Shown here: in pieces, positions 1-64,000 of the stretch
How positions within the stretch are numbered: the first letter of the stretch is position 1
Layout: every line of letters starts with the position of its first letter
Origin: a virus
Taxonomy: Duplodnaviria; Heunggongvirae; Uroviricota; Caudoviricetes
IMG/VR virus record: IMGVR_UViG_3300047444_000299
Span: 1-64,000 of that record
Length of the DNA stretch: 64,000 nucleotides
Direction: 5' to 3' (one strand)
Notes under the pieces: model-generated
What the model was told of the DNA's origin: nothing
Databases searched by the model: none
What the model saw: the letters and a program-made list of their open reading frames with translations, nothing else
Made by a program: the position numbers and the translations under genes

Positions 1-1
1 C

Positions 2-808
2 GGTATTACCCCTGAATACCTGAAATCGTTTGGTATTGATCCAAATCGTGTGATTCACATCCCGATTTACCATATCGAACAATTGACTTTCGAGTTCGCG
101 GCGCAGCTCAAAGAGATTCAGCGTAACGAGAAAGTTGTATTCTTGGTGGACTCGGTTGGTAACTTGGCTTCGAAGAAAGAAGTTGAGAACGCGGAAAACG
201 AAAACAGCGCTGCGGACATGACCCGTGCCCGTGCATTGAAATCGATGTTCCGTATTATCACCCCGCATTTCCAAGGTAAGAACATTCCTTGTATTGTGAT
301 TAACCACACATACAACGAAATCGGTATGTTCCCAAAACAAATCATGGGTGGTGGTCAGGGCGGTATGTTGTCCTCGAACACGGTTCTGTTTATTTCCAAG
401 TCGCAGGACAAGGACGGTACAGAACTGACTGGATTCAAGTTTACGTTGATCGTGGAGAAATCCCGATTCGTGGTTGAGAAATCCAAGTTCCCGATTCACG
501 TTAGTTTTGCCGGTGGTGTACAGCCACTGTCTGGGATCTTTGAATTGGCGCTTGAGGAAGGATCGCTTGTCAGTCCGACCAAAGGATTCTATCAAATGGT
601 CAACAAGGATACCGGCGAAGTCCTGTACGAAGGTAAGAAATTCCGTCGTGCCGAGCTGGAAGCAACGAATAACTATTTGATGGAAATCCTGAAACGCAAG
701 TCGTTCCGTGATTACGTCGAAGACACGTATATGCTGAAAGCGACTGAAATTGACACGAACCATCAGGAAGAATTCGAAAACTTCCTATCGGATTCGAAGA
801 ATGAATAA
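2..808 (+). CDS. uvsX: UvsX/RecA-like recombinase (5' truncated by window edge)
   Basis: RecA-fold C-terminal motifs (ARALKSMFRIITPHF.., GGGQGG); frame runs open from position 2; T4-like uvsX-41-61 synteny. Confidence 0.8.
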   Translation, partial: GITPEYLKSFGIDPNRVIHIPIYHIEQLTFEFAAQLKEIQRNEKVVFLVDSVGNLASKKEVENAENENSAADMTRARALKSMFRIITPHFQGKNIPCIVINHTYNEIGMFPKQIMGGGQGGMLSSNTVLFISKSQDKDGTELTGFKFTLIVEKSRFVVEKSKFPIHVSFAGGVQPLSGIFELALEEGSLVSPTKGFYQMVNKDTGEVLYEGKKFRRAELEATNNYLMEILKRKSFRDYVEDTYMLKATEIDTNHQEEFENFLSDSKNE

Positions 809-1037
809 GGCTGGAGAGCCTTATATTCTGTTTGATCTAAACGGACAGAATATCGGAGTGACGGAGGCTGGTATCGATGATACCGGCCAGCTTCGATGCA
901 CTTGGGTGTGTATCGACAAAGAACGCAAGTTCACGAACGAAGAAATTGAATTGATGCTCAATCGGGCATTCCAAGACATTCTTCGCCGTGAAGTTGAACG
1001 CGATGAACTAACCAACAGACCAATTGATTTAAATTAA
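801..1037 (+). CDS. hypothetical small protein
   Basis: ATG overlaps uvsX stop; 78 aa; no recognizable motif. Confidence 0.45.
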   Translation: MNKAGEPYILFDLNGQNIGVTEAGIDDTGQLRCTWVCIDKERKFTNEEIELMLNRAFQDILRREVERDELTNRPIDLN

Positions 1038-1046
1038 AGGTGTAGC

Positions 1047-2492
1047 ATGATCGAAGAAAGTATCTTCCAAAATTTGATCTACAACGAAGATTATTTTCGT
1101 ACAGTCATCCCACATCTGAAAAAAGAATACTTTTCGGATTTTGCTGATCAGCGTATGTTTTCGTATATCAGGGGGTTTGGTGACAAGTACAACAAACGCC
1201 CTGATACTACTGTTCTGAAACTGCTACTTGAGAAAGATACCTCTTTGAATGAAGGGGTATATGAATCGTTGTCGGCTCAAATCGACAATCTCAGGACCGC
1301 TGGACCGGATCTATCCCTTACAGATTTCATGGTTGAAGAAACTGAGAATTTCTGTAAGCAGCAAGCTTTGTACAATGCGCTGAAAGATGCGCTGGAAATC
1401 AAGGCTAACGCTGAAATGTCCCCGGACAAACGAAACAAAAAGCTTGCAGACATCGGCTGTATCCCTGATATGCTGCGTGATGCATTGGGCGTGTGTTTTG
1501 ATACATCGGTCGGCCATAACTACATGGAAGACTGGGAAACTCGTTACGAGTCGTATCACAACAAAGAAGCCAAGATTCCGTTTGACATTGAGATTTTGAA
1601 CAAGGTCACCAAAGGTGGTGCCGAGTACAAAACCCTTAACCTGATTCTAGCCGGTTCCAACGCCGGTAAGTCTCTGGGGTTGTGTCATTTGGCCGCTGGC
1701 TATTTGAACCAAGGGCTAAACGTCCTATACATTTCGATGGAAATGTCGGAAGAATCCATTGGTAAGCGTATTGATGCAAACCTACTGAATGTCAGTATGG
1801 ATGATTTGGATGCAATTCCTAAAGAGTATTTTGGTCAAAAGATCGCCAAGCTCAAGGAAAAGACTCTAGGTAAGCTGTTCTTTAAACAGTTCCCAACCGG
1901 TGCTGCGCACGTAGGGCATTTCCGTACCCTTCTGCAAGAGCTGAAAACCAAGAAGAATTTTGTTCCGAATGTTATCATCATCGACTACCTAGGGATCTGC
2001 GCAAGCTCCCGGATCGGCTACGGTGGTGAAAACTCCTATGGCTACGTGAAGGCGATTGCAGAGGAATTGCGTGGTATGGCTATCGAAACCAATACCTGCA
2101 TCTGGTCCGCTGCACAGACTACCCGTGGTTCGTGGGAAAAGAGCGACATTGATATGGGCGACACCGCTGAATCGGCTGGTCTGGTTCACACCGCTGACTT
2201 TATTCTGGGTATCGTTGAAACCGACGAGCTGGCCCAGCAAGGTCAACAGATGTTCAAGCAGGTGAAATCCCGATACGGTGACAAGTCGAAATGGTCCCGG
2301 TTCTTTATCGCCGTGGATAAGGGTCTACAACGCTGGTCTGAGCTTCCTAATAACGGATTCGCGGAAGTGGCTGAGCAACCTAACAAGCCTCAAACCCAGC
2401 ATCAGTCGGCTTCTATAGCTACTGATTCCAAGGTGCCGGGGCGACGTAAGAAAGGTGGGGACAACCCAGAGGCTGCGAAAGTAGTCTGGTAA
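1047..2492 (+). CDS. 41: replicative DNA helicase, DnaB-like (T4 gp41 family)
   Basis: Walker A GSNAGKS, DnaB-like motifs (YISMEMS..), 481 aa; follows uvsX as in T4. Confidence 0.9.
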   Translation: MIEESIFQNLIYNEDYFRTVIPHLKKEYFSDFADQRMFSYIRGFGDKYNKRPDTTVLKLLLEKDTSLNEGVYESLSAQIDNLRTAGPDLSLTDFMVEETENFCKQQALYNALKDALEIKANAEMSPDKRNKKLADIGCIPDMLRDALGVCFDTSVGHNYMEDWETRYESYHNKEAKIPFDIEILNKVTKGGAEYKTLNLILAGSNAGKSLGLCHLAAGYLNQGLNVLYISMEMSEESIGKRIDANLLNVSMDDLDAIPKEYFGQKIAKLKEKTLGKLFFKQFPTGAAHVGHFRTLLQELKTKKNFVPNVIIIDYLGICASSRIGYGGENSYGYVKAIAEELRGMAIETNTCIWSAAQTTRGSWEKSDIDMGDTAESAGLVHTADFILGIVETDELAQQGQQMFKQVKSRYGDKSKWSRFFIAVDKGLQRWSELPNNGFAEVAEQPNKPQTQHQSASIATDSKVPGRRKKGGDNPEAAKVVW

Positions 2493-2589
2493 GCCCCGCA
2501 AATCGATTCTGGGAGGCTTTACATCAAATTCCATGCGATGGTATGGGGTTCGGTGTAAAACCTTTCAAAACAAATTTTAGGCGATTCTG

Positions 2590-2618
2590 TTTAGGTTCGC
2601 CGGAAATAGTGGTATAGT
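2590..2618 (+). promoter_or_regulatory. sigma70-like early promoter TTTAGG-N17-TATAGT
   Basis: (ctg)TTTAGx-N17-TAtaxT pattern recurring in this genome. Confidence 0.45.
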
Positions 2619-2656
2619 TCAATTCTCTTGTGACAACAACCAACCGGAATTACATT

Positions 2657-2947
2657 ATGAGCAAGCCTTTCTCCTTTTCCTCCCTGTTCGGCGGCACCTC
2701 GGCTGCCAAACCAGTCAATCAAATCCTGTCGGGTATCGCTGACCTGATTAGCGAACTGAAAGCGGCTGTAGCAACCCACAACACCAAGATTGCAGAAAAC
2801 GATGCTCAGATCGAAGCTCTGAAAGCTGCATCTGACGCAAGCCGTGCTGAAATTGATGCTGCGACCAACGCACATACCAATCTGGCGGCACTGATCGGCA
2901 CCAAGCCAGTCGTTCAAGAACCCCCGGCACCAGTTGGTGCTGAATAA
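2657..2947 (+). CDS. hypothetical coiled-coil protein
   Basis: Ala/Lys-rich heptad-like sequence; first ATG of ORF (GTG possible at 2630). Confidence 0.4.
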   Translation: MSKPFSFSSLFGGTSAAKPVNQILSGIADLISELKAAVATHNTKIAENDAQIEALKAASDASRAEIDAATNAHTNLAALIGTKPVVQEPPAPVGAE

Positions 2948-3354
2948 TGCATATGAACGATTTGAATCGATTTAACATTCCAAAGCATTTTATTATCGAT
3001 TGGGATCATGTTGAACGTGTGATGCGTGAACGAAACTCCCCAATGGATCGTGACAATCTGGATCGTTATTTCCAGAAACATCCCGGTGGTGCTGGTGGTA
3101 CAACTACCGCAAGTTCTACCAGCGGTACAGTACCGGTCAGGCAAGTTCCTGCGGTACATGAACAATGGTGGGTGAAGGCTCCGAATCGTGATCGCCTGTA
3201 TCTGGTCAATATTCGTAAGATTTCCAGTGCTATCGTAGAAATCACCGTCGAAGGCCAGACCATTGATGGATTGCGCTCCGGTTGCTACGAACGCGATTAC
3301 CTCAAATTTGTTGAACAACATGTGCAACCGGGTCTGGAACCAAAATCAGTCTAA
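2947..3354 (+). CDS. hypothetical protein
   Basis: 135 aa ORF, ATG overlaps upstream stop. Confidence 0.45.
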   Translation: MHMNDLNRFNIPKHFIIDWDHVERVMRERNSPMDRDNLDRYFQKHPGGAGGTTTASSTSGTVPVRQVPAVHEQWWVKAPNRDRLYLVNIRKISSAIVEITVEGQTIDGLRSGCYERDYLKFVEQHVQPGLEPKSV

Positions 3355-3601
3355 TCTCCCGCGTGGGGCGATCTACATCGGTCGCCCTTCAAAATGGGAG
3401 AATCCATATGAAATTGGAATTGATGGAAATCGCACAGAAGTAATTCAAAAGTTCCGTGCGTACCTGTATTCATCTGGGTTGATCAATGACATTCATGAAC
3501 TCTGTGGTAAGGATTTGATTTGCTGGTGCAAACCGAAGAAATGCCACGGCGACATTTTGATTGAATTGGCTAACCCAAGATTGGGTCAATTCTTTGAGTA
3601 G
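3320..3601 (+). CDS. DUF4326-like protein (GRPSKWxNP...CWCxPxxCHGD motif)
   Basis: conserved motif IYIGRPSKWENPY...LICWCKPKKCHGDIL; start uncertain (overlaps upstream ORF). Confidence 0.5.
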   Translation: MCNRVWNQNQSNLPRGAIYIGRPSKWENPYEIGIDGNRTEVIQKFRAYLYSSGLINDIHELCGKDLICWCKPKKCHGDILIELANPRLGQFFE

Positions 3602-3606
3602 GTAAG

Positions 3607-4629
3607 ATGGATCATATAGACCAAGCGTACATCGGGCGGGTTTCCCTCCGATTAGATCAGTTCAAGCAGAAATCACCCGGACGGTACAACTTTAGATGTC
3701 CTATCTGCGGCGACTCGGCTAAGAATAAGTACAAGGCTCGCGCATGGTTCATCGGCCATGATGGTAAGACGTGGTTCAAATGCTTCAACGACGATACATG
3801 CGGGTCCGGTTTTGGATTCTTTCTGAAACGTCATGACCCAGCGCTGTATTCTGAATGGGCTCTTGAGAAATTCAGGGAATATGGTAACGGCAAGCGTCAA
3901 AGCTCGGTCCAAGAAGCCAAGCCGGTACGTCATATGGGTGATCCAGAATTGGTTCACGATTTACCGACGATTGCAAGCCTGCCACATGATCATTTTGCAC
4001 GGGCTTATATCGAAGACCGGAAGTTACCAACGCATTGGCTAGAAAAGTTGTATTTCTGTGAAAGCTGGAAAGAACTGACTAACCAATTTGAGCCGGATAC
4101 ATACAAAACAATCAAATCTGAGGAAGCTCGGATTGTGATTCCCGCTTACAACGAGAAGCGGGAATTGATCTGCTTTCAAGGTCGGAGTCTCGACCCAGAT
4201 GTGGATGAAAAGAAATACCTAACCGTCAAGGTTCAAGATTGCCTCAAAATCTGGGGCATGGACAAGGCGAAAAAGAATGCGCCGGTATTCCTGTTGGAAG
4301 GTGCATTTGATGCAATGTGTTTAAGCAACACTACGGCGATTCTCGGGGGCACTGCGAACCCTAATGATCTACCGGAAGGGTATGATTGGGTGTTCTCGCT
4401 CGATAATGAGCCGCGAAATGTTTCAGTCCTGCGACGATATCAACAATTGATTGATCGCAAGGCAAAGTTTGTGAACTGGCGTGGATGGCCCTACAAATTC
4501 AAAGATGTCAATGAGTGCATCAAGAATGGGATATCCGCCCGTGAGATTCAGCGTTATTTTGAATCAAATATTGTGTCCGGGCTACAAGCTCAACTTGAAT
4601 TTAATCTTTGGAAGAAAGCACCTTTATGA
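3607..4629 (+). CDS. 61: DNA primase (T4 gp61 family; Zn-ribbon + TOPRIM)
   Basis: N-terminal RCPICGDS..KARAW zinc-binding motif typical of gp61; position after helicase. Confidence 0.85.
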   Translation: MDHIDQAYIGRVSLRLDQFKQKSPGRYNFRCPICGDSAKNKYKARAWFIGHDGKTWFKCFNDDTCGSGFGFFLKRHDPALYSEWALEKFREYGNGKRQSSVQEAKPVRHMGDPELVHDLPTIASLPHDHFARAYIEDRKLPTHWLEKLYFCESWKELTNQFEPDTYKTIKSEEARIVIPAYNEKRELICFQGRSLDPDVDEKKYLTVKVQDCLKIWGMDKAKKNAPVFLLEGAFDAMCLSNTTAILGGTANPNDLPEGYDWVFSLDNEPRNVSVLRRYQQLIDRKAKFVNWRGWPYKFKDVNECIKNGISAREIQRYFESNIVSGLQAQLEFNLWKKAPL

Positions 4630-5189
4630 CAACTCCTATTACCCTCGCTACCGTACCTGTATTCGATCTGATCCGCCAATGGGGTTCCGACCGCAATCTG
4701 ATTCTGGGTGCGACTCCGAAAGATCAGTTCTCGAAACTGATTGAGGAATTCAGCGAAATCACTACCGGCATGGAAGAAAGCAACTACGCCGAAATCAAAG
4801 ACGGTATCGGTGATACTGCGGTGGTTCTGACCATTCTGGCAGCACAGATGGGCCTTACAGTCGAGGAATGTTTCGAATACGCCTCGGGTCTGGGTGCAAC
4901 ATTGGTGTACTTCGAGGACGAAGCTGAGTATTCGACCTATATCCGTGCCCTTGTTACCAACTTCGGTAAACTGGCTACCGGTATCAACAAGAAAAACCTG
5001 CCACTGGCGAAAGCTGGTATTGGTCATGGTCTGGGTCTGGTCTGCGCACTGGCTGGCTGCTTGCTGATCGAAGAAACCTTTGATGACGCTTTGCTGGCAT
5101 CGTACAACGTGATCAAAGACCGTAAAGGTAAAATGATCGACGGTGTATTCGTGAAAGAAGCCGACCTGCATATGGTTGGTGCGCTTTAA
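4626..5189 (+). CDS. MazG-like all-alpha NTP pyrophosphohydrolase (possible gp56-type dCTPase/dUTPase)
   Basis: MazG motifs LIRQWG..KLIEEFSE, C-terminal IKDRKG; ATGA overlap with primase stop. Confidence 0.6.
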   Translation: MTTPITLATVPVFDLIRQWGSDRNLILGATPKDQFSKLIEEFSEITTGMEESNYAEIKDGIGDTAVVLTILAAQMGLTVEECFEYASGLGATLVYFEDEAEYSTYIRALVTNFGKLATGINKKNLPLAKAGIGHGLGLVCALAGCLLIEETFDDALLASYNVIKDRKGKMIDGVFVKEADLHMVGAL

Positions 5190-5833
5190 TGCTGACAGTC
5201 GGTAACGATAGCAAACTGTATGGTTTCGATATCGAAACCTTGGGCACAAAGCCCGGTTGTGTAATCGTATCGGCGGCGTTTCTGGTTTTTGACTTCAACG
5301 AAACAAAAACGTTTGACGAATATGTCAACGATGCCCTTTACATCAAATTCAGTGTGAAGCAACAGAAGGATGAAGGTCGTAAGATCGATCCCGACACACT
5401 GGCTTGGTGGAAACGTCAGGATGATGTGGTTCGTAAAGAACTGATGCCATCTGCGAAAGACGTGAGCATTGAAGAAGGTTCGAAACAGATTCTGGAATAT
5501 CTGTCAGAGCGTGGTGTCAACAAAGGCAGTGAAAAGCGTACCTACCGATTCTGCCGGGGTCAGGATTTCGACATCCCGATTCTGGATGATGCAATGGGTA
5601 CGGTCGGGTTGAAATTGCCGGGTGCCTTCTGGAACTCCCGCGATATCCGTTCGTTCATTTCCGGGGCTTTGATGGATCTGACCGCGACTACGCTGTACAA
5701 GGATGATCGGGAATACAAAACCATTCCGGGTTTCCGTATGCATGATGCACGCCATGACATTGCCAAGGCTGTGATCGAAATGCAGAACTGCGTCAAGCTT
5801 GCAATGGGTCAAATGGAAATTACCGACCTGTAA
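5189..5833 (+). CDS. DEDDh 3'-5' exonuclease (DnaQ-like; DexA-like)
   Basis: Exo I motif FDIETLG, later HDARHD; 214 aa. Confidence 0.65.
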   Translation: MLTVGNDSKLYGFDIETLGTKPGCVIVSAAFLVFDFNETKTFDEYVNDALYIKFSVKQQKDEGRKIDPDTLAWWKRQDDVVRKELMPSAKDVSIEEGSKQILEYLSERGVNKGSEKRTYRFCRGQDFDIPILDDAMGTVGLKLPGAFWNSRDIRSFISGALMDLTATTLYKDDREYKTIPGFRMHDARHDIAKAVIEMQNCVKLAMGQMEITDL

Positions 5834-5837
5834 TGTG

Positions 5838-5866
5838 TTTAGATGAAATGGGATTCGTGATAGAAT
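5838..5866 (+). promoter_or_regulatory. sigma70-like early promoter TTTAGA-N17-TAGAAT
   Basis: upstream of the topoisomerase gene. Confidence 0.5.
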
Positions 5867-5893
5867 CCCTTTTCTATTTTAAAGGAATCACTA

Positions 5894-7720
5894 ATGAGCT
5901 TCAAGATTCTAGATGATAAGGCCCATATCCTGCTACGACCGGGAATGTACTGCGGATCGGTGGTTGAAGAAACCCAATCCTTGTTCCTGAATTATCAGTG
6001 GACAAGCGCGAAATTCGTACCGGGTCTGTTCAAGATCATCAACGAACTGATTGACAACTCAATCGATGAACACATTCGAACCAATGGCGAATTTGCCAAT
6101 GCGATTGATATCAAGGTCGATGCCAAAAGCTTTTGGATCAAAGACAATGGCCGGGGTATCCCTGTTGTCCTAGTCGATGACCTAGACGGCGAGAAAATCT
6201 ATACCCCTGTAGCCGCGTGGTGTAAAACCAAGGCTGGATCGAACTTCGGATCTGATACAGACCGGGATACAATCGGTATGAACGGTGTGGGTTCGGCACT
6301 GGCTAACATATTCAGTTCCAAATTCATAGGTACAACCTCAGACGGCAAAATGCATCTGGTGGTGACATGTGAAGACAACGCGACAATTCGTGATGTGTCG
6401 GTGAAGAAATCGACCAAGAAATTCACAGAGGTGTATATCGAACCAGATTTCCCACGGTTCGGTGTTACAGAAATTGATACAACCCTTATTGATTTGATCA
6501 AATCCCGATTGATCAATTTGGCGATTTGCTACCCGGCGATTACTTTCAAGTTGAATGGTGAATCGATCAAGACCGGATCAGCAAAGGCGTGGGTAGACAA
6601 GTTCGCCCCTGAAAACGTTCTACACCACGATGATTCCATCATTCTCGGGTTCATGAATTCTACGGATGAAGAATTCCGTTGCCTATCACTGGTCAACGGC
6701 TTGAACATCAGTCAAGGTGGTACGCATATTGATTACGTCTTGGGTCAAATCTGTGATGTTCTGCGGGATTTGATCAAAAAGAAACACAAGCTCGAAGTTA
6801 CCCCCGGTCAGATTAAGAGCCATCTACAAGTGGTGTCTGTGATCCGTGGTATGAAGAACATGAAATTCGATTCTCAGACCAAGGAACGAATCACCAACCC
6901 GCGTGGTGAAGTATCTGGTTTGTTTGCGAATGTCAAGTTTGACAAGCTGGCTCAGGGCATCATGAAAAATGATGCATTGATTCTGCCGATCATTCAGGCA
7001 CAGCTAGCCAAACAAATGGCGGCTGATGCTCGGGCGGCGACTCTGGCTGAAAAGGCTTTGCAAGCCAAGAAGGTTGCAAAACACATCCCCGCTACAAGCC
7101 GTAAGGCGAGCGAGAAGACCCTATTCATCACAGAAGGCGACTCTGCTATTGGCCCGTTCATTTCGGCCCGTACACAGGATCTGGCAAAGATTTACGGTGG
7201 GTATCCACTGCGCGGTAAGATTCCAAACATTACCGACATGACCACCACTGAAATTCTGAAAACCAAAGAGCTTGGCGATTTGATCAATATCCTTGGGTTG
7301 AAAATTGGTCAGAAAGCAGACGAACCAGATTACGGTACGATTGCGATCATGACTGACCAAGATATCGATGGATTCTCGATTCAAGGTTTGCTGTTGAACT
7401 TCTTTTGGCTTTGGCCGGAACTGTATCAAAAGAATAGAATCAAAATTGTTCGCACGCCTCTTTACGTGGCAACCAAGAAAGATGAACGGAAATATTTCTA
7501 TGACAAGGCTGATTACGAAGCCGCATCTAGCGGTTTGAAAGGCTATGAAATCCGATACATCAAAGGTCTTGGTTCGCTGCGGAAAACTGAGTACAAAGAC
7601 ATTCTGGCAAACCCAGTGATGATTACTGTACAGATTGATGACCCTGTACTATTTGATGCAATGTATGGCTCATACAATAAATTTGGTGATGCCCGTAAGA
7701 AATTAATTGGTGACGTATGA
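5894..7720 (+). CDS. 39: DNA topoisomerase II large subunit (GyrB-like ATPase + TOPRIM; T4 gp39 family)
   Basis: N-terminal ILLRPGMYCGS, GHKL ATPase and TOPRIM motifs; 608 aa. Confidence 0.9.
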   Translation: MSFKILDDKAHILLRPGMYCGSVVEETQSLFLNYQWTSAKFVPGLFKIINELIDNSIDEHIRTNGEFANAIDIKVDAKSFWIKDNGRGIPVVLVDDLDGEKIYTPVAAWCKTKAGSNFGSDTDRDTIGMNGVGSALANIFSSKFIGTTSDGKMHLVVTCEDNATIRDVSVKKSTKKFTEVYIEPDFPRFGVTEIDTTLIDLIKSRLINLAICYPAITFKLNGESIKTGSAKAWVDKFAPENVLHHDDSIILGFMNSTDEEFRCLSLVNGLNISQGGTHIDYVLGQICDVLRDLIKKKHKLEVTPGQIKSHLQVVSVIRGMKNMKFDSQTKERITNPRGEVSGLFANVKFDKLAQGIMKNDALILPIIQAQLAKQMAADARAATLAEKALQAKKVAKHIPATSRKASEKTLFITEGDSAIGPFISARTQDLAKIYGGYPLRGKIPNITDMTTTEILKTKELGDLINILGLKIGQKADEPDYGTIAIMTDQDIDGFSIQGLLLNFFWLWPELYQKNRIKIVRTPLYVATKKDERKYFYDKADYEAASSGLKGYEIRYIKGLGSLRKTEYKDILANPVMITVQIDDPVLFDAMYGSYNKFGDARKKLIGDV

Positions 7721-9015
7721 CCGAAACTACATTAAGTCAATTTGCTGCTGGCCCTTGGCGCGATTTCTCCCTGTACACAATCAGCGAGCGGGCTATCCCA
7801 TCGCTGATTGACGGGTTCAAACCATCACAGCGATTCATTATGTATTCCGCGTTTAAGAATGCATCAAATCGCTGGCTCAAGGTGTCGTCATTGGCGGCGA
7901 TTGCTGAATACGGCTATCACCACGGCGATGCAGCCGCACAGGAAACCGCTCAAAAGATGGCTGCGGATTGGTCGAACAACCAACCATGCCTGCTTGGCGA
8001 CGGTAACTTTGGCGACCGACTGGTTCAAGAGCCGTCAGCCCCTCGGTATGTGTTCGCACAGGTTCACCCGATGGTTCAAAAGCTGTTCAAAGACAACGAT
8101 CTTTGTCCAGCTCATGAAGACCCGGAACACATCCCACCGAAATACTACCTGCCAATCATCCCGATGGTTTTGGTCAATGGTGTTTCCGGGGTTGCAACTG
8201 GGTATGCGACGGACATCCCACCGTATGCATTAAATGATGTAAAAAACCTTTGCATCAAATATGTACAGGGTAAGGACATCGATTCAATTGATGTAATCCC
8301 GACATTCTACGGCTTCAAGGGTAAGATCGAACGTAACCCAAAAGGTGGGTTTGATCAGGTTGGTATTATCGAACTGAAAGGTAAGACTACCGCCATCATC
8401 AGTGAAGTACCGTTCAAGTACGACCGGGTGAAATACATCGCGGTTCTAGACGAGCTGCAAGAAAACGGGCTGATCCTGCGTTACGACGAGGATTGCGGCG
8501 ACCACGGCTTTAGATTCATTGTGGATTTGAAGCGTGGATTTGATACAAAGTCGAACGAAGAATTGATCAAATTGTTCAAGCTGCGTTCGTCTTTCACAGA
8601 AAACCTTACGGTACTGGATCAGGATCGTAAGCTGCGGAAATTCAGTGGGCCGCATGAGGTTGTTAGGGAGTTTTGCGACTTCCGTTTGCCATTCTATTCC
8701 GATAGGATCGCAAAGCAATTGGCGGAATCGGAACATAATTTCAAGGTAGCGGTTGCAAAGATCAAGTTTATCGGTATGATCCTCGACCAGAAGCTTGATT
8801 TTAAAGGGAAAACTAAAGCGGCACTCACAAAGGAGTTGACCGCTACCTTCGATAAGGATATTGTTCCGAGTCTATTAGGAATGGAATTCTACTCGCTGAC
8901 CAAGGATGAAATTGTAGTCCAGATGGGCAAGGCGAAAGCCCTTGACTCAAAACGGAATTACTGGAAAAATGCGACCCCTGCTGGGTTGTTCATAGAAGAT
9001 TTGGAACAGATTTAA
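7717..9015 (+). CDS. 52: DNA topoisomerase II medium subunit (GyrA-like; T4 gp52 family)
   Basis: GyrA-like N-terminus (SERAIPSLIDGFKPSQRFI); overlaps stop of gp39-like gene. Confidence 0.85.
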   Translation: MTETTLSQFAAGPWRDFSLYTISERAIPSLIDGFKPSQRFIMYSAFKNASNRWLKVSSLAAIAEYGYHHGDAAAQETAQKMAADWSNNQPCLLGDGNFGDRLVQEPSAPRYVFAQVHPMVQKLFKDNDLCPAHEDPEHIPPKYYLPIIPMVLVNGVSGVATGYATDIPPYALNDVKNLCIKYVQGKDIDSIDVIPTFYGFKGKIERNPKGGFDQVGIIELKGKTTAIISEVPFKYDRVKYIAVLDELQENGLILRYDEDCGDHGFRFIVDLKRGFDTKSNEELIKLFKLRSSFTENLTVLDQDRKLRKFSGPHEVVREFCDFRLPFYSDRIAKQLAESEHNFKVAVAKIKFIGMILDQKLDFKGKTKAALTKELTATFDKDIVPSLLGMEFYSLTKDEIVVQMGKAKALDSKRNYWKNATPAGLFIEDLEQI

Positions 9016-9033
9016 GGTTCCAGTATTAATCGC

Positions 9034-9060
9034 ACGGCCTGAATGATCGGGCCGTTTTTG
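9034..9060 (+). terminator. rho-independent terminator
   Basis: hairpin ACGGCC-N10-GGCCGT followed by TTTTT after the topoisomerase gene. Confidence 0.6.
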
Positions 9061-9076
9061 CCGGGGGTTGTTGTAA

Positions 9077-9367
9077 GTGTCTGAATTGTCAAAACGTGAT
9101 GTCCAACGTGCTAAACGTGAAGAAATTATCGAAACCCTGTTGGTGATTCGTAGCATTTTGTTCAAATTCGGTATCGATGATACCGCTGAGAACGACGAGT
9201 ATTTTGTTGCGTTTATCAATGAATTGCGAGAACCCCCGGTTACCATCACTGGGGCGCGATTCACGTACATGAGCTATCGCCAGTTGATGGCTCGCTGCCC
9301 AGAAGATCGAATGCGTCATATCTATGACAAAATCACATCTGAGCCGTATGCGATTCCGCTCGAATAA
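9077..9367 (+). CDS. hypothetical protein
   Basis: GTG start after GGGGG; 96 aa. Confidence 0.4.
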   Translation: MSELSKRDVQRAKREEIIETLLVIRSILFKFGIDDTAENDEYFVAFINELREPPVTITGARFTYMSYRQLMARCPEDRMRHIYDKITSEPYAIPLE

Positions 9368-9378
9368 GAGTAAAACTA

Positions 9379-10065
9379 ATGACCAAACGGATTGAACAGG
9401 GGCTGATCGTGGTATCGGCCTGCCTATCAGTTTTGTTGGTCGCGCAGCTACACAAAGCAGATGTACCGGATCAGGCGCGGCAACTCAACGAAATTGAATT
9501 GACCGGACAGCAAATAGCTGTCAGTGAACCAGTTCTAAAAACAGAACCGGCAAAAGAGGTTGTATCAAAACCTGTGGCGCATGTTCATAAAACGATTGAT
9601 GCAGCTCCATCCGAAGACCGGATGTTTGCGTATGCTCAAAAGTGTTTTAAAAACTGGGAATGCTACAAATTAGCGGAAGCGACCTATTTCGAGGATCGCG
9701 GGGGCGGTTTGGATGGCATGAAAGCAGTCGCCAATGTAATCGTGAATCGAACCAATACCGATGGGTTCCCTAGTTCCATCGCGGCGGTTGTGAATCAAAA
9801 GAAATATGTCAAGAAAACTGGGTGGGTGTGTCAATTCAGTTATATGTGCCAATTGAAAGATCGGCGGATGATTGACACCGATTCAAAATACATGGCTGGG
9901 TATGTGGCGTGGACTGCCTACGAAGGGGTGTTGAAAGATACTACCCGTGGGGCTACGCATTACCTGAATGAATCAAAGGTTGCATCAAAACCCAAGTGGG
10001 TCTATGCGTTCAATAAGACCGCAAAGATTGGTGCCCACACATTTTATGTCAGTAAAAACGGTTAG
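9379..10065 (+). CDS. SleB-like cell wall hydrolase (Hydrolase_2 family) with N-terminal TM anchor
   Basis: N-terminal hydrophobic helix; SleB-type motifs (EATYFEDRGGG.., VANVIVNRT.., FP.SI..VV.Q..Q). Confidence 0.65.
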   Translation: MTKRIEQGLIVVSACLSVLLVAQLHKADVPDQARQLNEIELTGQQIAVSEPVLKTEPAKEVVSKPVAHVHKTIDAAPSEDRMFAYAQKCFKNWECYKLAEATYFEDRGGGLDGMKAVANVIVNRTNTDGFPSSIAAVVNQKKYVKKTGWVCQFSYMCQLKDRRMIDTDSKYMAGYVAWTAYEGVLKDTTRGATHYLNESKVASKPKWVYAFNKTAKIGAHTFYVSKNG

Positions 10066-10073
10066 GAGTAGGT

Positions 10074-10457
10074 ATGACGCATTCGGCAGTGTTGTTGGTG
10101 ACTCGAATTCTCCAGAATCGAAACCTTCTGGAATGTAGCGGCGTAGCCAAATTCCGGGAAGACGATGAAGGGTATGTTTCGTGGATTGAATTCCCGAAAC
10201 ATAAAATTCGGATGTACGAAAAGGCAGACCAGAAGCATGGGATTGTGTTTCGATTCGAATTCTATGAATCGAGGAAACCATTCTTCACTGTCGAAGACTA
10301 CCTGCGCAACGGTTCGGAACAGGTGATTTACCTGAAAAAGTCCGAGCTGTTGCAGGCTCCGAAAATGAATAAAATCATTTCGGACATGAACACGGTTGTT
10401 CAGGAAACAATCAATTCCATCAATCATATCGGACGCTATCTGGCGGGTGCTGCATGA
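10074..10457 (+). CDS. hypothetical protein
   Basis: 127 aa ORF contiguous with neighbours. Confidence 0.45.
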   Translation: MTHSAVLLVTRILQNRNLLECSGVAKFREDDEGYVSWIEFPKHKIRMYEKADQKHGIVFRFEFYESRKPFFTVEDYLRNGSEQVIYLKKSELLQAPKMNKIISDMNTVVQETINSINHIGRYLAGAA

Positions 10458-10789
10458 CCACACGAAGTCGTCTGGGGCCGATTGTAGATGAGCCCCGGAA
10501 AAAGTACCGGATCAAACTTGTACCCGGTGCTGATAAGTTGACGTTCAATCGCTTGGTGCGTTATGACCCGGTTGAAAACTATTATATCCCAATATATGAG
10601 ACGGTAACCATCCCAGATGGTGAAGTGATCGATTACTTCCTTACAGAAGACTCGGAATCAAATCCCGTGCATCTGTTCGCTCGTCAATTTGATACAAGGC
10701 TGTTTGTCTTGACTCAAGACGTGGTGGACGGTGCTGTACTGGAACCCGGTAAGGGTAATAACCAGCATTTATGGCTACAAGAAATTTAA
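10454..10789 (+). CDS. hypothetical protein
   Basis: 111 aa ORF, overlapping stop/start. Confidence 0.45.
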   Translation: MTTRSRLGPIVDEPRKKYRIKLVPGADKLTFNRLVRYDPVENYYIPIYETVTIPDGEVIDYFLTEDSESNPVHLFARQFDTRLFVLTQDVVDGAVLEPGKGNNQHLWLQEI

Positions 10790-10806
10790 TCAAATTCGGA
10801 GTTTGT

Positions 10807-11940
10807 ATGTCCACCAACCCATTCCAGCTTTATGATCAATTGATGCAATTGACCTTGATCGGTGATGCATTCTTCTTCAAAGACTTCCCAGCGGACGACC
10901 CGGAACGTATGTATCGGATCTTTAACTACCGACTGGCTAGCTATTCGGATTTCTGCAAACCCGGTGCGCTGGAATGTCGTGGAACGATGTTTCTGGTAGA
11001 TCGCAAAGGCAACTTTGACGATCTGGTTTGCCGACCACCGAAGAAATTTTTCAATCTGGGTGAAAACCCATTCACGATGGAATTGCCGCTGGATGATTTG
11101 GCAATGTGCATGGTCAAGGAAGACGGTTCGTTGATGTCTACCTACTTGCACACCAACGGCGAATTGCGTCTGAAATCGAAAGGTTCTACCGGATCGGTTC
11201 AATGTAATGATGCAATGGCGTTCCTCAAGACCCAACCGGCCCTGCTGGCGGATCTGCGGTTCCTCGCAGCCCGTGACTTTACGGTCAATCTGGAATGGTG
11301 CGCGCCGTGGAACCGTATCGTGGTTGGCTATCAGCAACCGAAACTGATCGGTCTGAGCATCATCGACAATCACACCGGTACTGTTTACGGACAAGACCTG
11401 ATTGATGATTTGGGTCTGGCTGGGGTTGACGATATCTGGGTTGAAGAATTCCAGTACACCGGCTTGTTGGCGGCTGCAATCAACAACCTGACAGGCACCG
11501 AAGGCGTTGTAGCCCTGACCAAACAAGGGGTTTACTTCAAAATGAAATGCCCGTGGTATCTGGCGTTGCACCGTAACAAGGACAACGTACAGAACACCAG
11601 AGCGTTGATCGAACTGATCCTTTCAGAACAGATTGATGACCTCAAGGTTCTGTTCTCGGACGACCCAGCGGTATTGAACAAAATCAATGCTTACGAAAAA
11701 AGTATCAGTTCTGTTTATAACCATACCTGTTCTGTGGTAGAATCATTTCATGACCGCAACAAGGATCTGTCTCAAAAAGACTACGCCATTGCTGCGAAGG
11801 CTGAATATTCCGATTGGGTGTTTAACATCCAAATGTCCAGATTTGTTGGGCGTGACTGGGAAACTCAGGCCAAAGAGTTCATGCAAAAGAACTATTCCAA
11901 TTATATCTTGAAAGAATTTGAGAGTTCGTCTGGTGAATAA
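10807..11940 (+). CDS. rnlA: RNA ligase 1 (T4 Rnl1 / gp63 family)
   Basis: strong similarity to T4 Rnl1 (YRIFNYRLASYSDFCKPGALECRGTMF, KFFNLGENPFTM, KEDGSL nucleotidyltransferase lysine motif); GGAG SD 7 nt upstream. Confidence 0.9.
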   Translation: MSTNPFQLYDQLMQLTLIGDAFFFKDFPADDPERMYRIFNYRLASYSDFCKPGALECRGTMFLVDRKGNFDDLVCRPPKKFFNLGENPFTMELPLDDLAMCMVKEDGSLMSTYLHTNGELRLKSKGSTGSVQCNDAMAFLKTQPALLADLRFLAARDFTVNLEWCAPWNRIVVGYQQPKLIGLSIIDNHTGTVYGQDLIDDLGLAGVDDIWVEEFQYTGLLAAAINNLTGTEGVVALTKQGVYFKMKCPWYLALHRNKDNVQNTRALIELILSEQIDDLKVLFSDDPAVLNKINAYEKSISSVYNHTCSVVESFHDRNKDLSQKDYAIAAKAEYSDWVFNIQMSRFVGRDWETQAKEFMQKNYSNYILKEFESSSGE

Positions 11941-12550
11941 ATTGATCGTCGGTGGCGGTATCTATGAAAAGGGTCGCCACGAAGCATGGGACGCTAAGAG
12001 TAAGCGGAACACCAAAGAATATGAAACTTGGTATGGGTTCCTCAAGCGGTGTTCGGCTGCCATCCAAGCCACTGGAAAATTCAAATCCTATGTGGGATGT
12101 TCGGTTCATCCAGATTTTATCAAATTCCAAGACTTCGCGGAATGGTGCCAACATCAAATCGGATTTGGTAATGACGGCTGGGCATTGGATAAGGATATTC
12201 TGGTGCGGGGTAACAAGGTCTACGGACCTGATACCTGTGTGTTTGTGCCATCGGAATTGAATAGTCTGTTGACCCATGTACAGTCAACCAAAGGGGATCT
12301 ACCAACCGGTGTTTCTATAAAACCTATACGGGTTCCGAAATACAAGACCGATTATGATAAAACCCCAGTTTACAAGGCTCAAATTATGATCAGTGGGGCG
12401 GTGACATTCCTTGGATATTTTGATACCCCAGAAGCCGCCGAAGCTGTTTATAAAGTGGCCAAAACCAAAGAAATTCGTAGACGGGCTGAACTTGTGAAAG
12501 ATCAAATTGACCCACGGGCGTATAACGCATTGATGAATTATGTAGTTTAA
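11933..12550 (+). CDS. homing-endonuclease-like protein (degenerate HNH-like core + AP2 DNA-binding domain)
   Basis: GIYEKG..YxxW...FQDFAEW..WALDKDIL..YGPDTCVFVPSELN core and C-terminal AP2-like YKAQIMISGAVTFLGYFDTPEAAEAVY; non-ATG start; paralog at 45811. Confidence 0.5.
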   Translation: MNKLIVGGGIYEKGRHEAWDAKSKRNTKEYETWYGFLKRCSAAIQATGKFKSYVGCSVHPDFIKFQDFAEWCQHQIGFGNDGWALDKDILVRGNKVYGPDTCVFVPSELNSLLTHVQSTKGDLPTGVSIKPIRVPKYKTDYDKTPVYKAQIMISGAVTFLGYFDTPEAAEAVYKVAKTKEIRRRAELVKDQIDPRAYNALMNYVV

Positions 12551-12558
12551 GGAATATT

Positions 12559-13425
12559 GTGAGTAAATTAGTATTGACAATCGGGGTTCCCGGAAGTGGG
12601 AAGTCTACCCTTGCGCATAAATTTGTGTCGCAAGGGTATGTACAGGTCGAGCGAGACTTGTTGCGTAAAAAGTTCTACGGAACTTGGTATTCAAAAGGTG
12701 TTGATGAAAAACGCATCACCCACGCTCATGAAGAATTAATTCGTAATGCTTTGCGTAGTAACCTGAATGTATTTGTATCAGATACAAACATCAATCCAGT
12801 TACCCGCGAACATTTGATCAAATTTGGATCTAGCCTTGGTGCTGAAATCCAGTTGATCCACGTTGCACCTTACATGCTGCTTGATGATTTGATCCAACGC
12901 AATGCAAATCGCGATGATCAAACTAAAGTGGTTCCTGTAGGTGTGATGCAGCAAATGTATACCAGTTATCGGGAACAGTTTCCGATCATGGCCCCGGCTT
13001 ATGATTCATTGAAACAAGATGCGTTCTTGTTTGATTTGGATGGTACGGTTGCGGAAATGAATGGGATTCGCGGACCATTTGATTGGAAAAAGGTTGGAAT
13101 GGACGATGCACATTCTGATGTGATTGAAGTCTTGAAAGCTCTTGAAGTTGCTGGTAACAAACTGATCGGTGTATCTGGTCGGGATGAAGTATGCCGAGCT
13201 GAAACTATGGAATGGTTGCTGAAACACAATCTCCCAGAACATGGGCTGTGTATGCGCCCAACCGGATCGCAAATCAAAGATTCTGCTGTAAAACATGATT
13301 TGTATCATCGTTACATCGCACCGTATTACAACGTAAAAGGTGTCTTTGATGATAGGACACAAGTTGTAAAAACGTGGCGTAGCATGGGACTCCGGTGTTA
13401 CCAATGTGCCCCCGGCGACTTTTGA
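12559..13425 (+). CDS. pseT: polynucleotide 5'-kinase/3'-phosphatase (T4 PseT family)
   Basis: P-loop GVPGSGKST, HAD phosphatase motif FLFDLDGTVAEMNG, C-terminal WRSMGLRCYQCAPGDF nearly identical in pattern to T4 Pnk. Confidence 0.9.
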   Translation: MSKLVLTIGVPGSGKSTLAHKFVSQGYVQVERDLLRKKFYGTWYSKGVDEKRITHAHEELIRNALRSNLNVFVSDTNINPVTREHLIKFGSSLGAEIQLIHVAPYMLLDDLIQRNANRDDQTKVVPVGVMQQMYTSYREQFPIMAPAYDSLKQDAFLFDLDGTVAEMNGIRGPFDWKKVGMDDAHSDVIEVLKALEVAGNKLIGVSGRDEVCRAETMEWLLKHNLPEHGLCMRPTGSQIKDSAVKHDLYHRYIAPYYNVKGVFDDRTQVVKTWRSMGLRCYQCAPGDF

Positions 13426-13450
13426 TAAAAATATTTTAGAAATTTGTTAG

Positions 13451-13492
13451 AAATCTCCTACTAGATCGCTAAATAGATATAGAAGGAGATTT
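13451..13492 (+). promoter_or_regulatory. stem-loop sequestering the RBS of the GIY-YIG gene
   Basis: 8-bp inverted repeat AAATCTCC...GGAGATTT; 3' arm contains the AAGGAG SD 8 nt before ATG 13496. Confidence 0.5.
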
Positions 13493-13495
13493 TTA

Positions 13496-14197
13496 ATGAA
13501 CGAACATTATTGCTTATATCAAATTACAAACCTAATCAACGGTAAGATTTATGTTGGCGTCCACAAGACTGCTGACCCGCTAGATGGATATTTAGGATCT
13601 GGCCCATTAATACGAAAGGCTGTCGCGAAATATGGTCGTGAAAATTTCAGAAAAGATATTCTGGAAACTTATGAGGATTATGAATCCTTAAATCGCGCAG
13701 AAGCTGAAATCGTAACCAGAGAATTTATTGAACGTCCTGATACATATAACCTTGATTTGGGTGGTCGTGGTGGGAAGATTTTTACCGAAGATATGAAATC
13801 AAAAATTTCACAGTCTCAAAAAGATAGGTTTAAATCGAACCCAGACGCATGGAACACAGACATACGCCGCGTGGCTCAACGTAAGTATTTGGATTCCTTA
13901 ACCAAAGAAGATTATATAAGGATGTTTAGCAAACCGGGTGAATCAAATCCTATGTATGGGATTCCATGTCATTACAAAATGACAGATTCTGAGCGAGCTA
14001 ATTGGGCTGCCAATATTTCCGCTGCCAATAAAGGCAAGAAGCGAACCGATGCGCAAAAACAGAATTATTCTGACTACGCCAAACAGCGTTTTTGGATTGT
14101 GAATCAAAATGGTACGTGCGCTCATTGTCTGGATATTAATGATCCACGATTACTGGGTGGTGAATGGCAACGTGGTAAAAAGTGGAAAACTGTATGA
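13496..14197 (+). CDS. GIY-YIG homing endonuclease (Seg/I-TevI-like) with NUMOD3 repeats
   Basis: N-terminal YCLYQITNLINGKIYVGVH...GYLGSG (GIY-YIG), NUMOD3-like SERANWAANISAANKGKK. Confidence 0.8.
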   Translation: MNEHYCLYQITNLINGKIYVGVHKTADPLDGYLGSGPLIRKAVAKYGRENFRKDILETYEDYESLNRAEAEIVTREFIERPDTYNLDLGGRGGKIFTEDMKSKISQSQKDRFKSNPDAWNTDIRRVAQRKYLDSLTKEDYIRMFSKPGESNPMYGIPCHYKMTDSERANWAANISAANKGKKRTDAQKQNYSDYAKQRFWIVNQNGTCAHCLDINDPRLLGGEWQRGKKWKTV

Positions 14198-14442
14198 CTG
14201 ATAAGAAATTGTTCCAATTGGTTGCTAAGACCAAGCCTCAAGAAAAGATGACCCCAGAAATGAAAGCGGCTCTTGATGAAATGTATCAAGAGATTCTTAC
14301 AGGGGATGTTGATTTCATTATGGCAACAGGGGATTCTAACGGCGAAGACCCAGTTGGTTTTATTACCAATCTGGATACTGCGGGATCTAACCTGATGCTT
14401 GATCAAATGAAATTGGGCATTCTCATGGGCCAGATTGATTGA
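14194..14442 (+). CDS. hypothetical protein
   Basis: ATGA overlap with endonuclease stop; 82 aa. Confidence 0.4.
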   Translation: MTDKKLFQLVAKTKPQEKMTPEMKAALDEMYQEILTGDVDFIMATGDSNGEDPVGFITNLDTAGSNLMLDQMKLGILMGQID

Positions 14443-14768
14443 GAACCCTAACCGTGATTTTTGATGTGGTGTCGGTTTCATCGCCGTTCACCTCGTCAAG
14501 AATTACTCGGTATTACCAAGATACCCCAGAATCGGTGTTTGATATTATTCATGATTACCTAAAACTGTTCTTCAAAAATACAGGAATTGGGTATGTGGAT
14601 ATCGGTATCCGAGCTGATAGGGGTGCTTTCTCGAAGACATCCATGCAGAGGATTCGAGATATTATTGTGGAAAAAATTCTTGGTTATGCCGATGGCGATT
14701 TACCACTAACACAACTTCAACAATCGTTGTTATTCGACCGGTTAGAATCTGGTCGTCCAAAGAAATAA
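14439..14768 (+). CDS. hypothetical protein
   Basis: 109 aa ORF, non-ATG start; weak. Confidence 0.3.
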   Translation: MRTLTVIFDVVSVSSPFTSSRITRYYQDTPESVFDIIHDYLKLFFKNTGIGYVDIGIRADRGAFSKTSMQRIRDIIVEKILGYADGDLPLTQLQQSLLFDRLESGRPKK

Positions 14769-14778
14769 AGGATCTATT

Positions 14779-15822
14779 GTGAGCGAATTTGTTAAATATT
14801 CTTCCATCGAAAACTCTTACCAGCAACGTTTCCTCGACAAATGCGCTATGCATGTCGGGGATGCACAGATGGTTGCGGTGGAGAAAATCCACGGTGCCAA
14901 CTTTTCGTGGATTGCTGACGGGACATCTGTTCGGGTAGCCAGTCGTAACGATTTGATCGATGAATTGGAAACCTTCTACGGCCATACCCGGTTCTTCAAT
15001 CGGTACACACCGGTTGTAAAAGCTCTGTATGGTCTGGCTAAGAACGAGTTCCCCGGATTGGTTCAAATCAATCTGTTCGGTGAAATTTTCGGTGGTCGGT
15101 ATAATGGCGAATGCGCTCAGTCTGCCAAGAAAGTTCAAGATGGTGTGAACTACCATCCTGATAACGAATTCATGGCATTTGACCTGAAACTGACATTCGA
15201 TACCGGTGTGAGCCGTTATGTTCCATTCGTGGACTTGATCGATCTGCTATTTGATGCAAACTTCATCGCTCGGTTGCCGTTCGCAGACCGTATGCGTCAT
15301 GCGCCGGTTATCAAAATTGGTACTCTGGAAGAACTGATCAAAATTGATCCATTGTTCTATACCCACGTACCACAAGCATACGGACTCGAAACTGAATACC
15401 GTGAAAAGACTCCACTTGACTACGCGGAAGGTTTTGTGATCTGCGGGTATGAAGAAGACTTCTACATCGGCAACGAGCGTGTGATTCTGAAACAGAAAAA
15501 CGCCTTGTACGGTGAAAAAGTTAAAGAAGTCAAGATCAAATCGGCGGTGAACCTGTCGGAAGCCCAACAAGCCCTGCTGGATAAGGTTTGTTCGTACATG
15601 AACGAGAACCGCGTAAATGCAGTTCTATCAAAAGGTGTGTATGACCAGAAGTCGTTCGGCAGGCTGCAAGGCGATTTCACCCGTGATGCACTGGAAGACT
15701 TCGAGAAAGACGAGGGCTACCGGGCACAGGACTCCGAAGAATGGAATGTTCTGGGTAAACGTGTCGGTTCCCATGCGGCTCAGGTAATCAAGCCGGTTTG
15801 GATCAATCTCGATTTTTCGTAA
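14779..15822 (+). CDS. rnlB: RNA ligase 2 (T4 Rnl2 / gp24.1 family)
   Basis: N-terminus KYSSIENSY..VAVEKIHGANFS matches the Rnl2 KxHGxN adenylyltransferase motif; GTG start. Confidence 0.85.
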   Translation: MSEFVKYSSIENSYQQRFLDKCAMHVGDAQMVAVEKIHGANFSWIADGTSVRVASRNDLIDELETFYGHTRFFNRYTPVVKALYGLAKNEFPGLVQINLFGEIFGGRYNGECAQSAKKVQDGVNYHPDNEFMAFDLKLTFDTGVSRYVPFVDLIDLLFDANFIARLPFADRMRHAPVIKIGTLEELIKIDPLFYTHVPQAYGLETEYREKTPLDYAEGFVICGYEEDFYIGNERVILKQKNALYGEKVKEVKIKSAVNLSEAQQALLDKVCSYMNENRVNAVLSKGVYDQKSFGRLQGDFTRDALEDFEKDEGYRAQDSEEWNVLGKRVGSHAAQVIKPVWINLDFS

Positions 15823-15867
15823 TTGATGTAATCCTCCTAGGTAAATATGTCTAGGAGGACATCACTA

Positions 15868-16353
15868 ATGTCAAATTTTGAAAAAGCAATTAAAATTGTT
15901 CTGGCCCATGAAGGTGGGTATGTCAACAATCCGGCTGATCCGGGTGGTGAAACCAATTTTGGGATTACCAAACGAACCTACCCGAATGTAGATATCAAGA
16001 ATCTAACGGTAGACGGTGCAAAAGCCATCTATCTACGCGATTGGTGGCAGCCGAATGGTTATGATTCCATCATTAACGACGACGCGGCAACCAAGATTTT
16101 TGATACCGCCGTCAACGTCGGCAGCAAACGAGCATATCGATTCGCACAACAAGCCATGAATAAACAGGGTAAAGGTCTACAGGAAGACGGGGTGTTTGGG
16201 GTAGCTTCTATTACCGCACTGAATGCTTCCGATCCTGTACGATTCCTAGCCGATTTCCGTTCGATTCAAGCTGATTACTATAAAGGACTGGTAGCGGCCA
16301 AGCCGTCTCTATCTGTTTTCCTACGCGGTTGGCTGGCTCGGGCACAATCTTAA
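15868..16353 (+). CDS. GH108-family lysozyme-like protein with peptidoglycan-binding domain
   Basis: AHEGGYVNNPADPGGETNFGITKRTY motif (GH108) and PG_binding_3-like C-terminus; GGAGG SD. Confidence 0.75.
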   Translation: MSNFEKAIKIVLAHEGGYVNNPADPGGETNFGITKRTYPNVDIKNLTVDGAKAIYLRDWWQPNGYDSIINDDAATKIFDTAVNVGSKRAYRFAQQAMNKQGKGLQEDGVFGVASITALNASDPVRFLADFRSIQADYYKGLVAAKPSLSVFLRGWLARAQS

Positions 16354-16360
16354 AATAATC

Positions 16361-16400
16361 GAAACAGAATGTTGACACCCGTGTTTCATTCTGTTTTAAT
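16361..16400 (+). promoter_or_regulatory. sigma70-like promoter (TTGACA-N17-TTTAAT) embedded in a 10-bp inverted repeat AAACAGAATG/CATTCTGTTT
   Basis: perfect 10-bp inverted repeat whose loop contains TTGACA; lies upstream of natV. Confidence 0.45.
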
Positions 16401-16424
16401 GGCCACACATTGAGGGGATCAAGC

Positions 16425-17495
16425 GTGAGCAAAGTTAAAAAGTACGACCTAGCGGTTTTTATCGGGCGAATGGCACCACTGCATAATGCCCATCTGGAAA
16501 ACATTCAATTGGCAGATTCGATTGCTGATCGCGTTGTTGTGATTCTCGGCGGTGCTAACGCTCCGCGTGATGAACGAAATCCATTCAGTAACCAAGACCG
16601 TTCTCGAATGGTCGAAGCTGCAACCAGTGAAGCCGGGATCAAAGGTGTTGGCCTAGCCTTCATCAATGACAACCCATCCGATGATTTGTGGGCCGCTGAA
16701 ATCATGCGTCTGGCAAATCGTTACATTATGGGCATAGAGGCTCCGCGAATCGCAATCGTTGGGCACAAGAAAGATGATAGTTCATTCTATCTCGATTTGT
16801 TCCCAACGTGGGAATTCGTAGAAACCGGCGCAAAGATGCATGGCGACGAAGAAATGGCGGCAACATCAATCCGCAAACTGATGTTTGAGGATAATTTCGA
16901 ACCTGCCATGTACATGATGCCAGCATCTGTATACAACTACGTCAATTACGAATTCATCGGCTCCCCAGAGTATGATGCAATCCGTGAAGAATACATGTTC
17001 CACCAAGCTTACCCAGCAAAACGCCGTGCGTCTTACCCGATCAACGACGTTACCGCTGATGCTGTTGTTCTGTGCAAAAGCCACATCCTGTTGATTCGCC
17101 GTAAAAACATTCCCGGTAAAGGCAAACTGGCCCTACCCGGTGGATTCGTCAACACCAACGAAACGGTTGAAGACGGCGCGATTCGTGAACTGGATGAAGA
17201 AACAAAACTGCATGTACCTGAAAAGGTGTTGCGCAAGTCGATCATTGACGAAAAGCGGTTCGATAATCCGAAACGTTCCCTTCGCGGTCGGCTGATGACC
17301 TTCGCATTTACTTTCAAGATTGATACAAATCATGACGGTAGCTTGCCACGGGTTTACGGTTCCGATGACGCTGATAAGGCGTTCTGGGTTCCAATCTCGG
17401 ATATCTCGGCCCCTGAAAACGCGGCTGACTTTTTCGAAGACCACCACAACATCATCATGACCATGATCGGTCGTGCTGCGAAACAACAAAACTAA
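16425..17495 (+). CDS. natV: bifunctional NMN adenylyltransferase / Nudix hydrolase (NatV-like)
   Basis: N-terminal cytidylyltransferase motif (LAVFIGRMAPLHNAH), C-terminal Nudix box (GGFVNTNETVEDGAIRELDEET); GTG start with GAGGGGA SD. Confidence 0.85.
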   Translation: MSKVKKYDLAVFIGRMAPLHNAHLENIQLADSIADRVVVILGGANAPRDERNPFSNQDRSRMVEAATSEAGIKGVGLAFINDNPSDDLWAAEIMRLANRYIMGIEAPRIAIVGHKKDDSSFYLDLFPTWEFVETGAKMHGDEEMAATSIRKLMFEDNFEPAMYMMPASVYNYVNYEFIGSPEYDAIREEYMFHQAYPAKRRASYPINDVTADAVVLCKSHILLIRRKNIPGKGKLALPGGFVNTNETVEDGAIRELDEETKLHVPEKVLRKSIIDEKRFDNPKRSLRGRLMTFAFTFKIDTNHDGSLPRVYGSDDADKAFWVPISDISAPENAADFFEDHHNIIMTMIGRAAKQQN

Positions 17496-17520
17496 TTCAA
17501 TTTTCGAGGAGTTCGAAAGA

Positions 17521-19014
17521 ATGACAGCTTTCAATACAGAGTTTAACAAAGACAACGCAATCCTGATGGATTTCAACCCGGATAACCTGATCCTGAAATC
17601 CGATTCATACAAAGGTGGTCACTGGGAAATGCTCCCGGCTGGCGCTCAGTACCTGTATTCCTACGGGGAATCGCGTGGATCTGATCAATACGCTGTACGT
17701 GGTGTCAACGAAGGTTACACCTACACAGTTTTCCACGGTCTGCAAGGTATTCTGAAACGTCACTTCTCTAGTCGCCTGACTATGAAAGATGTTGATGAAG
17801 CCGAAGAACTGGTAGAGCTGCATATGGGACCGGGCGTTTTCAACCGTAAAGGTTGGGAACAGATTGTTACCCAGTTCAAAGGTAAACTGCCACTGCGTAT
17901 CCGCTGCCTGAAAGAAGGTACGGTTGTTCCTACCGGCAACGTTCTGTGGACTGTTGAAAACACCCACCCGGACTTTGCATGGTTGGTTTCGTACTTCGAA
18001 CCGCTGTTCCTGCAAGCGTGGTATCCAATTACGGTTGCTTCTGTTTCGTACAGCATCCGTCAAGTGGTAGAACAAGCTTTCCGTCAGTCGGTTGACGAAG
18101 GTGTTGGTAGCCAATTCAAGCTTCACGATTTCGGCTATCGCGGTGTATCCAGTAACGAATCGGCCCGTATTGGTGGTGCTGCTCACTTGGTGGCCGGTTG
18201 GATGGGTAGCGATACCATTCAGGCTGTTATCGAACTGAAAATGCACTACGGCGTGAAGAAAGGCGAAATGCCTGCCTTCTCGGTTCGTGCAACGGAACAC
18301 AGTGTTGTGTGTGCAAACTCCAACGCTGACACCCGCGACGATTCCAACGCTCTGGAAATGGCGATCCAACTGCTGGAGAAACACAAGGGCATCGTAGCCT
18401 GTGTGGGTGATACCTATAGCATTCGCCGTTTCGCGGAATGGTGTGCAACCGATCCGATCAAAACCCGAATCATCAATTCCGGTGGTACGTTTGTACTGCG
18501 CCCAGACTCTGGCAACCCGCTGGAAATTCCGGTCGAAATCATCGGTATCCTGATGGCTGGGTTTGGTTACACCGTGAACAGCAAAGGCTACAAAGTCCTG
18601 CCGAGCTGCATCCGAGTTCTGCAAGGCGACGGTATCAACGAATCCAGCATTCGTGGCATCTACGACAATATGTTCAAAAAGTCGCGTATGTACTCTGCTG
18701 ATAACATCGTTTTCGGTATGGGCGGCGCCCTGCTGCAACACTGCGACCGTGATTGGCTCAAATTTGCCATGAAAGCGGCTGCACTGTGCAAAAACGGCAT
18801 CTGGACTGACCTGTTCAAAGACCCGGACACCGATTCAGTTAAACGGTCGAAGAAAGGTCGAGTGACCACGTTCAAAGATTCGAGTGGGAAATACTTCTCG
18901 GATCGTATCGAACTGCAAGAAACCAATCACACAATCGTTGACCAACTGGTTACGGTGTGGGAAGACGGCGACCACATTATGCAGTGGGCGTTTAGCGAAA
19001 TCCGCATCCCGTAA
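17521..19014 (+). CDS. nadV: nicotinamide phosphoribosyltransferase (NAMPT, NadV-like)
   Basis: NAMPT motifs (LKSDSYKGGHW, FGYRGVSS, GSDT); 498 aa; GAGGAG SD. Confidence 0.9.
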   Translation: MTAFNTEFNKDNAILMDFNPDNLILKSDSYKGGHWEMLPAGAQYLYSYGESRGSDQYAVRGVNEGYTYTVFHGLQGILKRHFSSRLTMKDVDEAEELVELHMGPGVFNRKGWEQIVTQFKGKLPLRIRCLKEGTVVPTGNVLWTVENTHPDFAWLVSYFEPLFLQAWYPITVASVSYSIRQVVEQAFRQSVDEGVGSQFKLHDFGYRGVSSNESARIGGAAHLVAGWMGSDTIQAVIELKMHYGVKKGEMPAFSVRATEHSVVCANSNADTRDDSNALEMAIQLLEKHKGIVACVGDTYSIRRFAEWCATDPIKTRIINSGGTFVLRPDSGNPLEIPVEIIGILMAGFGYTVNSKGYKVLPSCIRVLQGDGINESSIRGIYDNMFKKSRMYSADNIVFGMGGALLQHCDRDWLKFAMKAAALCKNGIWTDLFKDPDTDSVKRSKKGRVTTFKDSSGKYFSDRIELQETNHTIVDQLVTVWEDGDHIMQWAFSEIRIP

Positions 19015-19030
19015 TTGATGTAAATAAAAA

Positions 19031-19052
19031 GGAGCCGAAAGGCTCCTTTTTT
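19031..19052 (+). terminator. rho-independent terminator
   Basis: GGAGCC-GAAA-GGCTCC followed by TTTTTT. Confidence 0.8.
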
Positions 19053-19053
19053 G

Positions 19054-19082
19054 TTTAGAATGAATCGAAACTGTGATATGAT
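19054..19082 (+). promoter_or_regulatory. sigma70-like early promoter TTTAGA-N17-TATGAT
   Basis: matches the recurrent (ctg)TTTAGA-N17-TAtaAT pattern of this region. Confidence 0.5.
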
Positions 19083-19106
19083 TCTGTTTCTAATGAGGAA
19101 TTAAGA

Positions 19107-19307
19107 ATGTACGACGAAACCGATGACAGCCTCCCGTTCAACTCTAGTTCGGAATTCAACGAGCGTAAGTTTCAATTCATTTTGAACTACTGCCTTGCCG
19201 AACGTACCAGTGGTAATGGCTCAGACATGGGATATGCCCACAACCGAAACGATTTGGTTGAAGCTGCGAGTAGCTTGTATGAAAAAGCCCTCGAAATCTG
19301 TCAGTGA
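19107..19307 (+). CDS. hypothetical protein
   Basis: 66 aa ORF downstream of promoter. Confidence 0.4.
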   Translation: MYDETDDSLPFNSSSEFNERKFQFILNYCLAERTSGNGSDMGYAHNRNDLVEAASSLYEKALEICQ

Positions 19308-19320
19308 GCCTGACGGCTTG

Positions 19321-19512
19321 ATGGCTGGGAAGGTAATCAAAATCACCCCACACGTCCCATTTTACAAACAGAATGGGTGTTCTGTCACGAAAGAGTGGCA
19401 AGAAAACTTTACAGATCGAATCGGAAACAAAGCAATCCTGACTCATTGTGAGTACACGGATAAGAAAGGCAAAATTCATACCTGTGTTATCCGGGTAAAG
19501 TGGAGTAATTGA
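19321..19512 (+). CDS. hypothetical protein
   Basis: internal ATG chosen to avoid overlap; 63 aa. Confidence 0.3.
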   Translation: MAGKVIKITPHVPFYKQNGCSVTKEWQENFTDRIGNKAILTHCEYTDKKGKIHTCVIRVKWSN

Positions 19513-20321
19513 TGGAATTCAGACTGATTTCTGATACACATTTAGAATGGTATGCATCCTTTGCGATGCCGTCACTGCCACACATCAACGGTGACAAGGA
19601 ACGTGTGTTGGTCATCGCCGGGGATTTCCATACCCTGAAACGGGCTGAGAACGTTGCACCCCTGTTGACTGAATACGGCCAGAGATTCAAGGCGGTTGTG
19701 TACGTTCCGGGGAATCACGAATACTACGGCAGCGTAATCAAACCGATGTCCAACCTGTTCAATTTCCAGAAAATGAACCCGGAAGGCTTGGATAACATCC
19801 ACTTCCTGATTCGTGACTCTATCGTAATTGATGGAATTCGTTTCGTCGGGGCCACGCTCTGGACTGACATGAATGATCGCGACCCTATCGCGGAATATCA
19901 ATTGAGTACCGGAATGAACGATTTCCGGGTGATTGATTACCATGATGAAAAGTTTGATCATTATGGTAAGTTCAAGGCGCGGCACTGGCAAGCCGAGCAT
20001 CACAAGGATTTGACGTATATCGCAGAGGAAGTTGGTAATTCGATGGAACCCTGTGTGGTTGTGACACACCATCCACCAAGTGCCCGTAGTCTCGACCCAA
20101 AGTTTGCAGATGCATCAAATTACTACATGAACTACGGCTATCACTCGGTATTGGACGAATTCATTCTGGATCGCCCTAGCATCAAATTCTGGTGCCACGG
20201 CCACGTTCATATCGTTCATGACTACATGATTGGTGACACCAATGTCATTTGCAACCCGTATGGCTACCCTGATCAAGACGACACAGGGTTTCTCGAAAAA
20301 AGTTTTTACAGAATTCATTGA
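19512..20321 (+). CDS. calcineurin-like metallophosphoesterase (CpdA/Icc-like phosphodiesterase)
   Basis: MPP motifs DTHLE, AGDF, GNHEYYG, TLWTD..., VVTHHPP, HGHVH; 270 aa, the size of cAMP phosphodiesterase CpdA. Confidence 0.7.
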   Translation: MEFRLISDTHLEWYASFAMPSLPHINGDKERVLVIAGDFHTLKRAENVAPLLTEYGQRFKAVVYVPGNHEYYGSVIKPMSNLFNFQKMNPEGLDNIHFLIRDSIVIDGIRFVGATLWTDMNDRDPIAEYQLSTGMNDFRVIDYHDEKFDHYGKFKARHWQAEHHKDLTYIAEEVGNSMEPCVVVTHHPPSARSLDPKFADASNYYMNYGYHSVLDEFILDRPSIKFWCHGHVHIVHDYMIGDTNVICNPYGYPDQDDTGFLEKSFYRIH

Positions 20322-20345
20322 CATTATGTTTTGAGTCGGTAGAAT
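20318..20345 (+). promoter_or_regulatory. sigma70-like promoter TTGACA-N16-TAGAAT
   Basis: near-consensus hexamers overlapping the 3' end of the phosphoesterase gene. Confidence 0.6.
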
Positions 20346-20374
20346 GGCGATATCAAAACAAAACGGTGATTGTA

Positions 20375-20644
20375 ATGAAACAGATTAAAGCGTTCTACGC
20401 GGCAAAGGTTACCCCTGTGCTTCGCCCGGTAGCGGTCTTCTTGATCATTCTGGGTAGTGCCGCACCGGTCGGTAAAGCAATCGGTATTATGGTATATGGT
20501 TGGATTTGTGGTATGAGCCAACCTACCACGATGTACGAAGACGTATTTGTCATGATCGGTTCGGCATTCGTCGGGGTTATGACTATCGCCTATTACATGA
20601 GTGCAATTTACCGAATTATGAAAAAACATTTCGAAACTGTTTAA
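20375..20644 (+). CDS. small integral membrane protein (NfeD-like partner candidate)
   Basis: about 3 hydrophobic helices; immediately upstream of the SPFH gene. Confidence 0.5.
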   Translation: MKQIKAFYAAKVTPVLRPVAVFLIILGSAAPVGKAIGIMVYGWICGMSQPTTMYEDVFVMIGSAFVGVMTIAYYMSAIYRIMKKHFETV

Positions 20645-20688
20645 AACAGAATCAAAATGTAGTATGATGTACATGTAACCCGGTCATA

Positions 20689-22071
20689 ATGACCACAAAC
20701 AAAACAAAGGATAGATTAGTGAGCAGTATTCTCGGATTTGAAGTAAACAAGAAACTCGGTTGGATGGCTGGTGTCGCAGTCGCCGCTCTGTTGTTCGTTT
20801 GGCTCATGTTTAGCAGCATGTTCTATTACAACAGCGCTGGCTACATCACTCAGGTTCAAACCAAGTTCCCAACTCAGGGTGAAAAGGTTGTTAGCACTAC
20901 AGGTTACACCTACATCGGTTTCGGTACGGTAACCCCGTGGCCCCGTCAGATGTCGGTTCAATCTGTTCTGGATACATCGACATTGCCGAAAGGTGACTTC
21001 GACGGATTGGGTTCTTCTCTGATTCCAGCCTTCGGCGTAACGTTCCTTGGTGGTGTGGTTGCCACGGTTGATGCAAACGTTCGTGTGGCCCTGCCAGAAG
21101 GTGAAACCTTCCTGCAACTGGCTCGAACCTACCGCACCCCGGACAACTTTGTTCTGCAATCGATCATGCCGGTAATGAAATCTACGCTGCAATCGACTGC
21201 CCAGTTGATGACCGCCGATGATTACTACAACGGACGTTCGACTGAATTCCGTCAGAGCTTTCAAGATCAAATCACCGATGGTTCGTATGTTGTGAGCCGC
21301 GTTGAAAAACAAGTCAAGAACACCCGTGCTGCGGCTCAAGGTGCAATCGTACAGAATGGTACAGCTCAAGGTGAATTCGGCGGCGACACCACTACTGTTG
21401 TGACCACCGAAAAGGTACTCGACCCAAAATCCGGTCTGCCGATTCGTCTGGAACGTCAGTTCTCGAAACTCGGTGTAACCGTAGCCGATGCGAACATTTT
21501 GAACATCGATCCGTCGCCTCAGTTCAAAGAGCGTATGAAAGCGGTTCAACAGTCGCAAGCTGATTTGTCTATTGCTCGCCAAGGTCGTCAGACTGCCGAC
21601 GAACAAAAGAAATTGGTTACCGCCAAGGGTGAAATGGAAGTTGAGCAGAAACGCCAAACTACCATGAAAGATCAGGTTGAACGTACCACCAACGCCGAAA
21701 CCGAAAAGCAATTGGCACTGACCAATGCTAATCGTGAGCAGGAAAAGGCTTCGATTGAGAAAGCAACTTCTCAGATCAAATACGAACAAGCCCAGATTGA
21801 TGCAAAGACCACCAAAGAGAAAGCCGAAGCCGAGGCGTATGCCAAGAAAGCGGTAATCATGGCGGATGGTGCTTTGACTCAGAAACTGGCGGCGCGTGTT
21901 GAAATCGAAAAGGTTTGGGCTAACGCATTCGAACATGCCAAGGTTCCACAACTGGTTATGGGTGGTTCTGGTGATGGCACTGGTCGTCAATCCGATGCAC
22001 AAACCCTGCAACAACTGGTAGGTATCAAAGCTGCGAAAGACCTCATGCTGGATATGAAAGTCTCTCAATAA
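20689..22071 (+). CDS. SPFH/band-7 (flotillin/HflKC-like) membrane protein with long C-terminal coiled coil
   Basis: N-terminal TM helix; SPFH-like core; Ala/Glu/Lys/Gln-rich coiled coil; alternative GTG start at 20720 has a better SD. Confidence 0.65.
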   Translation: MTTNKTKDRLVSSILGFEVNKKLGWMAGVAVAALLFVWLMFSSMFYYNSAGYITQVQTKFPTQGEKVVSTTGYTYIGFGTVTPWPRQMSVQSVLDTSTLPKGDFDGLGSSLIPAFGVTFLGGVVATVDANVRVALPEGETFLQLARTYRTPDNFVLQSIMPVMKSTLQSTAQLMTADDYYNGRSTEFRQSFQDQITDGSYVVSRVEKQVKNTRAAAQGAIVQNGTAQGEFGGDTTTVVTTEKVLDPKSGLPIRLERQFSKLGVTVADANILNIDPSPQFKERMKAVQQSQADLSIARQGRQTADEQKKLVTAKGEMEVEQKRQTTMKDQVERTTNAETEKQLALTNANREQEKASIEKATSQIKYEQAQIDAKTTKEKAEAEAYAKKAVIMADGALTQKLAARVEIEKVWANAFEHAKVPQLVMGGSGDGTGRQSDAQTLQQLVGIKAAKDLMLDMKVSQ

Positions 22072-22087
22072 TCAAAATTGAATAAGG

Positions 22088-22110
22088 AACCCGGCGAAAG
22101 TCGGGTTTTT
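22088..22110 (+). terminator. rho-independent terminator (family B: ACCCGGCGAAAGTCGGGTTTTT)
   Basis: hairpin + T-tract; identical sequence recurs at 53551 and 55893. Confidence 0.75.
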
Positions 22111-22113
22111 AAT

Positions 22114-22386
22114 ATGAAAAAGATCCCAAATTTGTTTCTAAAAGGTTTCGCCTCGGTACGTGCTAATGACGGTTTCCAATTTGGTGTAACCGGTCACAGT
22201 ACGATGATCGTCAAGCGACGTTTCACCGAAAACTTCAAATCGCATTACACCAAGTTCGATGATCAAACCGATTATATTCTGGTTCAACCTGTCAACCCGG
22301 TGGCCCTGAAAGGCTTCTTGAATGACATGAAAGGCACCAACGTAAGCGGCGACGAGCTGATTCGTCTTTTGATGGAACAGCTTTGA
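22114..22386 (+). CDS. hypothetical protein
   Basis: ATG immediately after the terminator; 90 aa. Confidence 0.45.
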   Translation: MKKIPNLFLKGFASVRANDGFQFGVTGHSTMIVKRRFTENFKSHYTKFDDQTDYILVQPVNPVALKGFLNDMKGTNVSGDELIRLLMEQL

Positions 22387-22979
22387 TCGTCACCGGTATT
22401 GGCTCTAGGGATATTGATGCAATCCAATTTGAGATTTGTCAGAAAGTCGCTAGAGTCTTCGCTAATAAAGGCTGGCATTTGCGGTCTGGTGGTGCTAGAG
22501 GCGCGGATAGTGCTTGGGAATTGGGATTTTCCGAATCTGATCGAAAGACAATCTATCTCCCAGAACCAAATTTCAACGGTCGCCCTAATACCGGGTGTTA
22601 TAAAGTCCCTGATACATTCGGGGATGTTTGGTTCGAAGCCCGCGAAATAGCAAGCCGACTTCATACCCGATTTGATCAACTCGATGAATTTGGACAGAAC
22701 GCCCATACCCGCAACGTGTTTCAGGTATTAGGTGACGACCTCAAGTCAAAAGCTGATTTGGTCGTCGTGTGTGCCCCACCAAGAGGCAAAACGGTCAAGG
22801 GTGGTACGGCTACAGCGTTCAATCTTGCAAAGGGCTTGAGAATCACCACATTCAATCTCTGGGAGCCCCAAGATCGGGAAGCCCTTTATAAAATCTACGC
22901 ACAGGAATTGATGCATGAACTCGCTCAGCGTTCCAACACCGGTCACGATCTTTTCGCAGCGTGTGTTGATTCACCTTAA
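22383..22979 (+). CDS. SLOG/DprA-like Rossmann-fold protein (standalone)
   Basis: GIGSRD...GWHLRSGGARGADSAWELG...TIYLPEP...VVVCAPP pattern typical of DprA/LOG/SLOG domains. Confidence 0.55.
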   Translation: MIVTGIGSRDIDAIQFEICQKVARVFANKGWHLRSGGARGADSAWELGFSESDRKTIYLPEPNFNGRPNTGCYKVPDTFGDVWFEAREIASRLHTRFDQLDEFGQNAHTRNVFQVLGDDLKSKADLVVVCAPPRGKTVKGGTATAFNLAKGLRITTFNLWEPQDREALYKIYAQELMHELAQRSNTGHDLFAACVDSP

Positions 22980-23007
22980 CGAAATCAAAGAAGTCATCGC
23001 CAAGGCG

Positions 23008-23217
23008 ATGGTTAACGCCCCGGTAACCGGGTTGAATCGAAAATCCCTCAAGCTGGAATTTGATGTAAAGGTTTCACCTGCATGTTGGGATTTCTTCGAG
23101 GCGAACGGTCACGATTTGCTGTATCTCGGTGGCTGGGAATTCAACGAATTCAATATGGGTGAGGATTTCACAATCGAAATCGGTATTACCGGCACCTACG
23201 AATCCAGCTTTCGATAA
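23008..23217 (+). CDS. hypothetical protein
   Basis: start uncertain (ORF extends upstream to 22915). Confidence 0.3.
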   Translation: MVNAPVTGLNRKSLKLEFDVKVSPACWDFFEANGHDLLYLGGWEFNEFNMGEDFTIEIGITGTYESSFR

Positions 23218-23233
23218 TTATTTTTCGATTCTG

Positions 23234-23262
23234 TTTATTACAACTCAAAACTGATATAGAAT
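23234..23262 (+). promoter_or_regulatory. sigma70-like promoter TTTATT-N17-TAGAAT (possibly leaderless)
   Basis: -10 ends 6 nt before ATG 23269 and there is no SD. Confidence 0.4.
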
Positions 23263-23268
23263 AGGCTC

Positions 23269-23571
23269 ATGAGCAAACAACTAAGCAATACATTGGTGCA
23301 ATATTCGGCGGTAGCTGATACCCAAAAGATCAAACTGAATATCGGTGATGTTCGGGATCTGACTGCCCGCAAGACCTTCTACGAATCCGCAACTGTTTCG
23401 GCTATCACCATCCTCAGTTGGGTTGCCGACAATCTGCCGATTTCGTTTGAAGAACGCAAAAACATCGAAGCCCTGATTCAATCGGTGGCGAAAGAACCGG
23501 GTTTGGACAAAATCGAGCTGTCTGAGCAGCTTAACACCCTGTTGGCGATTGCCAACCACTACACCAAGTAA
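23269..23571 (+). CDS. hypothetical protein
   Basis: 100 aa ORF. Confidence 0.45.
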   Translation: MSKQLSNTLVQYSAVADTQKIKLNIGDVRDLTARKTFYESATVSAITILSWVADNLPISFEERKNIEALIQSVAKEPGLDKIELSEQLNTLLAIANHYTK

Positions 23572-23579
23572 GGTATTTG

Positions 23580-23939
23580 ATGAAAAGTCAAAAAGGCAAT
23601 TCGGCGGTTGAATTACTGATCTACGGCGCAATTCTGATGGTGATCCTGTTGTTTGGCGGTGCCAAAGCGATTCTGTATCTGGCTACCGGCAATGATGTGG
23701 TTGTCACTGTGTCCGACAAGGGCGAACGCTGTAAGTCGGTCGGCAACTGCACGTACCTGATTTATACCGATCATGGCACATTCGAGAACCGAGATTCGTG
23801 GTTGAATTGGAAATTCAATTCGTCCGACATCTACGGCGATATCAAGCGTGATACCAAGTATCAGTTCCATACCAATGGTATTCGCGTACCGTTCCTGAGC
23901 TGGTATCCAAACATTTCTAAGGTACAGGAAGTCAAGTAA
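23580..23939 (+). CDS. hypothetical membrane-anchored/secreted protein
   Basis: N-terminal hydrophobic segment (AVELLIYGAILMVILLFGGA). Confidence 0.45.
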   Translation: MKSQKGNSAVELLIYGAILMVILLFGGAKAILYLATGNDVVVTVSDKGERCKSVGNCTYLIYTDHGTFENRDSWLNWKFNSSDIYGDIKRDTKYQFHTNGIRVPFLSWYPNISKVQEVK

Positions 23940-24421
23940 TGGGAACACTTCTGGGTGGTATTTTCGCAGTCGCCGCATTGGCACATCAATTTGATGTGGA
24001 CAAGGGTGGTAAGGCATACATCCTGCATTGCATTACCGTAATGCAGAATGCTCAAAAGATGGGCGTTACCAGCGAAGTCAGTCTTGCACTCGCGGCTTGC
24101 CATGATGTCAAGGAAGACCACCCGGAACTGCTTCAACATTTATTGATTCATGCCAAAGCCCACGGTGTCATTGACGAATTCGAATCTGGTCTGGATTTAC
24201 TGACCCGGCGCCCTGATGAATCCTATGAGGATTTCATCAAACGCATTATCGCATCGGGCAGGATCGACATTATTCGGATTAAAAAGGCCGATCTTAAACA
24301 CAACTCCTGCATTACAAGGCTCAAGGGCGTGCGTCCTAGCGATATCGCTAGGATTCAGACCTACCACAAAGCTTGGATGGAATTGGAGAACACGGAAAAA
24401 AATCTGAATGTTGTTATCTGA
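23939..24421 (+). CDS. HD-domain phosphohydrolase, SpoT/Mesh1-like small alarmone hydrolase candidate
   Basis: H...LALAACHDVKED motif equals the RelA/SpoT hydrolase LLHDVVED signature; 160 aa, the size of SAH enzymes. Confidence 0.6.
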   Translation: MGTLLGGIFAVAALAHQFDVDKGGKAYILHCITVMQNAQKMGVTSEVSLALAACHDVKEDHPELLQHLLIHAKAHGVIDEFESGLDLLTRRPDESYEDFIKRIIASGRIDIIRIKKADLKHNSCITRLKGVRPSDIARIQTYHKAWMELENTEKNLNVVI

Positions 24422-24599
24422 TTATAAAAAATTGCTTGCAAGTCACGACTGGTTCTATCAGTATAGCGATGACGGCAAGGTGTATCGCTCGGGGAGAGCA
24501 GCGTTTGAGACACTTTGCCGTCAACAGGCAATTTTGGATTTGGACGCTTCGATCTGGAACGAACATTGCCCACCTGATTACAAGCTGTACAAAAAATAA
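24408..24599 (+). CDS. hypothetical small protein
   Basis: 63 aa. Confidence 0.3.
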   Translation: MLLSDYKKLLASHDWFYQYSDDGKVYRSGRAAFETLCRQQAILDLDASIWNEHCPPDYKLYKK

Positions 24600-24632
24600 C
24601 CAAAAACATAAAGCATTAGGAGCAGGGTCGGA

Positions 24633-25466
24633 ATGGGCGCAGTTGCGGCAGTTGCAGATATGGGTTGTGCAGAAAGTGTTTGCATTTCCTTTGCAGGTGG
24701 TGTAGTCAAATTTGGTCCGTCCTACGACGATCTGGTACATCAAGCAGTCGATGATGTCAAGGTCATCCAAGGGGATGTCCGCAACCTTCCGAAGAATTTG
24801 ATTAAAATCTTCGACAAGTATGCAACCAAGCAATCGCTCGGCAGCGAGTTTACTCCCTGCGATGATGTCGGAGATAGTGGGTACGACATCGAATTTATCT
24901 CCGAAGTGTTGGGTAAGTGCTTTATTTTCATCGGGAATGGCTCGTTCGCGGAGGTTTTCAGCATCGACCCTGAATGGGTGCTGAAAGTCAACTGCCATGA
25001 CAACTTTCATTCGCCGGTTGACGGTGGGTTTGGGTGGATGAAGACCTGCACCAAGCATCAAGGGAACCCGTACATTCCTAACCTTTCATCGATTGAACAG
25101 CGTGGACATCTGTACATCGCTGTGGTAGAGCATCTGCATTTGGGTGTTGGCCTGTCGTTTGAGGATGGTTCGCTGGGTGACCTGTCAGAAGAATCCTATA
25201 GCCCTGACTTTGATGTAAACCTGTACATGGACGAAGCTGAATTTACATTCGGCCAGTTCATCAAACACAGCCCAAAAGATGCAATTGAAGCAGCTCGGGT
25301 TTACGAATCACATCGTAAAGATGTACGCGGCTGTGATGACATCAGCCGGGACAATGTTATGCACCGGGGCGGGTTTCCGGTACTGACAGACCCGATCTGT
25401 GATACAGGTAGTGGCTATACGCAATTGGAACAAGGCTCGTCGTTTTCATGGATGTCGAAAAACTGA
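24633..25466 (+). CDS. protein-kinase-fold protein 1 (APH/ePK-like)
   Basis: Gly-rich loop IGNGSFAEVF, VLKV lysine, catalytic DDISRDN, metal-binding LTDPI. Confidence 0.5.
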   Translation: MGAVAAVADMGCAESVCISFAGGVVKFGPSYDDLVHQAVDDVKVIQGDVRNLPKNLIKIFDKYATKQSLGSEFTPCDDVGDSGYDIEFISEVLGKCFIFIGNGSFAEVFSIDPEWVLKVNCHDNFHSPVDGGFGWMKTCTKHQGNPYIPNLSSIEQRGHLYIAVVEHLHLGVGLSFEDGSLGDLSEESYSPDFDVNLYMDEAEFTFGQFIKHSPKDAIEAARVYESHRKDVRGCDDISRDNVMHRGGFPVLTDPICDTGSGYTQLEQGSSFSWMSKN

Positions 25467-26059
25467 TTGATTGTCTAATTACTGGTGATTTGCAGGGGGC
25501 ATTCCAACATGCTCCCCGCGTTTTCCACGAAACCCTAGAGCTGCAACGCTTGATGCCGGTGGGTTGGAAATATCACGGAACAGGGTTCTACTCGTCGGTG
25601 ATTGGGCAAATTGATTCTGATAAGGTGTTCAAGCTGTCGTGGAAAGGGTCCGATCCTTGGATTCAGTACGCGGAGCATGTAACCCGGCATATGGATTTAA
25701 ATCCATTGATGCCGAAAATTTATAATCTGGTTGTAGATGATGGTCGAGCAATTGCCTGTATGGAACGGCTCTATGAGTCTGAAATCGTTCATAGTGTTGG
25801 TATGTCGAATGTTGTAAAACTCTGTAGAAATCAATGGTTTAGCAATCAGTTTAAAACTCTGAATGCCAAGCGAAAGAAAATTGCAGATTTTTTGCGATAT
25901 CAGTTTGACATGCGCGGGAACCGGAATTACAATACAAACAACCTAGCAGATATTGTGATTTGGATGGCTGGGTTACCGGATGCGAAAGTGGATTGTCACG
26001 GGTCAAACTGGATGATTCGCACCACCGGACAACTCGTTCTTACCGATCCAATTGGATAA
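25448..26059 (+). CDS. protein-kinase-fold protein 2 (paralog of upstream gene)
   Basis: HGTGFYSSVI G-loop, VFKL lysine, catalytic VDCHGSNWMI (HxDxxxxN), LVLTDPI. Confidence 0.5.
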   Translation: MDVEKLIDCLITGDLQGAFQHAPRVFHETLELQRLMPVGWKYHGTGFYSSVIGQIDSDKVFKLSWKGSDPWIQYAEHVTRHMDLNPLMPKIYNLVVDDGRAIACMERLYESEIVHSVGMSNVVKLCRNQWFSNQFKTLNAKRKKIADFLRYQFDMRGNRNYNTNNLADIVIWMAGLPDAKVDCHGSNWMIRTTGQLVLTDPIG

Positions 26060-26074
26060 ACAAAGGAAATTGTT

Positions 26075-26467
26075 ATGAAAACTTCTATGATGGTATTGGC
26101 ACTTGCACTCGGTTCTCTGGCACTGACAGGCTGTGCCTCGAAACAAGACGAACAGCACAGCGAAGCTCGAACCGATGGTACGCGGGTATTCTACAACTGC
26201 TCGTCCCTCATTCAGAAACAGTTGGTGATCCAACAGTTCAACCAATGCTACCTGAATGGGCCGAAGACCAAAGAAAACCGATTCGACTGTGAAGAAGTCG
26301 CCCGGTCGATGGCATGTGATCGGATGGTGGAAATCACCCGGAGCGAACCAGCTCCGGTTCAAGCACCGGCCCCTGTAGTAGTCTCCCCGGTGGTGATTTC
26401 GCCCCCAGCTTCGGTGGTACAGGTTAACCCTGTTCCAACCCCGGCCCCAGTGGCAACCGTTCAGTAA
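26075..26467 (+). CDS. lipoprotein with Pro-rich C-terminal tail
   Basis: signal peptide + lipobox LALTGC; PAPVQAPAPVVVSPVV tail. Confidence 0.6.
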   Translation: MKTSMMVLALALGSLALTGCASKQDEQHSEARTDGTRVFYNCSSLIQKQLVIQQFNQCYLNGPKTKENRFDCEEVARSMACDRMVEITRSEPAPVQAPAPVVVSPVVISPPASVVQVNPVPTPAPVATVQ

Positions 26468-26487
26468 TACAACCCAACCCCTCAAAG

Positions 26488-26510
26488 GGCGGCGTTAGCC
26501 GCCTTTTTTA
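26488..26510 (+). terminator. rho-independent terminator
   Basis: GGCGGC-GTTA-GCCGCC + TTTTTT. Confidence 0.8.
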
Positions 26511-26527
26511 TTGCTCGGAATAATTTG

Positions 26528-26845
26528 ATGCAACCTATAATTGATAAAATCGACCAGCCGTATAAGGTTGGTGACATCGTTGTTTATTCGGCCCTGAAAG
26601 GTCAATCGGCGGTTACCCAAATTCATGTGGTTCGAAAGGTCGATGAAAAGAAGGGGAATGTCAGTACCCATAAATTAGGTCGAGTACGCGATTCGCAACC
26701 ACCTTATGCATACATCGGCCCGTATTATGTGGTTGGTGATCGCAAGTCCTGTATCCAAACCCCATCCCGTGGTGTAATTCTTCCACCCGGTTACATTCAG
26801 TTCGTGGATGAAACCCATCCTGATATGAGCCCATATTCACACTAA
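26528..26845 (+). CDS. hypothetical protein
   Basis: 105 aa. Confidence 0.45.
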   Translation: MQPIIDKIDQPYKVGDIVVYSALKGQSAVTQIHVVRKVDEKKGNVSTHKLGRVRDSQPPYAYIGPYYVVGDRKSCIQTPSRGVILPPGYIQFVDETHPDMSPYSH

Positions 26846-26849
26846 ACTG

Positions 26850-26878
26850 TTTGTAATTCTGTTTCGGTATGGTATTAT
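26850..26878 (+). promoter_or_regulatory. sigma70-like promoter TTTGTA-N17-TATTAT within inverted repeat TTCTGTTT/AAACAGAA
   Basis: pattern as in other early promoters here. Confidence 0.4.
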
Positions 26879-26908
26879 GGTCGTACCAAAACAGAATGGG
26901 TGTCGGTA

Positions 26909-27187
26909 ATGCTTGTTGACAGATTTGGCAGAGAAATGTATCCGGGTGACTGGTTTATTCGAATGGATCAAAACAATGAAGGTCGTCTGTACCTCATTGA
27001 AGGTTATCCGAAAGAAGGTCATGTAGCCGTCCATGAACACTTACCGGCATTTGCCGGTGCGTATCCGCGTGACAAGATCCAGTCTTATACCCCGGCACGT
27101 TTGAAACAGGTGATCAAACTCCCACGTTTCGCTCTCTGGTATCCGAAAGAGCTATTGCCGAAGGTGGTTGCATCCAATGAGCAATAG
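26909..27187 (+). CDS. hypothetical protein
   Basis: 92 aa. Confidence 0.4.
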   Translation: MLVDRFGREMYPGDWFIRMDQNNEGRLYLIEGYPKEGHVAVHEHLPAFAGAYPRDKIQSYTPARLKQVIKLPRFALWYPKELLPKVVASNEQ

Positions 27188-27482
27188 CCGTCGCAAATTC
27201 CTTTGCATGGATTGTAAAGTGGATACCGGTAAAATCGGTGAGCATTACATGCTGGCCGATTCGACTTGGAATTTGATCCATGATTCTAATAAAGGTATGC
27301 TCTGTATTGGTTGTGTCGAATCCCGATTGGGGCGCCAGCTAATCAGTACAGATTTCAATGATTCTCATGTAAACAAACCGTTTCCGGGGAAATTTTTCAG
27401 TGGACGACTCCACAATCGAATTAACAATATCGAAATTGATGCAAATCGAACAGGCCACCAGAGCGTTAGAAGCGCTGCGTGA
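27177..27482 (+). CDS. hypothetical Zn-ribbon protein
   Basis: CMDC...CIGC cysteine pairs. Confidence 0.4.
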   Translation: MSNSRRKFLCMDCKVDTGKIGEHYMLADSTWNLIHDSNKGMLCIGCVESRLGRQLISTDFNDSHVNKPFPGKFFSGRLHNRINNIEIDANRTGHQSVRSAA

Positions 27483-27575
27483 ATTGATGGAATTGGGTAA
27501 ACCAGTCGATCAAGATCATATGGACCTGTTGGATTCGGCGTTGTTTCGACTCAACACAGGATTGGAAAGCTAGTA

Positions 27576-27851
27576 ATGACAACAAAGATTTTCGGCGCAA
27601 CTTGGTGTGCTAATTGCAAAACCGCAAAACAGTTTCTCGAAGCAAACGGCTATATCGTAAGCGAGCAACGTGAAACCTCTGCGCCATATGAAGCAAATCC
27701 GAAGTACGTTCGGTATGTGAATATCGATGAATTCCCGGACGAAGCCCAAGCGAACAACATCCGTTCACTCCCAACCCTGATTACCGAAGCCGGTGATCGT
27801 GTGATTGGCTCTGCGAAGATTAAAGAGTATGTCACTTCTCAAAGCAATTGA
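27576..27851 (+). CDS. glutaredoxin/NrdH-like redoxin
   Basis: KIFGATWCANCKTAKQFL thioredoxin-fold CxxC. Confidence 0.6.
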   Translation: MTTKIFGATWCANCKTAKQFLEANGYIVSEQRETSAPYEANPKYVRYVNIDEFPDEAQANNIRSLPTLITEAGDRVIGSAKIKEYVTSQSN

Positions 27852-28329
27852 TCGTGCTTACCGGGTATCCCAAGAGCGCAAATATGATCGTATCTACTGG
27901 TCCCTTGACCTGCATGGTACGGTTCTGCATGGGAACTACCAACAGAATACATATGAATGGATTTCGCCAGAGATTCCGGGCATCTTGAAACAGCTCTCAG
28001 AATTTAATGAAACCCATTTCATCCTCTGGAGTTCTCTACACCCGGAAGAAATTCCGAATGTATTGAAGTTTTTCAAGAATGCGGGTATCCATGTATTCGC
28101 AGTCAACAGCAACCCACTGGAAGGCAACACCCAGACTGGGAATTTTGATGCAAAGTTTTACACCTCCATCATCGTAGATGATAAAGCTGGGTTTGATCCT
28201 GCTGACTGGGATCATGTTTACCGGGCTACGCTTCATTACCGGGAACGATATGGGTTTGCCGATAGGTATCATCACCCACATCGATCCAACATCGAACCGT
28301 GGCCGCTTGGCTGTGCGCAATACAAATAA
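27805..28329 (+). CDS. HAD-like hydrolase with atypical motif I (DLHGT)
   Basis: IYWSLDLHGTVL, ILWSS, IVDDKAG resemble HAD motifs I/II/IV; start uncertain. Confidence 0.35.
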   Translation: MALRRLKSMSLLKAIDRAYRVSQERKYDRIYWSLDLHGTVLHGNYQQNTYEWISPEIPGILKQLSEFNETHFILWSSLHPEEIPNVLKFFKNAGIHVFAVNSNPLEGNTQTGNFDAKFYTSIIVDDKAGFDPADWDHVYRATLHYRERYGFADRYHHPHRSNIEPWPLGCAQYK

Positions 28330-28332
28330 TAA

Positions 28333-28357
28333 AAGGCCCGGTTTTCCGGGCTTTTTA
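28333..28357 (+). terminator. rho-independent terminator
   Basis: GCCCGG-TTTT-CCGGGC + TTTTT. Confidence 0.8.
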
Positions 28358-28403
28358 TTGCCTACAGATTCTATCGATACAAAATCTTTTTGTTTTGAAA
28401 GTG

Positions 28404-28432
28404 TTTAGAATAGGCGGAAACTGCGGTAGAAT
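28404..28432 (+). promoter_or_regulatory. sigma70-like promoter TTTAGA-N17-TAGAAT (near-leaderless)
   Basis: shares the GAAAGTGTTT...TAGAAT module with 37231-37266; ATG 8 nt after the -10. Confidence 0.5.
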
Positions 28433-28440
28433 GACACCAT

Positions 28441-28824
28441 ATGGCAGATACAGCCGACCACCAAAACAGAATTAGGAGCATTATGATGTATTCAACAAAT
28501 CAATTCAGTCGTGACCTCGCCATTGCTACCTATCGCGAATATCGTGATCCGAACGTCCGTCGTAACAAGGTCAATTCCTTGTACGAAAAGTTTGGTGTGT
28601 CCGAAGTTCTGTTTGATGGTCGAATTGTTGGTTGGAATATTGGTTCGAATCAATTTGTCTGCTTCAAGAAACGTTACGCCACCGAAGCTGATGCCAGACT
28701 GGTTACGTCTGTGGGTATGGTCAAATCAAGAGGCCGTCACGCCGCAACCAATGTTTATCACTGCAAAAACTGCGACGGTTGGCACGCGACCAGTAAAGGT
28801 CATATGGCCGGGAAGTATAAATGA
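28441..28824 (+). CDS. hypothetical protein
   Basis: 127 aa; C-terminal CKNCDGWH. Confidence 0.45.
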   Translation: MADTADHQNRIRSIMMYSTNQFSRDLAIATYREYRDPNVRRNKVNSLYEKFGVSEVLFDGRIVGWNIGSNQFVCFKKRYATEADARLVTSVGMVKSRGRHAATNVYHCKNCDGWHATSKGHMAGKYK

Positions 28825-29021
28825 TTCTCCACACAGAATTTGATACAAAGATTGAATGCAACCCTAGCCGTGCGGTAATGGAAGACTTTTCTGTTCGCAC
28901 CGGCCAAGCTGTAGAAGATTTGATGTTATGTGACGTTGATTCCATGTTTCACGATATCGCGGGTATTGTAGAACGCGAATTTGACTGGTCTGAGCGTATT
29001 ACTGATCGTATGGGAGAGTAA
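28821..29021 (+). CDS. hypothetical protein
   Basis: ATGA overlap; 66 aa. Confidence 0.4.
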   Translation: MILHTEFDTKIECNPSRAVMEDFSVRTGQAVEDLMLCDVDSMFHDIAGIVEREFDWSERITDRMGE

Positions 29022-29026
29022 GAAGT

Positions 29027-29224
29027 ATGTTTGATATTCTGGTTAAATCGGTTCGTATGGCTCTGGCTAACACCCCACACGGTCGTAAATTGCTGGCAAG
29101 TTGGAAAGACTCCCAGATCAAAGCGGAATTGAAAGACCCATGCTTCTTTGGTGCGAAGAATGCACTCAAGACAAAGGAACATGCTGTAAAGCATTTTGAG
29201 AAATTGGCGGATATGCGTAAATGA
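29027..29224 (+). CDS. hypothetical protein
   Basis: GGAGAG SD; 65 aa. Confidence 0.45.
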   Translation: MFDILVKSVRMALANTPHGRKLLASWKDSQIKAELKDPCFFGAKNALKTKEHAVKHFEKLADMRK

Positions 29225-29883
29225 CAGAATACAAGGATTACCTCGGAAGGCCACTCAAGGTGGGCGATTTCGTGGTAGCTGCCGGGAATCGCGGTTGGTT
29301 CGACAAAGGTGTGGTAGTCGGATATACCCCGACAATGGTTCGCACTAGCTGCGGCCTATACGGGGCTGGGCAATTGATGATTTCCACCGAACAGTTCCAC
29401 GCGTCTGGGCATTCGGAATGGATGCAACAGACCCATGACCAGTACAAAGACAAGCTCGACCCAAGCAAGCCGATTGAAAAGCCGAAACAAACTTGGAAGT
29501 ACCTGATTTCCATTGTGCAGGACCGAGACACCAAGGCTCGTTTCGGTGTTGTTATGAAACTGAATGGTAATTCCCAAGAGCTGTTCAATGATTCACGTCA
29601 AGTTTGGCTGAAAGATCGTAACTATTTCGACGGTGATAAGGCACATTACCTGAGAAAGATCCGTAACCCAGTTTGGTCGTACAGTAGCGGTAGTAAGATC
29701 CAACAATACATTGATGGGTTTGATACAAACTATAGCTGGTATAGCGGTAAGGGTGAAACCCTGTCCACTGTCAAAGTGCATGGTATGGAAACCCTGATCA
29801 ATAGCCCAATGCCAATTGATCAATTCATTACATCGTTCCCGAAATTTAATCTAGCCGAGCTACGTTCAAACGGTAAAATCTAA
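29221..29883 (+). CDS. hypothetical protein
   Basis: 220 aa. Confidence 0.5.
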   Translation: MTEYKDYLGRPLKVGDFVVAAGNRGWFDKGVVVGYTPTMVRTSCGLYGAGQLMISTEQFHASGHSEWMQQTHDQYKDKLDPSKPIEKPKQTWKYLISIVQDRDTKARFGVVMKLNGNSQELFNDSRQVWLKDRNYFDGDKAHYLRKIRNPVWSYSSGSKIQQYIDGFDTNYSWYSGKGETLSTVKVHGMETLINSPMPIDQFITSFPKFNLAELRSNGKI

Positions 29884-30521
29884 TGCCAAAGCGAATTCGA
29901 ACTAAGACTAAGCGGTACTGGTATTTTGTGACCCAAGATTTTATGGGTAACGAAATGGAATTGAAACCTCGCCTACCACATTCAGCCGGTGAAGACGAAC
30001 CGCGTGTTAAACGCATCTGTGTGGCTCCGACCGCTGGGCATTGTATGTCAGCGATCAATATATTCGGTAGCGATCCGGTGTTTGTGTATCGAACTACCCG
30101 CCAACTGAAAGCCGAAAAGGCGTGGGATGTTGGGGATTCTCCAATCACCCACGAACATTTCCTACGCCGTCCAAGCAAGTTCGAATTCGTCTCTGCGATT
30201 TCCCCTGAGTGGGTTAAGAAATGTCGCAGTCGTGGTGCATTTGATGACCGGGGATTCAAACCCGGCACCAATGGCTATAAAGAGCAGAGGCGCCAAAAGG
30301 AACAAGTGATCCGTGCGGTTGTCCAATTAGATCGGCGGTTAGGTATTATTGCTGAATCCAATGATCGATTCCATTACGAAGGTGAACAGAAGCTGTTGGG
30401 TGAGGTCTGGCCTGAGCAATCCCCGTGGAATGATATGAACACCCGTGGTTATGTTCTGGAAATGCTTGGGATTGCACAGCGAGCCGTCAAAGAGCCCATC
30501 GTGATTCCCTGCCTACCATAA
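29883..30521 (+). CDS. hypothetical protein
   Basis: 212 aa. Confidence 0.5.
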   Translation: MPKRIRTKTKRYWYFVTQDFMGNEMELKPRLPHSAGEDEPRVKRICVAPTAGHCMSAINIFGSDPVFVYRTTRQLKAEKAWDVGDSPITHEHFLRRPSKFEFVSAISPEWVKKCRSRGAFDDRGFKPGTNGYKEQRRQKEQVIRAVVQLDRRLGIIAESNDRFHYEGEQKLLGEVWPEQSPWNDMNTRGYVLEMLGIAQRAVKEPIVIPCLP

Positions 30522-30539
30522 CAAAATTTTCAAATTCTG

Positions 30540-30568
30540 TTTAGATTCATCGGAAACAGGTGTATCAT
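30540..30568 (+). promoter_or_regulatory. sigma70-like promoter TTTAGA-N17-TATCAT
   Basis: ctgTTTAGA pattern, inverted repeat CTGTTT/AAACAG in the spacer. Confidence 0.45.
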
Positions 30569-30650
30569 TAGCCTAACAACCCAGAACGACTAACGATAAT
30601 CTGGGTAAGGAATAATATCGAAATAAAAATCAAATTAACGGTGGAGTAGC

Positions 30651-30860
30651 ATGGGTACATATCTAAAGAGTTTGCATTACATCAATATGACGCTATCAAT
30701 GATGGGGATCATATTCAGCCTGTACATCATTGGGTGGGTTCCGGTAGAAAACAATTTCTTGATTGGAGCCTCATGTTTCTTCATGTTTCTGGGCTGCATG
30801 GTCGCAAGCACCCTCGGGTGGCTCAAGTCCATCGCCAAGAAGACCCCACCGGGAGTTTGA
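30651..30860 (+). CDS. small membrane protein (2 TM)
   Basis: GGTGGAG SD; hydrophobic helices. Confidence 0.5.
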   Translation: MGTYLKSLHYINMTLSMMGIIFSLYIIGWVPVENNFLIGASCFFMFLGCMVASTLGWLKSIAKKTPPGV

Positions 30861-30994
30861 TGTAATACCCCAGCAACGAGCTGTGGTGCGATTACAGACG
30901 TTTTTAAAACACTACCTATGCGATGGTATAGGTAATTTGATTAAAAGGCTTACAGAGGCTTACAGAGCCTCTTAGGCATTGTGAGATTTATAGC

Positions 30995-31387
30995 ATGTCG
31001 AATTTGATTCAAATCTCGGAGAAAATCCGCGACCACCTAACCAAACAGCGTAAGCAGTCCAAAACCCCATATGGCGGTATGATTACCCCTAACTGCGCAT
31101 ATCGCGGTGGTAATGGGTTGATGTGTGCAGTTGGATGTCTGATCAAAGATGAAGTCTATTCTGAAAATCTGGAATCGCTGACCGCCGATATGCCCGAAGT
31201 TGTCAACGCGATTCGCGATTCGCTTGGGGTTGAAATCACTTCGGATATGATCCAACTGTGCATGGATTGGCAATCGTATCATGATGATAGTCATAATGGG
31301 TTTCACTACGAAAATTGGACGGATGGTACTAGCGGCGAGTCCAGCCCAGAGCTGTTCCACATCCACATGATGGGTGTTCACGGCTAA
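30995..31387 (+). CDS. hypothetical protein
   Basis: 130 aa. Confidence 0.45.
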   Translation: MSNLIQISEKIRDHLTKQRKQSKTPYGGMITPNCAYRGGNGLMCAVGCLIKDEVYSENLESLTADMPEVVNAIRDSLGVEITSDMIQLCMDWQSYHDDSHNGFHYENWTDGTSGESSPELFHIHMMGVHG

Positions 31388-31587
31388 TGAAAATCCAGAT
31401 CGGCAACACTCAATGGGCAACGGTTTGTGATCGGTGTAACAGAACCATTCATACTGGGGTTTATGTTGCTGATCTGGATCTTTGCACCTATTGCATCAAT
31501 ATGGGGAATATCCGCAATGTCTTGGCTAAAGTGGCAGAACGGGCGACAAAACAGTGGGTACGACACACTCCGGCTTTTGCAAGGTAA
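31387..31587 (+). CDS. Zn-ribbon small protein
   Basis: CDRC...CTYC; ATGA overlap with upstream gene. Confidence 0.45.
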   Translation: MKIQIGNTQWATVCDRCNRTIHTGVYVADLDLCTYCINMGNIRNVLAKVAERATKQWVRHTPAFAR

Positions 31588-31858
31588 GAAATTCGATTTC
31601 TGGCTTCTGCGATTCCGTCAAGGTAGTTGTATTAAATGGCACGTCGATCCGGTTGAAACTGGTCTTCGCCATTTCCGATTGAACATCTTTGTCAAACCAG
31701 CCGAGATTGGTGGGGAATTCCAAACCACCGGTTCAATCATCAAGAACAGAATTTTCTGTCTGTTCCGCCCCGATATTCATCGACATTCCGTAACGCCTAT
31801 CATTAAAGGCACGCGTTACGTTTTATCATTTGGTTTTGTATTGAAAGAGAAAGTATGA
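31517..31858 (+). CDS. 2OG-Fe(II) oxygenase-like (PF13640-like HxD...H...R core); N-terminus unresolved
   Basis: WHVDP (HxD), GGEF, RHSV, RYVLSF pattern; overlaps the Zn-ribbon ORF in another frame (ORF extends to 31427). Confidence 0.4.
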   Translation: MSWLKWQNGRQNSGYDTLRLLQGKKFDFWLLRFRQGSCIKWHVDPVETGLRHFRLNIFVKPAEIGGEFQTTGSIIKNRIFCLFRPDIHRHSVTPIIKGTRYVLSFGFVLKEKV

Positions 31859-32349
31859 TTACAATTCGTAAAACAACACCTAGTAAGGCATGGCGTCTGA
31901 TTCGGCATAAACCTACCGGGGATATTCTGACCGATGAACACAACCTGTATCAACTAAACCACGAAGACCTCAAAAATAAGATGATTGCAACTCATGATGC
32001 AATCGCCAATGGTCAAACCGTTCCGATGTACAATTTCGGTCGGTACTGGCAGCAACCAAAGCCTAGCTCACTCGAAGAATTTGAACAATTGGATCATATT
32101 CCAGTGATGCGTGGTGATTTCGAGTTTGATGCAATCCACAACGGCACCAGTAGCATTCAGATTTACTTTAGATCCCGTGCCGGGACGCGGTACACCCTAA
32201 AAGGTGACCACGCCAACGATTTCTTCCAGCGTGTGGGTAAAAGCAAAATCCTGATGTCGCCGGATGGGTTTTACACGTTTAACTTCACATTTACAAAATC
32301 CAGCACGAAAGTCTTTCTATTACTTGAACCGGACAACGCCCATGTCTAA
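31855..32349 (+). CDS. hypothetical protein
   Basis: 164 aa. Confidence 0.45.
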   Translation: MITIRKTTPSKAWRLIRHKPTGDILTDEHNLYQLNHEDLKNKMIATHDAIANGQTVPMYNFGRYWQQPKPSSLEEFEQLDHIPVMRGDFEFDAIHNGTSSIQIYFRSRAGTRYTLKGDHANDFFQRVGKSKILMSPDGFYTFNFTFTKSSTKVFLLLEPDNAHV

Positions 32350-32554
32350 TCCTGTTCGATACGCCTATACAGGCAACGGGAAGAACAAGGGTGGCGTTTA
32401 CGAACTGGTGTTGGATGCGACGGAACATAACACCATCATTTGCGCCGGGATTCTGAAACATATTGAAGTCATTATGTATCGGGATATCGGTACACATCAA
32501 ATCTACCTGCGTGAGAAATCTGATTTCCATAGCAAAATGAAGATCCTTGTATGA
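32342..32554 (+). CDS. hypothetical protein
   Basis: 70 aa. Confidence 0.35.
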   Translation: MSNPVRYAYTGNGKNKGGVYELVLDATEHNTIICAGILKHIEVIMYRDIGTHQIYLREKSDFHSKMKILV

Positions 32555-33075
32555 ATTCAGTCACAACCGATAGCGGGCTAACCATTTATGAAACCCCTAC
32601 ATTCTACGAACGATCCGATTGGGAACATCTTATGCCATTCGGATTTGCGCCGGGTGGCTATATGTTTCGCTGCACCGGCTGCAAGGACAGTTGGAATGGC
32701 GTCGATAAGCGAGCGTCTTATTGTTTTGAATGTGCCACAAAGCGACATGCAGAATACAAAGTCGAAATCGAAACTTTCGATCCGCTTGTTGAAATCCAGA
32801 AAGTCGCCAGAATCGTCGGGAACACCAGAGAACACCAAAAAGATGTTCTGGCTAGCGCCCTCGAAGAACTGGGAGAGCTTTCCGTCGAGGTTCGAATCGC
32901 CCACGGCACCAAACCCGGACCTGCCGGGGTCGATGGTATCGTAGGTGAAGCGATTGATTTGATCCTTTGCGGCTTCGACATGATCCACACAGAGCTTGGT
33001 GTGCTTGACCCGGATGTTATCTATCCGATCATGAGAAAGAAGCTCGCCAAGTGGCAGCGAAAATATTCGAAATAA
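32551..33075 (+). CDS. Zn-ribbon + MazG-like NTP pyrophosphohydrolase fusion
   Basis: N-terminal CTGC...CFEC; C-terminal MazG-like EHQKDVLASALEELGELSVE. Confidence 0.5.
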   Translation: MNSVTTDSGLTIYETPTFYERSDWEHLMPFGFAPGGYMFRCTGCKDSWNGVDKRASYCFECATKRHAEYKVEIETFDPLVEIQKVARIVGNTREHQKDVLASALEELGELSVEVRIAHGTKPGPAGVDGIVGEAIDLILCGFDMIHTELGVLDPDVIYPIMRKKLAKWQRKYSK

Positions 33076-33080
33076 AATGC

Positions 33081-33108
33081 TTGCACCCGGAACAGAATCT
33101 GGTATTCT
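33081..33108 (+). promoter_or_regulatory. sigma70-like promoter TTGCAC-N16-TATTCT
   Basis: weak. Confidence 0.3.
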
Positions 33109-33134
33109 AGTCGAAATCAAACAGCAAGGAATGA

Positions 33135-33473
33135 ATGATGTCCTTTATCACTGTAACCCCGAAGTTCGATGCGTTTGTCAAATTCTGTTCCGAACAGGAT
33201 CCCGAAGCCAAGATCGATCATTTCACCTACGACACCTGCGCGATTGGTGAATTCACCCCAACGTACAATGAACTGTACCCGGATGACCTGAAAAGCCCTA
33301 CAGGTGTTGTCCATCAAATTATCGATGAACTGTCTGTGGTGAAACCTGAGTTGAGTGATAATTTCGGCAACAAGCTCGGCTACGCATTGGGTCGCCCTGA
33401 TATCGCCACCTACGGCGGTATGTCCCAGTGGTTACATCAATTCCAACATACCGTAATCGAGGCTGCACAATAA
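33135..33473 (+). CDS. hypothetical protein
   Basis: 112 aa; AAGGAA SD. Confidence 0.45.
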   Translation: MMSFITVTPKFDAFVKFCSEQDPEAKIDHFTYDTCAIGEFTPTYNELYPDDLKSPTGVVHQIIDELSVVKPELSDNFGNKLGYALGRPDIATYGGMSQWLHQFQHTVIEAAQ

Positions 33474-33664
33474 TGTGGGCTTTGGGTTACATCATCATGT
33501 GGCTTGTTGTCATCTGGTGTTTGTGTGCTGGGTTCATGTTGACATTCATCGGGAGTCAGTTCCAAAAGGAATTGGGTATCGTTGGGGTTATCATGATGAT
33601 CATCGGCGCGGTCGGTGGTTGGAAGCTGTACACCATGATCAATATTACGGTAGCGATTTCATGA
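33473..33664 (+). CDS. small membrane protein (2 TM)
   Basis: hydrophobic; ATG overlaps upstream stop. Confidence 0.4.
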   Translation: MWALGYIIMWLVVIWCLCAGFMLTFIGSQFQKELGIVGVIMMIIGAVGGWKLYTMINITVAIS

Positions 33665-34107
33665 AAAACGTAAAACTGAAAGATTTCCGCCAAGGAGTGA
33701 CCATGTATTACGTGATGGCGTTCCCGCTCGAAAATAAATGTGGTGATGCCAAGGTCGAGACGTATAGCATCAAATCCCGTGCGTATCTGAAACCGCTACG
33801 TGGTAAAGGTTTCATGCGTACCATTCTGGCGGGGTCGTTGTGGTTCAAAGAATCGCACCCTAGTAGTTTTTACACAGGCCGCAAACCATATGTTTCGGAA
33901 CATTCCATTCAAGATTCCGGTGTGGCGGTTGGGAAGACTAACTACAACTTCCATCGGATGTTCCATACCCGGAAACAAGCCCAGCGTTATGCAGATCGGA
34001 TGAACGCCGGTCGCCTGACTCACGAAGAACGTCTGCACGCTCTTGAAATGATTGACCGCGATCGTATGTTCGCAAGTTTTGACACATATTGGGATGATCG
34101 GTACTGA
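33661..34107 (+). CDS. hypothetical protein
   Basis: ATGA overlap; 148 aa. Confidence 0.45.
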   Translation: MKNVKLKDFRQGVTMYYVMAFPLENKCGDAKVETYSIKSRAYLKPLRGKGFMRTILAGSLWFKESHPSSFYTGRKPYVSEHSIQDSGVAVGKTNYNFHRMFHTRKQAQRYADRMNAGRLTHEERLHALEMIDRDRMFASFDTYWDDRY

Positions 34108-34403
34108 TGCACGTTCCATTTTCGATGAGTGACGAGCCGGATCTAGGCGACGAATTCAACGGGATGACCAGCTATGGTGCTGGGGATCGTGACACCAGTT
34201 GGCGGGATTACGAAGAAATTCGTATCCCACCAGAACCCAAACCTGAATTCGTATTCATGACAGAAATGGATTTAGTTCGATCTGATGTGTTCATGAAACA
34301 TATCCGAATGGCGCTGAAAGGCAAAGACCGGCAAATTCATGAACTCCGCGTGGAAAATCTCCAGTTGGCGGAAAGGCTCGGGTGGAAACAGATTGGTAAG
34401 TGA
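34107..34403 (+). CDS. hypothetical protein
   Basis: 98 aa. Confidence 0.4.
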   Translation: MHVPFSMSDEPDLGDEFNGMTSYGAGDRDTSWRDYEEIRIPPEPKPEFVFMTEMDLVRSDVFMKHIRMALKGKDRQIHELRVENLQLAERLGWKQIGK

Positions 34404-34677
34404 CGATTGCTGGGAATTCCAATTATTCGTAGAAGAACATTCGTTCGACGGTGGCATTGACATTTTCGAACGAATCGGTGATGCGTGTTGGAATGACGGC
34501 AAAGTGGATGGTGTTTCCATCAATAGCAGTTCGTCCTACGGGCCGGAAACTCCGGGTGGTGAATACTATGGTGATTTTGAAATAGGTGATGAAACTTTTA
34601 GCTTCCACCTTGAATCATCAAATAGACGCGGTGATGTAATGCACTCATGGGAACGGCATGTATACGACGAATCTTGA
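34393..34677 (+). CDS. hypothetical acidic protein
   Basis: TTG start with GGTGGA SD (ATG alternative at 34339). Confidence 0.3.
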   Translation: MVSDDCWEFQLFVEEHSFDGGIDIFERIGDACWNDGKVDGVSINSSSSYGPETPGGEYYGDFEIGDETFSFHLESSNRRGDVMHSWERHVYDES

Positions 34678-34858
34678 TCCAAGCCTTGAACAACAGCGGG
34701 ATATGTTCGCGAATGCGATCCAAGACGCTGTGACGCGGGCTGGTATTATCAGAAAAGACGCGGGTGAACTGTCTGGCCCGCAATTGCTTCAATTTCTCGG
34801 TGACCTGACAGACCACTACATCCAACTTTGTGAGAATCAGAATGAAACGTTGGCTTAA
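34658..34858 (+). CDS. hypothetical protein
   Basis: 66 aa. Confidence 0.35.
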   Translation: MYTTNLDPSLEQQRDMFANAIQDAVTRAGIIRKDAGELSGPQLLQFLGDLTDHYIQLCENQNETLA

Positions 34859-35063
34859 AAATTTGATGGAAGTTCCTCAGAATATGATGGAAATCGGGCC
34901 AACCGCTATGATTGACCTGAATGAAGTCTCTGCGGTCTACAAGGAATCGCTTGAGCTGGTCATTCGCATTGGTGGGATGGGCGTAATCAAGCTATCCAGT
35001 CGCCAATTGCATCAATCGGTTGATTACACCTACAATGCCATCGCGGAACGTCTGATCAAATGA
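34842..35063 (+). CDS. hypothetical protein
   Basis: 73 aa. Confidence 0.35.
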   Translation: MKRWLKNLMEVPQNMMEIGPTAMIDLNEVSAVYKESLELVIRIGGMGVIKLSSRQLHQSVDYTYNAIAERLIK

Positions 35064-35332
35064 CAGATATCGTTCGCACTATGTACGGTGAAACCGTGAT
35101 GGGAATGAAGGTCGCCGGGTATCGGTGGGAAACTCCAATCCCTATAGAGCTGCAAGGCTCCGAAACCATGCCGTCCTATGCTTCGCATTGGAGTACCGGC
35201 CCGAAGGATTCTGTTCGTTTGTTCACCGAACCGGATGTTCGAAACCTGATTGCCGAATTACTTGCAACAAGAAAGCTTGACTCGAAACAGATTGATCTTG
35301 TACAATCGATCCAAGTTAACCAACCTGAGTAA
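35060..35332 (+). CDS. hypothetical protein
   Basis: 90 aa. Confidence 0.4.
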   Translation: MTDIVRTMYGETVMGMKVAGYRWETPIPIELQGSETMPSYASHWSTGPKDSVRLFTEPDVRNLIAELLATRKLDSKQIDLVQSIQVNQPE

Positions 35333-35337
35333 ACAGA

Positions 35338-35748
35338 ATGAATATCAAGAAAACATCGTGGCATTTCAAGCTGGTCGCTTTCTTCAACGATAGCTACCCA
35401 TCCAGTAGCCTTTGCATCTATATCCGCCAACTGATCATCGCAATGGGTATGGCTCTGTTTCTGGCGGTGATTTGTGTAGCGGGACTTATTGTTTTCGTGG
35501 GTGCCCCTCTACAGGCAATCGCCGGGTGGTTCGGGTTGATTTCTATCACCAAAGGTGAGTTGATCGCTGGTGGTGTTGTCCTCGGTGTCTATCTGGCCGC
35601 TGGTGTGGTGTCCGGTGCTGTCTGGTCGTGGAAGCAATACCGCGCCCGGAACCCGTACAAAAAACCATTGCCGAAAGAACCGAACATTGTTATGGCGTAC
35701 ATCAAAGCCAAGAAAGAAATGTTCTGCCCGCAAATCAAATTTGTTTAA
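35338..35748 (+). CDS. membrane protein (3 TM)
   Basis: hydrophobic helices. Confidence 0.45.
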   Translation: MNIKKTSWHFKLVAFFNDSYPSSSLCIYIRQLIIAMGMALFLAVICVAGLIVFVGAPLQAIAGWFGLISITKGELIAGGVVLGVYLAAGVVSGAVWSWKQYRARNPYKKPLPKEPNIVMAYIKAKKEMFCPQIKFV

Positions 35749-35757
35749 GGAAGTAGC

Positions 35758-35952
35758 ATGAGTACCATTTTTAAAAATGATGAAGGTAAGGTTGTCTGGG
35801 AACACCATGAAACCTTTACCCCACAAATCGGAACCCAATTCGAAGCAGATTATGTTTTGTATAAGGTTAAATCCGTGAAGCTGCAAGTCGTATCGCAAGG
35901 GCAGGGTGCCGCCGTCGTCCAAGCTCTTACCTCATTTGTCGAGCTGGAATAA
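35758..35952 (+). CDS. hypothetical protein
   Basis: AGGAAG SD; 64 aa. Confidence 0.4.
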   Translation: MSTIFKNDEGKVVWEHHETFTPQIGTQFEADYVLYKVKSVKLQVVSQGQGAAVVQALTSFVELE

Positions 35953-36137
35953 TGAAACTTACCGGGAATTGCCGCTATCGCAGTACATTTTTCGGTAAAT
36001 TGGTTCTTCAAGTCGAATATTCTCGCGAATACTCCACCTGTGGCGGTATGGATTCTGAAACCGCCTTGGAATGGCGTGACGCGAAGCTCCAAGACTTGAA
36101 TATCATCCAACCTGTTGAAGTGAGACGTGATGCCTGA
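35952..36137 (+). CDS. hypothetical protein
   Basis: 61 aa. Confidence 0.35.
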   Translation: MKLTGNCRYRSTFFGKLVLQVEYSREYSTCGGMDSETALEWRDAKLQDLNIIQPVEVRRDA

Positions 36138-36672
36138 GCCAACTCTATACACATGCCATGCCTGCAACGGCCACTGCCGATTTGAATACGATTTGAACAA
36201 ATCGATTGATTGTGCGGTTTGTAAAGGCGAAGGCTACGTGCCACTCGAATTGCTGGATGTTAAACCAGTTAAACAATCGTTTGATGAAAATTTTAGCATT
36301 CATGGCATTCTGGCTATGGCTGGGGTTACCGATTTCTCCCACGGTATGAAAGGATCAATTCCGTTCAAAATCGGGGATAAGTTCAAAACACTTCGCGGTA
36401 TCGAAGTCGAATGCATCCAGCTCAGTGACACCAGAGGCTATGAAACCGCCCGGTTCTCTGACGGTGGGTGGCGTTATAACCGGGATCATGACCGTGGGCG
36501 TGCAACCGCTTCTCGGTGGGATAGTCCTTGGAACATTTTACCGAATTACCCAAAACCAGTTACCGAACCTGTGTGGGGTCTATGCCCGCACAAAAAGAAA
36601 ACCGGTGGATGTCCTTTCCACAACCTTCAATGCGGGTATCCGAAATGCGATACCACACCAACTGAGAAATAA
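36130..36672 (+). CDS. Cys-rich hypothetical protein
   Basis: CHAC..C...CAVC and C-terminal CPFHNLQCGYPKC. Confidence 0.45.
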   Translation: MPEPTLYTCHACNGHCRFEYDLNKSIDCAVCKGEGYVPLELLDVKPVKQSFDENFSIHGILAMAGVTDFSHGMKGSIPFKIGDKFKTLRGIEVECIQLSDTRGYETARFSDGGWRYNRDHDRGRATASRWDSPWNILPNYPKPVTEPVWGLCPHKKKTGGCPFHNLQCGYPKCDTTPTEK

Positions 36673-36675
36673 AGA

Positions 36676-36963
36676 ATGATTATTGCAATCGCAATCGTAA
36701 CCAACAAGCAATTGATGCAAACCATCCACAATCTGACCCCAAAACTGTTGGCAGAAGACAACCTTGCCGAACGTATCGCAGGTAATGCACTCAATCGTAT
36801 TTCGGATGTAAGTGCGCCGGACGAACTGTTCGCAAACGCAATGGTTACCGCACTGGATCAAGCTGACCAGCCGTTTGCTGTTGAAGTGCGTGATTGGATC
36901 TACAAGCACCTCAAAATCGAACCAACTCCGGTTACCATGACCAACGATAAGGTTGCCGGATGA
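36676..36963 (+). CDS. hypothetical protein
   Basis: 95 aa. Confidence 0.4.
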   Translation: MIIAIAIVTNKQLMQTIHNLTPKLLAEDNLAERIAGNALNRISDVSAPDELFANAMVTALDQADQPFAVEVRDWIYKHLKIEPTPVTMTNDKVAG

Positions 36964-37190
36964 TTCTCTCGGTAGCAGTCGCCACTAATATGGCCCTATT
37001 CAGTTATGCGGTGGAATCGTCTGGTGTTGACAATGCGGTGGAAAAAGCATTCACCGAAATTGATGCGATGTTGGAACATGATGAATTTGTGATCAATGTA
37101 GTCATCGATCCACTCAAACCAGAAGACCAGAATGCGTCTGATGAAGTAGAACGGTTGCTGAGTTTGCGATACAACATCGCAGACCTGTAA
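36960..37190 (+). CDS. hypothetical acidic protein
   Basis: 76 aa. Confidence 0.4.
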   Translation: MILSVAVATNMALFSYAVESSGVDNAVEKAFTEIDAMLEHDEFVINVVIDPLKPEDQNASDEVERLLSLRYNIADL

Positions 37191-37200
37191 TTTGATACAA

Positions 37201-37226
37201 AGCCTCGGGAAACCGGGGCTTTTTTA
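37201..37226 (+). terminator. rho-independent terminator (family A: AGCCTCGGGAAACCGGGGCTTTTT)
   Basis: 8-bp stem with GAAA tetraloop + T-tract; identical at 47794 and 53927. Confidence 0.8.
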
Positions 37227-37238
37227 TTTCGAAAGTGT

Positions 37239-37266
37239 TTGACATAGAATAGAATCGTGGTAGAAT
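37239..37266 (+). promoter_or_regulatory. sigma70-like promoter TTGACA-N16-TAGAAT
   Basis: near-consensus; shared module with 28388-28432. Confidence 0.65.
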
Positions 37267-37290
37267 TCTCACATCGACGGAGGAATCAAC

Positions 37291-37674
37291 ATGGCAGCCA
37301 ATCAAATACACCCTTGCATGTGGTGTCAATACCCACTTCACCATCTGGAAGAATGTCCAGAATGCGCCAAGCCGGTGGATGAAGAACTGCTTGATCGGGT
37401 TATGTTTCAAGAAAATATGTTGCGGGTGGTTCGCACTCTGAAATTGATGCAAATGAGTTTGAACAAAACCCGAACCGAGAAACTGCAAGGCACCTATCCA
37501 TCTGATGGTGAATATCAACCCGAAATCGAGCTATGTGATGCTTGGGGTAATATCATCGTCTGGGAAGTTGATAAGCGACGGTGGACGATTGTATCCCTGA
37601 CCCACTGGGAACAATACAAGGTCTGCTATCCGCGTTGGGCCTATTTACCACAAACACCGGAGATTGTATTGTGA
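37291..37674 (+). CDS. hypothetical Zn-binding protein
   Basis: GGAGG SD; CMWC..ECPEC. Confidence 0.5.
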   Translation: MAANQIHPCMWCQYPLHHLEECPECAKPVDEELLDRVMFQENMLRVVRTLKLMQMSLNKTRTEKLQGTYPSDGEYQPEIELCDAWGNIIVWEVDKRRWTIVSLTHWEQYKVCYPRWAYLPQTPEIVL

Positions 37675-37895
37675 AACTGAAATCGAAACATAAATGGTTT
37701 GGCGTTGGTGGGGTGTTCTTCCTGAGCTTGGTTGGGATGTTCTCATTACCAGAACATAATATCTTGTTTGGGTTCTTGCAATTTCTTGTATCGTTCATTT
37801 TTATGCTGGTTTCGGTTTGCTACGGACTCGCTGGTATGGAAGACGCTAAAGTATTCGAACGGTTCTTTAAATGGTTGAAAACCGATGACGTGTAA
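37671..37895 (+). CDS. small membrane protein
   Basis: GTG overlapping upstream stop; 2 TM. Confidence 0.35.
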   Translation: MKLKSKHKWFGVGGVFFLSLVGMFSLPEHNILFGFLQFLVSFIFMLVSVCYGLAGMEDAKVFERFFKWLKTDDV

Positions 37896-38325
37896 TTGTG
37901 ATATCGAATCAATTGCCAAGCGTGAAATGATCAAATTGGTGTACAACCAAGATTATTTCTTCGCCAAGAAAGGTGATGTGGTCTACGCGGATCGCGCTGA
38001 CTGGAAGGATAAACATAGTTCATGTTTGTCCTATTGGTTCACCCCGGAAGACTTTGGTAAATCTTATGCTGAATGTCGGGTTGGTAAACAACTTCTGGAT
38101 CAAGAAACCCCAGATCCATTGTTCCAATTGGTGTTCTCCCAGCATTATCATGGAACCAATTCGTTGCAACAAGTCAAGTTTCCGTCGATGGAATGGAATG
38201 ATGTTTCATTAGCCGCGATGCAGTTTGCCAGAGCAATGGAAATCCCAGAAATCCGCCGCAACTTCTGGAAGCTCGACACCCCGGAAGTAATGTATACAAT
38301 CCGAATTGATAAGGTTGAAGTATGA
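37885..38325 (+). CDS. hypothetical protein
   Basis: 146 aa. Confidence 0.45.
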   Translation: MTCNCDIESIAKREMIKLVYNQDYFFAKKGDVVYADRADWKDKHSSCLSYWFTPEDFGKSYAECRVGKQLLDQETPDPLFQLVFSQHYHGTNSLQQVKFPSMEWNDVSLAAMQFARAMEIPEIRRNFWKLDTPEVMYTIRIDKVEV

Positions 38326-38888
38326 ATATTGATGGATATGTAAAAATCACTGGTACAGAACTTACCACCAAGGCAAGCGCTGTATTGCAATACCTCACAG
38401 AACAAAACAAGCTTCTTGAACAACAAGATGTTGCGAATCGACTGGAATTTGAAGCAAAGTGTGTTTCAGATACCGCTGAGCTTGACGCATACCGGGACTC
38501 TGGTAAGGCGTGGGGCGATTACGAACGGGCTCGAATCAAACACACCACCTACGAACCGGTCAAGTTCCTTGGGTTGTTCAAAGTCGGCACCAACGAAGTC
38601 GTAAGTGTTTACGGTATCAACCGTGAATTGGAATCGATCAATTACAAGTTCTGGTCGAATATGTACGATGTGGCTGACCTGACCTTTGACGCTCTCAATC
38701 ATTTCTATGATTACGAGTTGGATTGGCGCCCGGATGCCACCAAGAAATACGACATCGGTTTTGTGACGAATTTGATCGGTATGGCCGATAAGCCGGAAAT
38801 CTATCTGAGCATCGATATCTACCAGAAGCTCAATGCCCTGTGGTCGGGTCTGTCTGCGGACAACACCCAAGAGCTGTTGGTGGGTTAA
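38322..38888 (+). CDS. hypothetical protein
   Basis: 188 aa. Confidence 0.5.
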   Translation: MNIDGYVKITGTELTTKASAVLQYLTEQNKLLEQQDVANRLEFEAKCVSDTAELDAYRDSGKAWGDYERARIKHTTYEPVKFLGLFKVGTNEVVSVYGINRELESINYKFWSNMYDVADLTFDALNHFYDYELDWRPDATKKYDIGFVTNLIGMADKPEIYLSIDIYQKLNALWSGLSADNTQELLVG

Positions 38889-38932
38889 TAGCTACAAAAA
38901 TTGAAATTCACTGTTGATTTAACGAGAATAGA

Positions 38933-39220
38933 ATGAATCAAGAACATCCAAAATATCCGGGCTTTTACTTTGTTCCTCTGGAAGCCGATCCAAATTTGGT
39001 CGAATTAACTTTGGCCGAACGTCAGGTTATGTTGTCCGAGGAAGGCAACTACGCGGTTATGCTGGCGGATATGTCCAATCCAAGTTATCGGGTAGACGTG
39101 CATTGCGCGTGTGATAACGCACGAATCCCAACCCACCGCCATAAAGAAAATCTGGTTCACAAGACCGATGGTTTCAAAGACTACCTGCAACATCGAGTTG
39201 CTGCGGTATTGATGCATTGA
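38933..39220 (+). CDS. hypothetical protein
   Basis: 95 aa. Confidence 0.4.
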   Translation: MNQEHPKYPGFYFVPLEADPNLVELTLAERQVMLSEEGNYAVMLADMSNPSYRVDVHCACDNARIPTHRHKENLVHKTDGFKDYLQHRVAAVLMH

Positions 39221-39498
39221 GTACATGTGATCATGATGACCCGGACGCTACCTGTCCGTTCGCGTTCACAATGGAAAGCGAAAAGGTTCAAAACTATGGC
39301 TGCCTCCCGGAACCGTGGGATATCCGCACCATGCGGGTACATCACGGTAAGACATGGGCGTGTCATAAAGACAATACAAAACCATGCGTTGGCGGTATTC
39401 AGTTCTTGAAAGAACGCGGGGAACCGTACAAGGTCATTGATTCGGTATTGCTTACCGAAGACGATGACTGGAACAAATACATCAGGCCAGTGGAATAA
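39217..39498 (+). CDS. hypothetical Cys/His-rich protein
   Basis: 93 aa. Confidence 0.4.
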   Translation: MSTCDHDDPDATCPFAFTMESEKVQNYGCLPEPWDIRTMRVHHGKTWACHKDNTKPCVGGIQFLKERGEPYKVIDSVLLTEDDDWNKYIRPVE

Positions 39499-39728
39499 TG
39501 AACAAATTTAAAGATTTGCTGGAAATGTTGGGTGAAGCCCCGGATGGTCAGTTGGATAAATCGATGGCGGTCAAGTTCGCAGAAATGGCGAAAAAAGATA
39601 CCAACCCAACCGCTAAAGAAGTCCTCGACATTCTAGATCAATCCGCGTATGCCGCGTTGGCGAGTCAATTCACCATGATTGTTATGGACCACCTCTGGAA
39701 ACAGTTGAAAGAATTGGAAGCCGCGTAA
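39498..39728 (+). CDS. hypothetical protein
   Basis: 76 aa. Confidence 0.4.
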   Translation: MNKFKDLLEMLGEAPDGQLDKSMAVKFAEMAKKDTNPTAKEVLDILDQSAYAALASQFTMIVMDHLWKQLKELEAA

Positions 39729-39835
39729 TGGGATATGTCGAATGCACTCGTTGCCCTTGGTGGGCGCATTGGAAATTCATGGGGCCGAACTATTCATGCC
39801 CTAAATGTGGCTCGGCCACAAGGAGTCTGGATTGA
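39728..39835 (+). CDS. Zn-ribbon mini-protein (35 aa)
   Basis: CTRC...CPKC; TAATG overlap. Confidence 0.3.
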   Translation: MGYVECTRCPWWAHWKFMGPNYSCPKCGSATRSLD

Positions 39836-39901
39836 CAGAACAAGAATGGCAAGAAGCCGAGGAATTGGCGGAACGTCGGCGCAATCAAGAGGACTGGGAT
39901 A

Positions 39902-40366
39902 GTGACCATGACTAATGTTCTGGGATGGGCTGTTGTGAACCTCGAAACCCAACAGTTGCATTTGTGCGGGATCGATGATCGCGATGTAATCGAACGACTG
40001 TTCGGCTCAGACCCAAAGTGCAAGATCGTCAATTTGATTGATGAACAACTGCTGTTGGATGCCAAAGCAGATGCGGAACGAATGCACAATCTGTTCCCAG
40101 ATGAACGACGCCGGAGCATCGATTTTCATTTCGCGTTGTGTAAGATCCATAATGAGCAAGCCCAATGGTTAATGCGGTTCTCGAAGTATGGGGATAGCAC
40201 AGACCGGGCGTTGTACAAAGAACTGAATCGCCGGGATAAGCAACTCAAACGGTTCCGTGAGTTGGTTCGTGACATCCGCAATTCCAAGGCTCACTGCACA
40301 ACCAATCTTTGGTATGCGGAAATTGATGCAGTTGTCCGCGATATTGATGCAATGGTGGGTGAATGA
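39902..40366 (+). CDS. hypothetical protein
   Basis: 154 aa; GTG or ATG(39908) start. Confidence 0.45.
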   Translation: MTMTNVLGWAVVNLETQQLHLCGIDDRDVIERLFGSDPKCKIVNLIDEQLLLDAKADAERMHNLFPDERRRSIDFHFALCKIHNEQAQWLMRFSKYGDSTDRALYKELNRRDKQLKRFRELVRDIRNSKAHCTTNLWYAEIDAVVRDIDAMVGE

Positions 40367-40623
40367 CTTTGCGTAAGGGTATCAAACCAACAATTGGCGA
40401 ATTGAAATACGTTTTTCCGGGGTTTGATGTTATTATCCCCGGTGAACGATTCACCTACAAGGGATATGATATATTCCAAAATCAATATGGTCATTTTATG
40501 ATCAAGTTGAACGGTGAGGGGATTGATGTTGCATATAGCACATTGAGCGAAACCTTGCAGGTTATTGATCGATTGAATGGTAAACCCGAAGTCATGGGCA
40601 TCAACATTTGTGGTGGCTGGTAA
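40363..40623 (+). CDS. hypothetical protein
   Basis: 86 aa. Confidence 0.4.
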   Translation: MTLRKGIKPTIGELKYVFPGFDVIIPGERFTYKGYDIFQNQYGHFMIKLNGEGIDVAYSTLSETLQVIDRLNGKPEVMGINICGGW

Positions 40624-40922
40624 TGCTGACATTAGAATATCACCCAGACGGGCTTTGTGTTCCTGATGCAAAGACTATGCAAATCGCTAAAAGTTTTGTC
40701 GCGGCGGCGAATGATACATCCTCACATACCATCTTGTTTTCTCAGGCAATGCTTCTGGATGCGTTCCGGGTTTTGATCAAACGTGGTGATGTTGACCCGA
40801 CAAGGGTTGTTATCCGATTCGAGAACAACGCCATGTATTGCAACAGGGATGGTCATGTGAGTGATTGGCCGCGTGGGTTCTGTGACCACACCGAAAACTA
40901 CCTGATGGAACTGCTGTCATGA
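40623..40922 (+). CDS. hypothetical protein
   Basis: 99 aa. Confidence 0.4.
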   Translation: MLTLEYHPDGLCVPDAKTMQIAKSFVAAANDTSSHTILFSQAMLLDAFRVLIKRGDVDPTRVVIRFENNAMYCNRDGHVSDWPRGFCDHTENYLMELLS

Positions 40923-41242
40923 ATCGGTTCGATATCACAGCCTACGCCGAAGCCACCACAAGTTGGGGAGAGGATTGCTATGTAGGGGCTCTAACAATTA
41001 CCCCGTCTGAGAAAGGTCAGTGGGTAAAGGCCGAAGACATGGAATTGCTGCAACTCAAGCTGGATACCATTACCGCTGATCGTGATGCCGAAAAGGCCAT
41101 GAAAGCCACCGCCCGGATGCAACGGGATGAACAGACCAAATTGGCTAGAATCCGTCAAGAAGCTCTGGATGATATCTGCGGTAGGTATAAACGCGGTACT
41201 TTGACAATTCTGGATATTCTTCCGCACTGTGGGAATTTATAA
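40919..41242 (+). CDS. hypothetical protein
   Basis: 107 aa. Confidence 0.4.
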   Translation: MNRFDITAYAEATTSWGEDCYVGALTITPSEKGQWVKAEDMELLQLKLDTITADRDAEKAMKATARMQRDEQTKLARIRQEALDDICGRYKRGTLTILDILPHCGNL

Positions 41243-41421
41243 TGAAAATTTTCATCTTGTGGGTAATGCTTAGTTCCCACGGTATTGCCATATCCAATCA
41301 AGAATACAATTCGCTGGAAGCTTGTCATGCAGCCGAATTGCAGCTCCAAAAAGAATTTCCACAAGGAGGGGATTGGGGCGACTACTCAATCCATGTCAAA
41401 ACATCATGTACACAGAAGTAA
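41242..41421 (+). CDS. small secreted protein (signal peptide)
   Basis: MKIFILWVMLSSHGIAIS signal-like N-terminus; 59 aa. Confidence 0.35.
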   Translation: MKIFILWVMLSSHGIAISNQEYNSLEACHAAELQLQKEFPQGGDWGDYSIHVKTSCTQK

Positions 41422-42149
41422 ACCTAAGCTCGGAAGCTATTGCAAACTTCCGGGCGGTATTGGCGGATTTACCGCCATATGATCCAAATAACCCAGTATT
41501 CAATCTCCCTGATCTAACCGGGAAGGTTGTCAGAGATTACGGCCCAATTCATAAATTTGAGAGTATTGATAGAATGAAAACCAAAACCACCGTACAAGCC
41601 TTGCTCAACGTTCTGGTAGGCCGCGACCCAAACGAAGAAATTATCATCGAAGACAATCAACTTCGGGTTGTGTCTACGGTTGACCTATTGTCCGAACGAC
41701 CTATGCCGGGTGGCAAGCAAACCCACTCGTTTCCCACCACAACATTTATCCGGGATGCAATTCGGGAACAACTTCCAAAAGCCATCTGTAATGCCGATAC
41801 CAAAACCGACCCAGAATTGCGCGCATTGGTTAATCAACCACTAGCCACATCGGTTAAAGTTGAAACCCGTGGCCGTCCGCGTAAACCAGCGGGTGCCCCA
41901 AAATCGCCATATACTACGAAAGCTTCCAAACCGGTTAAACCTGCCAAGGGTATTGACAACGCCCGTAGAGCATGGAAACCAGAAGACATCAAAACAATGG
42001 CAGCCCTGCGGGAGAACGGCGCAAGCTTCGAGGATATTGGTAAAGTCTTCGGACGTTCCGGGAAAGCAATTGAATGTCAGTTGAATTACCTGCGCAACCC
42101 ACGACCTAAGCCACCAGCCCCGGTCAGTAATTCGGTTCCATTGATGTAA
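41406..42149 (+). CDS. DNA-binding protein (AT-hook RGRPRKP + C-terminal HTH)
   Basis: GRPRKPAGAPKSP AT-hook-like; C-terminal MAALRENGASFEDIGKVFGRSGKAIECQLNYL helix-turn-helix. Confidence 0.5.
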   Translation: MYTEVNLSSEAIANFRAVLADLPPYDPNNPVFNLPDLTGKVVRDYGPIHKFESIDRMKTKTTVQALLNVLVGRDPNEEIIIEDNQLRVVSTVDLLSERPMPGGKQTHSFPTTTFIRDAIREQLPKAICNADTKTDPELRALVNQPLATSVKVETRGRPRKPAGAPKSPYTTKASKPVKPAKGIDNARRAWKPEDIKTMAALRENGASFEDIGKVFGRSGKAIECQLNYLRNPRPKPPAPVSNSVPLM

Positions 42150-42319
42150 TGCTTTTGATCATTTTATGGGGCGTAATGATTGTTTACGCCCTTGGCTGGG
42201 TTATCGCCTCGGCTATATTGATTTTGATTGATAAACACAATAAATGGTTCTATTTGGTGCTGGCATTGAGTTGGCCGTGGTTATTGTGGAATCTATGGGG
42301 ATTCAGGGTATGGAAGTAA
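42149..42319 (+). CDS. small membrane protein (56 aa)
   Basis: two hydrophobic helices; TAATG overlap. Confidence 0.35.
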   Translation: MLLIILWGVMIVYALGWVIASAILILIDKHNKWFYLVLALSWPWLLWNLWGFRVWK

Positions 42320-42588
42320 AAGGTAAAGGAATTGAAGTCGGGGATATTGTCCTCGGCTACCACAAAGGCTATTGGTTGGTTCTTGAACAAACCAAAAGGC
42401 TGGGTGGTAATACCAATCTGCTCAGATACCAACGAGTTGATAGAGTTTCCAAGACGCCACTAATCAAATCCTGCGACCAAGCATGGTGTACAAAGATCGA
42501 TCCAGAAGCGTTGTATCACAAACAAATCACAGAAGCATATGAATTGATGGATATGCTGATGAAGGCCAAATCTAAAGGTACTAATTGA
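42310..42588 (+). CDS. hypothetical protein
   Basis: 92 aa. Confidence 0.4.
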   Translation: MEVKGKGIEVGDIVLGYHKGYWLVLEQTKRLGGNTNLLRYQRVDRVSKTPLIKSCDQAWCTKIDPEALYHKQITEAYELMDMLMKAKSKGTN

Positions 42589-42947
42589 TGGAAAGAACAC
42601 AAATCGCCCTAGCGGATAAAATCCGTGAATGGGAATTGAGCGCTGGGGAAAGCTTTACCGACTATTACATGCACGATTCTGTAAAGGATGTATCGTGGGC
42701 GTTTTGGTTGCTGGGGAAAGGTTTCACCGAACGAGCCAATGAATTGATCGATTTGATTCAAGCCGGTGAAACATGCATCGATCAAGAGTTGCTGTATGAG
42801 ATTTATCCACAAGATATCACCGAGGGTGAATCTAGTTGGGATTCGGATATACATTCCGCGAATATCTGTTTGTGGGCTGAATTTCTGGTAGCGTCTGATC
42901 GGTATTGGAAAGACATTACCGAATGGTTCGCAGATCAAAATGATTGA
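42585..42947 (+). CDS. hypothetical acidic protein
   Basis: 120 aa. Confidence 0.45.
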   Translation: MMERTQIALADKIREWELSAGESFTDYYMHDSVKDVSWAFWLLGKGFTERANELIDLIQAGETCIDQELLYEIYPQDITEGESSWDSDIHSANICLWAEFLVASDRYWKDITEWFADQND

Positions 42948-43413
42948 AATCGAACGCAAATTCCTAATTGATGCAACCATGTTGCCGGGATGCTTAACCC
43001 CAACCCGAATCGCCCAAGGCTATTTGAATCAAGATCCTGACAAGACCGTCAGGATTCGGATCGCCGGGGATAAAGGATTCATTACCATCAAAGGTAAATC
43101 CAGCGACAACGGCCTATCCCGGTACGAATGGGAAAAGGAAATTGATCTAAACGACGCCAAAGACTTGTTGGGAATGTGTTCCAATATCATCGACAAGTCC
43201 CGGTATCATATGATTCATCAAGGCAAGCTCTGGGAAATTGATGTATTCCACGGCTTGAACGAAGGATTGGTTGTCGCAGAAATTGAGTTGACTTCCGAAA
43301 CAGAATTGTTTAATTTACCGGAATGGATTACCCAAGAGGTTACGGGCAACCCAGATTACTACAATTCGAATTTAGCTGTATGTCCCTTTAAGTGGTGGTT
43401 TGAGTATGAATAA
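42940..43413 (+). CDS. CYTH-domain protein (triphosphate tunnel metalloenzyme; CyaB/ThTPase-like)
   Basis: N-terminal MIEIERKFLI (ExExK signature), later VAEIEL. Confidence 0.6.
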   Translation: MIEIERKFLIDATMLPGCLTPTRIAQGYLNQDPDKTVRIRIAGDKGFITIKGKSSDNGLSRYEWEKEIDLNDAKDLLGMCSNIIDKSRYHMIHQGKLWEIDVFHGLNEGLVVAEIELTSETELFNLPEWITQEVTGNPDYYNSNLAVCPFKWWFEYE

Positions 43414-43627
43414 ATTTGACATTTCGACCCGGATGGATACCGTCCGGGGATTCTTGGACGACCCCGATACCCATCAAGCCATTCTGGTAATTACCGATAC
43501 CCCGAATGGTCAGTGGGTGCGGGTAGGGGATGTTGAAGCTTATGCCAAGATCAAAGTCGAAAGGGCTACTAAGGTTTTGATGCAACAACATGCGGATGAA
43601 ATCTCCGAATTGTTAGGGTGTAAGTAA
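43400..43627 (+). CDS. hypothetical protein
   Basis: 75 aa. Confidence 0.4.
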   Translation: MSMNKFDISTRMDTVRGFLDDPDTHQAILVITDTPNGQWVRVGDVEAYAKIKVERATKVLMQQHADEISELLGCK

Positions 43628-43827
43628 TGCTAAGAAAATATCCCAAGGGTGCTACCCACTGCGTCTATCCGAATGATATGCAAGACGAGCTGTTTTATCG
43701 CCGGGGATCGGAAACCCTCGAAATCTTTATCATGGGTAGACATGAATGGTTCCCATCTAGGAAACCATTTGGTTATCTCGATGAAATCCATAAGCTGGAA
43801 AATCCAGATCAATTGGTGGGCGAATGA
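43627..43827 (+). CDS. hypothetical protein
   Basis: 66 aa. Confidence 0.35.
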   Translation: MLRKYPKGATHCVYPNDMQDELFYRRGSETLEIFIMGRHEWFPSRKPFGYLDEIHKLENPDQLVGE

Positions 43828-44321
43828 AAGTACAAATCAAAGATATCTATAATCAATTTGATGGTAGAATTTCGGTAGGTCCGCTGGGGATGTTCAAACA
43901 CGCTTTGTTTTGCAAAGTCCCGGATCATGGTCGAACCATCATCACCGATTATGAGTCCCTGAAAAACCTTCGGGATGAATTGGGCAAATACCTGAATGAT
44001 GTCAGGCCGGTGGTGATTCCACAAGAGCTGTGCAATACCATCAATGCCAAAAGCGAACAGCACAGAAAGGAATTGTTCAACCTGAATTTCCTGCTTGAAG
44101 CTATGACCGCTGATCGGGATTCTGAAATCGAACATAAAAACCTTGCTCGGTATCATCGGGATTTGAAGGAACAACAAATCAAGGATCTTGAATCGAAATT
44201 GAATGATGCCAATATGATCAAATCCCAATGGCGTAGTTTGGCCCACAAACATGAGCAAACTATCCTCGATTTGAAATACCGGATTGTCGAGCTGGAAAAT
44301 CCAGTTGTGGTGGGTGACTGA
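43824..44321 (+). CDS. hypothetical coiled-coil protein
   Basis: 165 aa. Confidence 0.45.
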   Translation: MKVQIKDIYNQFDGRISVGPLGMFKHALFCKVPDHGRTIITDYESLKNLRDELGKYLNDVRPVVIPQELCNTINAKSEQHRKELFNLNFLLEAMTADRDSEIEHKNLARYHRDLKEQQIKDLESKLNDANMIKSQWRSLAHKHEQTILDLKYRIVELENPVVVGD

Positions 44322-44509
44322 TGGATCTACCTAATGTGTTTAGAAGCTTTTGGTGTGACCATCGGTATAAGCAGATTCGGACATGGAATGCCTGTTTCTT
44401 CGGAATTCCTCTGTGGAGTTATGCTGATATCCAATGCATCAAATGTGGTCGGACCAAGACCATCACCGGATCGCAATATCTGGACAGTGATGGGAAATTG
44501 ATCAAATGA
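44321..44509 (+). CDS. hypothetical Zn-binding small protein
   Basis: 62 aa. Confidence 0.35.
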   Translation: MDLPNVFRSFWCDHRYKQIRTWNACFFGIPLWSYADIQCIKCGRTKTITGSQYLDSDGKLIK

Positions 44510-44697
44510 GCATGGAAGAATTGTTTGAAAAGGCCCGGTTGGCTATGGGAGCTACCCCAGAAATACGCCTAGCTAAAGCCAGAGCAAGGACTATCGCATT
44601 CAATAAGAAATTGATTGAACAATATCGGTGCTCTGAATGTGGGGTTGATACCTTGAATTACTCCCATACCTTCAAATGTTCCTATAGGGGCTTGTGA
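44506..44697 (+). CDS. hypothetical small protein
   Basis: 63 aa; CSECG. Confidence 0.35.
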   Translation: MSMEELFEKARLAMGATPEIRLAKARARTIAFNKKLIEQYRCSECGVDTLNYSHTFKCSYRGL

Positions 44698-44870
44698 TGT
44701 TTTTACAAATCGAGAAATGTCCGTTTTGTGGTGGAAATGCTGACACCGACAATAATATGCGGTCTGTCTGGGTAGAATGCTATACCTGCGGTGGTAAAGG
44801 CCCATGCTTCAATGGTAGAGACGCTACCTATAATGCGGTCAGGGCTTGGAATCAGCGGGTGACCAAATGA
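44697..44870 (+). CDS. Lar-family restriction alleviation protein-like (57 aa)
   Basis: EKCPFCGG...VWVECYTCGGKGP...AVRAWNQRV matches the Lar signature CPFCGG...C..CGA.GP...AWN.R. Confidence 0.55.
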   Translation: MFLQIEKCPFCGGNADTDNNMRSVWVECYTCGGKGPCFNGRDATYNAVRAWNQRVTK

Positions 44871-45088
44871 CAGCATTCAGAGTTAGGCGGATTGTCGATA
44901 AAGCAGAATTCGGGGTAATTGAATCAAATCATATTGGGTTATTCGATATGGTCGATGAATTCACCGATCCGTATGCTTTCGAATTCACCAGTACCCGATT
45001 CAGTACCCGGACAAATAATTGGGGTCATGGTATCATGTGGCAGCGGTTTGTGTACCCATCCCGGATGTTGGAGCATTTTCATACATGA
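44867..45088 (+). CDS. hypothetical protein
   Basis: ATGA overlap; 73 aa. Confidence 0.35.
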   Translation: MTAFRVRRIVDKAEFGVIESNHIGLFDMVDEFTDPYAFEFTSTRFSTRTNNWGHGIMWQRFVYPSRMLEHFHT

Positions 45089-45429
45089 AAGAATTGATCG
45101 GTCAAGAAGTTCGGCGGATTCATCCCTGTGTAGGTGAATTAGTGGTAGGTGGGGTTTATACCATTACCAATGTCAATCTAAGGATACCGACCAGAATCAT
45201 GGTTTCCGGGGCTGATACGTGGTTTCTATTTGATGCATTCGAGGTAATCAAAAAGGTCTGGATTCTATATGAATGGTATTACGATTTCTGCAATACATGG
45301 GATTGCATCGTCAATATATTCGATTCCGAAGACAAGGCTATCGCCGCCAAGATTGTGGAAGAACAAAAACCCCAGTACAAGAACAAAGAGCAGTATTACA
45401 CCACAATAGATTGTCGGGAAGTATTGTAA
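45085..45429 (+). CDS. hypothetical protein
   Basis: 114 aa. Confidence 0.4.
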   Translation: MKELIGQEVRRIHPCVGELVVGGVYTITNVNLRIPTRIMVSGADTWFLFDAFEVIKKVWILYEWYYDFCNTWDCIVNIFDSEDKAIAAKIVEEQKPQYKNKEQYYTTIDCREVL

Positions 45430-45656
45430 TGTTGCATGACCTTGACGAAATCGAGAGGCTTTATCCGGTATTACCCAAATGCCCATTCTGTCAAGGATAT
45501 TCATCCCCAAATAGCCATATGGGTAAATGCTGGGTAGGATGTGATGTCTGCGGAGCAAGAGGCCCGAAGTTTGTCATGGAATTTAATGATACAAAACCAG
45601 CCTATGTCCGAGCGATCATGGCATGGGCATCCAGAAATGGGAATATTGTTTTATGA
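45429..45656 (+). CDS. Lar-family restriction alleviation protein-like (paralog)
   Basis: LPKCPFCQG...KCWVGCDVCGARGP...AIMAWASRNG. Confidence 0.55.
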   Translation: MLHDLDEIERLYPVLPKCPFCQGYSSPNSHMGKCWVGCDVCGARGPKFVMEFNDTKPAYVRAIMAWASRNGNIVL

Positions 45657-45814
45657 TCAAAATCGAAGACTGGATTCTAGAAGACATCCGAAGACTCCGT
45701 AAAATCCCCCAGCCATCCAGAAGCTCCGACGAGCATCAATACTTAAAGCTGTTGATGGAATACAACAATAAGGTTGAAGAATTCAATATCAGGCTTCGGC
45801 GGTTGAAGAAATGA
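45653..45814 (+). CDS. hypothetical small protein
   Basis: 53 aa. Confidence 0.3.
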   Translation: MIKIEDWILEDIRRLRKIPQPSRSSDEHQYLKLLMEYNNKVEEFNIRLRRLKK

Positions 45815-46374
45815 AGAAAGTGGCTGGTATCGGTATATACGAAAAGGGTAAGTACCCTGCATCAATTACATTGAATGGTGAAACCACCCAAACCAAGGCG
45901 TATAAGGATTGGGTCAATCTATGTAGTTTCTGTGGGTCTGAATCCTACCTGACCCAGAGTCCGTCGTATGTCGGTAAAATCCTTGACCAGCAATGGATCA
46001 AATTCCAAGACTTCGCGGAATGGCATTCAGAGAATCATAGGGAAGGGTGGGTATTATCCACCAGTTGTTCCAATTTGATTGGCCCTGATACCAGCTTTTT
46101 TGTCCCTAGGGAAGTGATGCAATTCATCAATCCCCGAAAGAAACCTATGGTCGTGACCAAAACCCATGTCAAGTTGTCCATGACCCTACAAGGGGTTGAA
46201 TGTACATTCGGGAAATATCGAAACATCCCGGACGCCATGATGGTCTATAGCGGACTGTTTCTGGTAGAGATTACCAGATTGATTAAAGAATATGCCCTAT
46301 CTGAATGGTTGGGCGGCAAGTTGAAAACATTAGCAAACACCACACCGAATATCCGGTATGCGAAAAATATCTAA
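45811..46374 (+). CDS. homing-endonuclease-like protein (paralog of 11933..12550 core, without AP2)
   Basis: GIYEKGKY...YKDW...SYVG...FQDFAEW...IGPDTSFFVPREV shared with the rnlA-pseT intergenic gene. Confidence 0.45.
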   Translation: MKKVAGIGIYEKGKYPASITLNGETTQTKAYKDWVNLCSFCGSESYLTQSPSYVGKILDQQWIKFQDFAEWHSENHREGWVLSTSCSNLIGPDTSFFVPREVMQFINPRKKPMVVTKTHVKLSMTLQGVECTFGKYRNIPDAMMVYSGLFLVEITRLIKEYALSEWLGGKLKTLANTTPNIRYAKNI

Positions 46375-46388
46375 AGAGAATTGAAAGA

Positions 46389-46865
46389 ATGAACAAAAAG
46401 AACATCGCTGTCGCCCTTTGCTTCGAAAACATCAGTACCTTGATGAACGGCCAATTTGAATCAATGGAAGAAGTATTGAAGGATGTCAAGGACGCTATTG
46501 CTGGTTTGGATGAACCCGCCAATGGTGATTTAGGCGAGCTGACATTGGTGATGATTTCCGCCCAAGATGATGAAACCCAAGATACCATCGATGAAGCCAA
46601 TCTACTGGGGCAAATCCTTGAGCATTGGTTCGGCCCATCCTTGGCTAAACTCGCCATGTCCGGTAATGTCGAAGTTGGTATGACGGTGTATCTGTATAAT
46701 CCGGGTCAGGCTGGAATCGTCGGACGGGTGATTGACTTTGATACCGAAACCTGTGACGAACCTTATATTGGGGTTGAATGGTTGAATGAAGACGGGGATG
46801 TTATCGCTGGTAGTGCTGGTGGCCCGGAAATGTTTACATCGGTATTTGATTACCCTATGCTGTAA
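46389..46865 (+). CDS. hypothetical acidic protein
   Basis: 158 aa. Confidence 0.45.
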   Translation: MNKKNIAVALCFENISTLMNGQFESMEEVLKDVKDAIAGLDEPANGDLGELTLVMISAQDDETQDTIDEANLLGQILEHWFGPSLAKLAMSGNVEVGMTVYLYNPGQAGIVGRVIDFDTETCDEPYIGVEWLNEDGDVIAGSAGGPEMFTSVFDYPML

Positions 46866-46907
46866 AAATGTAAAAGATGTAGGGGAAAAGTTTTAGACCA
46901 GAATTTT

Positions 46908-46987
46908 TTGGTGGGAAATTTTTTTGGAATCGACATTGGGGAAACTTTTTGTCGATTTCTATATGGTGGGAAATTTTTTTGGAATCG
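46908..46987. repeat. 23-bp direct repeat GGTGGGAAATTTTTTTGGAATCG x2
   Basis: two identical copies about 55 bp apart in an ORF-free region. Confidence 0.7.
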
Positions 46988-47058
46988 GGTAGGGTGTCTA
47001 ATAACCTGCCCAAAACCACTAAACTGCCAAGGAATCCATAGGTATGGAACCTTAAATT

Positions 47059-47107
47059 CACCCCCTCCCCACCCCCGGCACCCCCACCACACCACTAGCC
47101 CCTCCCC
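47059..47107. repeat. C-tract cluster (CCCCCTCCCCACCCCCGGCACCCCCACCACACCACTAGCCCCTCCCC); G4-prone on complement
   Basis: six or more C-runs of 4-5 within 49 nt. Confidence 0.7.
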
Positions 47108-47384
47108 ATTCGGAATAGAACTAGTATCCACCACTCACTAGTCTACCATATCAATTCCCAATAGTTCAACCCTATTCTACTACCATTCATCCGTTCCCGA
47201 ATCGATACACAATAGACTCCATTCCTTTGCATCAATTCCTAACCCATTGCATCAAACTCCCTAGTAGTCTGTAAGCCTCTGTAGTCGCGTATAACCCGTG
47301 ATAGAATCAAATCCACCTAATGCCCTAGGCTATACCATATCGAGTCCTATAGATCATTGTAGTTCGATTGAATCATATTAGAAT

Positions 47385-47472
47385 TGATTGCATCAAATGC
47401 TTGACACACTCACTGTATGGTATAGAATGAGCATACACCAACCGAAACCCTGAACCATATAGGAGTTACACA
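47385..47472 (+). promoter_or_regulatory. promoter TTGACA-N16-TAGAAT + conserved leader (CACCAACCGAAAC..AGGAG)
   Basis: near-consensus hexamers, leader shared with downstream cassettes. Confidence 0.6.
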
Positions 47473-47778
47473 ATGTCTAAACGTACTGAATTCGAACTAC
47501 TCGAAGCGCATCTAACCCTACAACTGAAAAAGCATGTCGAAGCCAAGACTACCGGGAAACCATCAAAGAAAGGTTCTAAGGTAGCTCGGGACTTTATCCA
47601 AGTGTCTATGTTGTGTGGTAAGTGGTCATTAGATGGGATGCATTACATTCCGCTTGTGGTTGATGTTGAGGCGATTGATAACGCTATAGCCGAAATGGAA
47701 GCAAAGAAAGCTGCTAGGGCATTGGGTTATCAGGACCGAGATATCAAGGTCGAAGGGTTTGTAAAGGTTAGTAAGTAA
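47473..47778 (+). CDS. Lys-rich small basic protein (possible DNA/RNA-binding)
   Basis: 101 aa, strong promoter + SD. Confidence 0.5.
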   Translation: MSKRTEFELLEAHLTLQLKKHVEAKTTGKPSKKGSKVARDFIQVSMLCGKWSLDGMHYIPLVVDVEAIDNAIAEMEAKKAARALGYQDRDIKVEGFVKVSK

Positions 47779-47793
47779 CCTAAACCATTGATA

Positions 47794-47818
47794 AGCCTCG
47801 GGAAACCGGGGCTTTTTG
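47794..47818 (+). terminator. rho-independent terminator (family A)
   Basis: AGCCTCGGGAAACCGGGGCT + TTTTT. Confidence 0.8.
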
Positions 47819-47869
47819 TTATGTGATCCAATCCCTATAATAGAATCAAAAATAATTTGTTTTGGGGGG

Positions 47870-47897
47870 TTGACACCATAAAAACCCATGCCATACT
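47870..47897 (+). promoter_or_regulatory. sigma70-like promoter TTGACA-N16-CATACT
   Basis: lies about 130 nt upstream of ATG 48031. Confidence 0.45.
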
Positions 47898-48030
47898 GAC
47901 ATCACGCAAAAGGAATACAGATTTTAAAGATTTAAGGAACTTGTTAGCAGATGCACGCACTAAACGACTCAATTGCCTAGGTTCGCATTATCAACCGACC
48001 AAACCAATTTGATGTTTAGGAGATTCAAAA

Positions 48031-48507
48031 ATGCGCCAAGTATCTAAAGCTGCTCAGGAACAAACTGTTACCACAAACGTTCTGGAAACCGCTACTACCG
48101 CGTTGTCACTCGCGGAGGATGCATTGATCAAGGCTAAAGAAGCTTTGGCCGCTGCTGGGGGTTCCAAGGGCTCTAAAGGTGGTTCCAAGGGTAAGGCTGT
48201 GACCATTCAACCCCAAACCCCTGTAAACGGTTCTGATGCGTCCAAGGGATCGGCTGGACGTAACCCAAGCCCGGAACAACTCGAAATTCGATCTGCGATT
48301 ATCGAGGCTTTGCAGTCCGGGGAAATCCGATTCTTTACCATTGCCGAAGTTACCGACGCAATGAAAGCCGATAGAATCCAAACCCGAAACGCGGTTAACT
48401 ATCTGGAAGCCCAAGGGGTAGTAACCCGATACGGTGAAAAACTCCCAGAAGGTCGCGGCCAGCGGGAACTGATCTACAAGGCCGGGACCATTCCACCGGT
48501 TGCCTAA
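48031..48507 (+). CDS. putative winged-helix DNA-binding protein with Gly/Ser/Lys-rich linker
   Basis: disordered GGSKGSKGGSKGK segment; C-terminal wHTH-like region. Confidence 0.45.
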   Translation: MRQVSKAAQEQTVTTNVLETATTALSLAEDALIKAKEALAAAGGSKGSKGGSKGKAVTIQPQTPVNGSDASKGSAGRNPSPEQLEIRSAIIEALQSGEIRFFTIAEVTDAMKADRIQTRNAVNYLEAQGVVTRYGEKLPEGRGQRELIYKAGTIPPVA

Positions 48508-48527
48508 AAGATCCTGATAAGCTCTAA

Positions 48528-48551
48528 AGCCCCTTAACCGGGGCTTTTTTG
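48528..48551 (+). terminator. rho-independent terminator
   Basis: AGCCCC-TTAACC-GGGGCT + TTTTTT. Confidence 0.75.
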
Positions 48552-48562
48552 TTTTCAATAGC

Positions 48563-48590
48563 TTGACAATCTGTTTCAATGGGTTACATT
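48563..48590 (+). promoter_or_regulatory. sigma70-like promoter TTGACA-N16-TACATT
   Basis: upstream of the 48640 ORF. Confidence 0.45.
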
Positions 48591-48639
48591 ACCATATAGG
48601 AACATTCTTACATTCTCATACCTTAATCAATGGTGACTT

Positions 48640-48870
48640 ATGAAACTGTTTTATGTAGCAATCTATATGGTTGTGTGTAGTCTCCCTGTAGCGTTCCTGT
48701 CAATCTATATGGCATGGGATAGGACTCCCCCAAACCTGCGCCTAGTACAGTTGGATCAAATCCTTAGAACCGGTTCCCTGACCTATATCGGGTTGATTGT
48801 CGGTAGTCTGTTGGTGTTTCTGGTTTGGCTGATGCTTCCGGGTGACCGGGTTCGCAATGTGTATCAGTGA
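48640..48870 (+). CDS. small membrane protein (2 TM)
   Basis: 76 aa. Confidence 0.45.
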   Translation: MKLFYVAIYMVVCSLPVAFLSIYMAWDRTPPNLRLVQLDQILRTGSLTYIGLIVGSLLVFLVWLMLPGDRVRNVYQ

Positions 48871-49439
48871 ATAATTGCTGAATTTGATGGAATTCTAGTG
48901 AATTATTCTGAATGGTTCCGGGGCTGATTAGTGAATTCTGCTGTAATTTGATGCTATTGCGGGATTTGATGCATTTATTATTGCATCAAAATATTGAACA
49001 CTCACTAGGCAGCCCGAACGAATTCCCCATTTTTCTGTAACGTTTTCGATACACCGTAACGTTTTCAATACACCACATAAATTTTCGATCAATTCAATTC
49101 CCCAACCATTTCCGAACCATTCCTAAGCTGATTCTATTACCTTCCAACCATTCCAAATCTATATCTATTTTCCTGATATTCTCCCCTAAAAATATGCATA
49201 ATACCAATATACATTATGGATTTAATCAATCCCAATATATGGGATGATTTTGATTGATTTAGGCTTGCATTCTGTTCTGAATCTGCTAGGCTATTGTCTA
49301 TTCACTAATGCTTTTCTAACCTTCTAATGGTTATATGACTACTCACTTGATGGCTGGATTGATTGTTATCGGGTTGTTGCTATCCCTAACCGGATCAATG
49401 GTTTGTGGTTATGGTGATATGCCTAGGCATTCCCTTTGC

Positions 49440-50030
49440 TGGATTATTTGGTTTGATATCTCTATAGGTATGTTGGGGGTATCCCTGCTATTGCTTATTG
49501 GTTTGATGATGTTCTAGGGGTTTGATGATGTTCTATATGGTTTGGATGATATCATTGGTTTGTGATGGTTTGATGATCTATGCGGTTCAATGCATGGTTA
49601 AACATTCGTTTTGGCAGGTGGTGGTTTTTGATTCATCCTTATTGATTAGTGGTATTGCAATGTTTGTGGTATTGTGCTATGGGTTTAAATCTCTGCGGCT
49701 TGTTCGGTTGAATAGGGGTTGATATTATGTTTCGGTTGATTAATGCTTTAGAGGTTTGCGGCTGGTTTGGATTGATTTGTGTTTCTGGTTTGATTTTGGA
49801 ATCATTCCGGGTTATCATTTGATTCTACTGATTGAGGGGATTTGATCATGGTTACTATGATTCTAGGCTTCGCGGTATTGCTGGGGTTTTTGTTTCACTA
49901 TTGCCCGGTTGATACTGCTAAGGGTTGATATTCTGCTAGGTTTGGGGCGATTCTGGTGGAATATTAGCATTTAGGGTTTGCATTTAATTTTGAATTGGTT
50001 TATTGTTTGATTTTGATTTAATCACTTGAC
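49440..50030. repeat. iteron-like degenerate GGTTTGAT / GGTTGAT repeat array
   Basis: more than 20 occurrences of GGTTTGAT-like words, including tandem GGTTTGATGATGTTCTA x2. Confidence 0.6.
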
Positions 50031-50042
50031 TTGGCGAATTAC

Positions 50043-50396
50043 ATGACTCTGTATAACTCTATCAAATTGTTGGAAGCGTTCCGGGACTTTTGTTTGTCTA
50101 AGGGCAAATCGGTTATTGTTCACATTGAACCGGGTAAGGGTGCAAACTGGAATGTTTGCGCGGTTGGTCAATTCGGGGAATTCAAAAAGGTAAAGGTCGG
50201 GAATTGGGGCCGGGGCCATACAATGGCCGAAAAGCTGTCTGATGCGTTTGATTGTTTCAATAACCGTCAAACCTATCAGGATTTGTGTAAAGCTGATCGA
50301 GCCGAGGAATTGTTCCCGACATTCGATAAGCTGGCGGTTCGATTGACTGCTGATATCGAAGCATTCCAAGCCCAATGGATGAAAGCTAAAAAGTAA
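50043..50396 (+). CDS. hypothetical protein
   Basis: 117 aa. Confidence 0.45.
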   Translation: MTLYNSIKLLEAFRDFCLSKGKSVIVHIEPGKGANWNVCAVGQFGEFKKVKVGNWGRGHTMAEKLSDAFDCFNNRQTYQDLCKADRAEELFPTFDKLAVRLTADIEAFQAQWMKAKK

Positions 50397-50399
50397 TTT

Positions 50400-50457
50400 G
50401 CATTTGATGCAATCCCCTGTATACTGCTGATACCAACCAAATACAGGGGATTTGAAA
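50400..50457 (+). promoter_or_regulatory. PeSL-like cassette (stem-loop + TTGCAT-N16-TATACT + conserved leader)
   Basis: TTGCATTTGATGCAA palindrome, TATACT, CCAACCAAATACAGGGGA leader. Confidence 0.55.
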
Positions 50458-50841
50458 ATGGCTTTAGAAATATCGGCGGTATCTGATCTGTTTAACTACG
50501 GTATGACTGAAGACGGAACCCCTTTTATAGCTGAACGTTATTTCATAGAAGCCGAAGCGACTAACGGCCAGCGTTGGATTCATACCGCACGGTTTGATTC
50601 TGTTGTCAAGGTTGACGGCGGCGAAGAATGCGACGGAATGGTATTTTTTGAAGACCATCGCCAAGAAGCAAGCGATAAATGCGAAGCATTGGCCGAACGT
50701 ATCCGGTTATTCATGAATGCCGGTGGTAAGCTTGATCCTGTACACTGGATTGAATCTGATCCTAGATATGGTTCGAATGCCTATCAAACCCTAGATTCAC
50801 AAGGATATTTCCGGGATCTGGAAAGAAAAGAAGAATATTAA
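50458..50841 (+). CDS. hypothetical protein
   Basis: 128 aa after cassette. Confidence 0.5.
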   Translation: MALEISAVSDLFNYGMTEDGTPFIAERYFIEAEATNGQRWIHTARFDSVVKVDGGEECDGMVFFEDHRQEASDKCEALAERIRLFMNAGGKLDPVHWIESDPRYGSNAYQTLDSQGYFRDLERKEEY

Positions 50842-50845
50842 GCAT

Positions 50846-50870
50846 AAGCCCCTGATTCTAGGGGCTTTTT
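50846..50870 (+). terminator. rho-independent terminator (family C: AGCCCCTGATTCTAGGGGCTTTTT)
   Basis: identical at 58604, 60314 (1 mismatch) and 61886. Confidence 0.8.
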
Positions 50871-50880
50871 ATTTCTTCAA

Positions 50881-50955
50881 AATAATTGCATCAAATTGCT
50901 TGCATTGGTCTGGGGTTGGGTTATACTGACCATACACCAACCGGAGACATCAACC
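50881..50955 (+). promoter_or_regulatory. PeSL-like cassette (type a: TTGCATCAAATTGCTTGCATT-N15-TATACT + leader)
   Basis: conserved with about 30 other copies. Confidence 0.55.
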
Positions 50956-51189
50956 ATGAAATCCAAAATCAAAGTTACCGTACAAGTTGAAGACTACAAA
51001 GGCAATATGGTTGATGTTGTTGGATGCAAAAGCCTGAAACAAAATATCCACGGTAACTGGGTTGGTTATGTTGGCCGGGAACGTATCGAAAACTTTAGCT
51101 GCGCATTTGATGCCGCCCAATGGTTCCTAGGCGCTGATATGGCTGGCGACGAAATCACCGCTTTCATGACCAAACATATCATGCATTAA
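50956..51189 (+). CDS. hypothetical protein
   Basis: 77 aa. Confidence 0.5.
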   Translation: MKSKIKVTVQVEDYKGNMVDVVGCKSLKQNIHGNWVGYVGRERIENFSCAFDAAQWFLGADMAGDEITAFMTKHIMH

Positions 51190-51267
51190 TTGATGCAAAG
51201 GGGCTTGCATTTGATGTAAACCCCTGCTAGAATGATCTTACACCAACCAAATACAGGATTCGCCAAC
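51190..51267 (+). promoter_or_regulatory. PeSL-like cassette
   Basis: GGGGCTTGCATTTGATGTAAACCCC hairpin, TAGAAT, leader. Confidence 0.55.
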
Positions 51268-51579
51268 ATGAAATTTTACAGCCTCCCAGTGAACGTACAA
51301 GCTCAAGTCAAAGCCGAATGGATGGCAGGTAAGATCATGTCGGCTAATGATCGTATGCGGTACTTTGCCCAAAATGGCTACAAAACAGCGGCGGAATATC
51401 ATCAAGCTGTACTAGCCGAAGCCCCAACCGTTGAAGAACTGAAAATAATCATTATCGAATTGATGAAATCCCGGTTTATCCAACATGGTTTTGAGGACTG
51501 GATGAATCAAATCCCTAACGCGGCCATGATCTGCCGTAACTATAACGAACTGGTCATGATGACTAAGGCCGGGAAATAA
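51268..51579 (+). CDS. hypothetical protein
   Basis: 103 aa. Confidence 0.5.
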   Translation: MKFYSLPVNVQAQVKAEWMAGKIMSANDRMRYFAQNGYKTAAEYHQAVLAEAPTVEELKIIIIELMKSRFIQHGFEDWMNQIPNAAMICRNYNELVMMTKAGK

Positions 51580-51648
51580 TTTCATCAAAGGGGTTGCATC
51601 AAATGCAGCCCCTGCTATACTGATGACACACAAACAGGAGTTACCAAC
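51580..51648 (+). promoter_or_regulatory. PeSL-like cassette
   Basis: hairpin + TATACT + leader with AGGAG. Confidence 0.55.
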
Positions 51649-51861
51649 ATGCAATTGATCAAAGCGGTTGACGCGAAGCTGGGCAACATTATAGCCATGC
51701 CGGTGACTGTCCATACTGGGGTTGTCCAAATGGTTATGGGCAAACTGGTATCCCGGACGTTTGAAGACGTTGACGGCTGGATTACCTTGACCATTGAAAC
51801 CAAGGCCGGTAAGGTCGCGCATGATTATCCCTTTGATGATTTGATTGTAAAGGAGGTTTGA
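51649..51861 (+). CDS. hypothetical protein
   Basis: 70 aa. Confidence 0.5.
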   Translation: MQLIKAVDAKLGNIIAMPVTVHTGVVQMVMGKLVSRTFEDVDGWITLTIETKAGKVAHDYPFDDLIVKEV

Positions 51862-51863
51862 AC

Positions 51864-51980
51864 ATGATCGGCCAAACCCGGATAACAAAGAAAGAGTTTT
51901 ATAAACTCGGTGGTTTGTCAAATCCTAAGTTGTTTCGCAAATCCGCTAATGGTGTTTGGTCCTATTGGAAAGGGGAATAA
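51864..51980 (+). CDS. mini-protein (38 aa)
   Basis: AAGGAGG SD 7 nt upstream. Confidence 0.4.
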   Translation: MIGQTRITKKEFYKLGGLSNPKLFRKSANGVWSYWKGE

Positions 51981-51983
51981 ACC

Positions 51984-52187
51984 ATGTATAACCATAAGGC
52001 TTTGATGGGGTTGGAAGCGCGTATAAACGATGATCTAGAGGTCATTGGGATTATCACCGATTCCTATCATGAGGGGCAAACCCACTGGCTGCAAATCGAT
52101 GGCAGCTATGAACTCGCTGTGCAAGCGGTGGCGGTTGTTCTGGATCTGGGCAAGGGTACAAGCTTTGCACGTCCTAAAGCGTTCTAG
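51984..52187 (+). CDS. hypothetical protein
   Basis: 67 aa. Confidence 0.45.
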   Translation: MYNHKALMGLEARINDDLEVIGIITDSYHEGQTHWLQIDGSYELAVQAVAVVLDLGKGTSFARPKAF

Positions 52188-52199
52188 GGGCGGTTTAAA

Positions 52200-52320
52200 C
52201 GATATTCTAAACCCGGCATTGTCCGGGTTTTATTTTGTCTATTGGTATTGACAAGCTGTCGGAGAATATGAGAAAATGAATTGACGACCTATATTTGTGG
52301 TTGGCATGAAAATTTCCTCA
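52200..52320 (+). repeat. conserved intergenic element (TTGACA...AATATGAGARAATGAATTGACGACC...TTGGCAYGAAAATTTCC), copy 1
   Basis: three near-identical copies (52200, 53571, 53953). Confidence 0.6.
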
Positions 52321-52400
52321 ATTATTTGCATCAAATTGCTTGCATTCTGTTTTGATTCAATTATACTGACCACACACCAAACGAAATCGGGGGCTACAAC
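52321..52400 (+). promoter_or_regulatory. PeSL-like cassette (type a)
   Basis: as above. Confidence 0.55.
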
Positions 52401-52610
52401 ATGAACCGTAAAGAAGTTTTCCTAAAGATCAAAGCTGTCGCGGCGGTTGATGGTTTTACTAAACTTGACGTGCTGCCGATGTTCAAAGGCGTAGCACCCT
52501 CGGTTGTTGATTCGTACCTGAAAAAAGCGTATGAACTCGGGTTTATTACCCTGAATGCAGGCAACCCGCTTTGCATGTACCCGACTATCAATCTGATCAA
52601 TCTCAAATAA
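52401..52610 (+). CDS. hypothetical protein
   Basis: 69 aa. Confidence 0.5.
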   Translation: MNRKEVFLKIKAVAAVDGFTKLDVLPMFKGVAPSVVDSYLKKAYELGFITLNAGNPLCMYPTINLINLK

Positions 52611-52685
52611 TTTGATGGAAAGGGGTTGTATTTGATGCAACCCCTGTTATACTAACCACACCAAACGAAATCAGGAGTTACCAAA
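52611..52685 (+). promoter_or_regulatory. PeSL-like cassette
   Basis: GGGGTTGTATTTGATGCAACCCC + TATACT + leader. Confidence 0.55.
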
Positions 52686-53015
52686 ATGATCGTTGACCAA
52701 ACCCCAGTAATGAAAACAATCGAAATCAAGATCATAAACCAGTCCGGCGAAGTGGTGTATCATCAATCCGAAATAACTTTCGGCTTCCCGCCAGCCTTTG
52801 TCGGTGCTGTTATCGAAAAGGTTTGCGTCTGCGAATTAGACGATGATGATCATGGTGATTTGAACAACTTGCATGTAATGGGCAATATGTCAAGCCGTCG
52901 ATTCGGTAAGGATTGGGAATTTACAGTTTCGGCGGTTGTTGTTTACCCTAAATCGGTGGGGGTGGCTGATGGCGACATGCACGCCATGTCACTGGCCTAT
53001 AAAAACACCCTGTAA
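52686..53015 (+). CDS. hypothetical protein
   Basis: 109 aa. Confidence 0.5.
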   Translation: MIVDQTPVMKTIEIKIINQSGEVVYHQSEITFGFPPAFVGAVIEKVCVCELDDDDHGDLNNLHVMGNMSSRRFGKDWEFTVSAVVVYPKSVGVADGDMHAMSLAYKNTL

Positions 53016-53092
53016 TTAATTGATGTAAAGGGTTTGACATTTGATGCAAACCCTTTATACTGATCATACACCAACCGAAACAGGATTTGATC
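53016..53092 (+). promoter_or_regulatory. PeSL-like cassette
   Basis: as above. Confidence 0.55.
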
Positions 53093-53320
53093 ATGGCCGC
53101 CACTGAACTGCAAAAATGGCAAGCAATGCAAACTAAAGCACATGCCCAAGCAAATGCGGGGTTTGCATTGTCGGTTAATGTTGAAATGTTGTTGAACCAC
53201 GAACTGCCAGCCGAAAAGATGCGCGAAGAATTGGCAAAGTTTTTGGAAGACTGGAAACAGGGTTGGGATAAAGCAATTGACGATTATGTTCAAACCGGTA
53301 TTAAATTAGGGGAAATTTAA
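53093..53320 (+). CDS. hypothetical protein
   Basis: 75 aa. Confidence 0.5.
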   Translation: MAATELQKWQAMQTKAHAQANAGFALSVNVEMLLNHELPAEKMREELAKFLEDWKQGWDKAIDDYVQTGIKLGEI

Positions 53321-53321
53321 A

Positions 53322-53525
53322 ATGAAAGCAGTTTCATTCTTTACTGATGACATCAAGATCATAGCCCACACCGCAACCCATGCCGATGATATTGGCAAAC
53401 CGATATCAGTCCGGGAGTTTGCGCAAGGCCAGCCGGTAAGCCTGTACACCATGCACAATGGTGACCTGATGCTGATTCGCAATGATGCACACCGGACGTT
53501 TATCGAAGGCCCGGAAATGGTTTAA
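53322..53525 (+). CDS. hypothetical protein
   Basis: GGGGAA SD; 67 aa. Confidence 0.45.
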   Translation: MKAVSFFTDDIKIIAHTATHADDIGKPISVREFAQGQPVSLYTMHNGDLMLIRNDAHRTFIEGPEMV

Positions 53526-53549
53526 ATCAAATCCTAATGAACCCGGCGA

Positions 53550-53577
53550 AAGTCGGGTTTATTTTTGTCTGTACTAG
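53550..53577 (+). terminator. rho-independent terminator (family B)
   Basis: ACCCGGCGAAAGTCGGGT + T-tract. Confidence 0.75.
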
Positions 53578-53640
53578 TTGACACACCCCAGAAAAATATG
53601 AGAGAATGAATTGACGACCCTAAAAACATATTGGCACGAA
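53571..53640 (+). repeat. conserved intergenic element, copy 2
   Basis: as 52200. Confidence 0.6.
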
Positions 53641-53728
53641 AATTTCCCGAATTATTTGCATCAAATTGGTTGTATTGCATCAAATACCCTGTATACTGAC
53701 CATACACCAACCGAAAGAGGCTGCAAAA
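53641..53728 (+). promoter_or_regulatory. PeSL-like cassette (type a)
   Basis: as above. Confidence 0.55.
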
Positions 53729-53920
53729 ATGAAACAGCAAATCATAAAATCCGCTGATGAATCGAAAATCGCTAAAATCAAGTTTGATTCTGAATATCAA
53801 GAATGGCAAGTCCGGTTGTATCATGTTGTAGGCGGTAAAGAAGTGTTTCAAAAGGATGCAACCTATTTCACCACTGATAAAGAAGACGCAACCGGCACCG
53901 CCCAAGCAATGATCAAGTAA
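53729..53920 (+). CDS. hypothetical protein
   Basis: 63 aa. Confidence 0.5.
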   Translation: MKQQIIKSADESKIAKIKFDSEYQEWQVRLYHVVGGKEVFQKDATYFTTDKEDATGTAQAMIK

Positions 53921-53926
53921 GAAAAG

Positions 53927-53951
53927 AGCCTCGGGAAACCGGGGCTTTTTA
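53927..53951 (+). terminator. rho-independent terminator (family A)
   Basis: AGCCTCGGGAAACCGGGGCT + TTTTT. Confidence 0.8.
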
Positions 53952-53952
53952 T

Positions 53953-54049
53953 TGCATCAAATACTTGACCTGAATAAATTTTTCATGTTAAAATGGGCTG
54001 ACGACCCCAAAAAGGTGTTGGCATGATTATTTCCCGAAAAAATTTTAAA
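53953..54049 (+). repeat. conserved intergenic element, copy 3
   Basis: as 52200. Confidence 0.55.
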
Positions 54050-54128
54050 ATAATTGCATCAAATGGCTTGTATTGCATCAAATTAGGCGTATACTGACCA
54101 CACACCAACCGAAACAGGGAACACGAAC
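54050..54128 (+). promoter_or_regulatory. PeSL-like cassette (type a)
   Basis: as above. Confidence 0.55.
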
Positions 54129-54602
54129 ATGAACGCATTTGCCCAAGCCCACAAGTTGACTAAAGAAATCATTCAACCGGGTGACAGCTATGCAGCCACG
54201 TTTGCCCTGTGCCTGAAACACCTAAACCAGAAGGCCAAGACCATGCAAATCAAACCAGAAGCCGTACAGTTTATCGAAACCGCTATTGCCGATTCCAAGG
54301 CTTATATAGCGCGTCTGGAAGCGTTCAAGGCAACCGACCCTAAAGGTTACATTGTAGTCACTGGCTCGGGCCGCATCCCGGTTACATTCAACATTCAAGC
54401 GGATACCGCGAATATCGGCAACATTGAAACCGCGAACCGCTTCAATGATCTGCGGATTGCCCAAGCAATGGGCCGCAAAGTAACCAACGGCAACAAAGAA
54501 CAAGGGGTAGCGGTTTACGTTGTTGACCAAATCGAATGGGAAATCGGTCAACAGCAAAAACTGATCGATGACTTAACCGAAGCCCTGAAAAAACACAAAT
54601 AA
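54129..54602 (+). CDS. hypothetical protein
   Basis: 157 aa. Confidence 0.5.
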   Translation: MNAFAQAHKLTKEIIQPGDSYAATFALCLKHLNQKAKTMQIKPEAVQFIETAIADSKAYIARLEAFKATDPKGYIVVTGSGRIPVTFNIQADTANIGNIETANRFNDLRIAQAMGRKVTNGNKEQGVAVYVVDQIEWEIGQQQKLIDDLTEALKKHK

Positions 54603-54677
54603 ATCAAAATAGGGGTTTGCAATTTGATGCAAACCCCTATAGAATGATCTTACACCAACCAAATAGAGGGTTTGAAC
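54603..54677 (+). promoter_or_regulatory. PeSL-like cassette
   Basis: as above. Confidence 0.55.
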
Positions 54678-55004
54678 ATGGATCACCATTACTACGCATC
54701 ATCCTGCTACGGCTGGGGAACTGGTGACACAAAGGAAGCTGCGATAAAGGAATCGGCAAAGCAACTGGGGGTTAGCACTCTAAGCCGTCATAAACCTGAT
54801 GGGGTTATGACTGTTGTGTGTCGTGTGGCCTTGCCGAAGGCTGCGCACTATTCAATCAGCCACTATATGCCGAATCTGATCACGAAAGAAGACGGCGTAA
54901 ACGATACCCGCAAGGGTGAAACCGTGCCGATATCTGAGGTTGAATATGTACGGGTTGTTTCGACTACCGGGAAATTTAAACCCGCACCGAAAGACCCTGA
55001 ATAA
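54678..55004 (+). CDS. hypothetical protein
   Basis: 108 aa. Confidence 0.5.
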   Translation: MDHHYYASSCYGWGTGDTKEAAIKESAKQLGVSTLSRHKPDGVMTVVCRVALPKAAHYSISHYMPNLITKEDGVNDTRKGETVPISEVEYVRVVSTTGKFKPAPKDPE

Positions 55005-55080
55005 AAATAAAATAGGGGGTTGCATTTGATGCAATCCCCTTTTATACTACTATCACACCAAACGAAATCGGGGCTACAAA
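55005..55080 (+). promoter_or_regulatory. PeSL-like cassette
   Basis: as above. Confidence 0.55.
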
Positions 55081-55320
55081 ATGCATACCATCAAAATCAC
55101 CAAATCCCCACGCGCAATAACCGAAGTCGATGCCTCGAACCTGATGTTTACCGGGTTCCGCCGCATCATGCGCGACGATGAACCATGCGCCTATGGTTCG
55201 ATTGGTTCGACCCTGTACCGTATCGAGTGCGAACCGCCGACCAATGGGGAATATCTGGTTAAGGTTTATATCGAGCAAGAATTGCTTGCATCGGCGTATA
55301 TGGATCGTTTCGACAACTAA
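55081..55320 (+). CDS. hypothetical protein
   Basis: 79 aa. Confidence 0.5.
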   Translation: MHTIKITKSPRAITEVDASNLMFTGFRRIMRDDEPCAYGSIGSTLYRIECEPPTNGEYLVKVYIEQELLASAYMDRFDN

Positions 55321-55389
55321 AATCAAAATAGGGGTTGTATTTGATGCAACCCCTGTTATACTGACCATACCAACTAAGGAGCGGCCAGC
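55321..55389 (+). promoter_or_regulatory. PeSL-like cassette
   Basis: leader ends AAGGAGCGGCCAGC. Confidence 0.55.
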
Positions 55390-55560
55390 ATGTTAGACAA
55401 CAAATTCTCAAAGGGTGACAAAGTGCTGGCCGCTGGCCCTTTTTGGTTGACGATTACCGAAGTACGCGCAAACGGCTGGTATAGCTGCCGGTTTGGTTCT
55501 ATCGGCGGTGATGCTGGATCTTTCCGGGAACGCGAACTAATCCCATATACAGGAGCATAA
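55390..55560 (+). CDS. hypothetical small protein (56 aa)
   Basis: AAGGAG SD; below the ORF-track length cut-off. Confidence 0.45.
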   Translation: MLDNKFSKGDKVLAAGPFWLTITEVRANGWYSCRFGSIGGDAGSFRERELIPYTGA

Positions 55561-55563
55561 TCC

Positions 55564-55878
55564 ATGCCAATGATTACAACCCCCGGCGAATATAAAGCCT
55601 ATATTGACGTTTTCGTTTCGGATAATGGGCATTTGCGCCATATCGCCAGCTTTCAACTAGGTTCGGATTCTAGTCGGGTATTTGCCAAATCATGGCTAGA
55701 CCGGTTTGCCGAACATGGCGAAGCCCTGTTATCTAAGCCCATACAAGCCTATTTGGAAGCTTTGCGGGCGAAAGGCGCAGACCTGACCATCAAACCGCAT
55801 TTAACCGGCTCAGAACGCATCCAGACCCTCGAAGAAATGGAAAAAGAAGACCCGGACATTTTCAAAAACCCGGAATAA
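55564..55878 (+). CDS. hypothetical protein
   Basis: CAGGAG SD; 104 aa. Confidence 0.5.
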   Translation: MPMITTPGEYKAYIDVFVSDNGHLRHIASFQLGSDSSRVFAKSWLDRFAEHGEALLSKPIQAYLEALRAKGADLTIKPHLTGSERIQTLEEMEKEDPDIFKNPE

Positions 55879-55891
55879 CACCAACCCAATA

Positions 55892-55919
55892 GACCCGGCG
55901 AAAGTCGGGTTTATTTTTG
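55892..55919 (+). terminator. rho-independent terminator (family B)
   Basis: ACCCGGCGAAAGTCGGGT + T-tract. Confidence 0.75.
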
Positions 55920-56059
55920 TTCCGGGGTTGCATTTTGTTTTGAGTGTGGTATGCTTTAGTTACTGGGGAGGCCCGGAGGAAATCATCGGAGGAACCTGAG
56001 ATTTGAGTTGGCATGATTCTTGATATAGCAATTTGAATGCCAGAAATTATTTTAAAATA

Positions 56060-56133
56060 ATTGCATCAAATGCTTGCATTGCATCAAATTGCTGCCATAA
56101 TAACCACACACCAACCGAAACCGGAGAAACAAA
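56060..56133 (+). promoter_or_regulatory. PeSL-like cassette (type a, -10 CATAAT)
   Basis: as above. Confidence 0.5.
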
Positions 56134-56343
56134 ATGTCTACTTCTACTAAAGCATTCCTAGCCGCGATTGACATCGAATCGAAAAATGCGATTCTGGATT
56201 CCATCGCCAAGCATTGCGGCATTACCCGTGAAGCCGCGTATGATGAGGTAACAGACCCGGAAGCCGAACACCTGTTAGATTATATGGTCGCGCCGTTTCG
56301 GTTGGGTGCGTCGGTTTTGATGCAAAAACACGGATTCAAATAA
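56134..56343 (+). CDS. hypothetical protein
   Basis: 69 aa. Confidence 0.5.
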   Translation: MSTSTKAFLAAIDIESKNAILDSIAKHCGITREAAYDEVTDPEAEHLLDYMVAPFRLGASVLMQKHGFK

Positions 56344-56419
56344 TTTGATAGAAAGGGGTTGCATTTGATGCAATCCCTTGCCATAATAACCACACACCAA
56401 CCGGAAAGAGGCTTTCAAA
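56344..56419 (+). promoter_or_regulatory. PeSL-like cassette
   Basis: as above. Confidence 0.55.
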
Positions 56420-56725
56420 ATGTCCGATATGACTGTAGCAAATACCATCCGTCAACAACTCGGCGGGCATAAATTCGCGGTAATGTGTGGCGTCAAGCAA
56501 TTTGTAGGCGGTGAGAATTTCCTACAATTCAAAATGCCGTCCAATTTCGCGAAAGATAAAATCAATTTGGTTAAAATTATCTTGACCCCGGCTGATTTGT
56601 ACGATATCGAATTTTATTATGTCCGTGGAATCAACCTGAAAATGGTTTGCAAAGTCGAGGGAATTTATAACGATATGCTGCAAAGCGAATTTACCCGCGT
56701 AACTGGTCTGGATACGCACCTGTAA
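56420..56725 (+). CDS. hypothetical protein
   Basis: 101 aa. Confidence 0.5.
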   Translation: MSDMTVANTIRQQLGGHKFAVMCGVKQFVGGENFLQFKMPSNFAKDKINLVKIILTPADLYDIEFYYVRGINLKMVCKVEGIYNDMLQSEFTRVTGLDTHL

Positions 56726-56802
56726 AAATTTGATAAAAAGGGTTTGCAATTTGATGCAAACCCTTTATACTGATCATACACCAACCGAAACGAGTAACCA
56801 TC
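56726..56802 (+). promoter_or_regulatory. PeSL-like cassette
   Basis: as above. Confidence 0.55.
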
Positions 56803-56964
56803 ATGACCCTGACTTACAAGCAAATCCAGATTATCGAACTAGTCAAGTCCGCTGGTCAAGAAGGCGCGGAGGATATGCTTGTTTGCATGGGTTGGGCGGC
56901 TGACCACAAGGCGGCAAAGGCTATGATTAAAAAGGCCCAAGCTGCGCAAAATAAACCAAAATAA
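56803..56964 (+). CDS. hypothetical small protein (53 aa)
   Basis: follows cassette; below the ORF-track cut-off. Confidence 0.4.
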   Translation: MTLTYKQIQIIELVKSAGQEGAEDMLVCMGWAADHKAAKAMIKKAQAAQNKPK

Positions 56965-56965
56965 A

Positions 56966-57028
56966 ATTTGTATTGCATCAAATTGATGTTATACTGACCA
57001 TACACCAACCGAAACAGGAGTTACAAAA
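56966..57028 (+). promoter_or_regulatory. PeSL-like cassette
   Basis: TATACTGACCATACACCAACCGAAACAGGAG. Confidence 0.55.
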
Positions 57029-57475
57029 ATGAACTATGCAGACAACGGCGAAAACATCAGTAACAAACTGTTTAAATATCTGCCATTGGGCGACATAATG
57101 CGCGTTCGGGCTGGGCATGATCTGGGGCTTTGCCGAATCGTCATGATTCAAGACGATGATTATAACTTTGAGGATCTTTGCGGTGACTGCTACAAGCCGG
57201 AAGCTTGCCCGGATATCGAAGTAACTACATTAGCACGCCAGAAACGAGCATTCCGCGCCCGTGTGAACCGTGAAGGCGTATGGGGCGTGATTTTGCAATG
57301 CCGACCTGATCCAACGTGCGAATGGGTTGACGTGGAATCGGTGTGGGGGTTGGTTGGCAAGGATTTTTTCGAATCAGGCTATGATTCTGAATTTGTCAAG
57401 CTCGCGGATCAATGGTTGATGGAAAAAGTCGATTTTGATTATATGATTGGGTTGATTCGTACCTTTTCAAAATAA
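57029..57475 (+). CDS. hypothetical protein
   Basis: 148 aa. Confidence 0.5.
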   Translation: MNYADNGENISNKLFKYLPLGDIMRVRAGHDLGLCRIVMIQDDDYNFEDLCGDCYKPEACPDIEVTTLARQKRAFRARVNREGVWGVILQCRPDPTCEWVDVESVWGLVGKDFFESGYDSEFVKLADQWLMEKVDFDYMIGLIRTFSK

Positions 57476-57549
57476 AATCAAAATAGGGGGTTGTATTTGA
57501 TGCAACCCCTTGCCATAATAACCACACCAACCGAACCGGAGTTAACAAA
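57476..57549 (+). promoter_or_regulatory. PeSL-like cassette
   Basis: as above. Confidence 0.55.
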
Positions 57550-57840
57550 ATGTCTTTTCGCCTCCCAGCTAAAACCAACCCATTGCGCGCACTGTTTGAC
57601 CTAGAACTGTTGGTCAAGATCGAAAGCCGGGAATTGGTTGTTACCCTGTTCGAAGCTCGCGGTTCGGCTCGCCGGTTGTTTGAATCTGATATCCGCGTGC
57701 AATCGGTTGCCTTTGTCATTGTCGAGGCTAATGGAATGGTTAGCCTTATCGCGTTTGAACGGAACCGCGAACATGGTGGAACCCCAGTTCATAAAATTTT
57801 GTGGAATTTCGGCAAGGCATGGGAAACCATCAAAATTTAA
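57550..57840 (+). CDS. hypothetical protein
   Basis: 96 aa. Confidence 0.5.
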   Translation: MSFRLPAKTNPLRALFDLELLVKIESRELVVTLFEARGSARRLFESDIRVQSVAFVIVEANGMVSLIAFERNREHGGTPVHKILWNFGKAWETIKI

Positions 57841-57914
57841 TTGCATCAAAGGGGTTGTATTTGATGCAACCCCTGCTATACTAACCCCATACCAACCAAC
57901 AAAGGGGTTTGATC
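57841..57914 (+). promoter_or_regulatory. PeSL-like cassette
   Basis: as above. Confidence 0.55.
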
Positions 57915-58004
57915 ATGGGCCAGCCACACACAAACGTCGATACACTGGGACTCTGGTTAGTAACCATTCTGGCGGTATTGTCCGTGGTCTGGACGTTTAG
58001 TTAA
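57915..58004 (+). CDS. membrane mini-peptide (29 aa)
   Basis: cassette-driven; hydrophobic LGLWLVTILAVLSVVW. Confidence 0.3.
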   Translation: MGQPHTNVDTLGLWLVTILAVLSVVWTFS

Positions 58005-58041
58005 TTTCTTGTTAGCCTGACCTTTTCCCGGAGTCTATCCC

Positions 58042-58239
58042 ATGCTCAATGTCATAACCCCAGCTACAAGCTCGCCTAAGCCCCTACAAGGCGTTTTCGG
58101 TCAATACGTGGCATATCGGGCCGAACATAACCCGCTTTCGGGCCGCTGGATGGTTCTGAGCGAGTTTGACCAATGTATTCAGGCAGGTCTAAGCAAGGCT
58201 GCCGCCGAATCGCTGGCGGATACCCTTAATCAAATTTAA
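58042..58239 (+). CDS. hypothetical protein
   Basis: 65 aa. Confidence 0.4.
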   Translation: MLNVITPATSSPKPLQGVFGQYVAYRAEHNPLSGRWMVLSEFDQCIQAGLSKAAAESLADTLNQI

Positions 58240-58315
58240 ATTTGATCCAAACCCTTGACCGGTGGATTTTGTTCTGTAATAATCCACCTATACCAATCGA
58301 AACGGAATTAACACC
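58240..58315 (+). promoter_or_regulatory. PeSL-like cassette variant (TTGACC-N17-TAATAA)
   Basis: leader CCAATCGAAACGGAA. Confidence 0.45.
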
Positions 58316-58588
58316 ATGTTGACCCAAACCAGCCTAAAACATCCGGTTATGCAGGAACGAATTCTCGCCGGGTTGATCGAAGCCCAAGAAAAGGCCGAAA
58401 AGACCGGGCATGGTCGGGCGTATGTCGCGAACTCGAAAAGCAATAACATCATGCGAATCGATGTTTTCAAGCCTGACCAATTGGCATGGCTGCCTAAAGG
58501 CGGCGTCATTGTGTACGGTGCCGAGTCCCGGACCATTACCCCTATGGTCGAGGCGGCATTAGGCTCGAAGCTGTCCGACCTGATCTAA
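58316..58588 (+). CDS. hypothetical protein
   Basis: 90 aa. Confidence 0.5.
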   Translation: MLTQTSLKHPVMQERILAGLIEAQEKAEKTGHGRAYVANSKSNNIMRIDVFKPDQLAWLPKGGVIVYGAESRTITPMVEAALGSKLSDLI

Positions 58589-58603
58589 CCCGGATTCAAT
58601 CAA

Positions 58604-58630
58604 AGCCCCTGATTCTAGGGGCTTTTTTAT
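58604..58630 (+). terminator. rho-independent terminator (family C)
   Basis: AGCCCCTGATTCTAGGGGCT + TTTTTT. Confidence 0.8.
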
Positions 58631-58632
58631 TT

Positions 58633-58718
58633 CTTAAAATAATTTGATGCAACCCCTTGCAATGGTCTGAATTAGGTGTAAACTTACCCCATACCAAACG
58701 AAATCAGGAGTTAAGAAC
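58633..58718 (+). promoter_or_regulatory. PeSL-like cassette variant
   Basis: leader CCAAACGAAATCAGGAG. Confidence 0.45.
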
Positions 58719-59141
58719 ATGAAATTCGAAGCCGGTCAAACCTACGCAACCCGCTCAATTTGTGATGCTGATATGGTCATATCGATTAAGGTTGTATCGC
58801 GTACCGCCAAACGTCTCAAAACAGAAGACGGCAAAACCCTCGGGATCTATGAATATGAGGGGATCGAACAGGTTCGCCCGTGGGGCCGTTATAGCATGTG
58901 CCCAATTATCGGCGCTGATGATCTGGTAAAGGCCAAACAACCAACCCAAGCCCCGGCGGTTAAAGCCCCGGTAACCCTTAACAGCCTGATGGCCGAAGGC
59001 GAGAAACTGTTTACCCCGGATCAATTCAGCGACCTTAAAAACATGTTGGGCGGTCTGCTAGGGGTAGCGATTCAAACCAAACCAGAACCGAAACCAACCG
59101 CGCAAATTATCAACTTTGCCGACTACAAGAAAAGGGGTTGA
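58719..59141 (+). CDS. hypothetical protein
   Basis: 140 aa. Confidence 0.5.
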   Translation: MKFEAGQTYATRSICDADMVISIKVVSRTAKRLKTEDGKTLGIYEYEGIEQVRPWGRYSMCPIIGADDLVKAKQPTQAPAVKAPVTLNSLMAEGEKLFTPDQFSDLKNMLGGLLGVAIQTKPEPKPTAQIINFADYKKRG

Positions 59142-59143
59142 TC

Positions 59144-59494
59144 ATGCTGTATACATTGATGGGTTTGGTTCTGATGAATGGGGCAACAGGCCCAATGGAT
59201 ACCGTCGATACAATCGAGGGGATGCATTTGGAACAATCGGTTTGTGTGGCTCGGGCAAAGGTTCTGGCGGAGGAACTCGGGGGCGCAAAATGCCGACCTG
59301 AAAAGGAATTAGATCCTGATTCGCCATATGAAAACTCAAATACAAAAATTCAATTGCCCTCGGGCCGGGTGATTGACTTGTTCTATACTCGGGGATATTG
59401 GTTCTATCCAATGGATTTAACCGACCCTGACCGGGAGCTAGTCGAGCAATGGACCGGGTTTGTGTATAGCCGCGACGATGGCAAACGATATTGA
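59144..59494 (+). CDS. hypothetical protein (hydrophobic N-terminus)
   Basis: 116 aa. Confidence 0.45.
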   Translation: MLYTLMGLVLMNGATGPMDTVDTIEGMHLEQSVCVARAKVLAEELGGAKCRPEKELDPDSPYENSNTKIQLPSGRVIDLFYTRGYWFYPMDLTDPDRELVEQWTGFVYSRDDGKRY

Positions 59495-59564
59495 TTAAAA
59501 AGTTTGCATTGCATCAAATAGCTGTTATACTGCTAACACACCAACCGAAACAGGGAATTGAAAC
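59495..59564 (+). promoter_or_regulatory. PeSL-like cassette
   Basis: as above. Confidence 0.55.
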
Positions 59565-59816
59565 ATGAAAACCACTCGCCAAACCTTCGACCTAGTAGAC
59601 GTTAAGAAATTCGAATTTTCGCACGTTACTGGTAATGGGAATTCGGTTTATAGTTTTATCATTCAAACCCCAGCCGGTGACCTGATCGAAGGCAAGACCC
59701 AACCGGGGCTAAAACAGCACCTGTCGAGCAACCCTGAAAAGCTGGCAAACGTGGCAATTGATACAACCCCAGCCGGTCGGGTTATCATGAAAGATGCCAG
59801 CCGGGTACAAAAATAA
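59565..59816 (+). CDS. hypothetical protein
   Basis: 83 aa. Confidence 0.5.
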   Translation: MKTTRQTFDLVDVKKFEFSHVTGNGNSVYSFIIQTPAGDLIEGKTQPGLKQHLSSNPEKLANVAIDTTPAGRVIMKDASRVQK

Positions 59817-59890
59817 TTTGATTCAAGGGGTTGTATTTGATGCAACCCCTGCTATACTAACCACACCAACCGAAACCGGGAGTTTACAAA
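59817..59890 (+). promoter_or_regulatory. PeSL-like cassette
   Basis: as above. Confidence 0.55.
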
Positions 59891-60121
59891 ATGGCTAAAG
59901 TTATACGATGCAAGAAATCGACCAACCCAAATCCGCCAGCCTTTACTGTTACGTTTGCGGGCCGTCCGTTGAATGCCCCGGTTGGTGCGAATTTGAATGT
60001 TTCTTGCACGGTGTACGCGGATGATCTGGAATCGGCAAGAATCGCGATATATCAGGAATACGAACATTTGGTTCGGGTTGATATCAAACCCCGCGTTTTC
60101 ATTCCCGGCGATATATTGTAG
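59891..60121 (+). CDS. hypothetical protein
   Basis: 76 aa. Confidence 0.5.
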   Translation: MAKVIRCKKSTNPNPPAFTVTFAGRPLNAPVGANLNVSCTVYADDLESARIAIYQEYEHLVRVDIKPRVFIPGDIL

Positions 60122-60147
60122 GACTCAAACCAAAACCCCGCGAACAA

Positions 60148-60309
60148 ATGCGCGGCGTGTGTCCTGAGAATGGCCGGGATGATAATAACACCGCGCAGGT
60201 TCGGGCCTGTTACGGTGACCACGGGGAATGCTGGTTAGATCAAGATTTGCATGGCGTCAAGTATTGGAATCAAGAAGACTTGATTTTGATTAAAGCGGCG
60301 GACGAATAA
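60148..60309 (+). CDS. hypothetical small protein (53 aa)
   Basis: no SD and no cassette; weak. Confidence 0.25.
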   Translation: MRGVCPENGRDDNNTAQVRACYGDHGECWLDQDLHGVKYWNQEDLILIKAADE

Positions 60310-60313
60310 GCTA

Positions 60314-60339
60314 AGCCCCTGATCCTAGGGGCTTTTTAT
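60314..60339 (+). terminator. rho-independent terminator (family C variant)
   Basis: AGCCCCTGATCCTAGGGGCT + TTTTT. Confidence 0.8.
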
Positions 60340-60340
60340 T

Positions 60341-60424
60341 TTCAATTATTTGCATCAAATCGCTTGACCATGATTCAAAACACTGTAAACTGACCATATC
60401 GAAACCAAAAACAGGAATTCAAAC
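60341..60424 (+). promoter_or_regulatory. PeSL-like cassette variant (TTGACC-N18-TAAACT)
   Basis: as above. Confidence 0.45.
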
Positions 60425-60838
60425 ATGACTACCCAAATCGAATTGATAGCCGAAGCTGTAGCCAATGCCGCCGAAGGTTGCGAAGCGTTCAATGTCAAGA
60501 TCAAAGAACTGTTTCCGACCTTTCTAGCTAAAGCTCGCCCATACAAATGTTTGGGTGATAATGTGACGGTTGATTTTTACAACGTCGCGGATAAATCGGA
60601 ATGCGCAAGCGGTATCCTGTTAAATGCAACCGGCCAAATGCGTTTTATGATGCATCTAAACGGCAACTCGGCGCATAATGTAGCTGCATCTTTTGATGTT
60701 GAATTGCTTAGTTGGTCGCACCACTTGCGAAATGCTGGCGTGAAATTCCGCAAGATCAAAGGCAAAACCCCAGCCGAAGCCCTGCAAAAGTTGGTGGTAT
60801 GGTTCGAAAAGAACGCGGATCTAATCAAATCGGTCTAA
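60425..60838 (+). CDS. hypothetical protein
   Basis: 137 aa. Confidence 0.5.
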   Translation: MTTQIELIAEAVANAAEGCEAFNVKIKELFPTFLAKARPYKCLGDNVTVDFYNVADKSECASGILLNATGQMRFMMHLNGNSAHNVAASFDVELLSWSHHLRNAGVKFRKIKGKTPAEALQKLVVWFEKNADLIKSV

Positions 60839-60840
60839 TT

Positions 60841-61188
60841 ATGGACAACGAACTGTTAGCCCCGTGTGGCAAATGCCCACGGGTTACCGATAAAGAATCG
60901 GGCTATATCGCTGGGGCGTCTGTAATGCTGTTTAAGACGTTCAACGGTTCAAGCCGATACGTTTATCAGGTTCAAGGCCGAAACGTCGCTGTGATGCTTA
61001 TAGCGAGCCATAGCAGCCAATTAGGCCGGGTTGTATCGGTGTTTTGCATGGGGGATTATGCGAACGCTGGATTGTTCCGAAAGTTGTGGTATGTTGCGGC
61101 AAAAGACTTTAAACATTTGCGGTTAGGGGATGAACTTTCAACCTGTCCGCAACTAGCCGAATTAATTCATGAAATCAAGGGGATTTAA
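60841..61188 (+). CDS. hypothetical protein
   Basis: 115 aa. Confidence 0.45.
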   Translation: MDNELLAPCGKCPRVTDKESGYIAGASVMLFKTFNGSSRYVYQVQGRNVAVMLIASHSSQLGRVVSVFCMGDYANAGLFRKLWYVAAKDFKHLRLGDELSTCPQLAELIHEIKGI

Positions 61189-61190
61189 CC

Positions 61191-61412
61191 ATGTGCAAAC
61201 AATTTATTAAAAATTCAGATATGCGCGAACTAGTCAAGTTTGCCGAAGGGATCGGCTATACTGTTGAACTAACCAAAAACAAACATTTAAAGTTTTTGCT
61301 ACCGGGTAACTCCCCAATTTTTACCAGTTCCACCCCTTCGGATTATCGAAGCTGGACCAATTGCAAAGCTCGACTAAAACGCCTTGTGTCCGGCTCGGGG
61401 GTTGCGGCATGA
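61191..61412 (+). CDS. hypothetical protein
   Basis: 73 aa. Confidence 0.45.
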   Translation: MCKQFIKNSDMRELVKFAEGIGYTVELTKNKHLKFLLPGNSPIFTSSTPSDYRSWTNCKARLKRLVSGSGVAA

Positions 61413-61591
61413 TCGAACGCAATAGGGCCGCATCCGGGCGCGTAGGGAACGTGGTTTTTGGTCTGGCTTGTGTAGGTGATGGGTTGGTACGGGTTTTGTC
61501 GCTGGGGTTCCTACACACCCGACTAACCCTGACCGTTTCCAAATACCAGACAAAACGCCATATTATGCGGCTCAAATCCAGCCGAAAATAA
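61409..61591 (+). CDS. hypothetical protein
   Basis: ATGA overlap; 60 aa. Confidence 0.35.
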   Translation: MIERNRAASGRVGNVVFGLACVGDGLVRVLSLGFLHTRLTLTVSKYQTKRHIMRLKSSRK

Positions 61592-61667
61592 TTTGATGCA
61601 ACCCCTTGACGTGGCTTGTGTGGCCTGTATACTGACCACACACCAACCAAAAACAAGGAATTCAAAA
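61592..61667 (+). promoter_or_regulatory. PeSL-like cassette variant (TTGACG-N17-TATACT)
   Basis: as above. Confidence 0.5.
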
Positions 61668-61880
61668 ATGGCAAACCATATCCAGAACCTGCAAACACAA
61701 GTTGACCAACTAACCACACAAGTTAACTTGGCGGATGATAGCCTGCAAGCGTTTCGCGCATATCTGGCGTCACCTAAGTTTACAGGCGACGGGGCTGGCG
61801 AGCTACAAGGTTACATATCGATTCAAGACGTTGAACACCGTCTAAGCGAAATTTGGCGGGAGTTGCACGGCCTGAATTGA
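61668..61880 (+). CDS. hypothetical coiled-coil protein
   Basis: 70 aa. Confidence 0.5.
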   Translation: MANHIQNLQTQVDQLTTQVNLADDSLQAFRAYLASPKFTGDGAGELQGYISIQDVEHRLSEIWRELHGLN

Positions 61881-61885
61881 ACGAA

Positions 61886-61911
61886 AGCCCCTGATTCTAG
61901 GGGCTTTTTCT
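61886..61911 (+). terminator. rho-independent terminator (family C)
   Basis: AGCCCCTGATTCTAGGGGCT + TTTTT. Confidence 0.8.
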
Positions 61912-61920
61912 TTTCTTTAA

Positions 61921-62001
61921 AATAATTGCATCAAATGCTTGCATTGCATCAAAACCCCTGCAATAATACAGGCACACCAACCAACAACGGGGAACACCAA
62001 C
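61921..62001 (+). promoter_or_regulatory. PeSL-like cassette (type a)
   Basis: as above. Confidence 0.5.
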
Positions 62002-62334
62002 ATGAATCAGCACCCAATGGCAAAAGCATACGTTTCGGCCTTTGTCAAGAATGGCGGCAAGAAATTTAAACACAAATTCAATCTGTACGGGTTGGATCAA
62101 ATCATAACCTTCGGATATCGTCGGTTTGCTTTTAACCTGAAAACAGTGTACGGCACTGCCAGCTATGAACTGGAATTCATTCCCCAGTGCGCAACCCGTC
62201 CGGGCGACTGTGATGAAATTTATCTAAGCCCATACCCGAATTTTGGGGATTGGTTAGAATGCGATTCAGTTGCAAAGGCTGAATATGAGGAATTTATGGG
62301 GATTGTATCCAAGACAATTGGAATCCGAAAATAA
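62002..62334 (+). CDS. hypothetical protein
   Basis: 110 aa. Confidence 0.5.
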   Translation: MNQHPMAKAYVSAFVKNGGKKFKHKFNLYGLDQIITFGYRRFAFNLKTVYGTASYELEFIPQCATRPGDCDEIYLSPYPNFGDWLECDSVAKAEYEEFMGIVSKTIGIRK

Positions 62335-62410
62335 TTTGATAGAAAGGGGTTGCATTTGATGCAATCCCTGTTATACTGCTAACACACCAACCGAAACAGG
62401 GGATTCACAA
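62335..62410 (+). promoter_or_regulatory. PeSL-like cassette
   Basis: as above. Confidence 0.55.
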
Positions 62411-62611
62411 ATGGCTTTCAAACTCACTAAAACCCGGTTCACTGGCCTAGCGTATTATCAGCAACAGCCGGGCTTGTGGCGGATTGCGGACATACATGAT
62501 TCACCGTTAAACGCGCAGGGGTTGCCGCGTGCGGTTGGTCCCCAGTACCAGACCAAATCGGAATTACTGGCGGATCTGGAAAGATACGCAAAAGAAAGCT
62601 GGGGCTATTGA
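62411..62611 (+). CDS. hypothetical protein
   Basis: 66 aa. Confidence 0.5.
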   Translation: MAFKLTKTRFTGLAYYQQQPGLWRIADIHDSPLNAQGLPRAVGPQYQTKSELLADLERYAKESWGY

Positions 62612-62790
62612 GAATGATTTTTAAAGATACTTTTATCGACAAAAAGACCGGCAAACAATTTACCGTCGAAATTCAATTAGACCAGATTGAAATTGCCAAA
62701 ATTATGGCACAACGGGCGATTGATTCACAAGCTGGCCTGTCGGTATCGCTAAACGGTAATATCAGGTGCCGGGTTATTAAAAAGCTCTAA
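62608..62790 (+). CDS. hypothetical protein
   Basis: ATGA overlap; 60 aa. Confidence 0.4.
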   Translation: MRMIFKDTFIDKKTGKQFTVEIQLDQIEIAKIMAQRAIDSQAGLSVSLNGNIRCRVIKKL

Positions 62791-62866
62791 AATCAAAAAT
62801 AGGGGTTGTATTTGATGCAACCCCTGCTATACTACTGGAAAGCCAACCAAAACAGGGAATCGAAAA
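62791..62866 (+). promoter_or_regulatory. PeSL-like cassette
   Basis: as above. Confidence 0.55.
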
Positions 62867-63082
62867 ATGGTCATGAAATTAGCCCAAATCATAGAAGCAA
62901 TCAAAAACAACCATCTGGAAACAGTTAAAAAGGAATTGGTCCGGTATGGGGATATTTTGGAATCGAACGATTGGGAAAGCGAGAAAGGTTGTCACCGCCG
63001 CTATATCATCAAACGGCTGGATTCGGTTTTTGTGGTGGCAATGTTGAACGGTGATACCCTCACAATTAAACAACAAAACTAA
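62867..63082 (+). CDS. hypothetical protein
   Basis: 71 aa. Confidence 0.5.
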   Translation: MVMKLAQIIEAIKNNHLETVKKELVRYGDILESNDWESEKGCHRRYIIKRLDSVFVVAMLNGDTLTIKQQN

Positions 63083-63091
63083 TTGACAACC

Positions 63092-63134
63092 AACCCGGCC
63101 TAGACTATGATTGGTTCTAGGCCGGGTTGTTTTA
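63092..63134 (+). terminator. rho-independent terminator (13-bp stem AACCCGGCCTAGA/TCTAGGCCGGGTT)
   Basis: long perfect hairpin followed by GTTTTA. Confidence 0.65.
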
Positions 63135-63180
63135 CCGGGAGACAAACACCCCGGCTGCCTGTTAGAATTTTTCCAAAAAT

Positions 63181-63263
63181 TTTAAAATAATTGCATCAAA
63201 TGCTTGCATTGCATCAAATACATGTCATAATGTCCCTACACCAACCGAAAAGAGGGTTACAAA
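63181..63263 (+). promoter_or_regulatory. PeSL-like cassette (type a, -10 CATAAT)
   Basis: as above. Confidence 0.5.
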
Positions 63264-63599
63264 ATGGAACTGCAAAACATAGCTAAGCTGGCGTTTGATG
63301 CAATGGGGCCAGCCGGTCACCATGCAAGGGTTGGGCGCGGTTGTGGTCGGGTTTACGTTGAACTGTTTACAGACCAATATAAAAGCATTCGCAAGGGTTC
63401 GGTGGTTGCCAAGGCTTTCGAGAAAGCCGGGTTTAAAATGTTCCCACGTCCAAACCATACCGGCGTGCAAATTTATATCGGTTACGACAATTCGACCGGG
63501 ATCGAATGGAATAAGGCCGAAGCTGTAGCCGCTTCCCTCAAGGCTAACGGGTTGGGCGAACATGGTTTAAAATGCACCGTTAGCGGTGACGGTGATTAA
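63264..63599 (+). CDS. hypothetical protein
   Basis: 111 aa. Confidence 0.5.
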   Translation: MELQNIAKLAFDAMGPAGHHARVGRGCGRVYVELFTDQYKSIRKGSVVAKAFEKAGFKMFPRPNHTGVQIYIGYDNSTGIEWNKAEAVAASLKANGLGEHGLKCTVSGDGD

Positions 63600-63678
63600 A
63601 ATTTGATACAAAGGGGTTGTATTTGATGCAACCCCTGTTATACTGACCCTACCAAATACGAATTTAGGAGTTTCAAAA
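63600..63678 (+). promoter_or_regulatory. PeSL-like cassette
   Basis: leader CTACCAAATACGAATTTAGGAG. Confidence 0.55.
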
Positions 63679-63921
63679 ATGGCACGTCAATCCCGTTACA
63701 CCGTTAAAGACCTACGCGCAGATATCGCGGAAATGAATAAAACCCTGATGCCGTCCGGTTACTATCTGGGGGTTGAATGTCGCAACGGCTATACCGGTCT
63801 GGATGAATACCGGGTAAGTACAGACCCGGCAAAGCGCGACACTTGTGTACGAAATATCGAATGCGGTTCGCCTCGGGATTGTTGGGACGCGGCTCGCATG
63901 TATTCACCCCGCGAAGCCTAA
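63679..63921 (+). CDS. hypothetical protein
   Basis: 80 aa. Confidence 0.5.
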   Translation: MARQSRYTVKDLRADIAEMNKTLMPSGYYLGVECRNGYTGLDEYRVSTDPAKRDTCVRNIECGSPRDCWDAARMYSPREA

Positions 63922-64000
63922 AAATTTCATCAAATAGGGGTTGCATCAAACTGTAATCCCTATATACTGACCCTACCAAATACGAATTTAGGAGTTTCAA
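63922..64000 (+). promoter_or_regulatory. PeSL-like cassette (runs off window end)
   Basis: same hairpin/TATACT/leader as 63600. Confidence 0.5.

Follow-up and report, generated by a model that had tools for sequence, protein, structure and literature searches.

The small alarmone hydrolase (SAH) gene occupies positions 23939..24421 of the plus strand, stop codon included, in the 64 kb stretch of DNA analysed here (the window), which represents about a third of a genome of roughly 183 kb. The ORF listing of the window contains it as an ATG-initiated ORF. The 160-aa product is a single-domain protein that the searches and an AF2 model place in the Aph1/PbcSpo family. The coordinates given by an earlier sequence-only reading were exact, and both of its motif strings are present, LHCI at residues 29-32 and AACHDVKEDHPE at residues 52-63. 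The gap between them is 19 residues, not 29 as reported there, the sole error in its observations. A Shine-Dalgarno-like AGGAAG (23926..23931, plus strand) can be read in the sequence 7 nt ahead of the start codon, which itself overlaps the TAA stop codon of the preceding gene (TAATG); this overlap suggests translational coupling of the SAH with the upstream gene. The latter (23577..23939, plus strand) encodes a 120-aa protein with a hydrophobic N-terminus and matches phrog_301, 'secreted protein' (1.8e-20). Its adjacency to the SAH is kept in the loci L003 and L004 and in phage Astolliot, where the stop/start overlap recurs with an upstream ORF of 113-122 aa. Alignments with close homologues of 160 aa begin at residue 1 in all cases.

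Two kinase-like genes follow the SAH. Their interpretation as paralogues was rejected, as their mutual similarity is barely present (E 0.38). The strongest terminator-like hairpin downstream is located at 26484..26507 on the plus strand and consists of a 10-bp stem and a T-run; it was recognised as a consensus match only. It possibly marks the end of a transcription unit comprising the SAH and both kinase-like genes. A promoter scan was uninformative, with more sigma-70-like sites in shuffled sequence than in the phage DNA, and the T4 late promoter motif was not found in the plus-strand region of the SAH gene.

The source is a T4-like, Otagovirus-like phage of roughly 183 kb that probably infects Pseudomonas. 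The SAH is part of a plus-strand region of early type, downstream of the genes for PNK and the RNA ligases Rnl1 and Rnl2 (~10 kb upstream of the SAH) and of NAMPT and NMNAT/NUDIX genes (~5 kb upstream). The gene order NAMPT, metallophosphoesterase, SPFH, DprA-like, two further genes, SAH and kinase-like is common to the phages Milchi and Astolliot and a 183-kb metagenomic contig. A megablast search with 5 kb around the SAH had no match among 50,697 phage records; at the DNA level, none of the sequenced phages is closely related. Homologues of the SAH are carried by 177 phage records and those of the large subunit of topoisomerase II by 2,255. This sporadic occurrence is a pattern consistent with an accessory gene. 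PADLOC reported nothing for the SAH or its immediate neighbours.

The closest characterised relative is Aph1, the adenosine 3'-pyrophosphohydrolase 1 of Bacteroides caccae (PDB 7SMG; Ahmad et al., PNAS 2023, PMC10083569). A phmmer search of the PDB with the single sequence yielded 7SMG, '(p)ppApp hydrolase', as best match (E 5.9e-15), with other chains at 2.6e-4 or weaker. With a profile of 71 homologues, the match to 7SMG reached 2.2e-43 and 150.8 bits; all Rel/SpoT, MESH1, PaSAH and RelH chains remained at or below 58 bits. In PHROGs, the protein matched phrog_990, 'metal-dependent phosphohydrolase' (1.1e-28). The AF2 model is a single all-helical domain (pLDDT 95.2). The predicted structure has eight main helices and one 4-residue turn and is compact like the Aph1 fold, which comprises eight helices and lacks helices 0 and 9, which (p)ppGpp hydrolases have (PMC10083569). 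Foldseek searches with the model placed 7SMG chains A-D first (target-normalised TM 0.83-0.88, rmsd 2.3-2.4 Å), followed by other small alarmone hydrolases with TM 0.55-0.64 and rmsd 4.4-7.7 Å. Ahmad et al. (PMC10083569) used the C-terminal segment Y90-E143, which does not include the HD motif, as search criterion for the Aph1 family. Residues 96-160 of the query alone had a sole match, residues 90-142 of 7SMG (E 0.012), and a profile of 27 C-terminal segments matched 7SMG alone (2.7e-15), with none of the other RSH hydrolases appearing at E<=10.

General domain libraries were nearly blind to the single sequence, and the family placement therefore rested on the PDB, PHROGs and profiles. Pfam gave no HD_4 match at E<=1 and no HD match at all, and NCBIfam detected only the SpoT hydrolase region (9.7e-7). 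Among the homologues, HD_4 (PF13328) was matched by 55 of 71 at E<=0.01 (best 8.2e-8), and many database relatives have a precomputed PF13328 assignment. The generic HD family (PF01966) was matched weakly by just 13 of the 71. The sequence-only reading had named a dNTPase or a cyclic-nucleotide phosphodiesterase as possible other owners of the HD motif. Neither dNTPases nor HD-GYP or cyclic-nucleotide phosphodiesterases appeared among the significant sequence, profile and fold matches in the PDB; all significant matches with solved structures were RSH-type (p)ppNpp hydrolases. The SAH is an RSH-type hydrolase and not a dNTPase- or phosphodiesterase-type HD protein, with a similarity far beyond chance, and its place among the RSH hydrolases is the (p)ppApp-specific Aph1 family. 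An additional N-terminal domain, considered because of PHROG profiles of 374 and 413 positions, was dismissed: nearly all homologues have 138-177 aa, and tandem duplication or fusion accounts for the few longer proteins.

Residue conservation was analysed in 119 aligned homologues, in a separate alignment of 71 sequences and in representatives clustered at 50% that match the motif. The full RelA/SpoT-type hydrolase catalytic set is present with H30, H55-D56, E59-D60, D118 and N122, which bears out the His...HD...ED signature recognised earlier; it is invariant in homologues. The first metal-binding histidine, H30 (24026..24028, plus strand, as all residues below), is conserved in 119 of 119 homologues. 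The HD motif H55-D56 (24101..24106) is invariant in the homologues, and mutation of this motif abolished the protection by Aph1 (PMC10083569). H30, H55-D56 and D118 align with Aph1 H33, H53-D54 and D110 as well as with their Rel/SpoT counterparts. E59-D60 (24113..24118), the RSH hydrolase ED dyad, corresponds to E57-D58 of Aph1 and to the ED of Acinetobacter baumannii SpoT and Mycobacterium tuberculosis Rel. The helix with D118-L-K-H121-N122 (24290..24304) is the counterpart of Aph1 D110...D113-N114 and of 'ADRLHN' in Rel. According to the alignment, D118 is the last metal ligand and N122 of the D-x-x-x-N helix, aligned to Rel, SpoT and Aph1, the ribose-contacting asparagine; Aph1 N114 is the counterpart of TtRel N150 (PMC10083569). 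The alignment of 71 sequences has D21, G24, Y27, H30, H55, D56, E59, D60, K115, D118, N122, R127, L128 and Y142 as invariant positions.

The residues governing base specificity are largely those of Aph1. In Aph1, experiments identified D24 and R119 as the residues that determine (p)ppApp specificity; the D24R/R119A variant acquires ppGpp hydrolysis, and both changes are needed (PMC10083569). The first determinant corresponds to D21 (23999..24001), an aspartate in 119 of 119 homologues and in 113 of the 115 motif-matching representatives, where SpoT and Rel have arginine. The second is R127 (24317..24319), invariant in all 119 homologues. R102 (24242..24244) aligns with the signature residue R96 and is an arginine in 71 of 119 homologues. 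Y142 (24362..24364), invariant in the homologues, corresponds to Y134, the proposed pyrophosphate contact. Thus, four of the six residues of the Aph1 signature are kept (D21, R102, R127, Y142). The other two differ in the alignment. C124 (24308..24310) stands at the position of Aph1 D116. Cysteine is a minority state there (~5% of the motif-matching representatives), and a serine occupies the position in Milchi and Astolliot, the relatives in culture. T141 (24359..24361) stands at the position of Aph1 K133, which is a lysine in 107 of 119 homologues; threonine, valine or alanine is confined to the closest clade of the query. The Aph1 signature is a consensus rather than an invariant set, since position 116 is not an aspartate in about a fifth of the motif-matching representatives and gp220 of Salmonella phage PVP-SE1 has no R96. 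Nevertheless, the departures at C124 and T141 make a strict (p)ppApp and adenine specificity less certain than for canonical members. A division of the family into two subtypes with covarying positions 113 and 116 (D/D versus H/C) was rejected as largely a sampling artefact of a 5-mer prefilter: among the 50%-clustered representatives, H/D is the commonest combination and H/C accounts for ~5%.

We infer the substrate, the metal and a role in counter-defence as follows. The protein, compact and all-helical, would be an Aph1-family 3'-pyrophosphohydrolase that requires a metal ion and is expressed from an early or accessory region of the phage; the Atkinson/Hauryliuk nomenclature calls the family PbcSpo. 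H30, H55, D56 and D118 may bind Mg2+ or Mn2+, which together with E59-D60 would activate a water molecule for cleavage of the 3'-pyrophosphate from adenosine-based substrates. The Mn2+ dependence anticipated by the sequence-only reading agrees with Aph1 in part, as this enzyme uses Mn2+ but is also active with Mg2+ (PMC10083569). The Asp21/Arg127 pair is expected to pick adenine over guanine; an aspartate where (p)ppGpp hydrolases have arginine favours (p)ppApp and adenosine 3'-pyrophosphates. The enzyme is expected to act on ppApp and pppApp; the example of related SAHs suggests A76 of tRNA CCA ends, when 3'-pyrophosphorylated, as a further substrate. Such an enzyme could act as a toxin-independent catalytic 'type IV antitoxin' against abortive infection of the FaRel, CapRel and PhRel type in the host, and by reversing the products of these toxSAS it would preserve ATP pools and translation for use by the phage. 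Overall, an Aph1-family 3'-pyrophosphohydrolase that acts on adenosine substrates and disarms toxic alarmone synthetases of the host is the probable function, a reading we hold with some reserve. Neutralisation of toxSAS had also been proposed from the sequence alone. It gains ground from the 34.7% identity to the PVP-SE1 SAH, which neutralised all five toxSAS in a test of CapRel, PhRel2, FaRel2, PhRel and FaRel (Jimmy et al., PNAS 2020, PMC7229694). Altogether, the earlier reading is supported and sharpened.

The departures from the signature allow another view of the substrate. The Otagovirus-like clade, with cysteine or serine at position 116 and threonine, valine or lysine at 133, might be a functionally distinct branch that prefers a substrate other than free (p)ppApp, which we regard as rather unlikely. 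The substrate could then be 3'-pyrophosphorylated tRNA CCA ends or both purine alarmones. If true, the phage would have a third, dedicated tRNA-end repair enzyme beside PNK and the RNA ligases, aimed at CapRel-type defences.

The earlier reading had offered '(p)ppGpp or (p)ppApp' as substrates, and blunting of the stringent response is the part that became less likely, the Aph1-like sequence with D21 speaking for (p)ppApp and toxSAS neutralisation. A SpoT/MESH1-like enzyme would lower the host (p)ppGpp and prevent or reverse the stringent response in favour of phage transcription and translation. Membership in the RSH hydrolase superfamily with a full catalytic set agrees with this, as do the two non-canonical signature positions beside the base pocket and the modest ppGpp activity of two of the 12 Aph homologues assayed (PMC10083569). 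H121 is a histidine at the 'HN' position (Aph1 D113), as in Rel and SpoT, but histidine is the majority state at position 113 within the Aph1-like family and thus not a Rel-specific mark. Furthermore, D21 replaces the guanine-stacking arginine and R127 is kept, whereas Aph1 required mutation of both residues for ppGpp hydrolysis (PMC10083569). The scores of at most 58 bits on every (p)ppGpp hydrolase structure versus 150.8 on Aph1, and a C-terminal segment without match to any (p)ppGpp hydrolase, also argue against this activity as the function, and we consider it very unlikely.

Immunity against a (p)ppApp synthetase toxin of the phage itself is highly improbable. The enzyme would protect the producing cell and not serve counter-defence. 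The founding member Aph1 has precisely such a role beside MuF-Apk2 of a Bacteroides prophage (PMC10083569), temperate phages of Streptococcus carry homologues, and the window covers just a third of the genome. Against this, the RSH synthetase domain PF04607 was absent from the 58 window ORFs scanned, and no synthetase was present within 8-10 kb of the SAH on the exact contig or on those of relatives. In Milchi and Astolliot, no synthetase is annotated in the syntenic regions, where most genes carry just the label of hypothetical protein. In the regions covered, the SAH is an orphan. T4-type functions in replication and repair make up the other identified window genes and indicate a lytic T4-like phage, and no MuF-type toxin was seen in the window. 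Within the family, just 4 of 1,181 Aph homologues examined (0.4%) are near MuF genes (Ahmad et al., PMC10083569).

Least probable is another 2'- or 3'-phosphorylated adenosine compound as physiological substrate (NADPH, PAPS/pAp or similar), as for MESH1 or the promiscuous Xanthomonas SAH: the structural matches include MESH1-NADPH and MESH1-PAPS complexes, MESH1 is a reported NADPH phosphatase (as cited in bioRxiv 10.1101/2021.04.30.441581), an orphan bacterial SAH is described as metabolically promiscuous (PMC9765508), and the NAMPT and NMNAT/NUDIX genes in the conserved block ~5 kb upstream offer a possible link to NAD+ salvage, but MESH1-type structures match far worse than Aph1 (TM ~0.62, 19% identity), all assayed members of the Aph1 family hydrolyse ppApp (12 of 12 purified homologues; PMC10083569), and the gene is unlinked to NAD genes in other phages such as PVP-SE1.

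The annotation of the SAH gene is sound, and the gene is an ordinary addition to the already described Aph1/PbcSpo family, not a new kind of system. To describe phage SAHs as rarely characterised, as was done initially, overstated the case; family members including a phage enzyme have been assayed. The toxic alarmone synthetases CapRel, FaRel and PhRel are established anti-phage effectors. Phage hydrolases that reverse toxSAS products have been proposed, and in the literature found they were shown by heterologous co-expression only. New is a well-supported, divergent, orphan SAH shared by T4-like Pseudomonas phages that form a small clade. Two of these phages, Milchi and Astolliot, are in culture and would be tractable for studying a possible counter-defence role in a real infection. 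The natural substitutions at two positions of the base pocket would be informative on the discrimination of adenine and guanine by Aph-type enzymes.

Among known systems, Rel/SpoT, MESH1, PaSAH and RelH are the more distant ones. They share the HD_4 superfamily fold and the H...HD...ED...D...N constellation with the query. They differ by an arginine at the position of D21, an unlike C-terminal segment without match, at least nine helices, low profile and fold scores (<=58 bits, TM 0.55-0.64) and (p)ppGpp as substrate, some hydrolysing also (p)ppApp. SAHMex-like (p)ppApp hydrolases have a signature of their own, with F21, D98, D99, L102, P103, K108, Q111, S119, W145 and Y153. Their family is closer to MESH1 than to Aph1 (PMC10083569), whereas the query is far nearer Aph1 than MESH1. 

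ATfaRel, the SAH antitoxin of the FaRel operon of Cellulomonas marina, belongs to PbcSpo like the PVP-SE1 SAH (PMC7229694). As a catalytic type IV antitoxin, it degrades (pp)pApp and strips the 3'-pyrophosphate from tRNA (PMC7229694; bioRxiv 10.1101/2021.04.30.441581). In vitro, it restored the aminoacylation of CCA-pyrophosphorylated tRNA (bioRxiv 10.1101/2021.04.30.441581). Its mechanism is the one proposed for the query, a likeness drawn from its description; in contrast to the phage gene, that of ATfaRel lies in cis to the toxin gene, within a toxin-antitoxin operon of a bacterium.

The PVP-SE1 SAH is the functional precedent from a phage. The protein gp220 (YP_004894027) is the sole member of the Aph1/PbcSpo family in the PVP-SE1 genome and was taken to be the construct tested for this reason. 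Its sequence identity is 34.7% with the query and 39.7% with Aph1. Its classification as PbcSpo suggests, on this sequence identity, the same subfamily for the query. Both are stand-alone SAHs without an adjacent synthetase in large lytic myoviruses, and both have the equivalents of D24, R119 and Y134 and a histidine at the 'HN' position. Unlike the query, gp220 keeps D116 and K133 and has a glycine for R96. PVP-SE1 is of the Vequintavirinae lineage, and the gene is located downstream of a 'thymidylate kinase' gene.

Aph1 itself is a homotetramer that hydrolyses (p)ppApp and not (p)ppGpp (PMC10083569). It is the best sequence, profile and fold match, with ~35% identity over 141 residues. The query resembles it in the metal-binding and catalytic residues, the equivalents of D24, R96, R119 and Y134, the family-defining C-terminal segment and, in the predicted structure, a compact single domain of eight helices that lacks the additional C-terminal helix seen in other SAHs. 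It differs by C124, T141 and H121 in place of Aph1 D116, K133 and D113; it also has two insertions of 4 residues each, and its last helix is longer (160 versus 143 aa for the whole proteins). Aph1 adjoins its cognate MuF-Apk2 toxin in a temperate phage, whereas the query is an orphan in a T4-like genome of lytic type.

The hydrolase is encoded by an ORF at 23939..24421 (+) with an ATG start and a product of 160 amino acids in the ORF listing of the window, exactly where the sequence-only reading had placed it. Its ATG shares bases with the preceding gene's TAA stop (TAATG), and AGGAAG is located 7 nt upstream. Residues 29–32 read LHCI and residues 52–63 AACHDVKEDHPE; both motif strings quoted in that reading are present, with a spacing of 19 residues and not the 29 stated. 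Metagenome assemblies contain the identical protein on contigs as long as 183,070 bp, and nine close relatives, also of 160 amino acids, share 74%–88% identity with it. The gene is real and conserved.

For the hydrolase alone, Pfam had no HD match at E ≤ 1. NCBIfam gave a weak match to the SpoT hydrolase region (9.7e-7), and PHROGs matched it to phrog_990, ‘metal-dependent phosphohydrolase’ (1.1e-28). Among all PDB sequences, the ‘(p)ppApp hydrolase’ 7SMG, Aph1 of Bacteroides caccae, was the best match by far (E 5.9e-15, full length), followed by RelA/SpoT homologue (RSH) hydrolase domains at 2.6e-4 and weaker. A profile of 71 homologues, of which 55 match Pfam HD_4 (PF13328), scored 150.8 bits against 7SMG (2.2e-43) and at most 58 bits against every Rel, SpoT, MESH1, PaSAH and RelH chain. 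The AlphaFold2 model on the 71-homologue alignment (pLDDT 95.2, pTM 0.91) is all-helical with eight main helices. In Foldseek against the PDB, the four chains of 7SMG ranked at the top with a TM of 0.83–0.88 normalised to the target, an rmsd of 2.3–2.4 Å and 31%–32% identity; other small alarmone hydrolases (SAHs) had a TM of 0.55–0.64 and an rmsd of 4.4–7.7 Å. Sequence, profile and fold matches therefore identify the HD domain as RelA/SpoT type, as first proposed, and more precisely as Aph1 type. The profile search had been set beforehand as the refuting test, and no other HD subfamily (dNTPase or PDE) was among the PDB matches of the 71-homologue profile.

Aph1 is a monofunctional (p)ppApp hydrolase (Ahmad et al., PMC10083569), a compact eight-helix tetramer which works with Mg2+ or Mn2+. 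To define the family, its last 53 residues (Y90-E143), which avoid the HD motif, were used in an iterative search, and 12 of 12 purified homologues assayed hydrolysed ppApp (PMC10083569). Residues 96–160 of the query alone had 7SMG as the sole PDB match (Aph1 residues 90–142, E 0.012). So had a profile of 27 such C-terminal segments (2.7e-15), with no other RSH hydrolase structure even at E ≤ 10.

The Aph1 signature comprises D24, R96, D116, R119, K133 and Y134, and a D24R/R119A double mutant gained ppGpp hydrolysis (PMC10083569). Aligned with Aph1 and 119 homologues, the query has D21, R102, C124, R127, T141 and Y142 at these six positions. Four are kept, among them both experimentally validated specificity determinants. 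All 119 homologues keep the equivalents of D24, R119 and Y134; at the D24 position, the alignment shows an arginine for (p)ppGpp hydrolases. The departures are C124 and T141. Cysteine at position 116 is a minority residue (about 5% of motif-matching representatives), and the cultured orthologues have a serine. H-N-x-D is the majority form in the family and is present in gp220, the SAH of Salmonella phage PVP-SE1; Aph1 itself has D-N-x-D. A strict D/D versus H/C dichotomy was withdrawn as a sampling artefact of a word-indexed search.

Searched exhaustively, 1.84 billion cluster representatives yielded 3,983 relatives at E ≤ 1e-3, 400 at E ≤ 1e-10 and a single one at E ≤ 1e-30, the query's own cluster. 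By sequence, the query thus forms a divergent branch within a large family. Its placement in the Aph1 family is near certain; the predicted preference for adenosine substrates is probable. A few family members have 319–441 amino acids. Three of them (P0122, P0130 and P0255) have two HD..ED motifs each, indicating a tandem duplication of the hydrolase domain, and P0125 has one HD motif, yet four matched stretches. Such long members probably explain the long PHROG profiles (374–413 positions).

The window belongs to a T4-like phage and represents its early/accessory region, with nearly all genes on the + strand. Identified genes encode, among others, a gp41-like helicase, a primase, both topoisomerase II subunits and a C-terminal fragment of UvsX. 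By chance, about two copies of the T4 late-promoter motif TATAAATA are expected in the 64 kb; none is present, and the window has no tRNA genes. Short ORFs fill over half of it (about 27–64 kb), and for nearly all of them no family match was detected. A CYTH-domain protein of 157 amino acids (42940–43413, +; PF01928, 1.5e-11; triphosphate tunnel metalloenzyme family; no PADLOC match) is predicted to be another nucleotide-polyphosphate-acting enzyme of the accessory region. Two paralogous ORFs 34 kb apart (11918–12550 and 45811–46374, both +; 34.5% identity over 113 amino acids, E 2.8e-15) share an ‘(I)KFQDFAEW’ motif, lack Pfam matches and may belong to a dispersed family of mobile or homing-type genes. 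The T4 tRNA-repair toolkit is encoded within 5 kb, about 10 kb 5′ of the hydrolase, by genes for an Rnl1-like RNA ligase (10771–11940, +), a pseT-like polynucleotide kinase (12559–13425, +) and an Rnl2-like RNA ligase (14779–15822, +). A GIY-YIG SegE-like homing endonuclease (13496–14197) is located between the latter two.

The topoisomerase large subunit shares 74%–75% identity only with the Pseudomonas phages Astolliot (genus Otagovirus) and Milchi, and at most 46% with all other matches. A SAH orthologue (42%–49% identity) is present in Milchi, in Astolliot (annotated there only as a hypothetical protein) and in a metagenomic contig of 183 kb; all three share the gene order NAMPT-metallophosphoesterase-SPFH-DprA-like-x-x-SAH-kinase-like. 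In other large phages, remoter homologues are located in unrelated regions of small ORFs. A homologue of the query is present in 177 of 50,697 phage records, one of gp220 in 541 and one of the topoisomerase in 2,255, a sporadic occurrence consistent with an accessory gene.

The gene directly upstream (23577–23939, +), whose stop overlaps the hydrolase start, encodes a small membrane or secreted protein of 120 amino acids whose N-terminal segment is hydrophobic (‘secreted protein’ phrog_301, 1.8e-20); the tight pairing is kept in relatives. Directly 3′ are two adjacent kinase-like ORFs (24633–25466 and 25448–26059, both +; phrog_15752, T7 gp0.7-type protein kinase, 3.3e-4 and 1.3e-12) without Pfam matches and with hardly any mutual similarity (BLASTP E 0.38); the pair recurs in Milchi and Astolliot. 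A strong terminator-like hairpin (26484–26507) follows 3′ of the hydrolase block. A DprA-like/SLOG protein (22383–22979, +; phrog_768, 1.3e-53; weak Pfam DNA_processg_A), which all Otagovirus-like relatives encode two to three genes 5′ of the hydrolase, weakly matches the DprA-like antitoxins PsyrA (4.4e-6) and ShosA (8.6e-3) in PADLOC and might be a phage antitoxin mimic. The SPFH/Band-7 protein of 460 amino acids (20689–22071, +; Pfam 6.9e-9; phrog_11908, 5.8e-70) shares 64% identity with that of Milchi, an unusually high conservation for an accessory block. Beside a metallophosphoesterase gene, a bifunctional NMNAT/NUDIX gene (16410–17495, +; phrog_395, 2.1e-63; Pfam CTP_transf_like and NUDIX) and a NAMPT gene (17473–19014, +; phrog_448, 6.4e-138) form an adjacent NAD+ salvage pair, kept in Milchi, Astolliot and metagenomic relatives. 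The pair resembles published phage NAD+ reconstitution pathways countering NAD-depleting defences.

The sequence-only interpretation is supported and made more specific: the query is an orphan enzyme of the Aph1/PbcSpo type, probably an adenosine 3′-pyrophosphohydrolase, of an Otagovirus-like T4-type phage, and would most likely act catalytically as a counter-measure to toxic small alarmone synthetase (toxSAS) effectors of the host. Self-protection against a (p)ppApp synthetase carried by the phage, the context of the founding Aph1, is weakened by the absence of an RSH synthetase domain from the 58 window ORFs scanned and from the 8–10 kb flanks of the SAH in the exact contig and relatives; it is weakened only, because the window covers about one-third of the genome. 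A (p)ppGpp hydrolase blunting the stringent response retains some room through the two non-canonical pocket residues, against which stand the Asp21/Arg127 pair and the family scores. A MESH1-like NADPH or PAPS phosphatase tied to the nearby NAD+ salvage genes is possible in principle, but MESH1-type structures matched the query much more poorly than Aph1 in Foldseek.

Published work already covers the family with its structure and specificity determinants, as well as toxSAS neutralisation by a phage member. The papers found assayed phage SAHs by heterologous co-expression, and none of them during infection. The present system is of value for its two cultured relatives, which make a test during infection tractable, and for the natural variation at two positions of the base pocket.

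Two stand-alone phage SAHs were tested by Jimmy et al. (PMC7229694). The PVP-SE1 enzyme, of the PbcSpo subfamily, neutralised CapRel, PhRel2, FaRel2, PhRel and FaRel (PMC7229694, Table 1), and by analogy a counter-defence role of the query against host toxSAS is plausible. Its gene, gp220, is the single gene of the Aph1-like family in PVP-SE1. The protein shares 34.7% identity with the query and 39.7% with Aph1, and has D24, D116, R119, K133 and Y134. From these identities, PbcSpo and the Aph1 family appear to denote largely one clade under two names. The PbcSpo enzyme ATfaRel restored aminoacylation of modified tRNA (bioRxiv 10.1101/2021.04.30.441581). The modified residue is the 3′-terminal adenosine of the CCA end, so one adenosine-specific 3′-pyrophosphohydrolase plausibly serves both substrates, (p)ppApp and tRNA.

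Follow-up and report, generated by a model that had tools for sequence, protein, structure and literature searches.

A pair of overlapping kinase-like genes in a T4-like phage

The window analyzed here, a stretch of 64,000 nt from the virus record IMGVR_UViG_3300047444_000299, belongs to the ~180-kb genome of a T4-like myovirus and contains, amid replication and nucleotide-metabolism genes, two overlapping ORFs on the plus strand. ORF1 (24633..25466, 277 aa), with an AGGAG Shine-Dalgarno sequence 10 nt 5' of it, is assigned by the ORF call, structural model, and profile matches to the superfamily of the T7 gp0.7 protein kinase (T7K). By the same lines of evidence, ORF2 (25448..26059, 203 aa) is a minimal kinase of this superfamily, of the phrog_15752 type. 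An earlier note on this DNA had described ORFs of 277 and 203 aa and listed their Gly-rich loops, lysines, and LTDPI motifs; we found all of these in the sequence, and the coordinates and lengths of both ORFs agree exactly with those given. As read from the sequence, the two genes share 19 nt (ATGGATGTCGAAAAACTGA; 25448..25466, plus strand), where the stop codon of ORF1 overlaps the start of ORF2, so that their translation is probably coupled.

Downstream of ORF2 lie an ORF of 130 aa (26075-26467) and an intrinsic-terminator-like hairpin (26484..26507, plus strand), identified by a consensus scan and in the sequence itself, with a 10-bp stem that includes 6 G-C pairs and is followed by a run of T. 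The hairpin is the probable 3' end of a transcript that contains ORF1, ORF2, and the 130-aa ORF. On the other side of the pair, the gene at 23939..24421 (plus strand) encodes a 160-aa HD-domain alarmone hydrolase-like protein (phrog_990, E 1e-28; PDB 7smg, '(p)ppApp hydrolase', E 5.9e-15). At those related loci that were inspected, this gene lies directly or nearly 5' of the kinase pair, and ORFs of 156-158 aa occupy the same position in phages Milchi and Astolliot and in three further loci (L004-L006). The neighborhood of the pair also includes genes for DprA/SLOG-like and thioredoxin-like proteins; along with the HD gene, they give the surroundings the look of a takeover or accessory region. 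No third copy of the kinase domain was found within the window.

Catalytic motifs and the relationship between the two proteins

The AF2 model of ORF1 (pLDDT 80.2, pTM 0.79) begins with ~25 aa of low confidence, after which residues ~30-96 form a helical extension N-terminal to the kinase core (~97-256); the last 22 aa, past the DPI motif, are modeled with low to medium confidence. All the motifs described below are encoded on the plus strand. The core of ORF1 starts with the Gly-rich ATP-binding loop IGNGSFAEVF (residues 100-109; 24930..24959), which is recognized by conservation in the ORF1 family, with G103 and S104 invariant and G101 at least 90% conserved. The putative ATP-anchoring lysine of strand beta3, K118 (VLKV; 24984..24986), does not vary within the ORF1 family or across the merged two-family alignment and lies in a predicted strand (115-119). 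The catalytic loop D236-I-S-R-D-N241 (25338..25355) has the form D-x4-N, with D236 and N241 invariant, and aligns to DMHSGN of T7K, and the motif D253-P254-I255 (25389..25397), with D253 and P254 invariant, aligns to ITDPVS of T7K and corresponds to the DPV that T7K has in place of DFG.

The model of ORF2 (pLDDT 92.4, pTM 0.87) shows the same succession of elements in a shorter chain. The Gly-rich loop HGTGFYSSVI (residues 43-52; 25574..25603), with G44 and G46 invariant in the ORF2 family, connects predicted strands 40-45 and 49-54. It is followed by the beta3 lysine K62 (VFKL; 25631..25633), which is invariant in the family and lies in strand 59-64, the catalytic loop D182-C-H-G-S-N187 (25991..26008), with D182 and N187 invariant in the family, and the DPV-type motif D200-P201-I202 (26045..26053). 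The stop codon comes after Gly203, one residue past DPI, so that ORF2 has no activation segment whatever. Across 94 remote representatives, in which the mean column identity is 12%, G46, D182, N187, D200, and P201 are invariant, whereas G44 and K62 are conserved in at least 90%; judged by these alignments, the motif match is far above chance. The motif LTDPI is common to both ORFs (D253 and D200, respectively). The 'HxDxxxxN-type' catalytic loop that had been ascribed to the pair is present as D-x4-N but lacks the histidine: no His is found two residues before the catalytic Asp, as in the Brenner motif H-x-D-x4-N, in either ORF1 (G-C-D-D236-ISRDN) or ORF2 (A-K-V-D182-CHGSN). The consensus catalytic loop of the family is D-x-H-x-x-N, with the His two residues after the Asp.

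In sequence comparisons, the homology of ORF1 and ORF2 is visible solely at the profile level. Direct BLASTP comparison of the two proteins gives a non-significant E of 0.38, and the profile-profile alignment of the two families (hhalign, 96.2%, E 2.1e-9) brings every motif into register. When the two families are merged into one alignment of 19 sequences, with between-family identity down to 17-22%, no variation is seen at the Gly of the Gly-rich loop, the Lys, the hinge Glu, D-x4-N, or the D-P of TDP. The family profile of one partner scores the other at 6-24 bits, whereas many other members of the superfamily score 50-170 bits. ORF1 and ORF2 thus are not mutual nearest relatives, which rules out a recent tandem duplication; the description of the genes as tandem paralogs holds in the broad sense only.

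Both proteins belong to the T7K superfamily

Profile searches connect both proteins to the T7 kinase. ORF2 matches phrog_15752 ('protein kinase; inhibitor of host transcription') with E 1.3e-12 over profile positions 65-237 of 260, and ORF1 matches the same profile with E 3.3e-4. The profile of the family of T7K itself, phrog_2828, is matched by ORF1 (E 4.3e-3), and no match to it was obtained for ORF2 at E<=1. The alignment of the ORF1 family with T7 gp0.7 (hhalign, 95.5%, E 1.6e-8) covers T7K residues 68-227 and pairs DISRDN with DMHSGN and LTDPIC with ITDPVS; that of ORF2 alone with the T7K sequence is confined to the N-lobe (59%). An HMM built from 87 remote homologs, from which the window, Milchi, and T7 sequences were left out, matches the whole core of ORF2 (130.6 bits), ORF1 (104.3 bits), and T7 gp0.7 (99.2 bits). 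When this HMM was run over the ORFs of the window, the pair was detected with E 2e-39 and 3e-31, compared to E 0.08 for the next-best ORF. Furthermore, tblastn with ORF1 leads to annotated gp0.7-type kinases of T7-like phages, and among the 94 remote homologs, 90 match phrog_15752 and 57 match phrog_2828. At the DFG position, both proteins carry DPI, aligned to residues 213-215 (DPV) of T7K, where the presence of DPV in place of DFG has been described (PMC13645617). On these profile matches and the structural models, both ORFs are deeply diverged members of the T7K superfamily, and the resemblance to T7 Gp0.7 pointed out previously reflects true homology, as attested by hhalign, the leave-out HMM, and tblastn. 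The presence of two adjacent, homologous kinase-fold genes, the core of the earlier note, is borne out by the profile-profile comparison, the structural models, the PHROG matches, and the profile and tblastn links to T7 gp0.7.

The kinase core of T7K (P00513; PHROG 2828) and of its homologs, such as JSS1_004, is homologous to both ORFs, and all these kinases are phage-encoded. T7K and the pair have in common an N-terminal helical extension, the G-x-G loop, the beta3 Lys, the catalytic loop D-x-H-x-x-N or D-x4-N, and D-P-hydrophobic in place of DFG, along with a very short post-DFG region: the kinase domain of T7K ends ~27 residues past DPV, and ORF1 ends 22 residues past DPI. Sequence identity of the pair to T7K is ~20-26%. 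T7K is encoded by a single gene in Autographiviridae, whereas here, a T4-like myovirus carries two genes. The most conspicuous difference is the absence from both ORFs, which end 22 aa and 1 aa past DPI, of the C-terminal basic shut-off (SO) DNA-binding domain (T7K residues 243-359, pI 11.3); neither ORF1 (pI 4.7) nor ORF2 (pI 7.7) has a basic tail. T7K homologs without the SO domain have been reported also in jumbophages (Salmonella phage Munch, Escherichia phage G17) and in prophages (PMC13645617), which implies that the SO domain marks the T7 subgroup rather than the superfamily. Like the pair, those homologs are diverged T7K-type domains that are encoded in large phage genomes, have lost the SO domain, and show a less conserved third residue of DPx (PMC13645617); they are reported as single genes, in contrast to the conserved two-gene module of a T4-like lineage here.

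The pair also departs from T7K at the residue that directly follows DPV, Ser216, which is an inhibitory autophosphorylation site reported to be conserved in all variants (PMC13645617). The equivalent position is occupied by Cys256 in ORF1 and by Gly203, followed by the stop codon, in ORF2. The homologs of both genes in Milchi and Astolliot retain Ser at this position (DPLS, DPIS).

ORF2 is a member of PHROG 15752, a family of mini-kinases (~160-220 aa); most single-domain representatives of this type stop a few residues from the DP motif, as ORF2 does. ORF1 matches this family weakly and differs from it by an additional N-terminal extension of ~60 aa and the 22-aa tail. We found no publication on a characterized PHROG 15752 member, and literature searches for Otagovirus kinases, gp0.7-like kinases, and tandem phage kinases returned nothing besides PMC13645617. 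The threshold applied in that study to the PHROG 2828 kinase-domain model was E<1e-10 (PMC13645617); given the E of 4e-3 for ORF1 with the full phrog_2828 profile and the lack of an ORF2 match at E<=1, ORF1 would probably have escaped detection at that threshold.

Fold and comparison with other kinases

When the models of the two proteins were compared to the PDB with Foldseek, the top 50 matches were all protein kinases or aminoglycoside phosphotransferases (APHs), with probabilities of 0.87-1.00 but TM-scores of only 0.26-0.39, and the non-kinase fold that the earlier note had named as a possible refutation did not appear among them. For ORF2, MEK1, Nek7, PAK, PKC-iota, and APH were among the PDB matches, with E of 4e-5 at best, and the best match in BFVD was A0A7L7SMK1 (E 8e-10), with gp0.7-type kinases next; A0A7L7SMK1 has been named as a T7K homolog (PMC13645617). 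In searches against PDB sequences, the sole matches of the family profile were eukaryotic-type kinases and SteC; single sequences and small family profiles found nothing or marginal matches to the N-lobe of PKC-iota. No Pfam kinase model matched either ORF (E<=10) or the 94 family members (E<=1e-3); more generally, no Pfam or NCBIfam kinase family was detected for the ORFs, T7K itself, or the 94 relatives, and the Pfam APH and Choline_kinase models had no match among the ORFs and the 94 relatives.

The pair shares with eukaryotic-type kinases and APHs the bilobal core (Foldseek probability 1.00 to MEK1, Nek7, PAK, PKC-iota, CDC7, and APH(2'')) and the order of the functional residues, namely, the Gly-rich loop, Lys, catalytic Asp-x4-Asn, and Mg-binding Asp. 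Compared to eukaryotic-type kinases, the two proteins lack the activation segment, the APE motif, and helices alphaF-alphaI and have DPI instead of DFG; the helices at the N-terminus might stand in for the absent alphaF core. The helical C-terminal substrate-binding subdomain of the APHs is absent as well, the proteins ending 1 and 22 residues past the Mg-binding Asp motif. With no Pfam match, no Brenner His, and no C-terminal subdomain, the two proteins are excluded from the APH/choline-kinase family. The 'APH / choline-kinase / atypical ePK arrangement' recognized previously holds for the kinase-like fold; by family, the proteins are of the T7K type rather than APHs or choline kinases. Given that APHs and protein kinases score similarly in Foldseek, the fold does not settle the substrate class.

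Conservation of the gene pair

The two genes occur in the same order at all nine distinct related loci, with 25-94% identity, and in each of the six junctions examined, they overlap by 4-19 nt. Both genes are under purifying selection, as estimated from coding-sequence comparisons (dN/dS 0.11-0.16 for ORF1 and 0.09-0.11 for ORF2, that is, 0.09-0.16 for the pair). Among 2,044 phage records with T4-type topoisomerase subunits, homologs detectable by tblastn with the ORFs were present only in the Pseudomonas phages Astolliot and Milchi, the cultured members of the lineage, which is consistent with the prior remark that T4 has no such kinases. Word-indexed homolog searches of limited sensitivity, one of which used a merged alignment as the query, yielded only 18 close relatives; megablast of the region against phage records produced no match.

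A large superfamily of phage mini-kinases

An exhaustive HMM search opened up a wider family, with 3,886 representatives of 50% identity clusters at E<=1e-3, or 435 under the stricter cutoff of E<=1e-10, compared to the 46 clusters reported previously (PMC13645617). By this measure, the superfamily is far larger than previously reported. Most members are proteins of ~200 aa that end at the DFG equivalent, and 76 of the 122 single-domain representatives stop no more than 6 residues from the end of the domain match. The kinase domain has been multiplied repeatedly: it occurs in conserved modules that join two genes from different subfamilies, as in the present pair, in runs of two or three neighboring genes, and in single polypeptides that contain up to six copies; 24 of the 146 top representatives contain 2-5 kinase domains per chain.

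We suggest, tentatively, that the pair could be one case of a so far undescribed phage strategy that deploys 'batteries' of T7K-type mini-kinases. If the copies differ in substrate range, such multiplicity would broaden anti-defense coverage or resist host counter-evolution, and the loss of the activation segment would provide a structural reason for motif-free promiscuity.

Proposed function and alternatives

We consider it probable, at roughly 0.7, that the products of ORF1 and ORF2, both of the T7K superfamily, are made together and act as protein kinases, with a predicted activity on host proteins that would serve takeover or anti-defense. In each protein, a short helical extension at the N-terminus precedes a five-stranded N-lobe that bears the Gly-rich loop and ATP-anchoring Lys; a hinge, a small helical remnant of the C-lobe, a D-x4-N catalytic loop, and a Mg-binding D-P-(I/V) motif instead of DFG complete the architecture. 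Translated from one transcript, probably early or in mid-infection, both would be catalytically active, constitutively 'on' Ser/Thr(/Tyr) kinases, and phosphorylation of host (possibly, also phage) proteins would promote cell takeover and blunt defense, as it does in the case of T7K and JSS1_004. The retention of two subfamilies side by side across the lineage suggests a complementary substrate range or regulation rather than redundancy. T7K is a hyperpromiscuous anti-defense kinase with a DPV motif, for which SO-less homologs exist, and its SO domain steers it to nucleic-acid-binding substrates and supports full activity (PMC13645617). Given that the SO domain is missing in both ORFs, their target range may differ greatly from that of T7K. 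The proposal is weakened also by the truncation of ORF2 directly past the DFG equivalent, where the kinase domain of T7K, the sole characterized relative, continues for ~27 residues, by the loss of the Ser216 equivalent, and by the empty Pfam and NCBIfam searches.

The strictly conserved gene order and the stop/start overlap across loci, as well as the invariable co-occurrence of the two subfamilies in the lineage, would fit also a division of labor, in which one protein is catalytic and the other is regulatory or a scaffold, or else an obligate heterodimer, with coupled translation providing matched amounts; the multi-domain representatives indicate that kinase domains can function adjacently. 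We nevertheless consider such a partnership unlikely. That no catalytic residue varies within either family speaks against one partner being a pseudokinase, and among the 24 multi-domain representatives, there is no (Rosetta-stone) fusion of an ORF1-type with an ORF2-type domain.

It is, in our judgment, distinctly unlikely that the two active kinases are aimed mainly at the phage's own proteins or at a few specific host proteins, such as transcription or RNA-turnover factors, timing the infection rather than exerting a broad anti-defense effect. Such specificity would be compatible with the surroundings of the pair, where the T4-like genome has replication and nucleotide-metabolism genes, and with the absence of the SO domain, the source of the DNA-proximal bias of T7K. 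The classical targets of T7 gp0.7, such as RNA polymerase, RNase III, and RNase E, are specific too, and this is echoed in the PHROG description. However, the absence of an activation segment and a P+1 region would argue against sequence-specific substrate recognition, and the T7K homologs tested all are hyperpromiscuous (PMC13645617).

The earlier note also entertained phosphorylation of small molecules, such as nucleotide signals or antibiotics. In this alternative, the kinases would be of the APH/choline-kinase type, with a metabolite as another conceivable substrate. APHs indeed appear among the PDB matches with E-values like those of protein kinases, and the conserved (p)ppApp-hydrolase-like neighbor places nucleotide-signal metabolism next to the pair. 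Nevertheless, the sequence relatives are T7K-type protein kinases, not APHs, so that this proposal is not supported. In addition to the Pfam and Brenner His results, there is no C-terminal substrate-binding subdomain because ORF2 ends at DPI-G, and the structural alignments with APHs have RMSD of 14-17 A; we regard small-molecule substrates as very unlikely. Finally, the possibility that the motifs are coincidental and the proteins are not kinases, which might be suggested by the empty Pfam and NCBIfam results and the non-significant BLASTP comparison of the two ORFs, is effectively refuted by the alignment of the ORF1 family with T7, the Foldseek searches of PDB and BFVD, in which high-confidence models match kinase folds only, the leave-out HMM that separates the pair from all other ORFs of the window, and the invariance of the catalytic residues at 12% mean column identity.

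T7K recently has been shown to disarm several bacterial defense systems, and its homologs have been reported almost exclusively in T7-like phages, with a few in jumbophages and prophages (PMC13645617). The new element here is a T4-like lineage with two deeply diverged T7K-type kinases encoded as a conserved, overlapping gene pair. Through this pair, minimal kinases of ~200 aa without anything past the DFG equivalent, often in tandem or fused arrays, emerge as a much larger family. If active, these ~200-aa proteins would be natural minimal kinase scaffolds and candidate broad anti-defense factors in phages relevant to the biocontrol of plant-associated Pseudomonas, and would offer a direct test of whether phages in general resort to promiscuous phosphorylation. 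Gene deletion combined with phosphoproteomics is already feasible in the cultured relatives. The Milchi homolog of ORF2 has been automatically annotated as 'protein kinase', like PHROG 15752 itself, and the ORF1 homolog is recorded as a hypothetical protein only in the GenBank entries of both Astolliot and Milchi.

A conserved pair of overlapping kinase-like genes

The two kinase-like genes, ORF1 (277 aa; 24633-25466, plus strand) and ORF2 (203 aa; 25448-26059, plus strand), are arranged such that an AGGAG Shine-Dalgarno sequence lies 10 nt 5' of the ORF1 ATG and the ORF2 ATG is located 19 nt inside the 3' end of ORF1. Both have the coordinates and lengths ascribed to them in the earlier note, and every motif quoted there is present in the sequence: the Gly-rich loops IGNGSFAEVF (ORF1) and HGTGFYSSVI (ORF2), the lysine motifs VLKV (K118) and VFKL (K62), the catalytic loops DISRDN (D236-N241) and DCHGSN (D182-N187), and LTDPI, which is common to the two proteins. 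The catalytic loop had been described as H-x-D-x4-N; the D-x4-N part holds, but neither ORF has a His two residues before the Asp.

The window comes from a T4-like myovirus encoding a gp41-type helicase, primase, topoisomerase II subunits, and RNA ligases 1 and 2; NadR-like and Nampt genes are also present. The large subunit of the topoisomerase is ~75% identical to those of the closest cultured relatives, the Pseudomonas phages Astolliot and Milchi, compared with ~46% for other T4-like phages; among 2,044 phage records with this subunit, tblastn detected homologs of the kinase ORFs only in these two. The comparison took in nine distinct loci with protein identities of 25-94%: besides the window and the two cultured phages, six contigs of 61-183 kb from metagenomes or IMG/VR. 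The ORF1-type gene is immediately upstream of the ORF2-type gene in all nine; the stop/start overlap is 4-19 nt in each of the six loci with junctions examined, and in the remaining three, the genes are likewise adjacent and their reading frames overlap. Both genes are subject to purifying selection (dN/dS 0.09-0.16 against the closest relatives), and a strong terminator-like hairpin (26484-26507) lies 3' of the small ORF that follows ORF2. This organization suggests that ORF1 and ORF2 are co-transcribed and that their translation is coupled.

Pairwise BLASTP of ORF1 against ORF2 gave no significant match, only the stretch ending in LTDPI (E 0.38). We therefore turn to family alignments, each built from relatives of one ORF with the Milchi and Astolliot homologs. 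The ORF2 family has invariant G44, G46, K62, E106, D182, N187, and D200, and the ORF1 family has invariant G103, S104, K118, E166, D236, N241, and D253. Because the two profiles match each other (96.2% probability, E 2.1e-9; ORF2 36-203 against ORF1 93-256, with all motifs in register) and the merged alignment retains 13 invariant columns, the two genes are homologous. The earlier designation of the genes as paralogous holds in a broad sense only. A recent local duplication is ruled out: each family profile gives the partner family no more than 6-24 bits, as against 50-170 bits for many other superfamily members. The divergence is an old one between two subfamilies that are not each other's nearest relatives.

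Relationship to the T7 gp0.7 kinase

Neither Pfam nor NCBIfam yielded a match for ORF1, ORF2, the phage T7 gp0.7 protein kinase (T7K), or 94 relatives. Among PHROGs, phrog_15752 ('protein kinase; inhibitor of host transcription...') matched ORF2 (E 1.3e-12) and ORF1 (3.3e-4), and phrog_2828 ('serine-threonine kinase'), to which T7K belongs (PMC13645617, methods), matched ORF1 (4.3e-3). In profile alignment, the ORF1 family matched T7K residues 68-227 (95.5%, E 1.6e-8), pairing DISRDN with DMHSGN and LTDPIC with ITDPVS, whereas the ORF2 family matched the single T7K sequence in the N-lobe only (59%); at this level, the ORF1 family is closer to T7K than the ORF2 family. A tblastn search of 50,697 phage records with ORF1 retrieved Astolliot and Milchi, followed by T7-like phages of Dickeya, Klebsiella, Erwinia, and Pectobacterium, in which the matching genes are annotated as gp0.7-type kinases.

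When the merged alignment of both families served as the query of an exhaustive HMM search, 3,886 cluster representatives passed E<=1e-3; of these, 435 also passed E<=1e-10, and 9 reached E<=1e-30. Among 94 such representatives, 90 matched phrog_15752 and 57 matched phrog_2828; G46, D182, N187, D200, and P201 are invariant in this set, with a mean column identity of just 12%. As a circularity control, an HMM was built from 87 remote representatives, without window, Milchi, or T7 sequences. It recovered the full core of ORF2 (130.6 bits, E 2e-39), ORF1 (104.3 bits, E 3e-31), and T7K (99.2 bits, E 9e-30); the best other ORF of the 64-kb window had E 0.08. The hallmark of the T7K family is DPV (T7K 213-215) in place of DFG, as described in a 2026 paper on T7K (PMC13645617), and DPI occupies exactly this position in both ORFs. 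ORF1 and ORF2 are thus very probably kinase-fold proteins of the T7K superfamily, and the chance that the resemblance is fortuitous is negligible.

AlphaFold2 models were generated from the merged alignment. The ORF2 model is very confident (pLDDT 92.4, pTM 0.87) and that of ORF1 is good (pLDDT 80.2, pTM 0.79), with residues 1-25 disordered. The predicted ORF2 fold consists of N-terminal helices (3-34), three strands (40-64) with the G-loop and K62, an alphaC-like helix (70-80), two strands (91-106) leading to the hinge Glu, a small helical region (119-174), the catalytic loop, two short strands, and D200-P-I-G followed by the stop. Foldseek found 123 PDB matches for ORF2 at E<=1e-3, and the best match for ORF1 had E 1.3e-3; for both, all of the top 50 were protein kinases or aminoglycoside phosphotransferases, with MEK1, Nek7, PAK, PKC-iota, ASK1, CDC7, p70S6K, and APH(2'') among the matches. 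Because TM-scores were low (0.26-0.39) and RMSD high, the modeled resemblance is to the N-lobe and catalytic core rather than a whole eukaryotic-type kinase domain. Among predicted viral structures, the best match of ORF2 was A0A7L7SMK1 (E 8e-10, TMq 0.62), a named T7K homolog (PMC13645617), followed by 'protein kinase' entries of T7-like phages. The only PDB sequences matched by the 94-member family profile, all of them weakly, were those of eukaryotic-type kinases and of SteC, an effector kinase.

Differences from T7K and proposed function

T7K homologs come mainly from Autographiviridae; the others, in two clusters from jumbophages and in a few prophages, no longer have the shut-off (SO) domain, a C-terminal DNA-binding domain (PMC13645617). 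This domain (T7K 243-359, pI 11.3) is absent from ORF1 (pI 4.65), which ends 22 residues past DPI, and from ORF2 (pI 7.7), which ends one residue past it. Ending right after the DP motif is normal for the family rather than a truncation artefact: 76 of 122 single-domain representatives (median 209 aa) end within 6 residues of the domain-match end. In T7K, DPx is followed by Ser216, an inhibitory autophosphorylation site; ORF1 has Cys256 at this position, and ORF2 has Gly203 directly before its stop codon. The same Cys and Gly-stop are found in closer relatives of the window phage. Milchi (locus L001, 3938-4591 and 3165-3941) and Astolliot (L002), in contrast, have Ser at this position in the homologs of both genes (DPLS, DPIS). 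Because this position varies, regulation by autophosphorylation may differ within the lineage.

Both genes are intact and conserved, with a complete catalytic residue set in each. We propose that they encode active protein Ser/Thr(/Tyr) kinases that would phosphorylate host proteins for takeover or anti-defense, a reading to which we assign a probability of roughly 0.7. In an extension of the argument made for DPV in T7K, constitutive, probably poorly selective activity is suggested by the DPI motif and by the total lack of an activation segment in ORF2. Retention of two different subfamilies might reflect complementary targets or regulation, and, given that the SO domain is absent, no T7K-like bias to DNA-bound substrates would be expected. 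Coupled expression would also fit a heterodimer of a catalytic and a regulatory subunit, but this is unlikely, with catalytic residues intact in both proteins and no ORF1-type/ORF2-type fusion found among the multi-domain representatives. A role in specific regulation of phage or host machinery, as opposed to broad anti-defense, is quite unlikely too. APH-type small-molecule kinases, despite the APHs among the structural matches, are an improbable identity: a Pfam APH match, the Brenner His, and the substrate-binding subdomain are all absent, and sequence similarity links the ORFs to protein kinases.

Novelty and multiplied mini-kinases in other viruses

By the basic kinase assignment, the genes are new members of a known group because the Milchi ORF2 homolog is already auto-annotated as 'protein kinase' via PHROGs and the T7K family with its DPV motif has been published (PMC13645617). 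The ORF1 homolog is annotated as hypothetical in the GenBank records of both Milchi and Astolliot; the membership of the ORF1 family among T7K-type kinases is new. So is the conserved, overlapping module of two kinases of different subfamilies in a T4-like lineage, and the superfamily is far larger than reported and often multiplied. Our literature search found no paper on any of these three points.

Two to five near-complete kinase domains in one chain were detected in 24 of 146 top representatives. Six copies of the domain are contained in one 1,250-codon reading frame (stop to stop) of the viral contig L008 (IMGVR_UViG_3300048042_000013, 4347-8096), and likewise in L009; no description of such multi-kinase proteins in phages was found in the literature. 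In tandem polypeptides with 4-6 domains (L008 and proteins P0019, P0020, P0026, P0028, and P0029), each copy ends with (V/T/S)DP(I/V), and the linker between copies carries a repeated NELxGYKxNPIY. Tandem multiplication of the T7K-type mini-kinase is recurrent beyond the lineage of the window, given that two or three separate mini-kinase genes lie side by side in other viral contigs: three in L010 (4983-6931) and L011, two nearby genes in L012 (4992-5597 and 6131-6742) and L013, and separate adjacent genes in L016 (4977-6302).

Neighboring genes

The genes around the kinase pair look like accessory or takeover genes: one encodes an HD protein, one a protein resembling DprA/SLOG, and one a thioredoxin-like protein. 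The HD-domain protein (160 aa; 23939-24421, plus strand), encoded upstream of the pair, has matches to RelA/SpoT hydrolase domains and to 7smg, a solved structure described as '(p)ppApp hydrolase' (E 5.9e-15). Its likely identity is a phage alarmone hydrolase, an enzyme that could act against toxSAS-type defenses or the stringent response. Similar-sized ORFs are present at this position in the related loci examined.

The 130-aa ORF after ORF2 (26075-26467, plus strand), directly followed by the terminator-like hairpin, has no family match and, because it starts with a signal peptide and the lipobox LALTGC, is a probable lipoprotein. A sigma-70-like promoter match (11/12; TTGACA-17-TACAAT) inside the ORF2 3' end (25905-25933) could drive it separately. 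Farther upstream, the genes for a NadR-like cytidyltransferase/NUDIX protein and a nicotinamide phosphoribosyltransferase (16410-19014, plus strand) form a phage NAD+ salvage pair; such genes could counter NAD-depleting defense systems. Also upstream of the kinase block are the plus-strand genes for an SPFH/Band_7-domain protein (460 aa; 20689-22071; phrog_11908) and the DprA-like/SLOG-like protein (22383-22979; phrog_768, E 1e-53), both of which occupy the same relative position in related loci.

Follow-up and report, generated by a model that had tools for sequence, protein, structure and literature searches.

The stretch of DNA analysed here (the window) comprises 64,000 nucleotides of a Caudoviricetes record of IMG/VR and contains about 138 ORFs at a coding density of 90%, with all genes on one strand, the plus strand; tRNA and Rfam scans of the window returned nothing. 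One of these genes encodes a single-domain CYTH, or triphosphate tunnel metalloenzyme (TTM), protein of the NeuTTM type (Table 1). Its ORF runs from an ATG to a TAA at 43411-43413 and translates to 157 aa, the length given by an earlier reading made from the sequence alone (the sequence-only reading). The N-terminus of the protein reads MIEIERKF, and the whole is represented by MIEIERKFLIDATML...VVAEIELTSE...FKWWFEYE. A longer N-terminus is impossible: upstream, the reading frame is closed by a stop at 42889-42891, and between this stop and position 42940 it offers no ATG, GTG or TTG. All of the 37 homologues that were aligned begin like the window protein.

The CYTH gene is tightly packed between two genes without assigned function. 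The stop of the upstream 119-aa gene overlaps the CYTH start by 8 nt (ATGATTGA), and the ATG of the downstream 73-aa gene overlaps the CYTH 3' end, again by 8 nt. Homologues of the 119-aa gene were found only in the close relatives L002 and L004, the first of which has two extra genes between this homologue and CYTH, and the 73-aa gene is a paralogue of the one at 40919-41242 and is not kept beside CYTH in other lineages. More broadly, CYTH is surrounded by a long series of small genes that carry no annotation. No strong sigma-70-like promoter was detected directly upstream of CYTH or between about 38.3 and 47.4 kb, and CYTH is probably co-transcribed with other genes on a long transcript of the early region.

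Table 1. Location of the CYTH gene, its sequence motifs, the adjoining genes and the recognisable genes of the window
Feature	Coordinates	Strand	Remarks
CYTH / triphosphate tunnel metalloenzyme gene, NeuTTM type, single domain	42940..43413	+	157 aa
ExExK signature E3, E5, K7 (M-I-E3-I-E5-R-K7-F-L-I)	42946..42960	+	Invariant in 37 aligned homologues
Y28, counterpart of NeuTTM Tyr-28	43021..43023	+	From 2fbl alignment; at least 90% conserved
xRxR phosphate-binding strand T36-V-R38-I-R40	43045..43059	+	R38 and R40 invariant; T36 at least 90% conserved
K51, counterpart of NeuTTM Lys-52	43090..43092	+	Invariant; from 2fbl alignment
Basic tunnel residues K86-S-R88	43195..43203	+	Invariant; align to K/R of NeuTTM 'EKTRY'
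Acidic ExE strand V112-A-E114-I-E116-L117, metals 1 and 2	43273..43290	+	E114 and E116 invariant
119-aa gene, no assigned function	42588..42947	+	Gene call on identical contig L001; no Pfam match
73-aa gene, no assigned function	43406..43627	+	Gene call on L001; no Pfam match
UvsX C-terminus	50-808	+	
gp41-like helicase	1047-2492	+	
Primase	3607-4629	+	
Topoisomerase II subunits	5894-9015	+	
AsiA	9077-9367	+	
Rnl1	10771-11940	+	
PNK	12559-13425	+	
Rnl2	14779-15822	+	
NMNAT-Nudix	16410-17495	+	
NAMPT	17473-19014	+	

The host phage and the distribution of CYTH genes

The sequence-only reading had placed the gene in a phage, which agrees with the presence in the window of genes for UvsX, a gp41-like helicase, a primase, topoisomerase II, AsiA, RNA-repair enzymes and an endolysin. 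MazG-like pyrophosphatases, HNH endonucleases and Lar-like proteins are also encoded. On the basis of sequence, the source is assigned to an uncultured T4-like phage related to the Pseudomonas phages Astolliot and Milchi (Otagovirus), which are its nearest cultured relatives by topoisomerase II (74-75% amino acid identity); megablast rendered no near-identical DNA among GenBank phage records. Both cultured phages have a CYTH orthologue of 56-57% identity, that of Astolliot being UOL48612.1, and the distance from topoisomerase II to CYTH is ~35 kb in Astolliot and about 35-37 kb in the window.

CYTH relatives are present in 159 viral contigs of IMG/VR and, among the 80 of these that were fetched, 46 exceed 100 kb and 30 exceed 200 kb. 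A further 37 phage records with relatives were found in GenBank (tblastn identity 29-57%), the genomes of both sets being mostly large or jumbo and some of the relatives being annotated as 'CYTH domain-containing protein' or 'inorganic triphosphatase', and entries of BFVD include CYTH proteins of Aeromonas phages 65.2 and D3, Vibrio phage nt-1 and Ralstonia phage RP12. Weak CYTH matches had already been tabulated in 2006 for the T4-like phages RB49 and Aeh1 (PMC1524935). In view of that listing and of the annotations in GenBank, UniProt and BFVD, phage CYTH genes are not new, and we regard them as a fairly ordinary, expected kind of accessory metabolic gene. The window protein resembles the members of PHROG 6660 and the CYTH proteins of Astolliot, Milchi, the Xanthomonas PhiXhv phages and Brevundimonas, Vibrio and Aeromonas phages in being stand-alone and encoded in large genomes; it differs from the annotated phage proteins in that it belongs to a related phage that is uncultured and whose DNA has no megablast match to any phage record. 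In the searched literature, phage CYTH proteins appear in genome annotations only, with no reported function for any of them and no experimental characterisation of those of the PHROG 6660 type.

In a neighbour-joining tree, which is crude, the CYTH proteins of T4-like contigs of 113-183 kb form one clade, which also takes in Astolliot and some shorter contigs. The tree points to a long vertical retention of CYTH within an Otagovirus-like T4-type phage lineage. The sister group consists of stand-alone Bacteroidota proteins with 54-59% identity. Those of Flavobacterium, Nonlabens and Paludibacter are equal in length to the window protein and have all of its catalytic residues, but the Bacteroidota genes are chromosomal, of a housekeeping type, with variable and unrelated neighbours.

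Family assignment, selection and predicted fold

The sequence-only reading had called a CYTH domain and had named, as one outcome that would count against it, a failure of profile searches to recover this family. The Pfam family CYTH (PF01928) was recovered with E 6.5e-13 over residues 1-133, at 49.3 bits for a cut-off of 23.2 bits, and the call is further upheld by PHROG 6660, a family with no assigned function (phrog_6660, E 1.5e-18), and by the structures of NeuTTM (PDB 2fbl and 3typ), which phmmer aligned to residues 1-147 with E 1.7e-17. A profile built from 37 homologues raised the latter match to E 1.7e-24; 2fbl and 3typ were the sole PDB sequences that either the phmmer or the profile search recovered. 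Both motifs on which the sequence-only reading had relied are also in place, namely the N-terminal EIERKFLI, with E3, E5 and K7 of ExExK, and the later acidic strand VAEIEL at residues 112-117. Membership in the CYTH/TTM superfamily is thus fully supported by the PF01928 score, the ExExK motif, the alignment to NeuTTM and the match in fold described below, and the likeness goes far beyond what chance would give.

A search of 5.8 billion proteins rendered 5901 homologues at E<=1e-3. One of them, on a contig of 183 kb, is identical to the window protein, and others with 80-85% identity are encoded on contigs of 143-155 kb. Values of dN/dS between the CYTH gene and its closest relatives are 0.08-0.12, which indicates a functional gene under purifying selection. 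In the alignment of 37 homologues, E3, E5, K7, R38, R40, K51, R61, E63, E65, K86, R88, D101, E114 and E116 are invariant.

The AlphaFold2 model of the protein (mean pLDDT 92.1, pTM 0.84) contains ten beta strands and two helices, predicted to form a beta-barrel tunnel in which a basic face lies opposite an acidic one. When the PDB was searched with this model by Foldseek, 35 matches were obtained at E<=0.001, three Mediator-complex chains among them. The top ones are CYTH/TTM structures, led by NeuTTM (2fbl/3typ, E 6.5e-12) and followed by SaTTM, Pyrococcus CYTH proteins, YgiF and AtTTM3, of which SaTTM, YgiF and AtTTM3 are triphosphatases as well. Superposition on NeuTTM gave a TM-score of 0.67-0.71 at ~34% identity, so that details of the loops or of the tunnel opening may differ from those of NeuTTM.

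NeuTTM (NE1496 of Nitrosomonas europaea), a specific inorganic triphosphatase, is the closest characterised relative of the window protein. The two proteins, each with a single domain of about 150 aa, can be aligned over their entire length and have in common ExExK, RxR, the pair K51/Y28 (Lys52/Tyr28 in NeuTTM), K86/R88, ExE and a C-terminal EVT..Y.N. Unlike NeuTTM, the window protein is phage-borne and its activity is a predicted one.

Sequence determinants of phosphohydrolases and cyclases

The sequence-only reading had left a choice between a cyclase, which would make cAMP, and a triphosphatase. Three sequence determinants have been described that separate the activities of CYTH proteins (Vogt et al. 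2021, PMC8233210). The ExExK motif itself serves in metal and triphosphate binding, and true class IV cyclases carry it as HFxxxxExExK. The second determinant is W/YxRxR in thiamine triphosphatases (ThTPases), where the aromatic residue stacks the thiazolium ring; in cyclases, the first Arg of xRxR is swapped for a small residue. Strand beta-8, the third, bears ExE in phosphatases and ExA in cyclases (PMC8233210). NeuTTM and CthTTM, which fall in one cluster (cluster 2) in that study, have high PPPase activity and no significant cyclase activity, CthTTM being the less substrate-specific of the two, and Tyr-28/Lys-52 has been proposed as the catalytic dyad of NeuTTM (PMC3440374). The roles that we ascribe to residues of the window protein are taken from these two papers.

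The phosphatase signature is found in the window protein, with a small residue before an xRxR that has both Arg and with an ExE that has both Glu, and the NeuTTM dyad is retained as Y28/K51. The published motif discriminators place it, as a predicted enzyme, among the phosphohydrolase TTMs and not among the class IV adenylate cyclases. A cyclase of the CyaB type, producing cAMP to manipulate host catabolite signalling, might be suggested by the common superfamily and the similar size, and several metagenome sources do call homologues 'adenylate cyclase', a label that is a known historical mis-annotation (PMC3440374). Aeromonas CyaB and Yersinia YpAC-IV indeed share with the window protein the TTM fold, ExExK and a similar size. 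The window protein, however, has no HF motif (HFxxxxExExK is impossible in it, because M1 and I2 alone precede E3), keeps R38 and has ExE (E114/E116) instead of ExA; it scores 14.6 bits against the NCBIfam cyaB equivalog TIGR00318, below the cut-off of 57.95 bits; the Yersinia class IV cyclase structures appear at Foldseek rank 28 or lower; and neither NeuTTM nor CthTTM is a significant cyclase, as noted above. A cyclase is thus a highly improbable reading and cAMP synthesis by the protein very unlikely; what stands of the original choice is triphosphate hydrolysis, which the motifs, the likeness to NeuTTM and the dyad favour.

Three other CYTH/TTM types were considered and rejected. In the 25-kDa thiamine triphosphatase type, a Trp or Tyr occupies the position of T36, and thiamine triphosphatase structures appear at Foldseek rank 41 or lower. 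As for the YgiF-type CYTH-CHAD proteins, no second Pfam domain is present in the 157 aa, and YgiF (5a60) matches via its CYTH half alone. The Cet1-like RNA triphosphatases (PF02940) were unmatched, PF01928 being the sole Pfam family at E<=1. The last of these types has a bearing on a further proposal, that the protein acts as an RNA 5'-triphosphatase on primary transcripts or as a partner of the phage RNA-repair enzymes PNK, Rnl1 and Rnl2. Cet1-like enzymes do have the TTM fold, poxvirus capping enzymes were matched weakly by the model (ranks 39 and 42, E 4e-3 to 6e-3, TM<0.5) and the window does encode RNA-repair enzymes; but the Pfam search gave CYTH alone and no mRNA_triPase, the RNA-repair genes lie 27-32 kb off and are unlinked to CYTH in other phages, and the closest relatives of the protein are small-molecule triphosphatases. 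We consider an RNA 5'-triphosphatase very improbable.

Candidate substrates and role in infection

The reading that we consider moderately probable is that of a Mg/Mn-dependent phosphohydrolase of the NeuTTM/CthTTM subgroup, acting on PPPi or another short triphosphate and encoded by a stand-alone accessory gene of the early region. It is favoured by the full-length alignment to NeuTTM, the top fold match, the invariant residues and the low dN/dS. PPPi is the most likely substrate, judging from the closest characterised homologue and from the conserved catalytic residues. By analogy with NeuTTM and SaTTM, the triphosphate chain would lie between a basic face, formed by K7, R38, R40, K51, R61, K86 and R88, and an acidic face in which E3, E5, E114 and E116 would hold two metal ions, and a two-metal mechanism would hydrolyse the terminal phosphate with the assistance of the Y28/K51 dyad, converting PPPi to PPi and Pi and possibly acting on other short polyphosphates too. 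During infection, the removal of PPPi or short polyphosphate could allow phosphate to be recovered for nucleotide synthesis or could clear a by-product that chelates Mg and Ca.

Some observations bear on how far the likeness to NeuTTM can be carried. Both the identity and the TM-score given above count against the phosphohydrolase reading to some extent, and the substrate range varies inside the NeuTTM/CthTTM subgroup (PMC3440374). What NeuTTM-type enzymes do in the cell, and whether free PPPi is of biological importance, are questions still debated even for bacteria (PMC3440374, PMC8233210). In E. coli, PPPase activity comes mostly from the ordinary pyrophosphatase (PMC3440374), and therefore it is questionable that a phage needs an enzyme of its own. 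A Pfam check of 77 further ORFs of the 64-kb window, out of a genome of roughly 183 kb, found none of the PPPi-producing genes QueD/FolE, dNTP triphosphohydrolase, MetK or cobalamin adenosyltransferase. Among the PHROG matches listed (the best 25 of 46 families) there is a 'metal-dependent phosphohydrolase', position unassigned.

Since CthTTM clusters with NeuTTM by sequence and is less specific (PMC3440374, PMC8233210), a broader gamma-phosphohydrolase of the CthTTM kind can be envisaged as the main rival reading, which would mainly convert NTPs or dNTPs to NDP and Pi, or attack tetra- or short-chain polyphosphate, and so reshape nucleotide and phosphate pools. This would suit the setting of CYTH in some phage lineages, amid DNA polymerase A, ThyX and metallophosphoesterases, as well as the MazG-like pyrophosphatases of the window. 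On the other hand, NeuTTM, which leads the matches in sequence as well as in fold, is highly specific for PPPi and its dyad is conserved, and hydrolysis of dNTPs would harm a replicating phage, so that broad specificity seems rather unlikely.

The genes around CYTH were compared in order to find possible partners. The sequence-only reading had seen no obvious ones, and this holds over a wider sample: the ten ORFs nearest CYTH have no Pfam match and, when all ORFs within 8 kb of CYTH were clustered over 87 loci, representing 64 CYTH lineages at 70% identity, no neighbour cluster was present in more than 6 of the 64 lineages, barring antisense shadow ORFs of CYTH itself. Beyond close relatives, CYTH is the only gene common to the loci compared (L002, L004 and those of Astolliot and the Xanthomonas, Vibrio and Brevundimonas phages). 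The sole recurrent real neighbours, each in 4-6 lineages, are an isochorismatase-family (PncA-like) protein, NAPRTase/PncB and a metallophosphoesterase. NAPRTase/PncB is found directly downstream of CYTH in a group of loci (L018-L029), being directly adjacent in L019 and L029, and NAMPT is near CYTH in two further loci. The recurrence of NAPRTase, PncA-like or NAMPT neighbours in several unrelated large-phage lineages is a hint of a link to NAD+ salvage. Altogether, NAD-salvage genes lie within 8 kb of CYTH in 7 of the 64 lineages, a raw count uncorrected for background, and for this reason the proximity is a lead and not a result.

Anti-defence genes are common among the small early-type genes of phages. 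The position of CYTH amid such genes, in a window that also has Lar-like and AsiA homologues, raises the possibility of a counter-defence or signalling enzyme. Its target would be an organic compound made in infected cells, either a metabolite or a messenger, from which it would strip the triphosphate; candidates are a triphosphorylated nucleotide signal, ribose-5-triphosphate, thiamine triphosphate and pppGpp, and the enzyme may be functionally tied to phage NAD+ salvage. That 64 or more phage lineages, most of them with large genomes, have kept CYTH is consistent with such a function, as are the NAD-salvage neighbours in 7 of the 64 and the fact that the window phage itself encodes NAMPT and NMNAT-Nudix. 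Against this, the lineages have no conserved partner or target in common; no family of the PADLOC-DB defence models matched the protein at E<=1 with PADLOC, and the searched literature describes no such role; the aromatic residue of ThTPases is absent; the nearest cellular homologues are stand-alone, housekeeping-type Bacteroidota genes with unrelated neighbours; and the proximity to NAD-salvage genes is an uncorrected count, the pair in the window lying 24 kb from CYTH. A counter-defence function is improbable on balance. In its boldest form, that of an enzyme specific to infection rather than a housekeeping PPPase, which would destroy a triphosphate molecule of host stress or immunity or would work with phage NAD+ salvage, we consider the proposal quite improbable; if true, it would provide the first physiological role for an enzyme of the NeuTTM type.

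In practical terms, the recurring label 'adenylate cyclase' is hereby corrected, and no cAMP production is to be expected of the phage. For work on the role of CYTH, tractable systems are available in Astolliot and Milchi, cultured relatives that grow on Pseudomonas. Moreover, purifying selection in the T4-like lineage together with the recurrence of CYTH genes in large and jumbo phages argues that the substrate of the enzyme matters during infection.

Promoter matches, AsiA homologue and odd-composition region

Strong sigma-70-like promoter matches, defined as those with at least 10/12 positions, cluster in 47400-64000, where 10 of the window's 15 are located and where spacers of roughly 60-150 nt lie between the small ORFs, so that this part of the window looks like an array of early genes, each with its own promoter. 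No such matches were found between 38.3 and 47.4 kb, the region of the CYTH gene. The gene that immediately follows the topoisomerase II genes encodes a homologue of the anti-sigma-70 protein AsiA (see the table), which is 29% identical to T4 AsiA.

An unusual base composition was observed in 48871-50100. It comprises an ORF-free stretch of 465 nt (48871-49334) that includes two direct repeats and, after it, a stretch strongly enriched in G+T (49300-50100), in which AT skew reaches -0.48 and GC skew +0.53. The region could represent an origin or regulatory region, or a source of small membrane peptides.

Features of the window
Feature	Position	Remarks
AsiA homologue	9077-9367	Pfam AsiA, E 4.5e-12
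Rnl1-like ligase	10771-11940	
Polynucleotide kinase	12559-13425	
Rnl2-like ligase	14779-15822	
NMNAT-Nudix protein	16410-17495	
NAMPT	17473-19014	
Paralogue pair 1	40919-41242, 43400-43627	29% identity over 77 aa
Paralogue pair 2	44694-44870, 45273-45656	34% identity over 59 aa
Paralogue pair 3	11918-12550, 45811-46374	
Direct repeat	49037-49074	19 nt x2; in ORF-free stretch
Direct repeat	49110-49169	31 nt x2; in ORF-free stretch
Small hydrophobic ORF	49335-49517	
TGGTTTGATGATG-type repeats	49499-49577	in G+T-rich stretch
Small hydrophobic ORF	49522-49722	

RNA repair genes and paralogous pairs

The T4-style RNA repair set is complete in the window (10771-15822). Three paralogous gene pairs were also found. 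The first is a small-protein family located on both sides of the CYTH gene, with relatives in Pseudomonas phage Astolliot and related contigs. In the second, 44694-44870 is Lar-like, a weak PF14354 match being seen on the identical contig L001, and the third probably corresponds to two HNH endonucleases; phrog_953 matches two window ORFs, not assigned to coordinates.

NAD+ salvage genes and genome size of CYTH-bearing phages

The NMNAT-Nudix and NAMPT genes (16410-19014) constitute a NadV/NatV-type NAD+ salvage pair. Of 64 other phage lineages that carry CYTH, 7 have NAD-salvage genes, namely NAPRTase/PncB, an isochorismatase/PncA-like gene or NAMPT, within 8 kb of it (a raw count, uncorrected for background), and NAPRTase/PncB directly adjoins CYTH in L019/L029. 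The CYTH-encoding loci behind this observation are L018-L029, L041, L050, L053-L056, L061, L068, L070, L071, L073 and L081.

Among the 80 IMG/VR viral contigs with CYTH that were fetched (L013-L092), 46 are longer than 100 kb and 30 longer than 200 kb, the maximum being 608 kb, and some of the largest could be cellular contigs mis-assigned as viral. Large genomes are strongly favoured among these carriers of phage CYTH genes.
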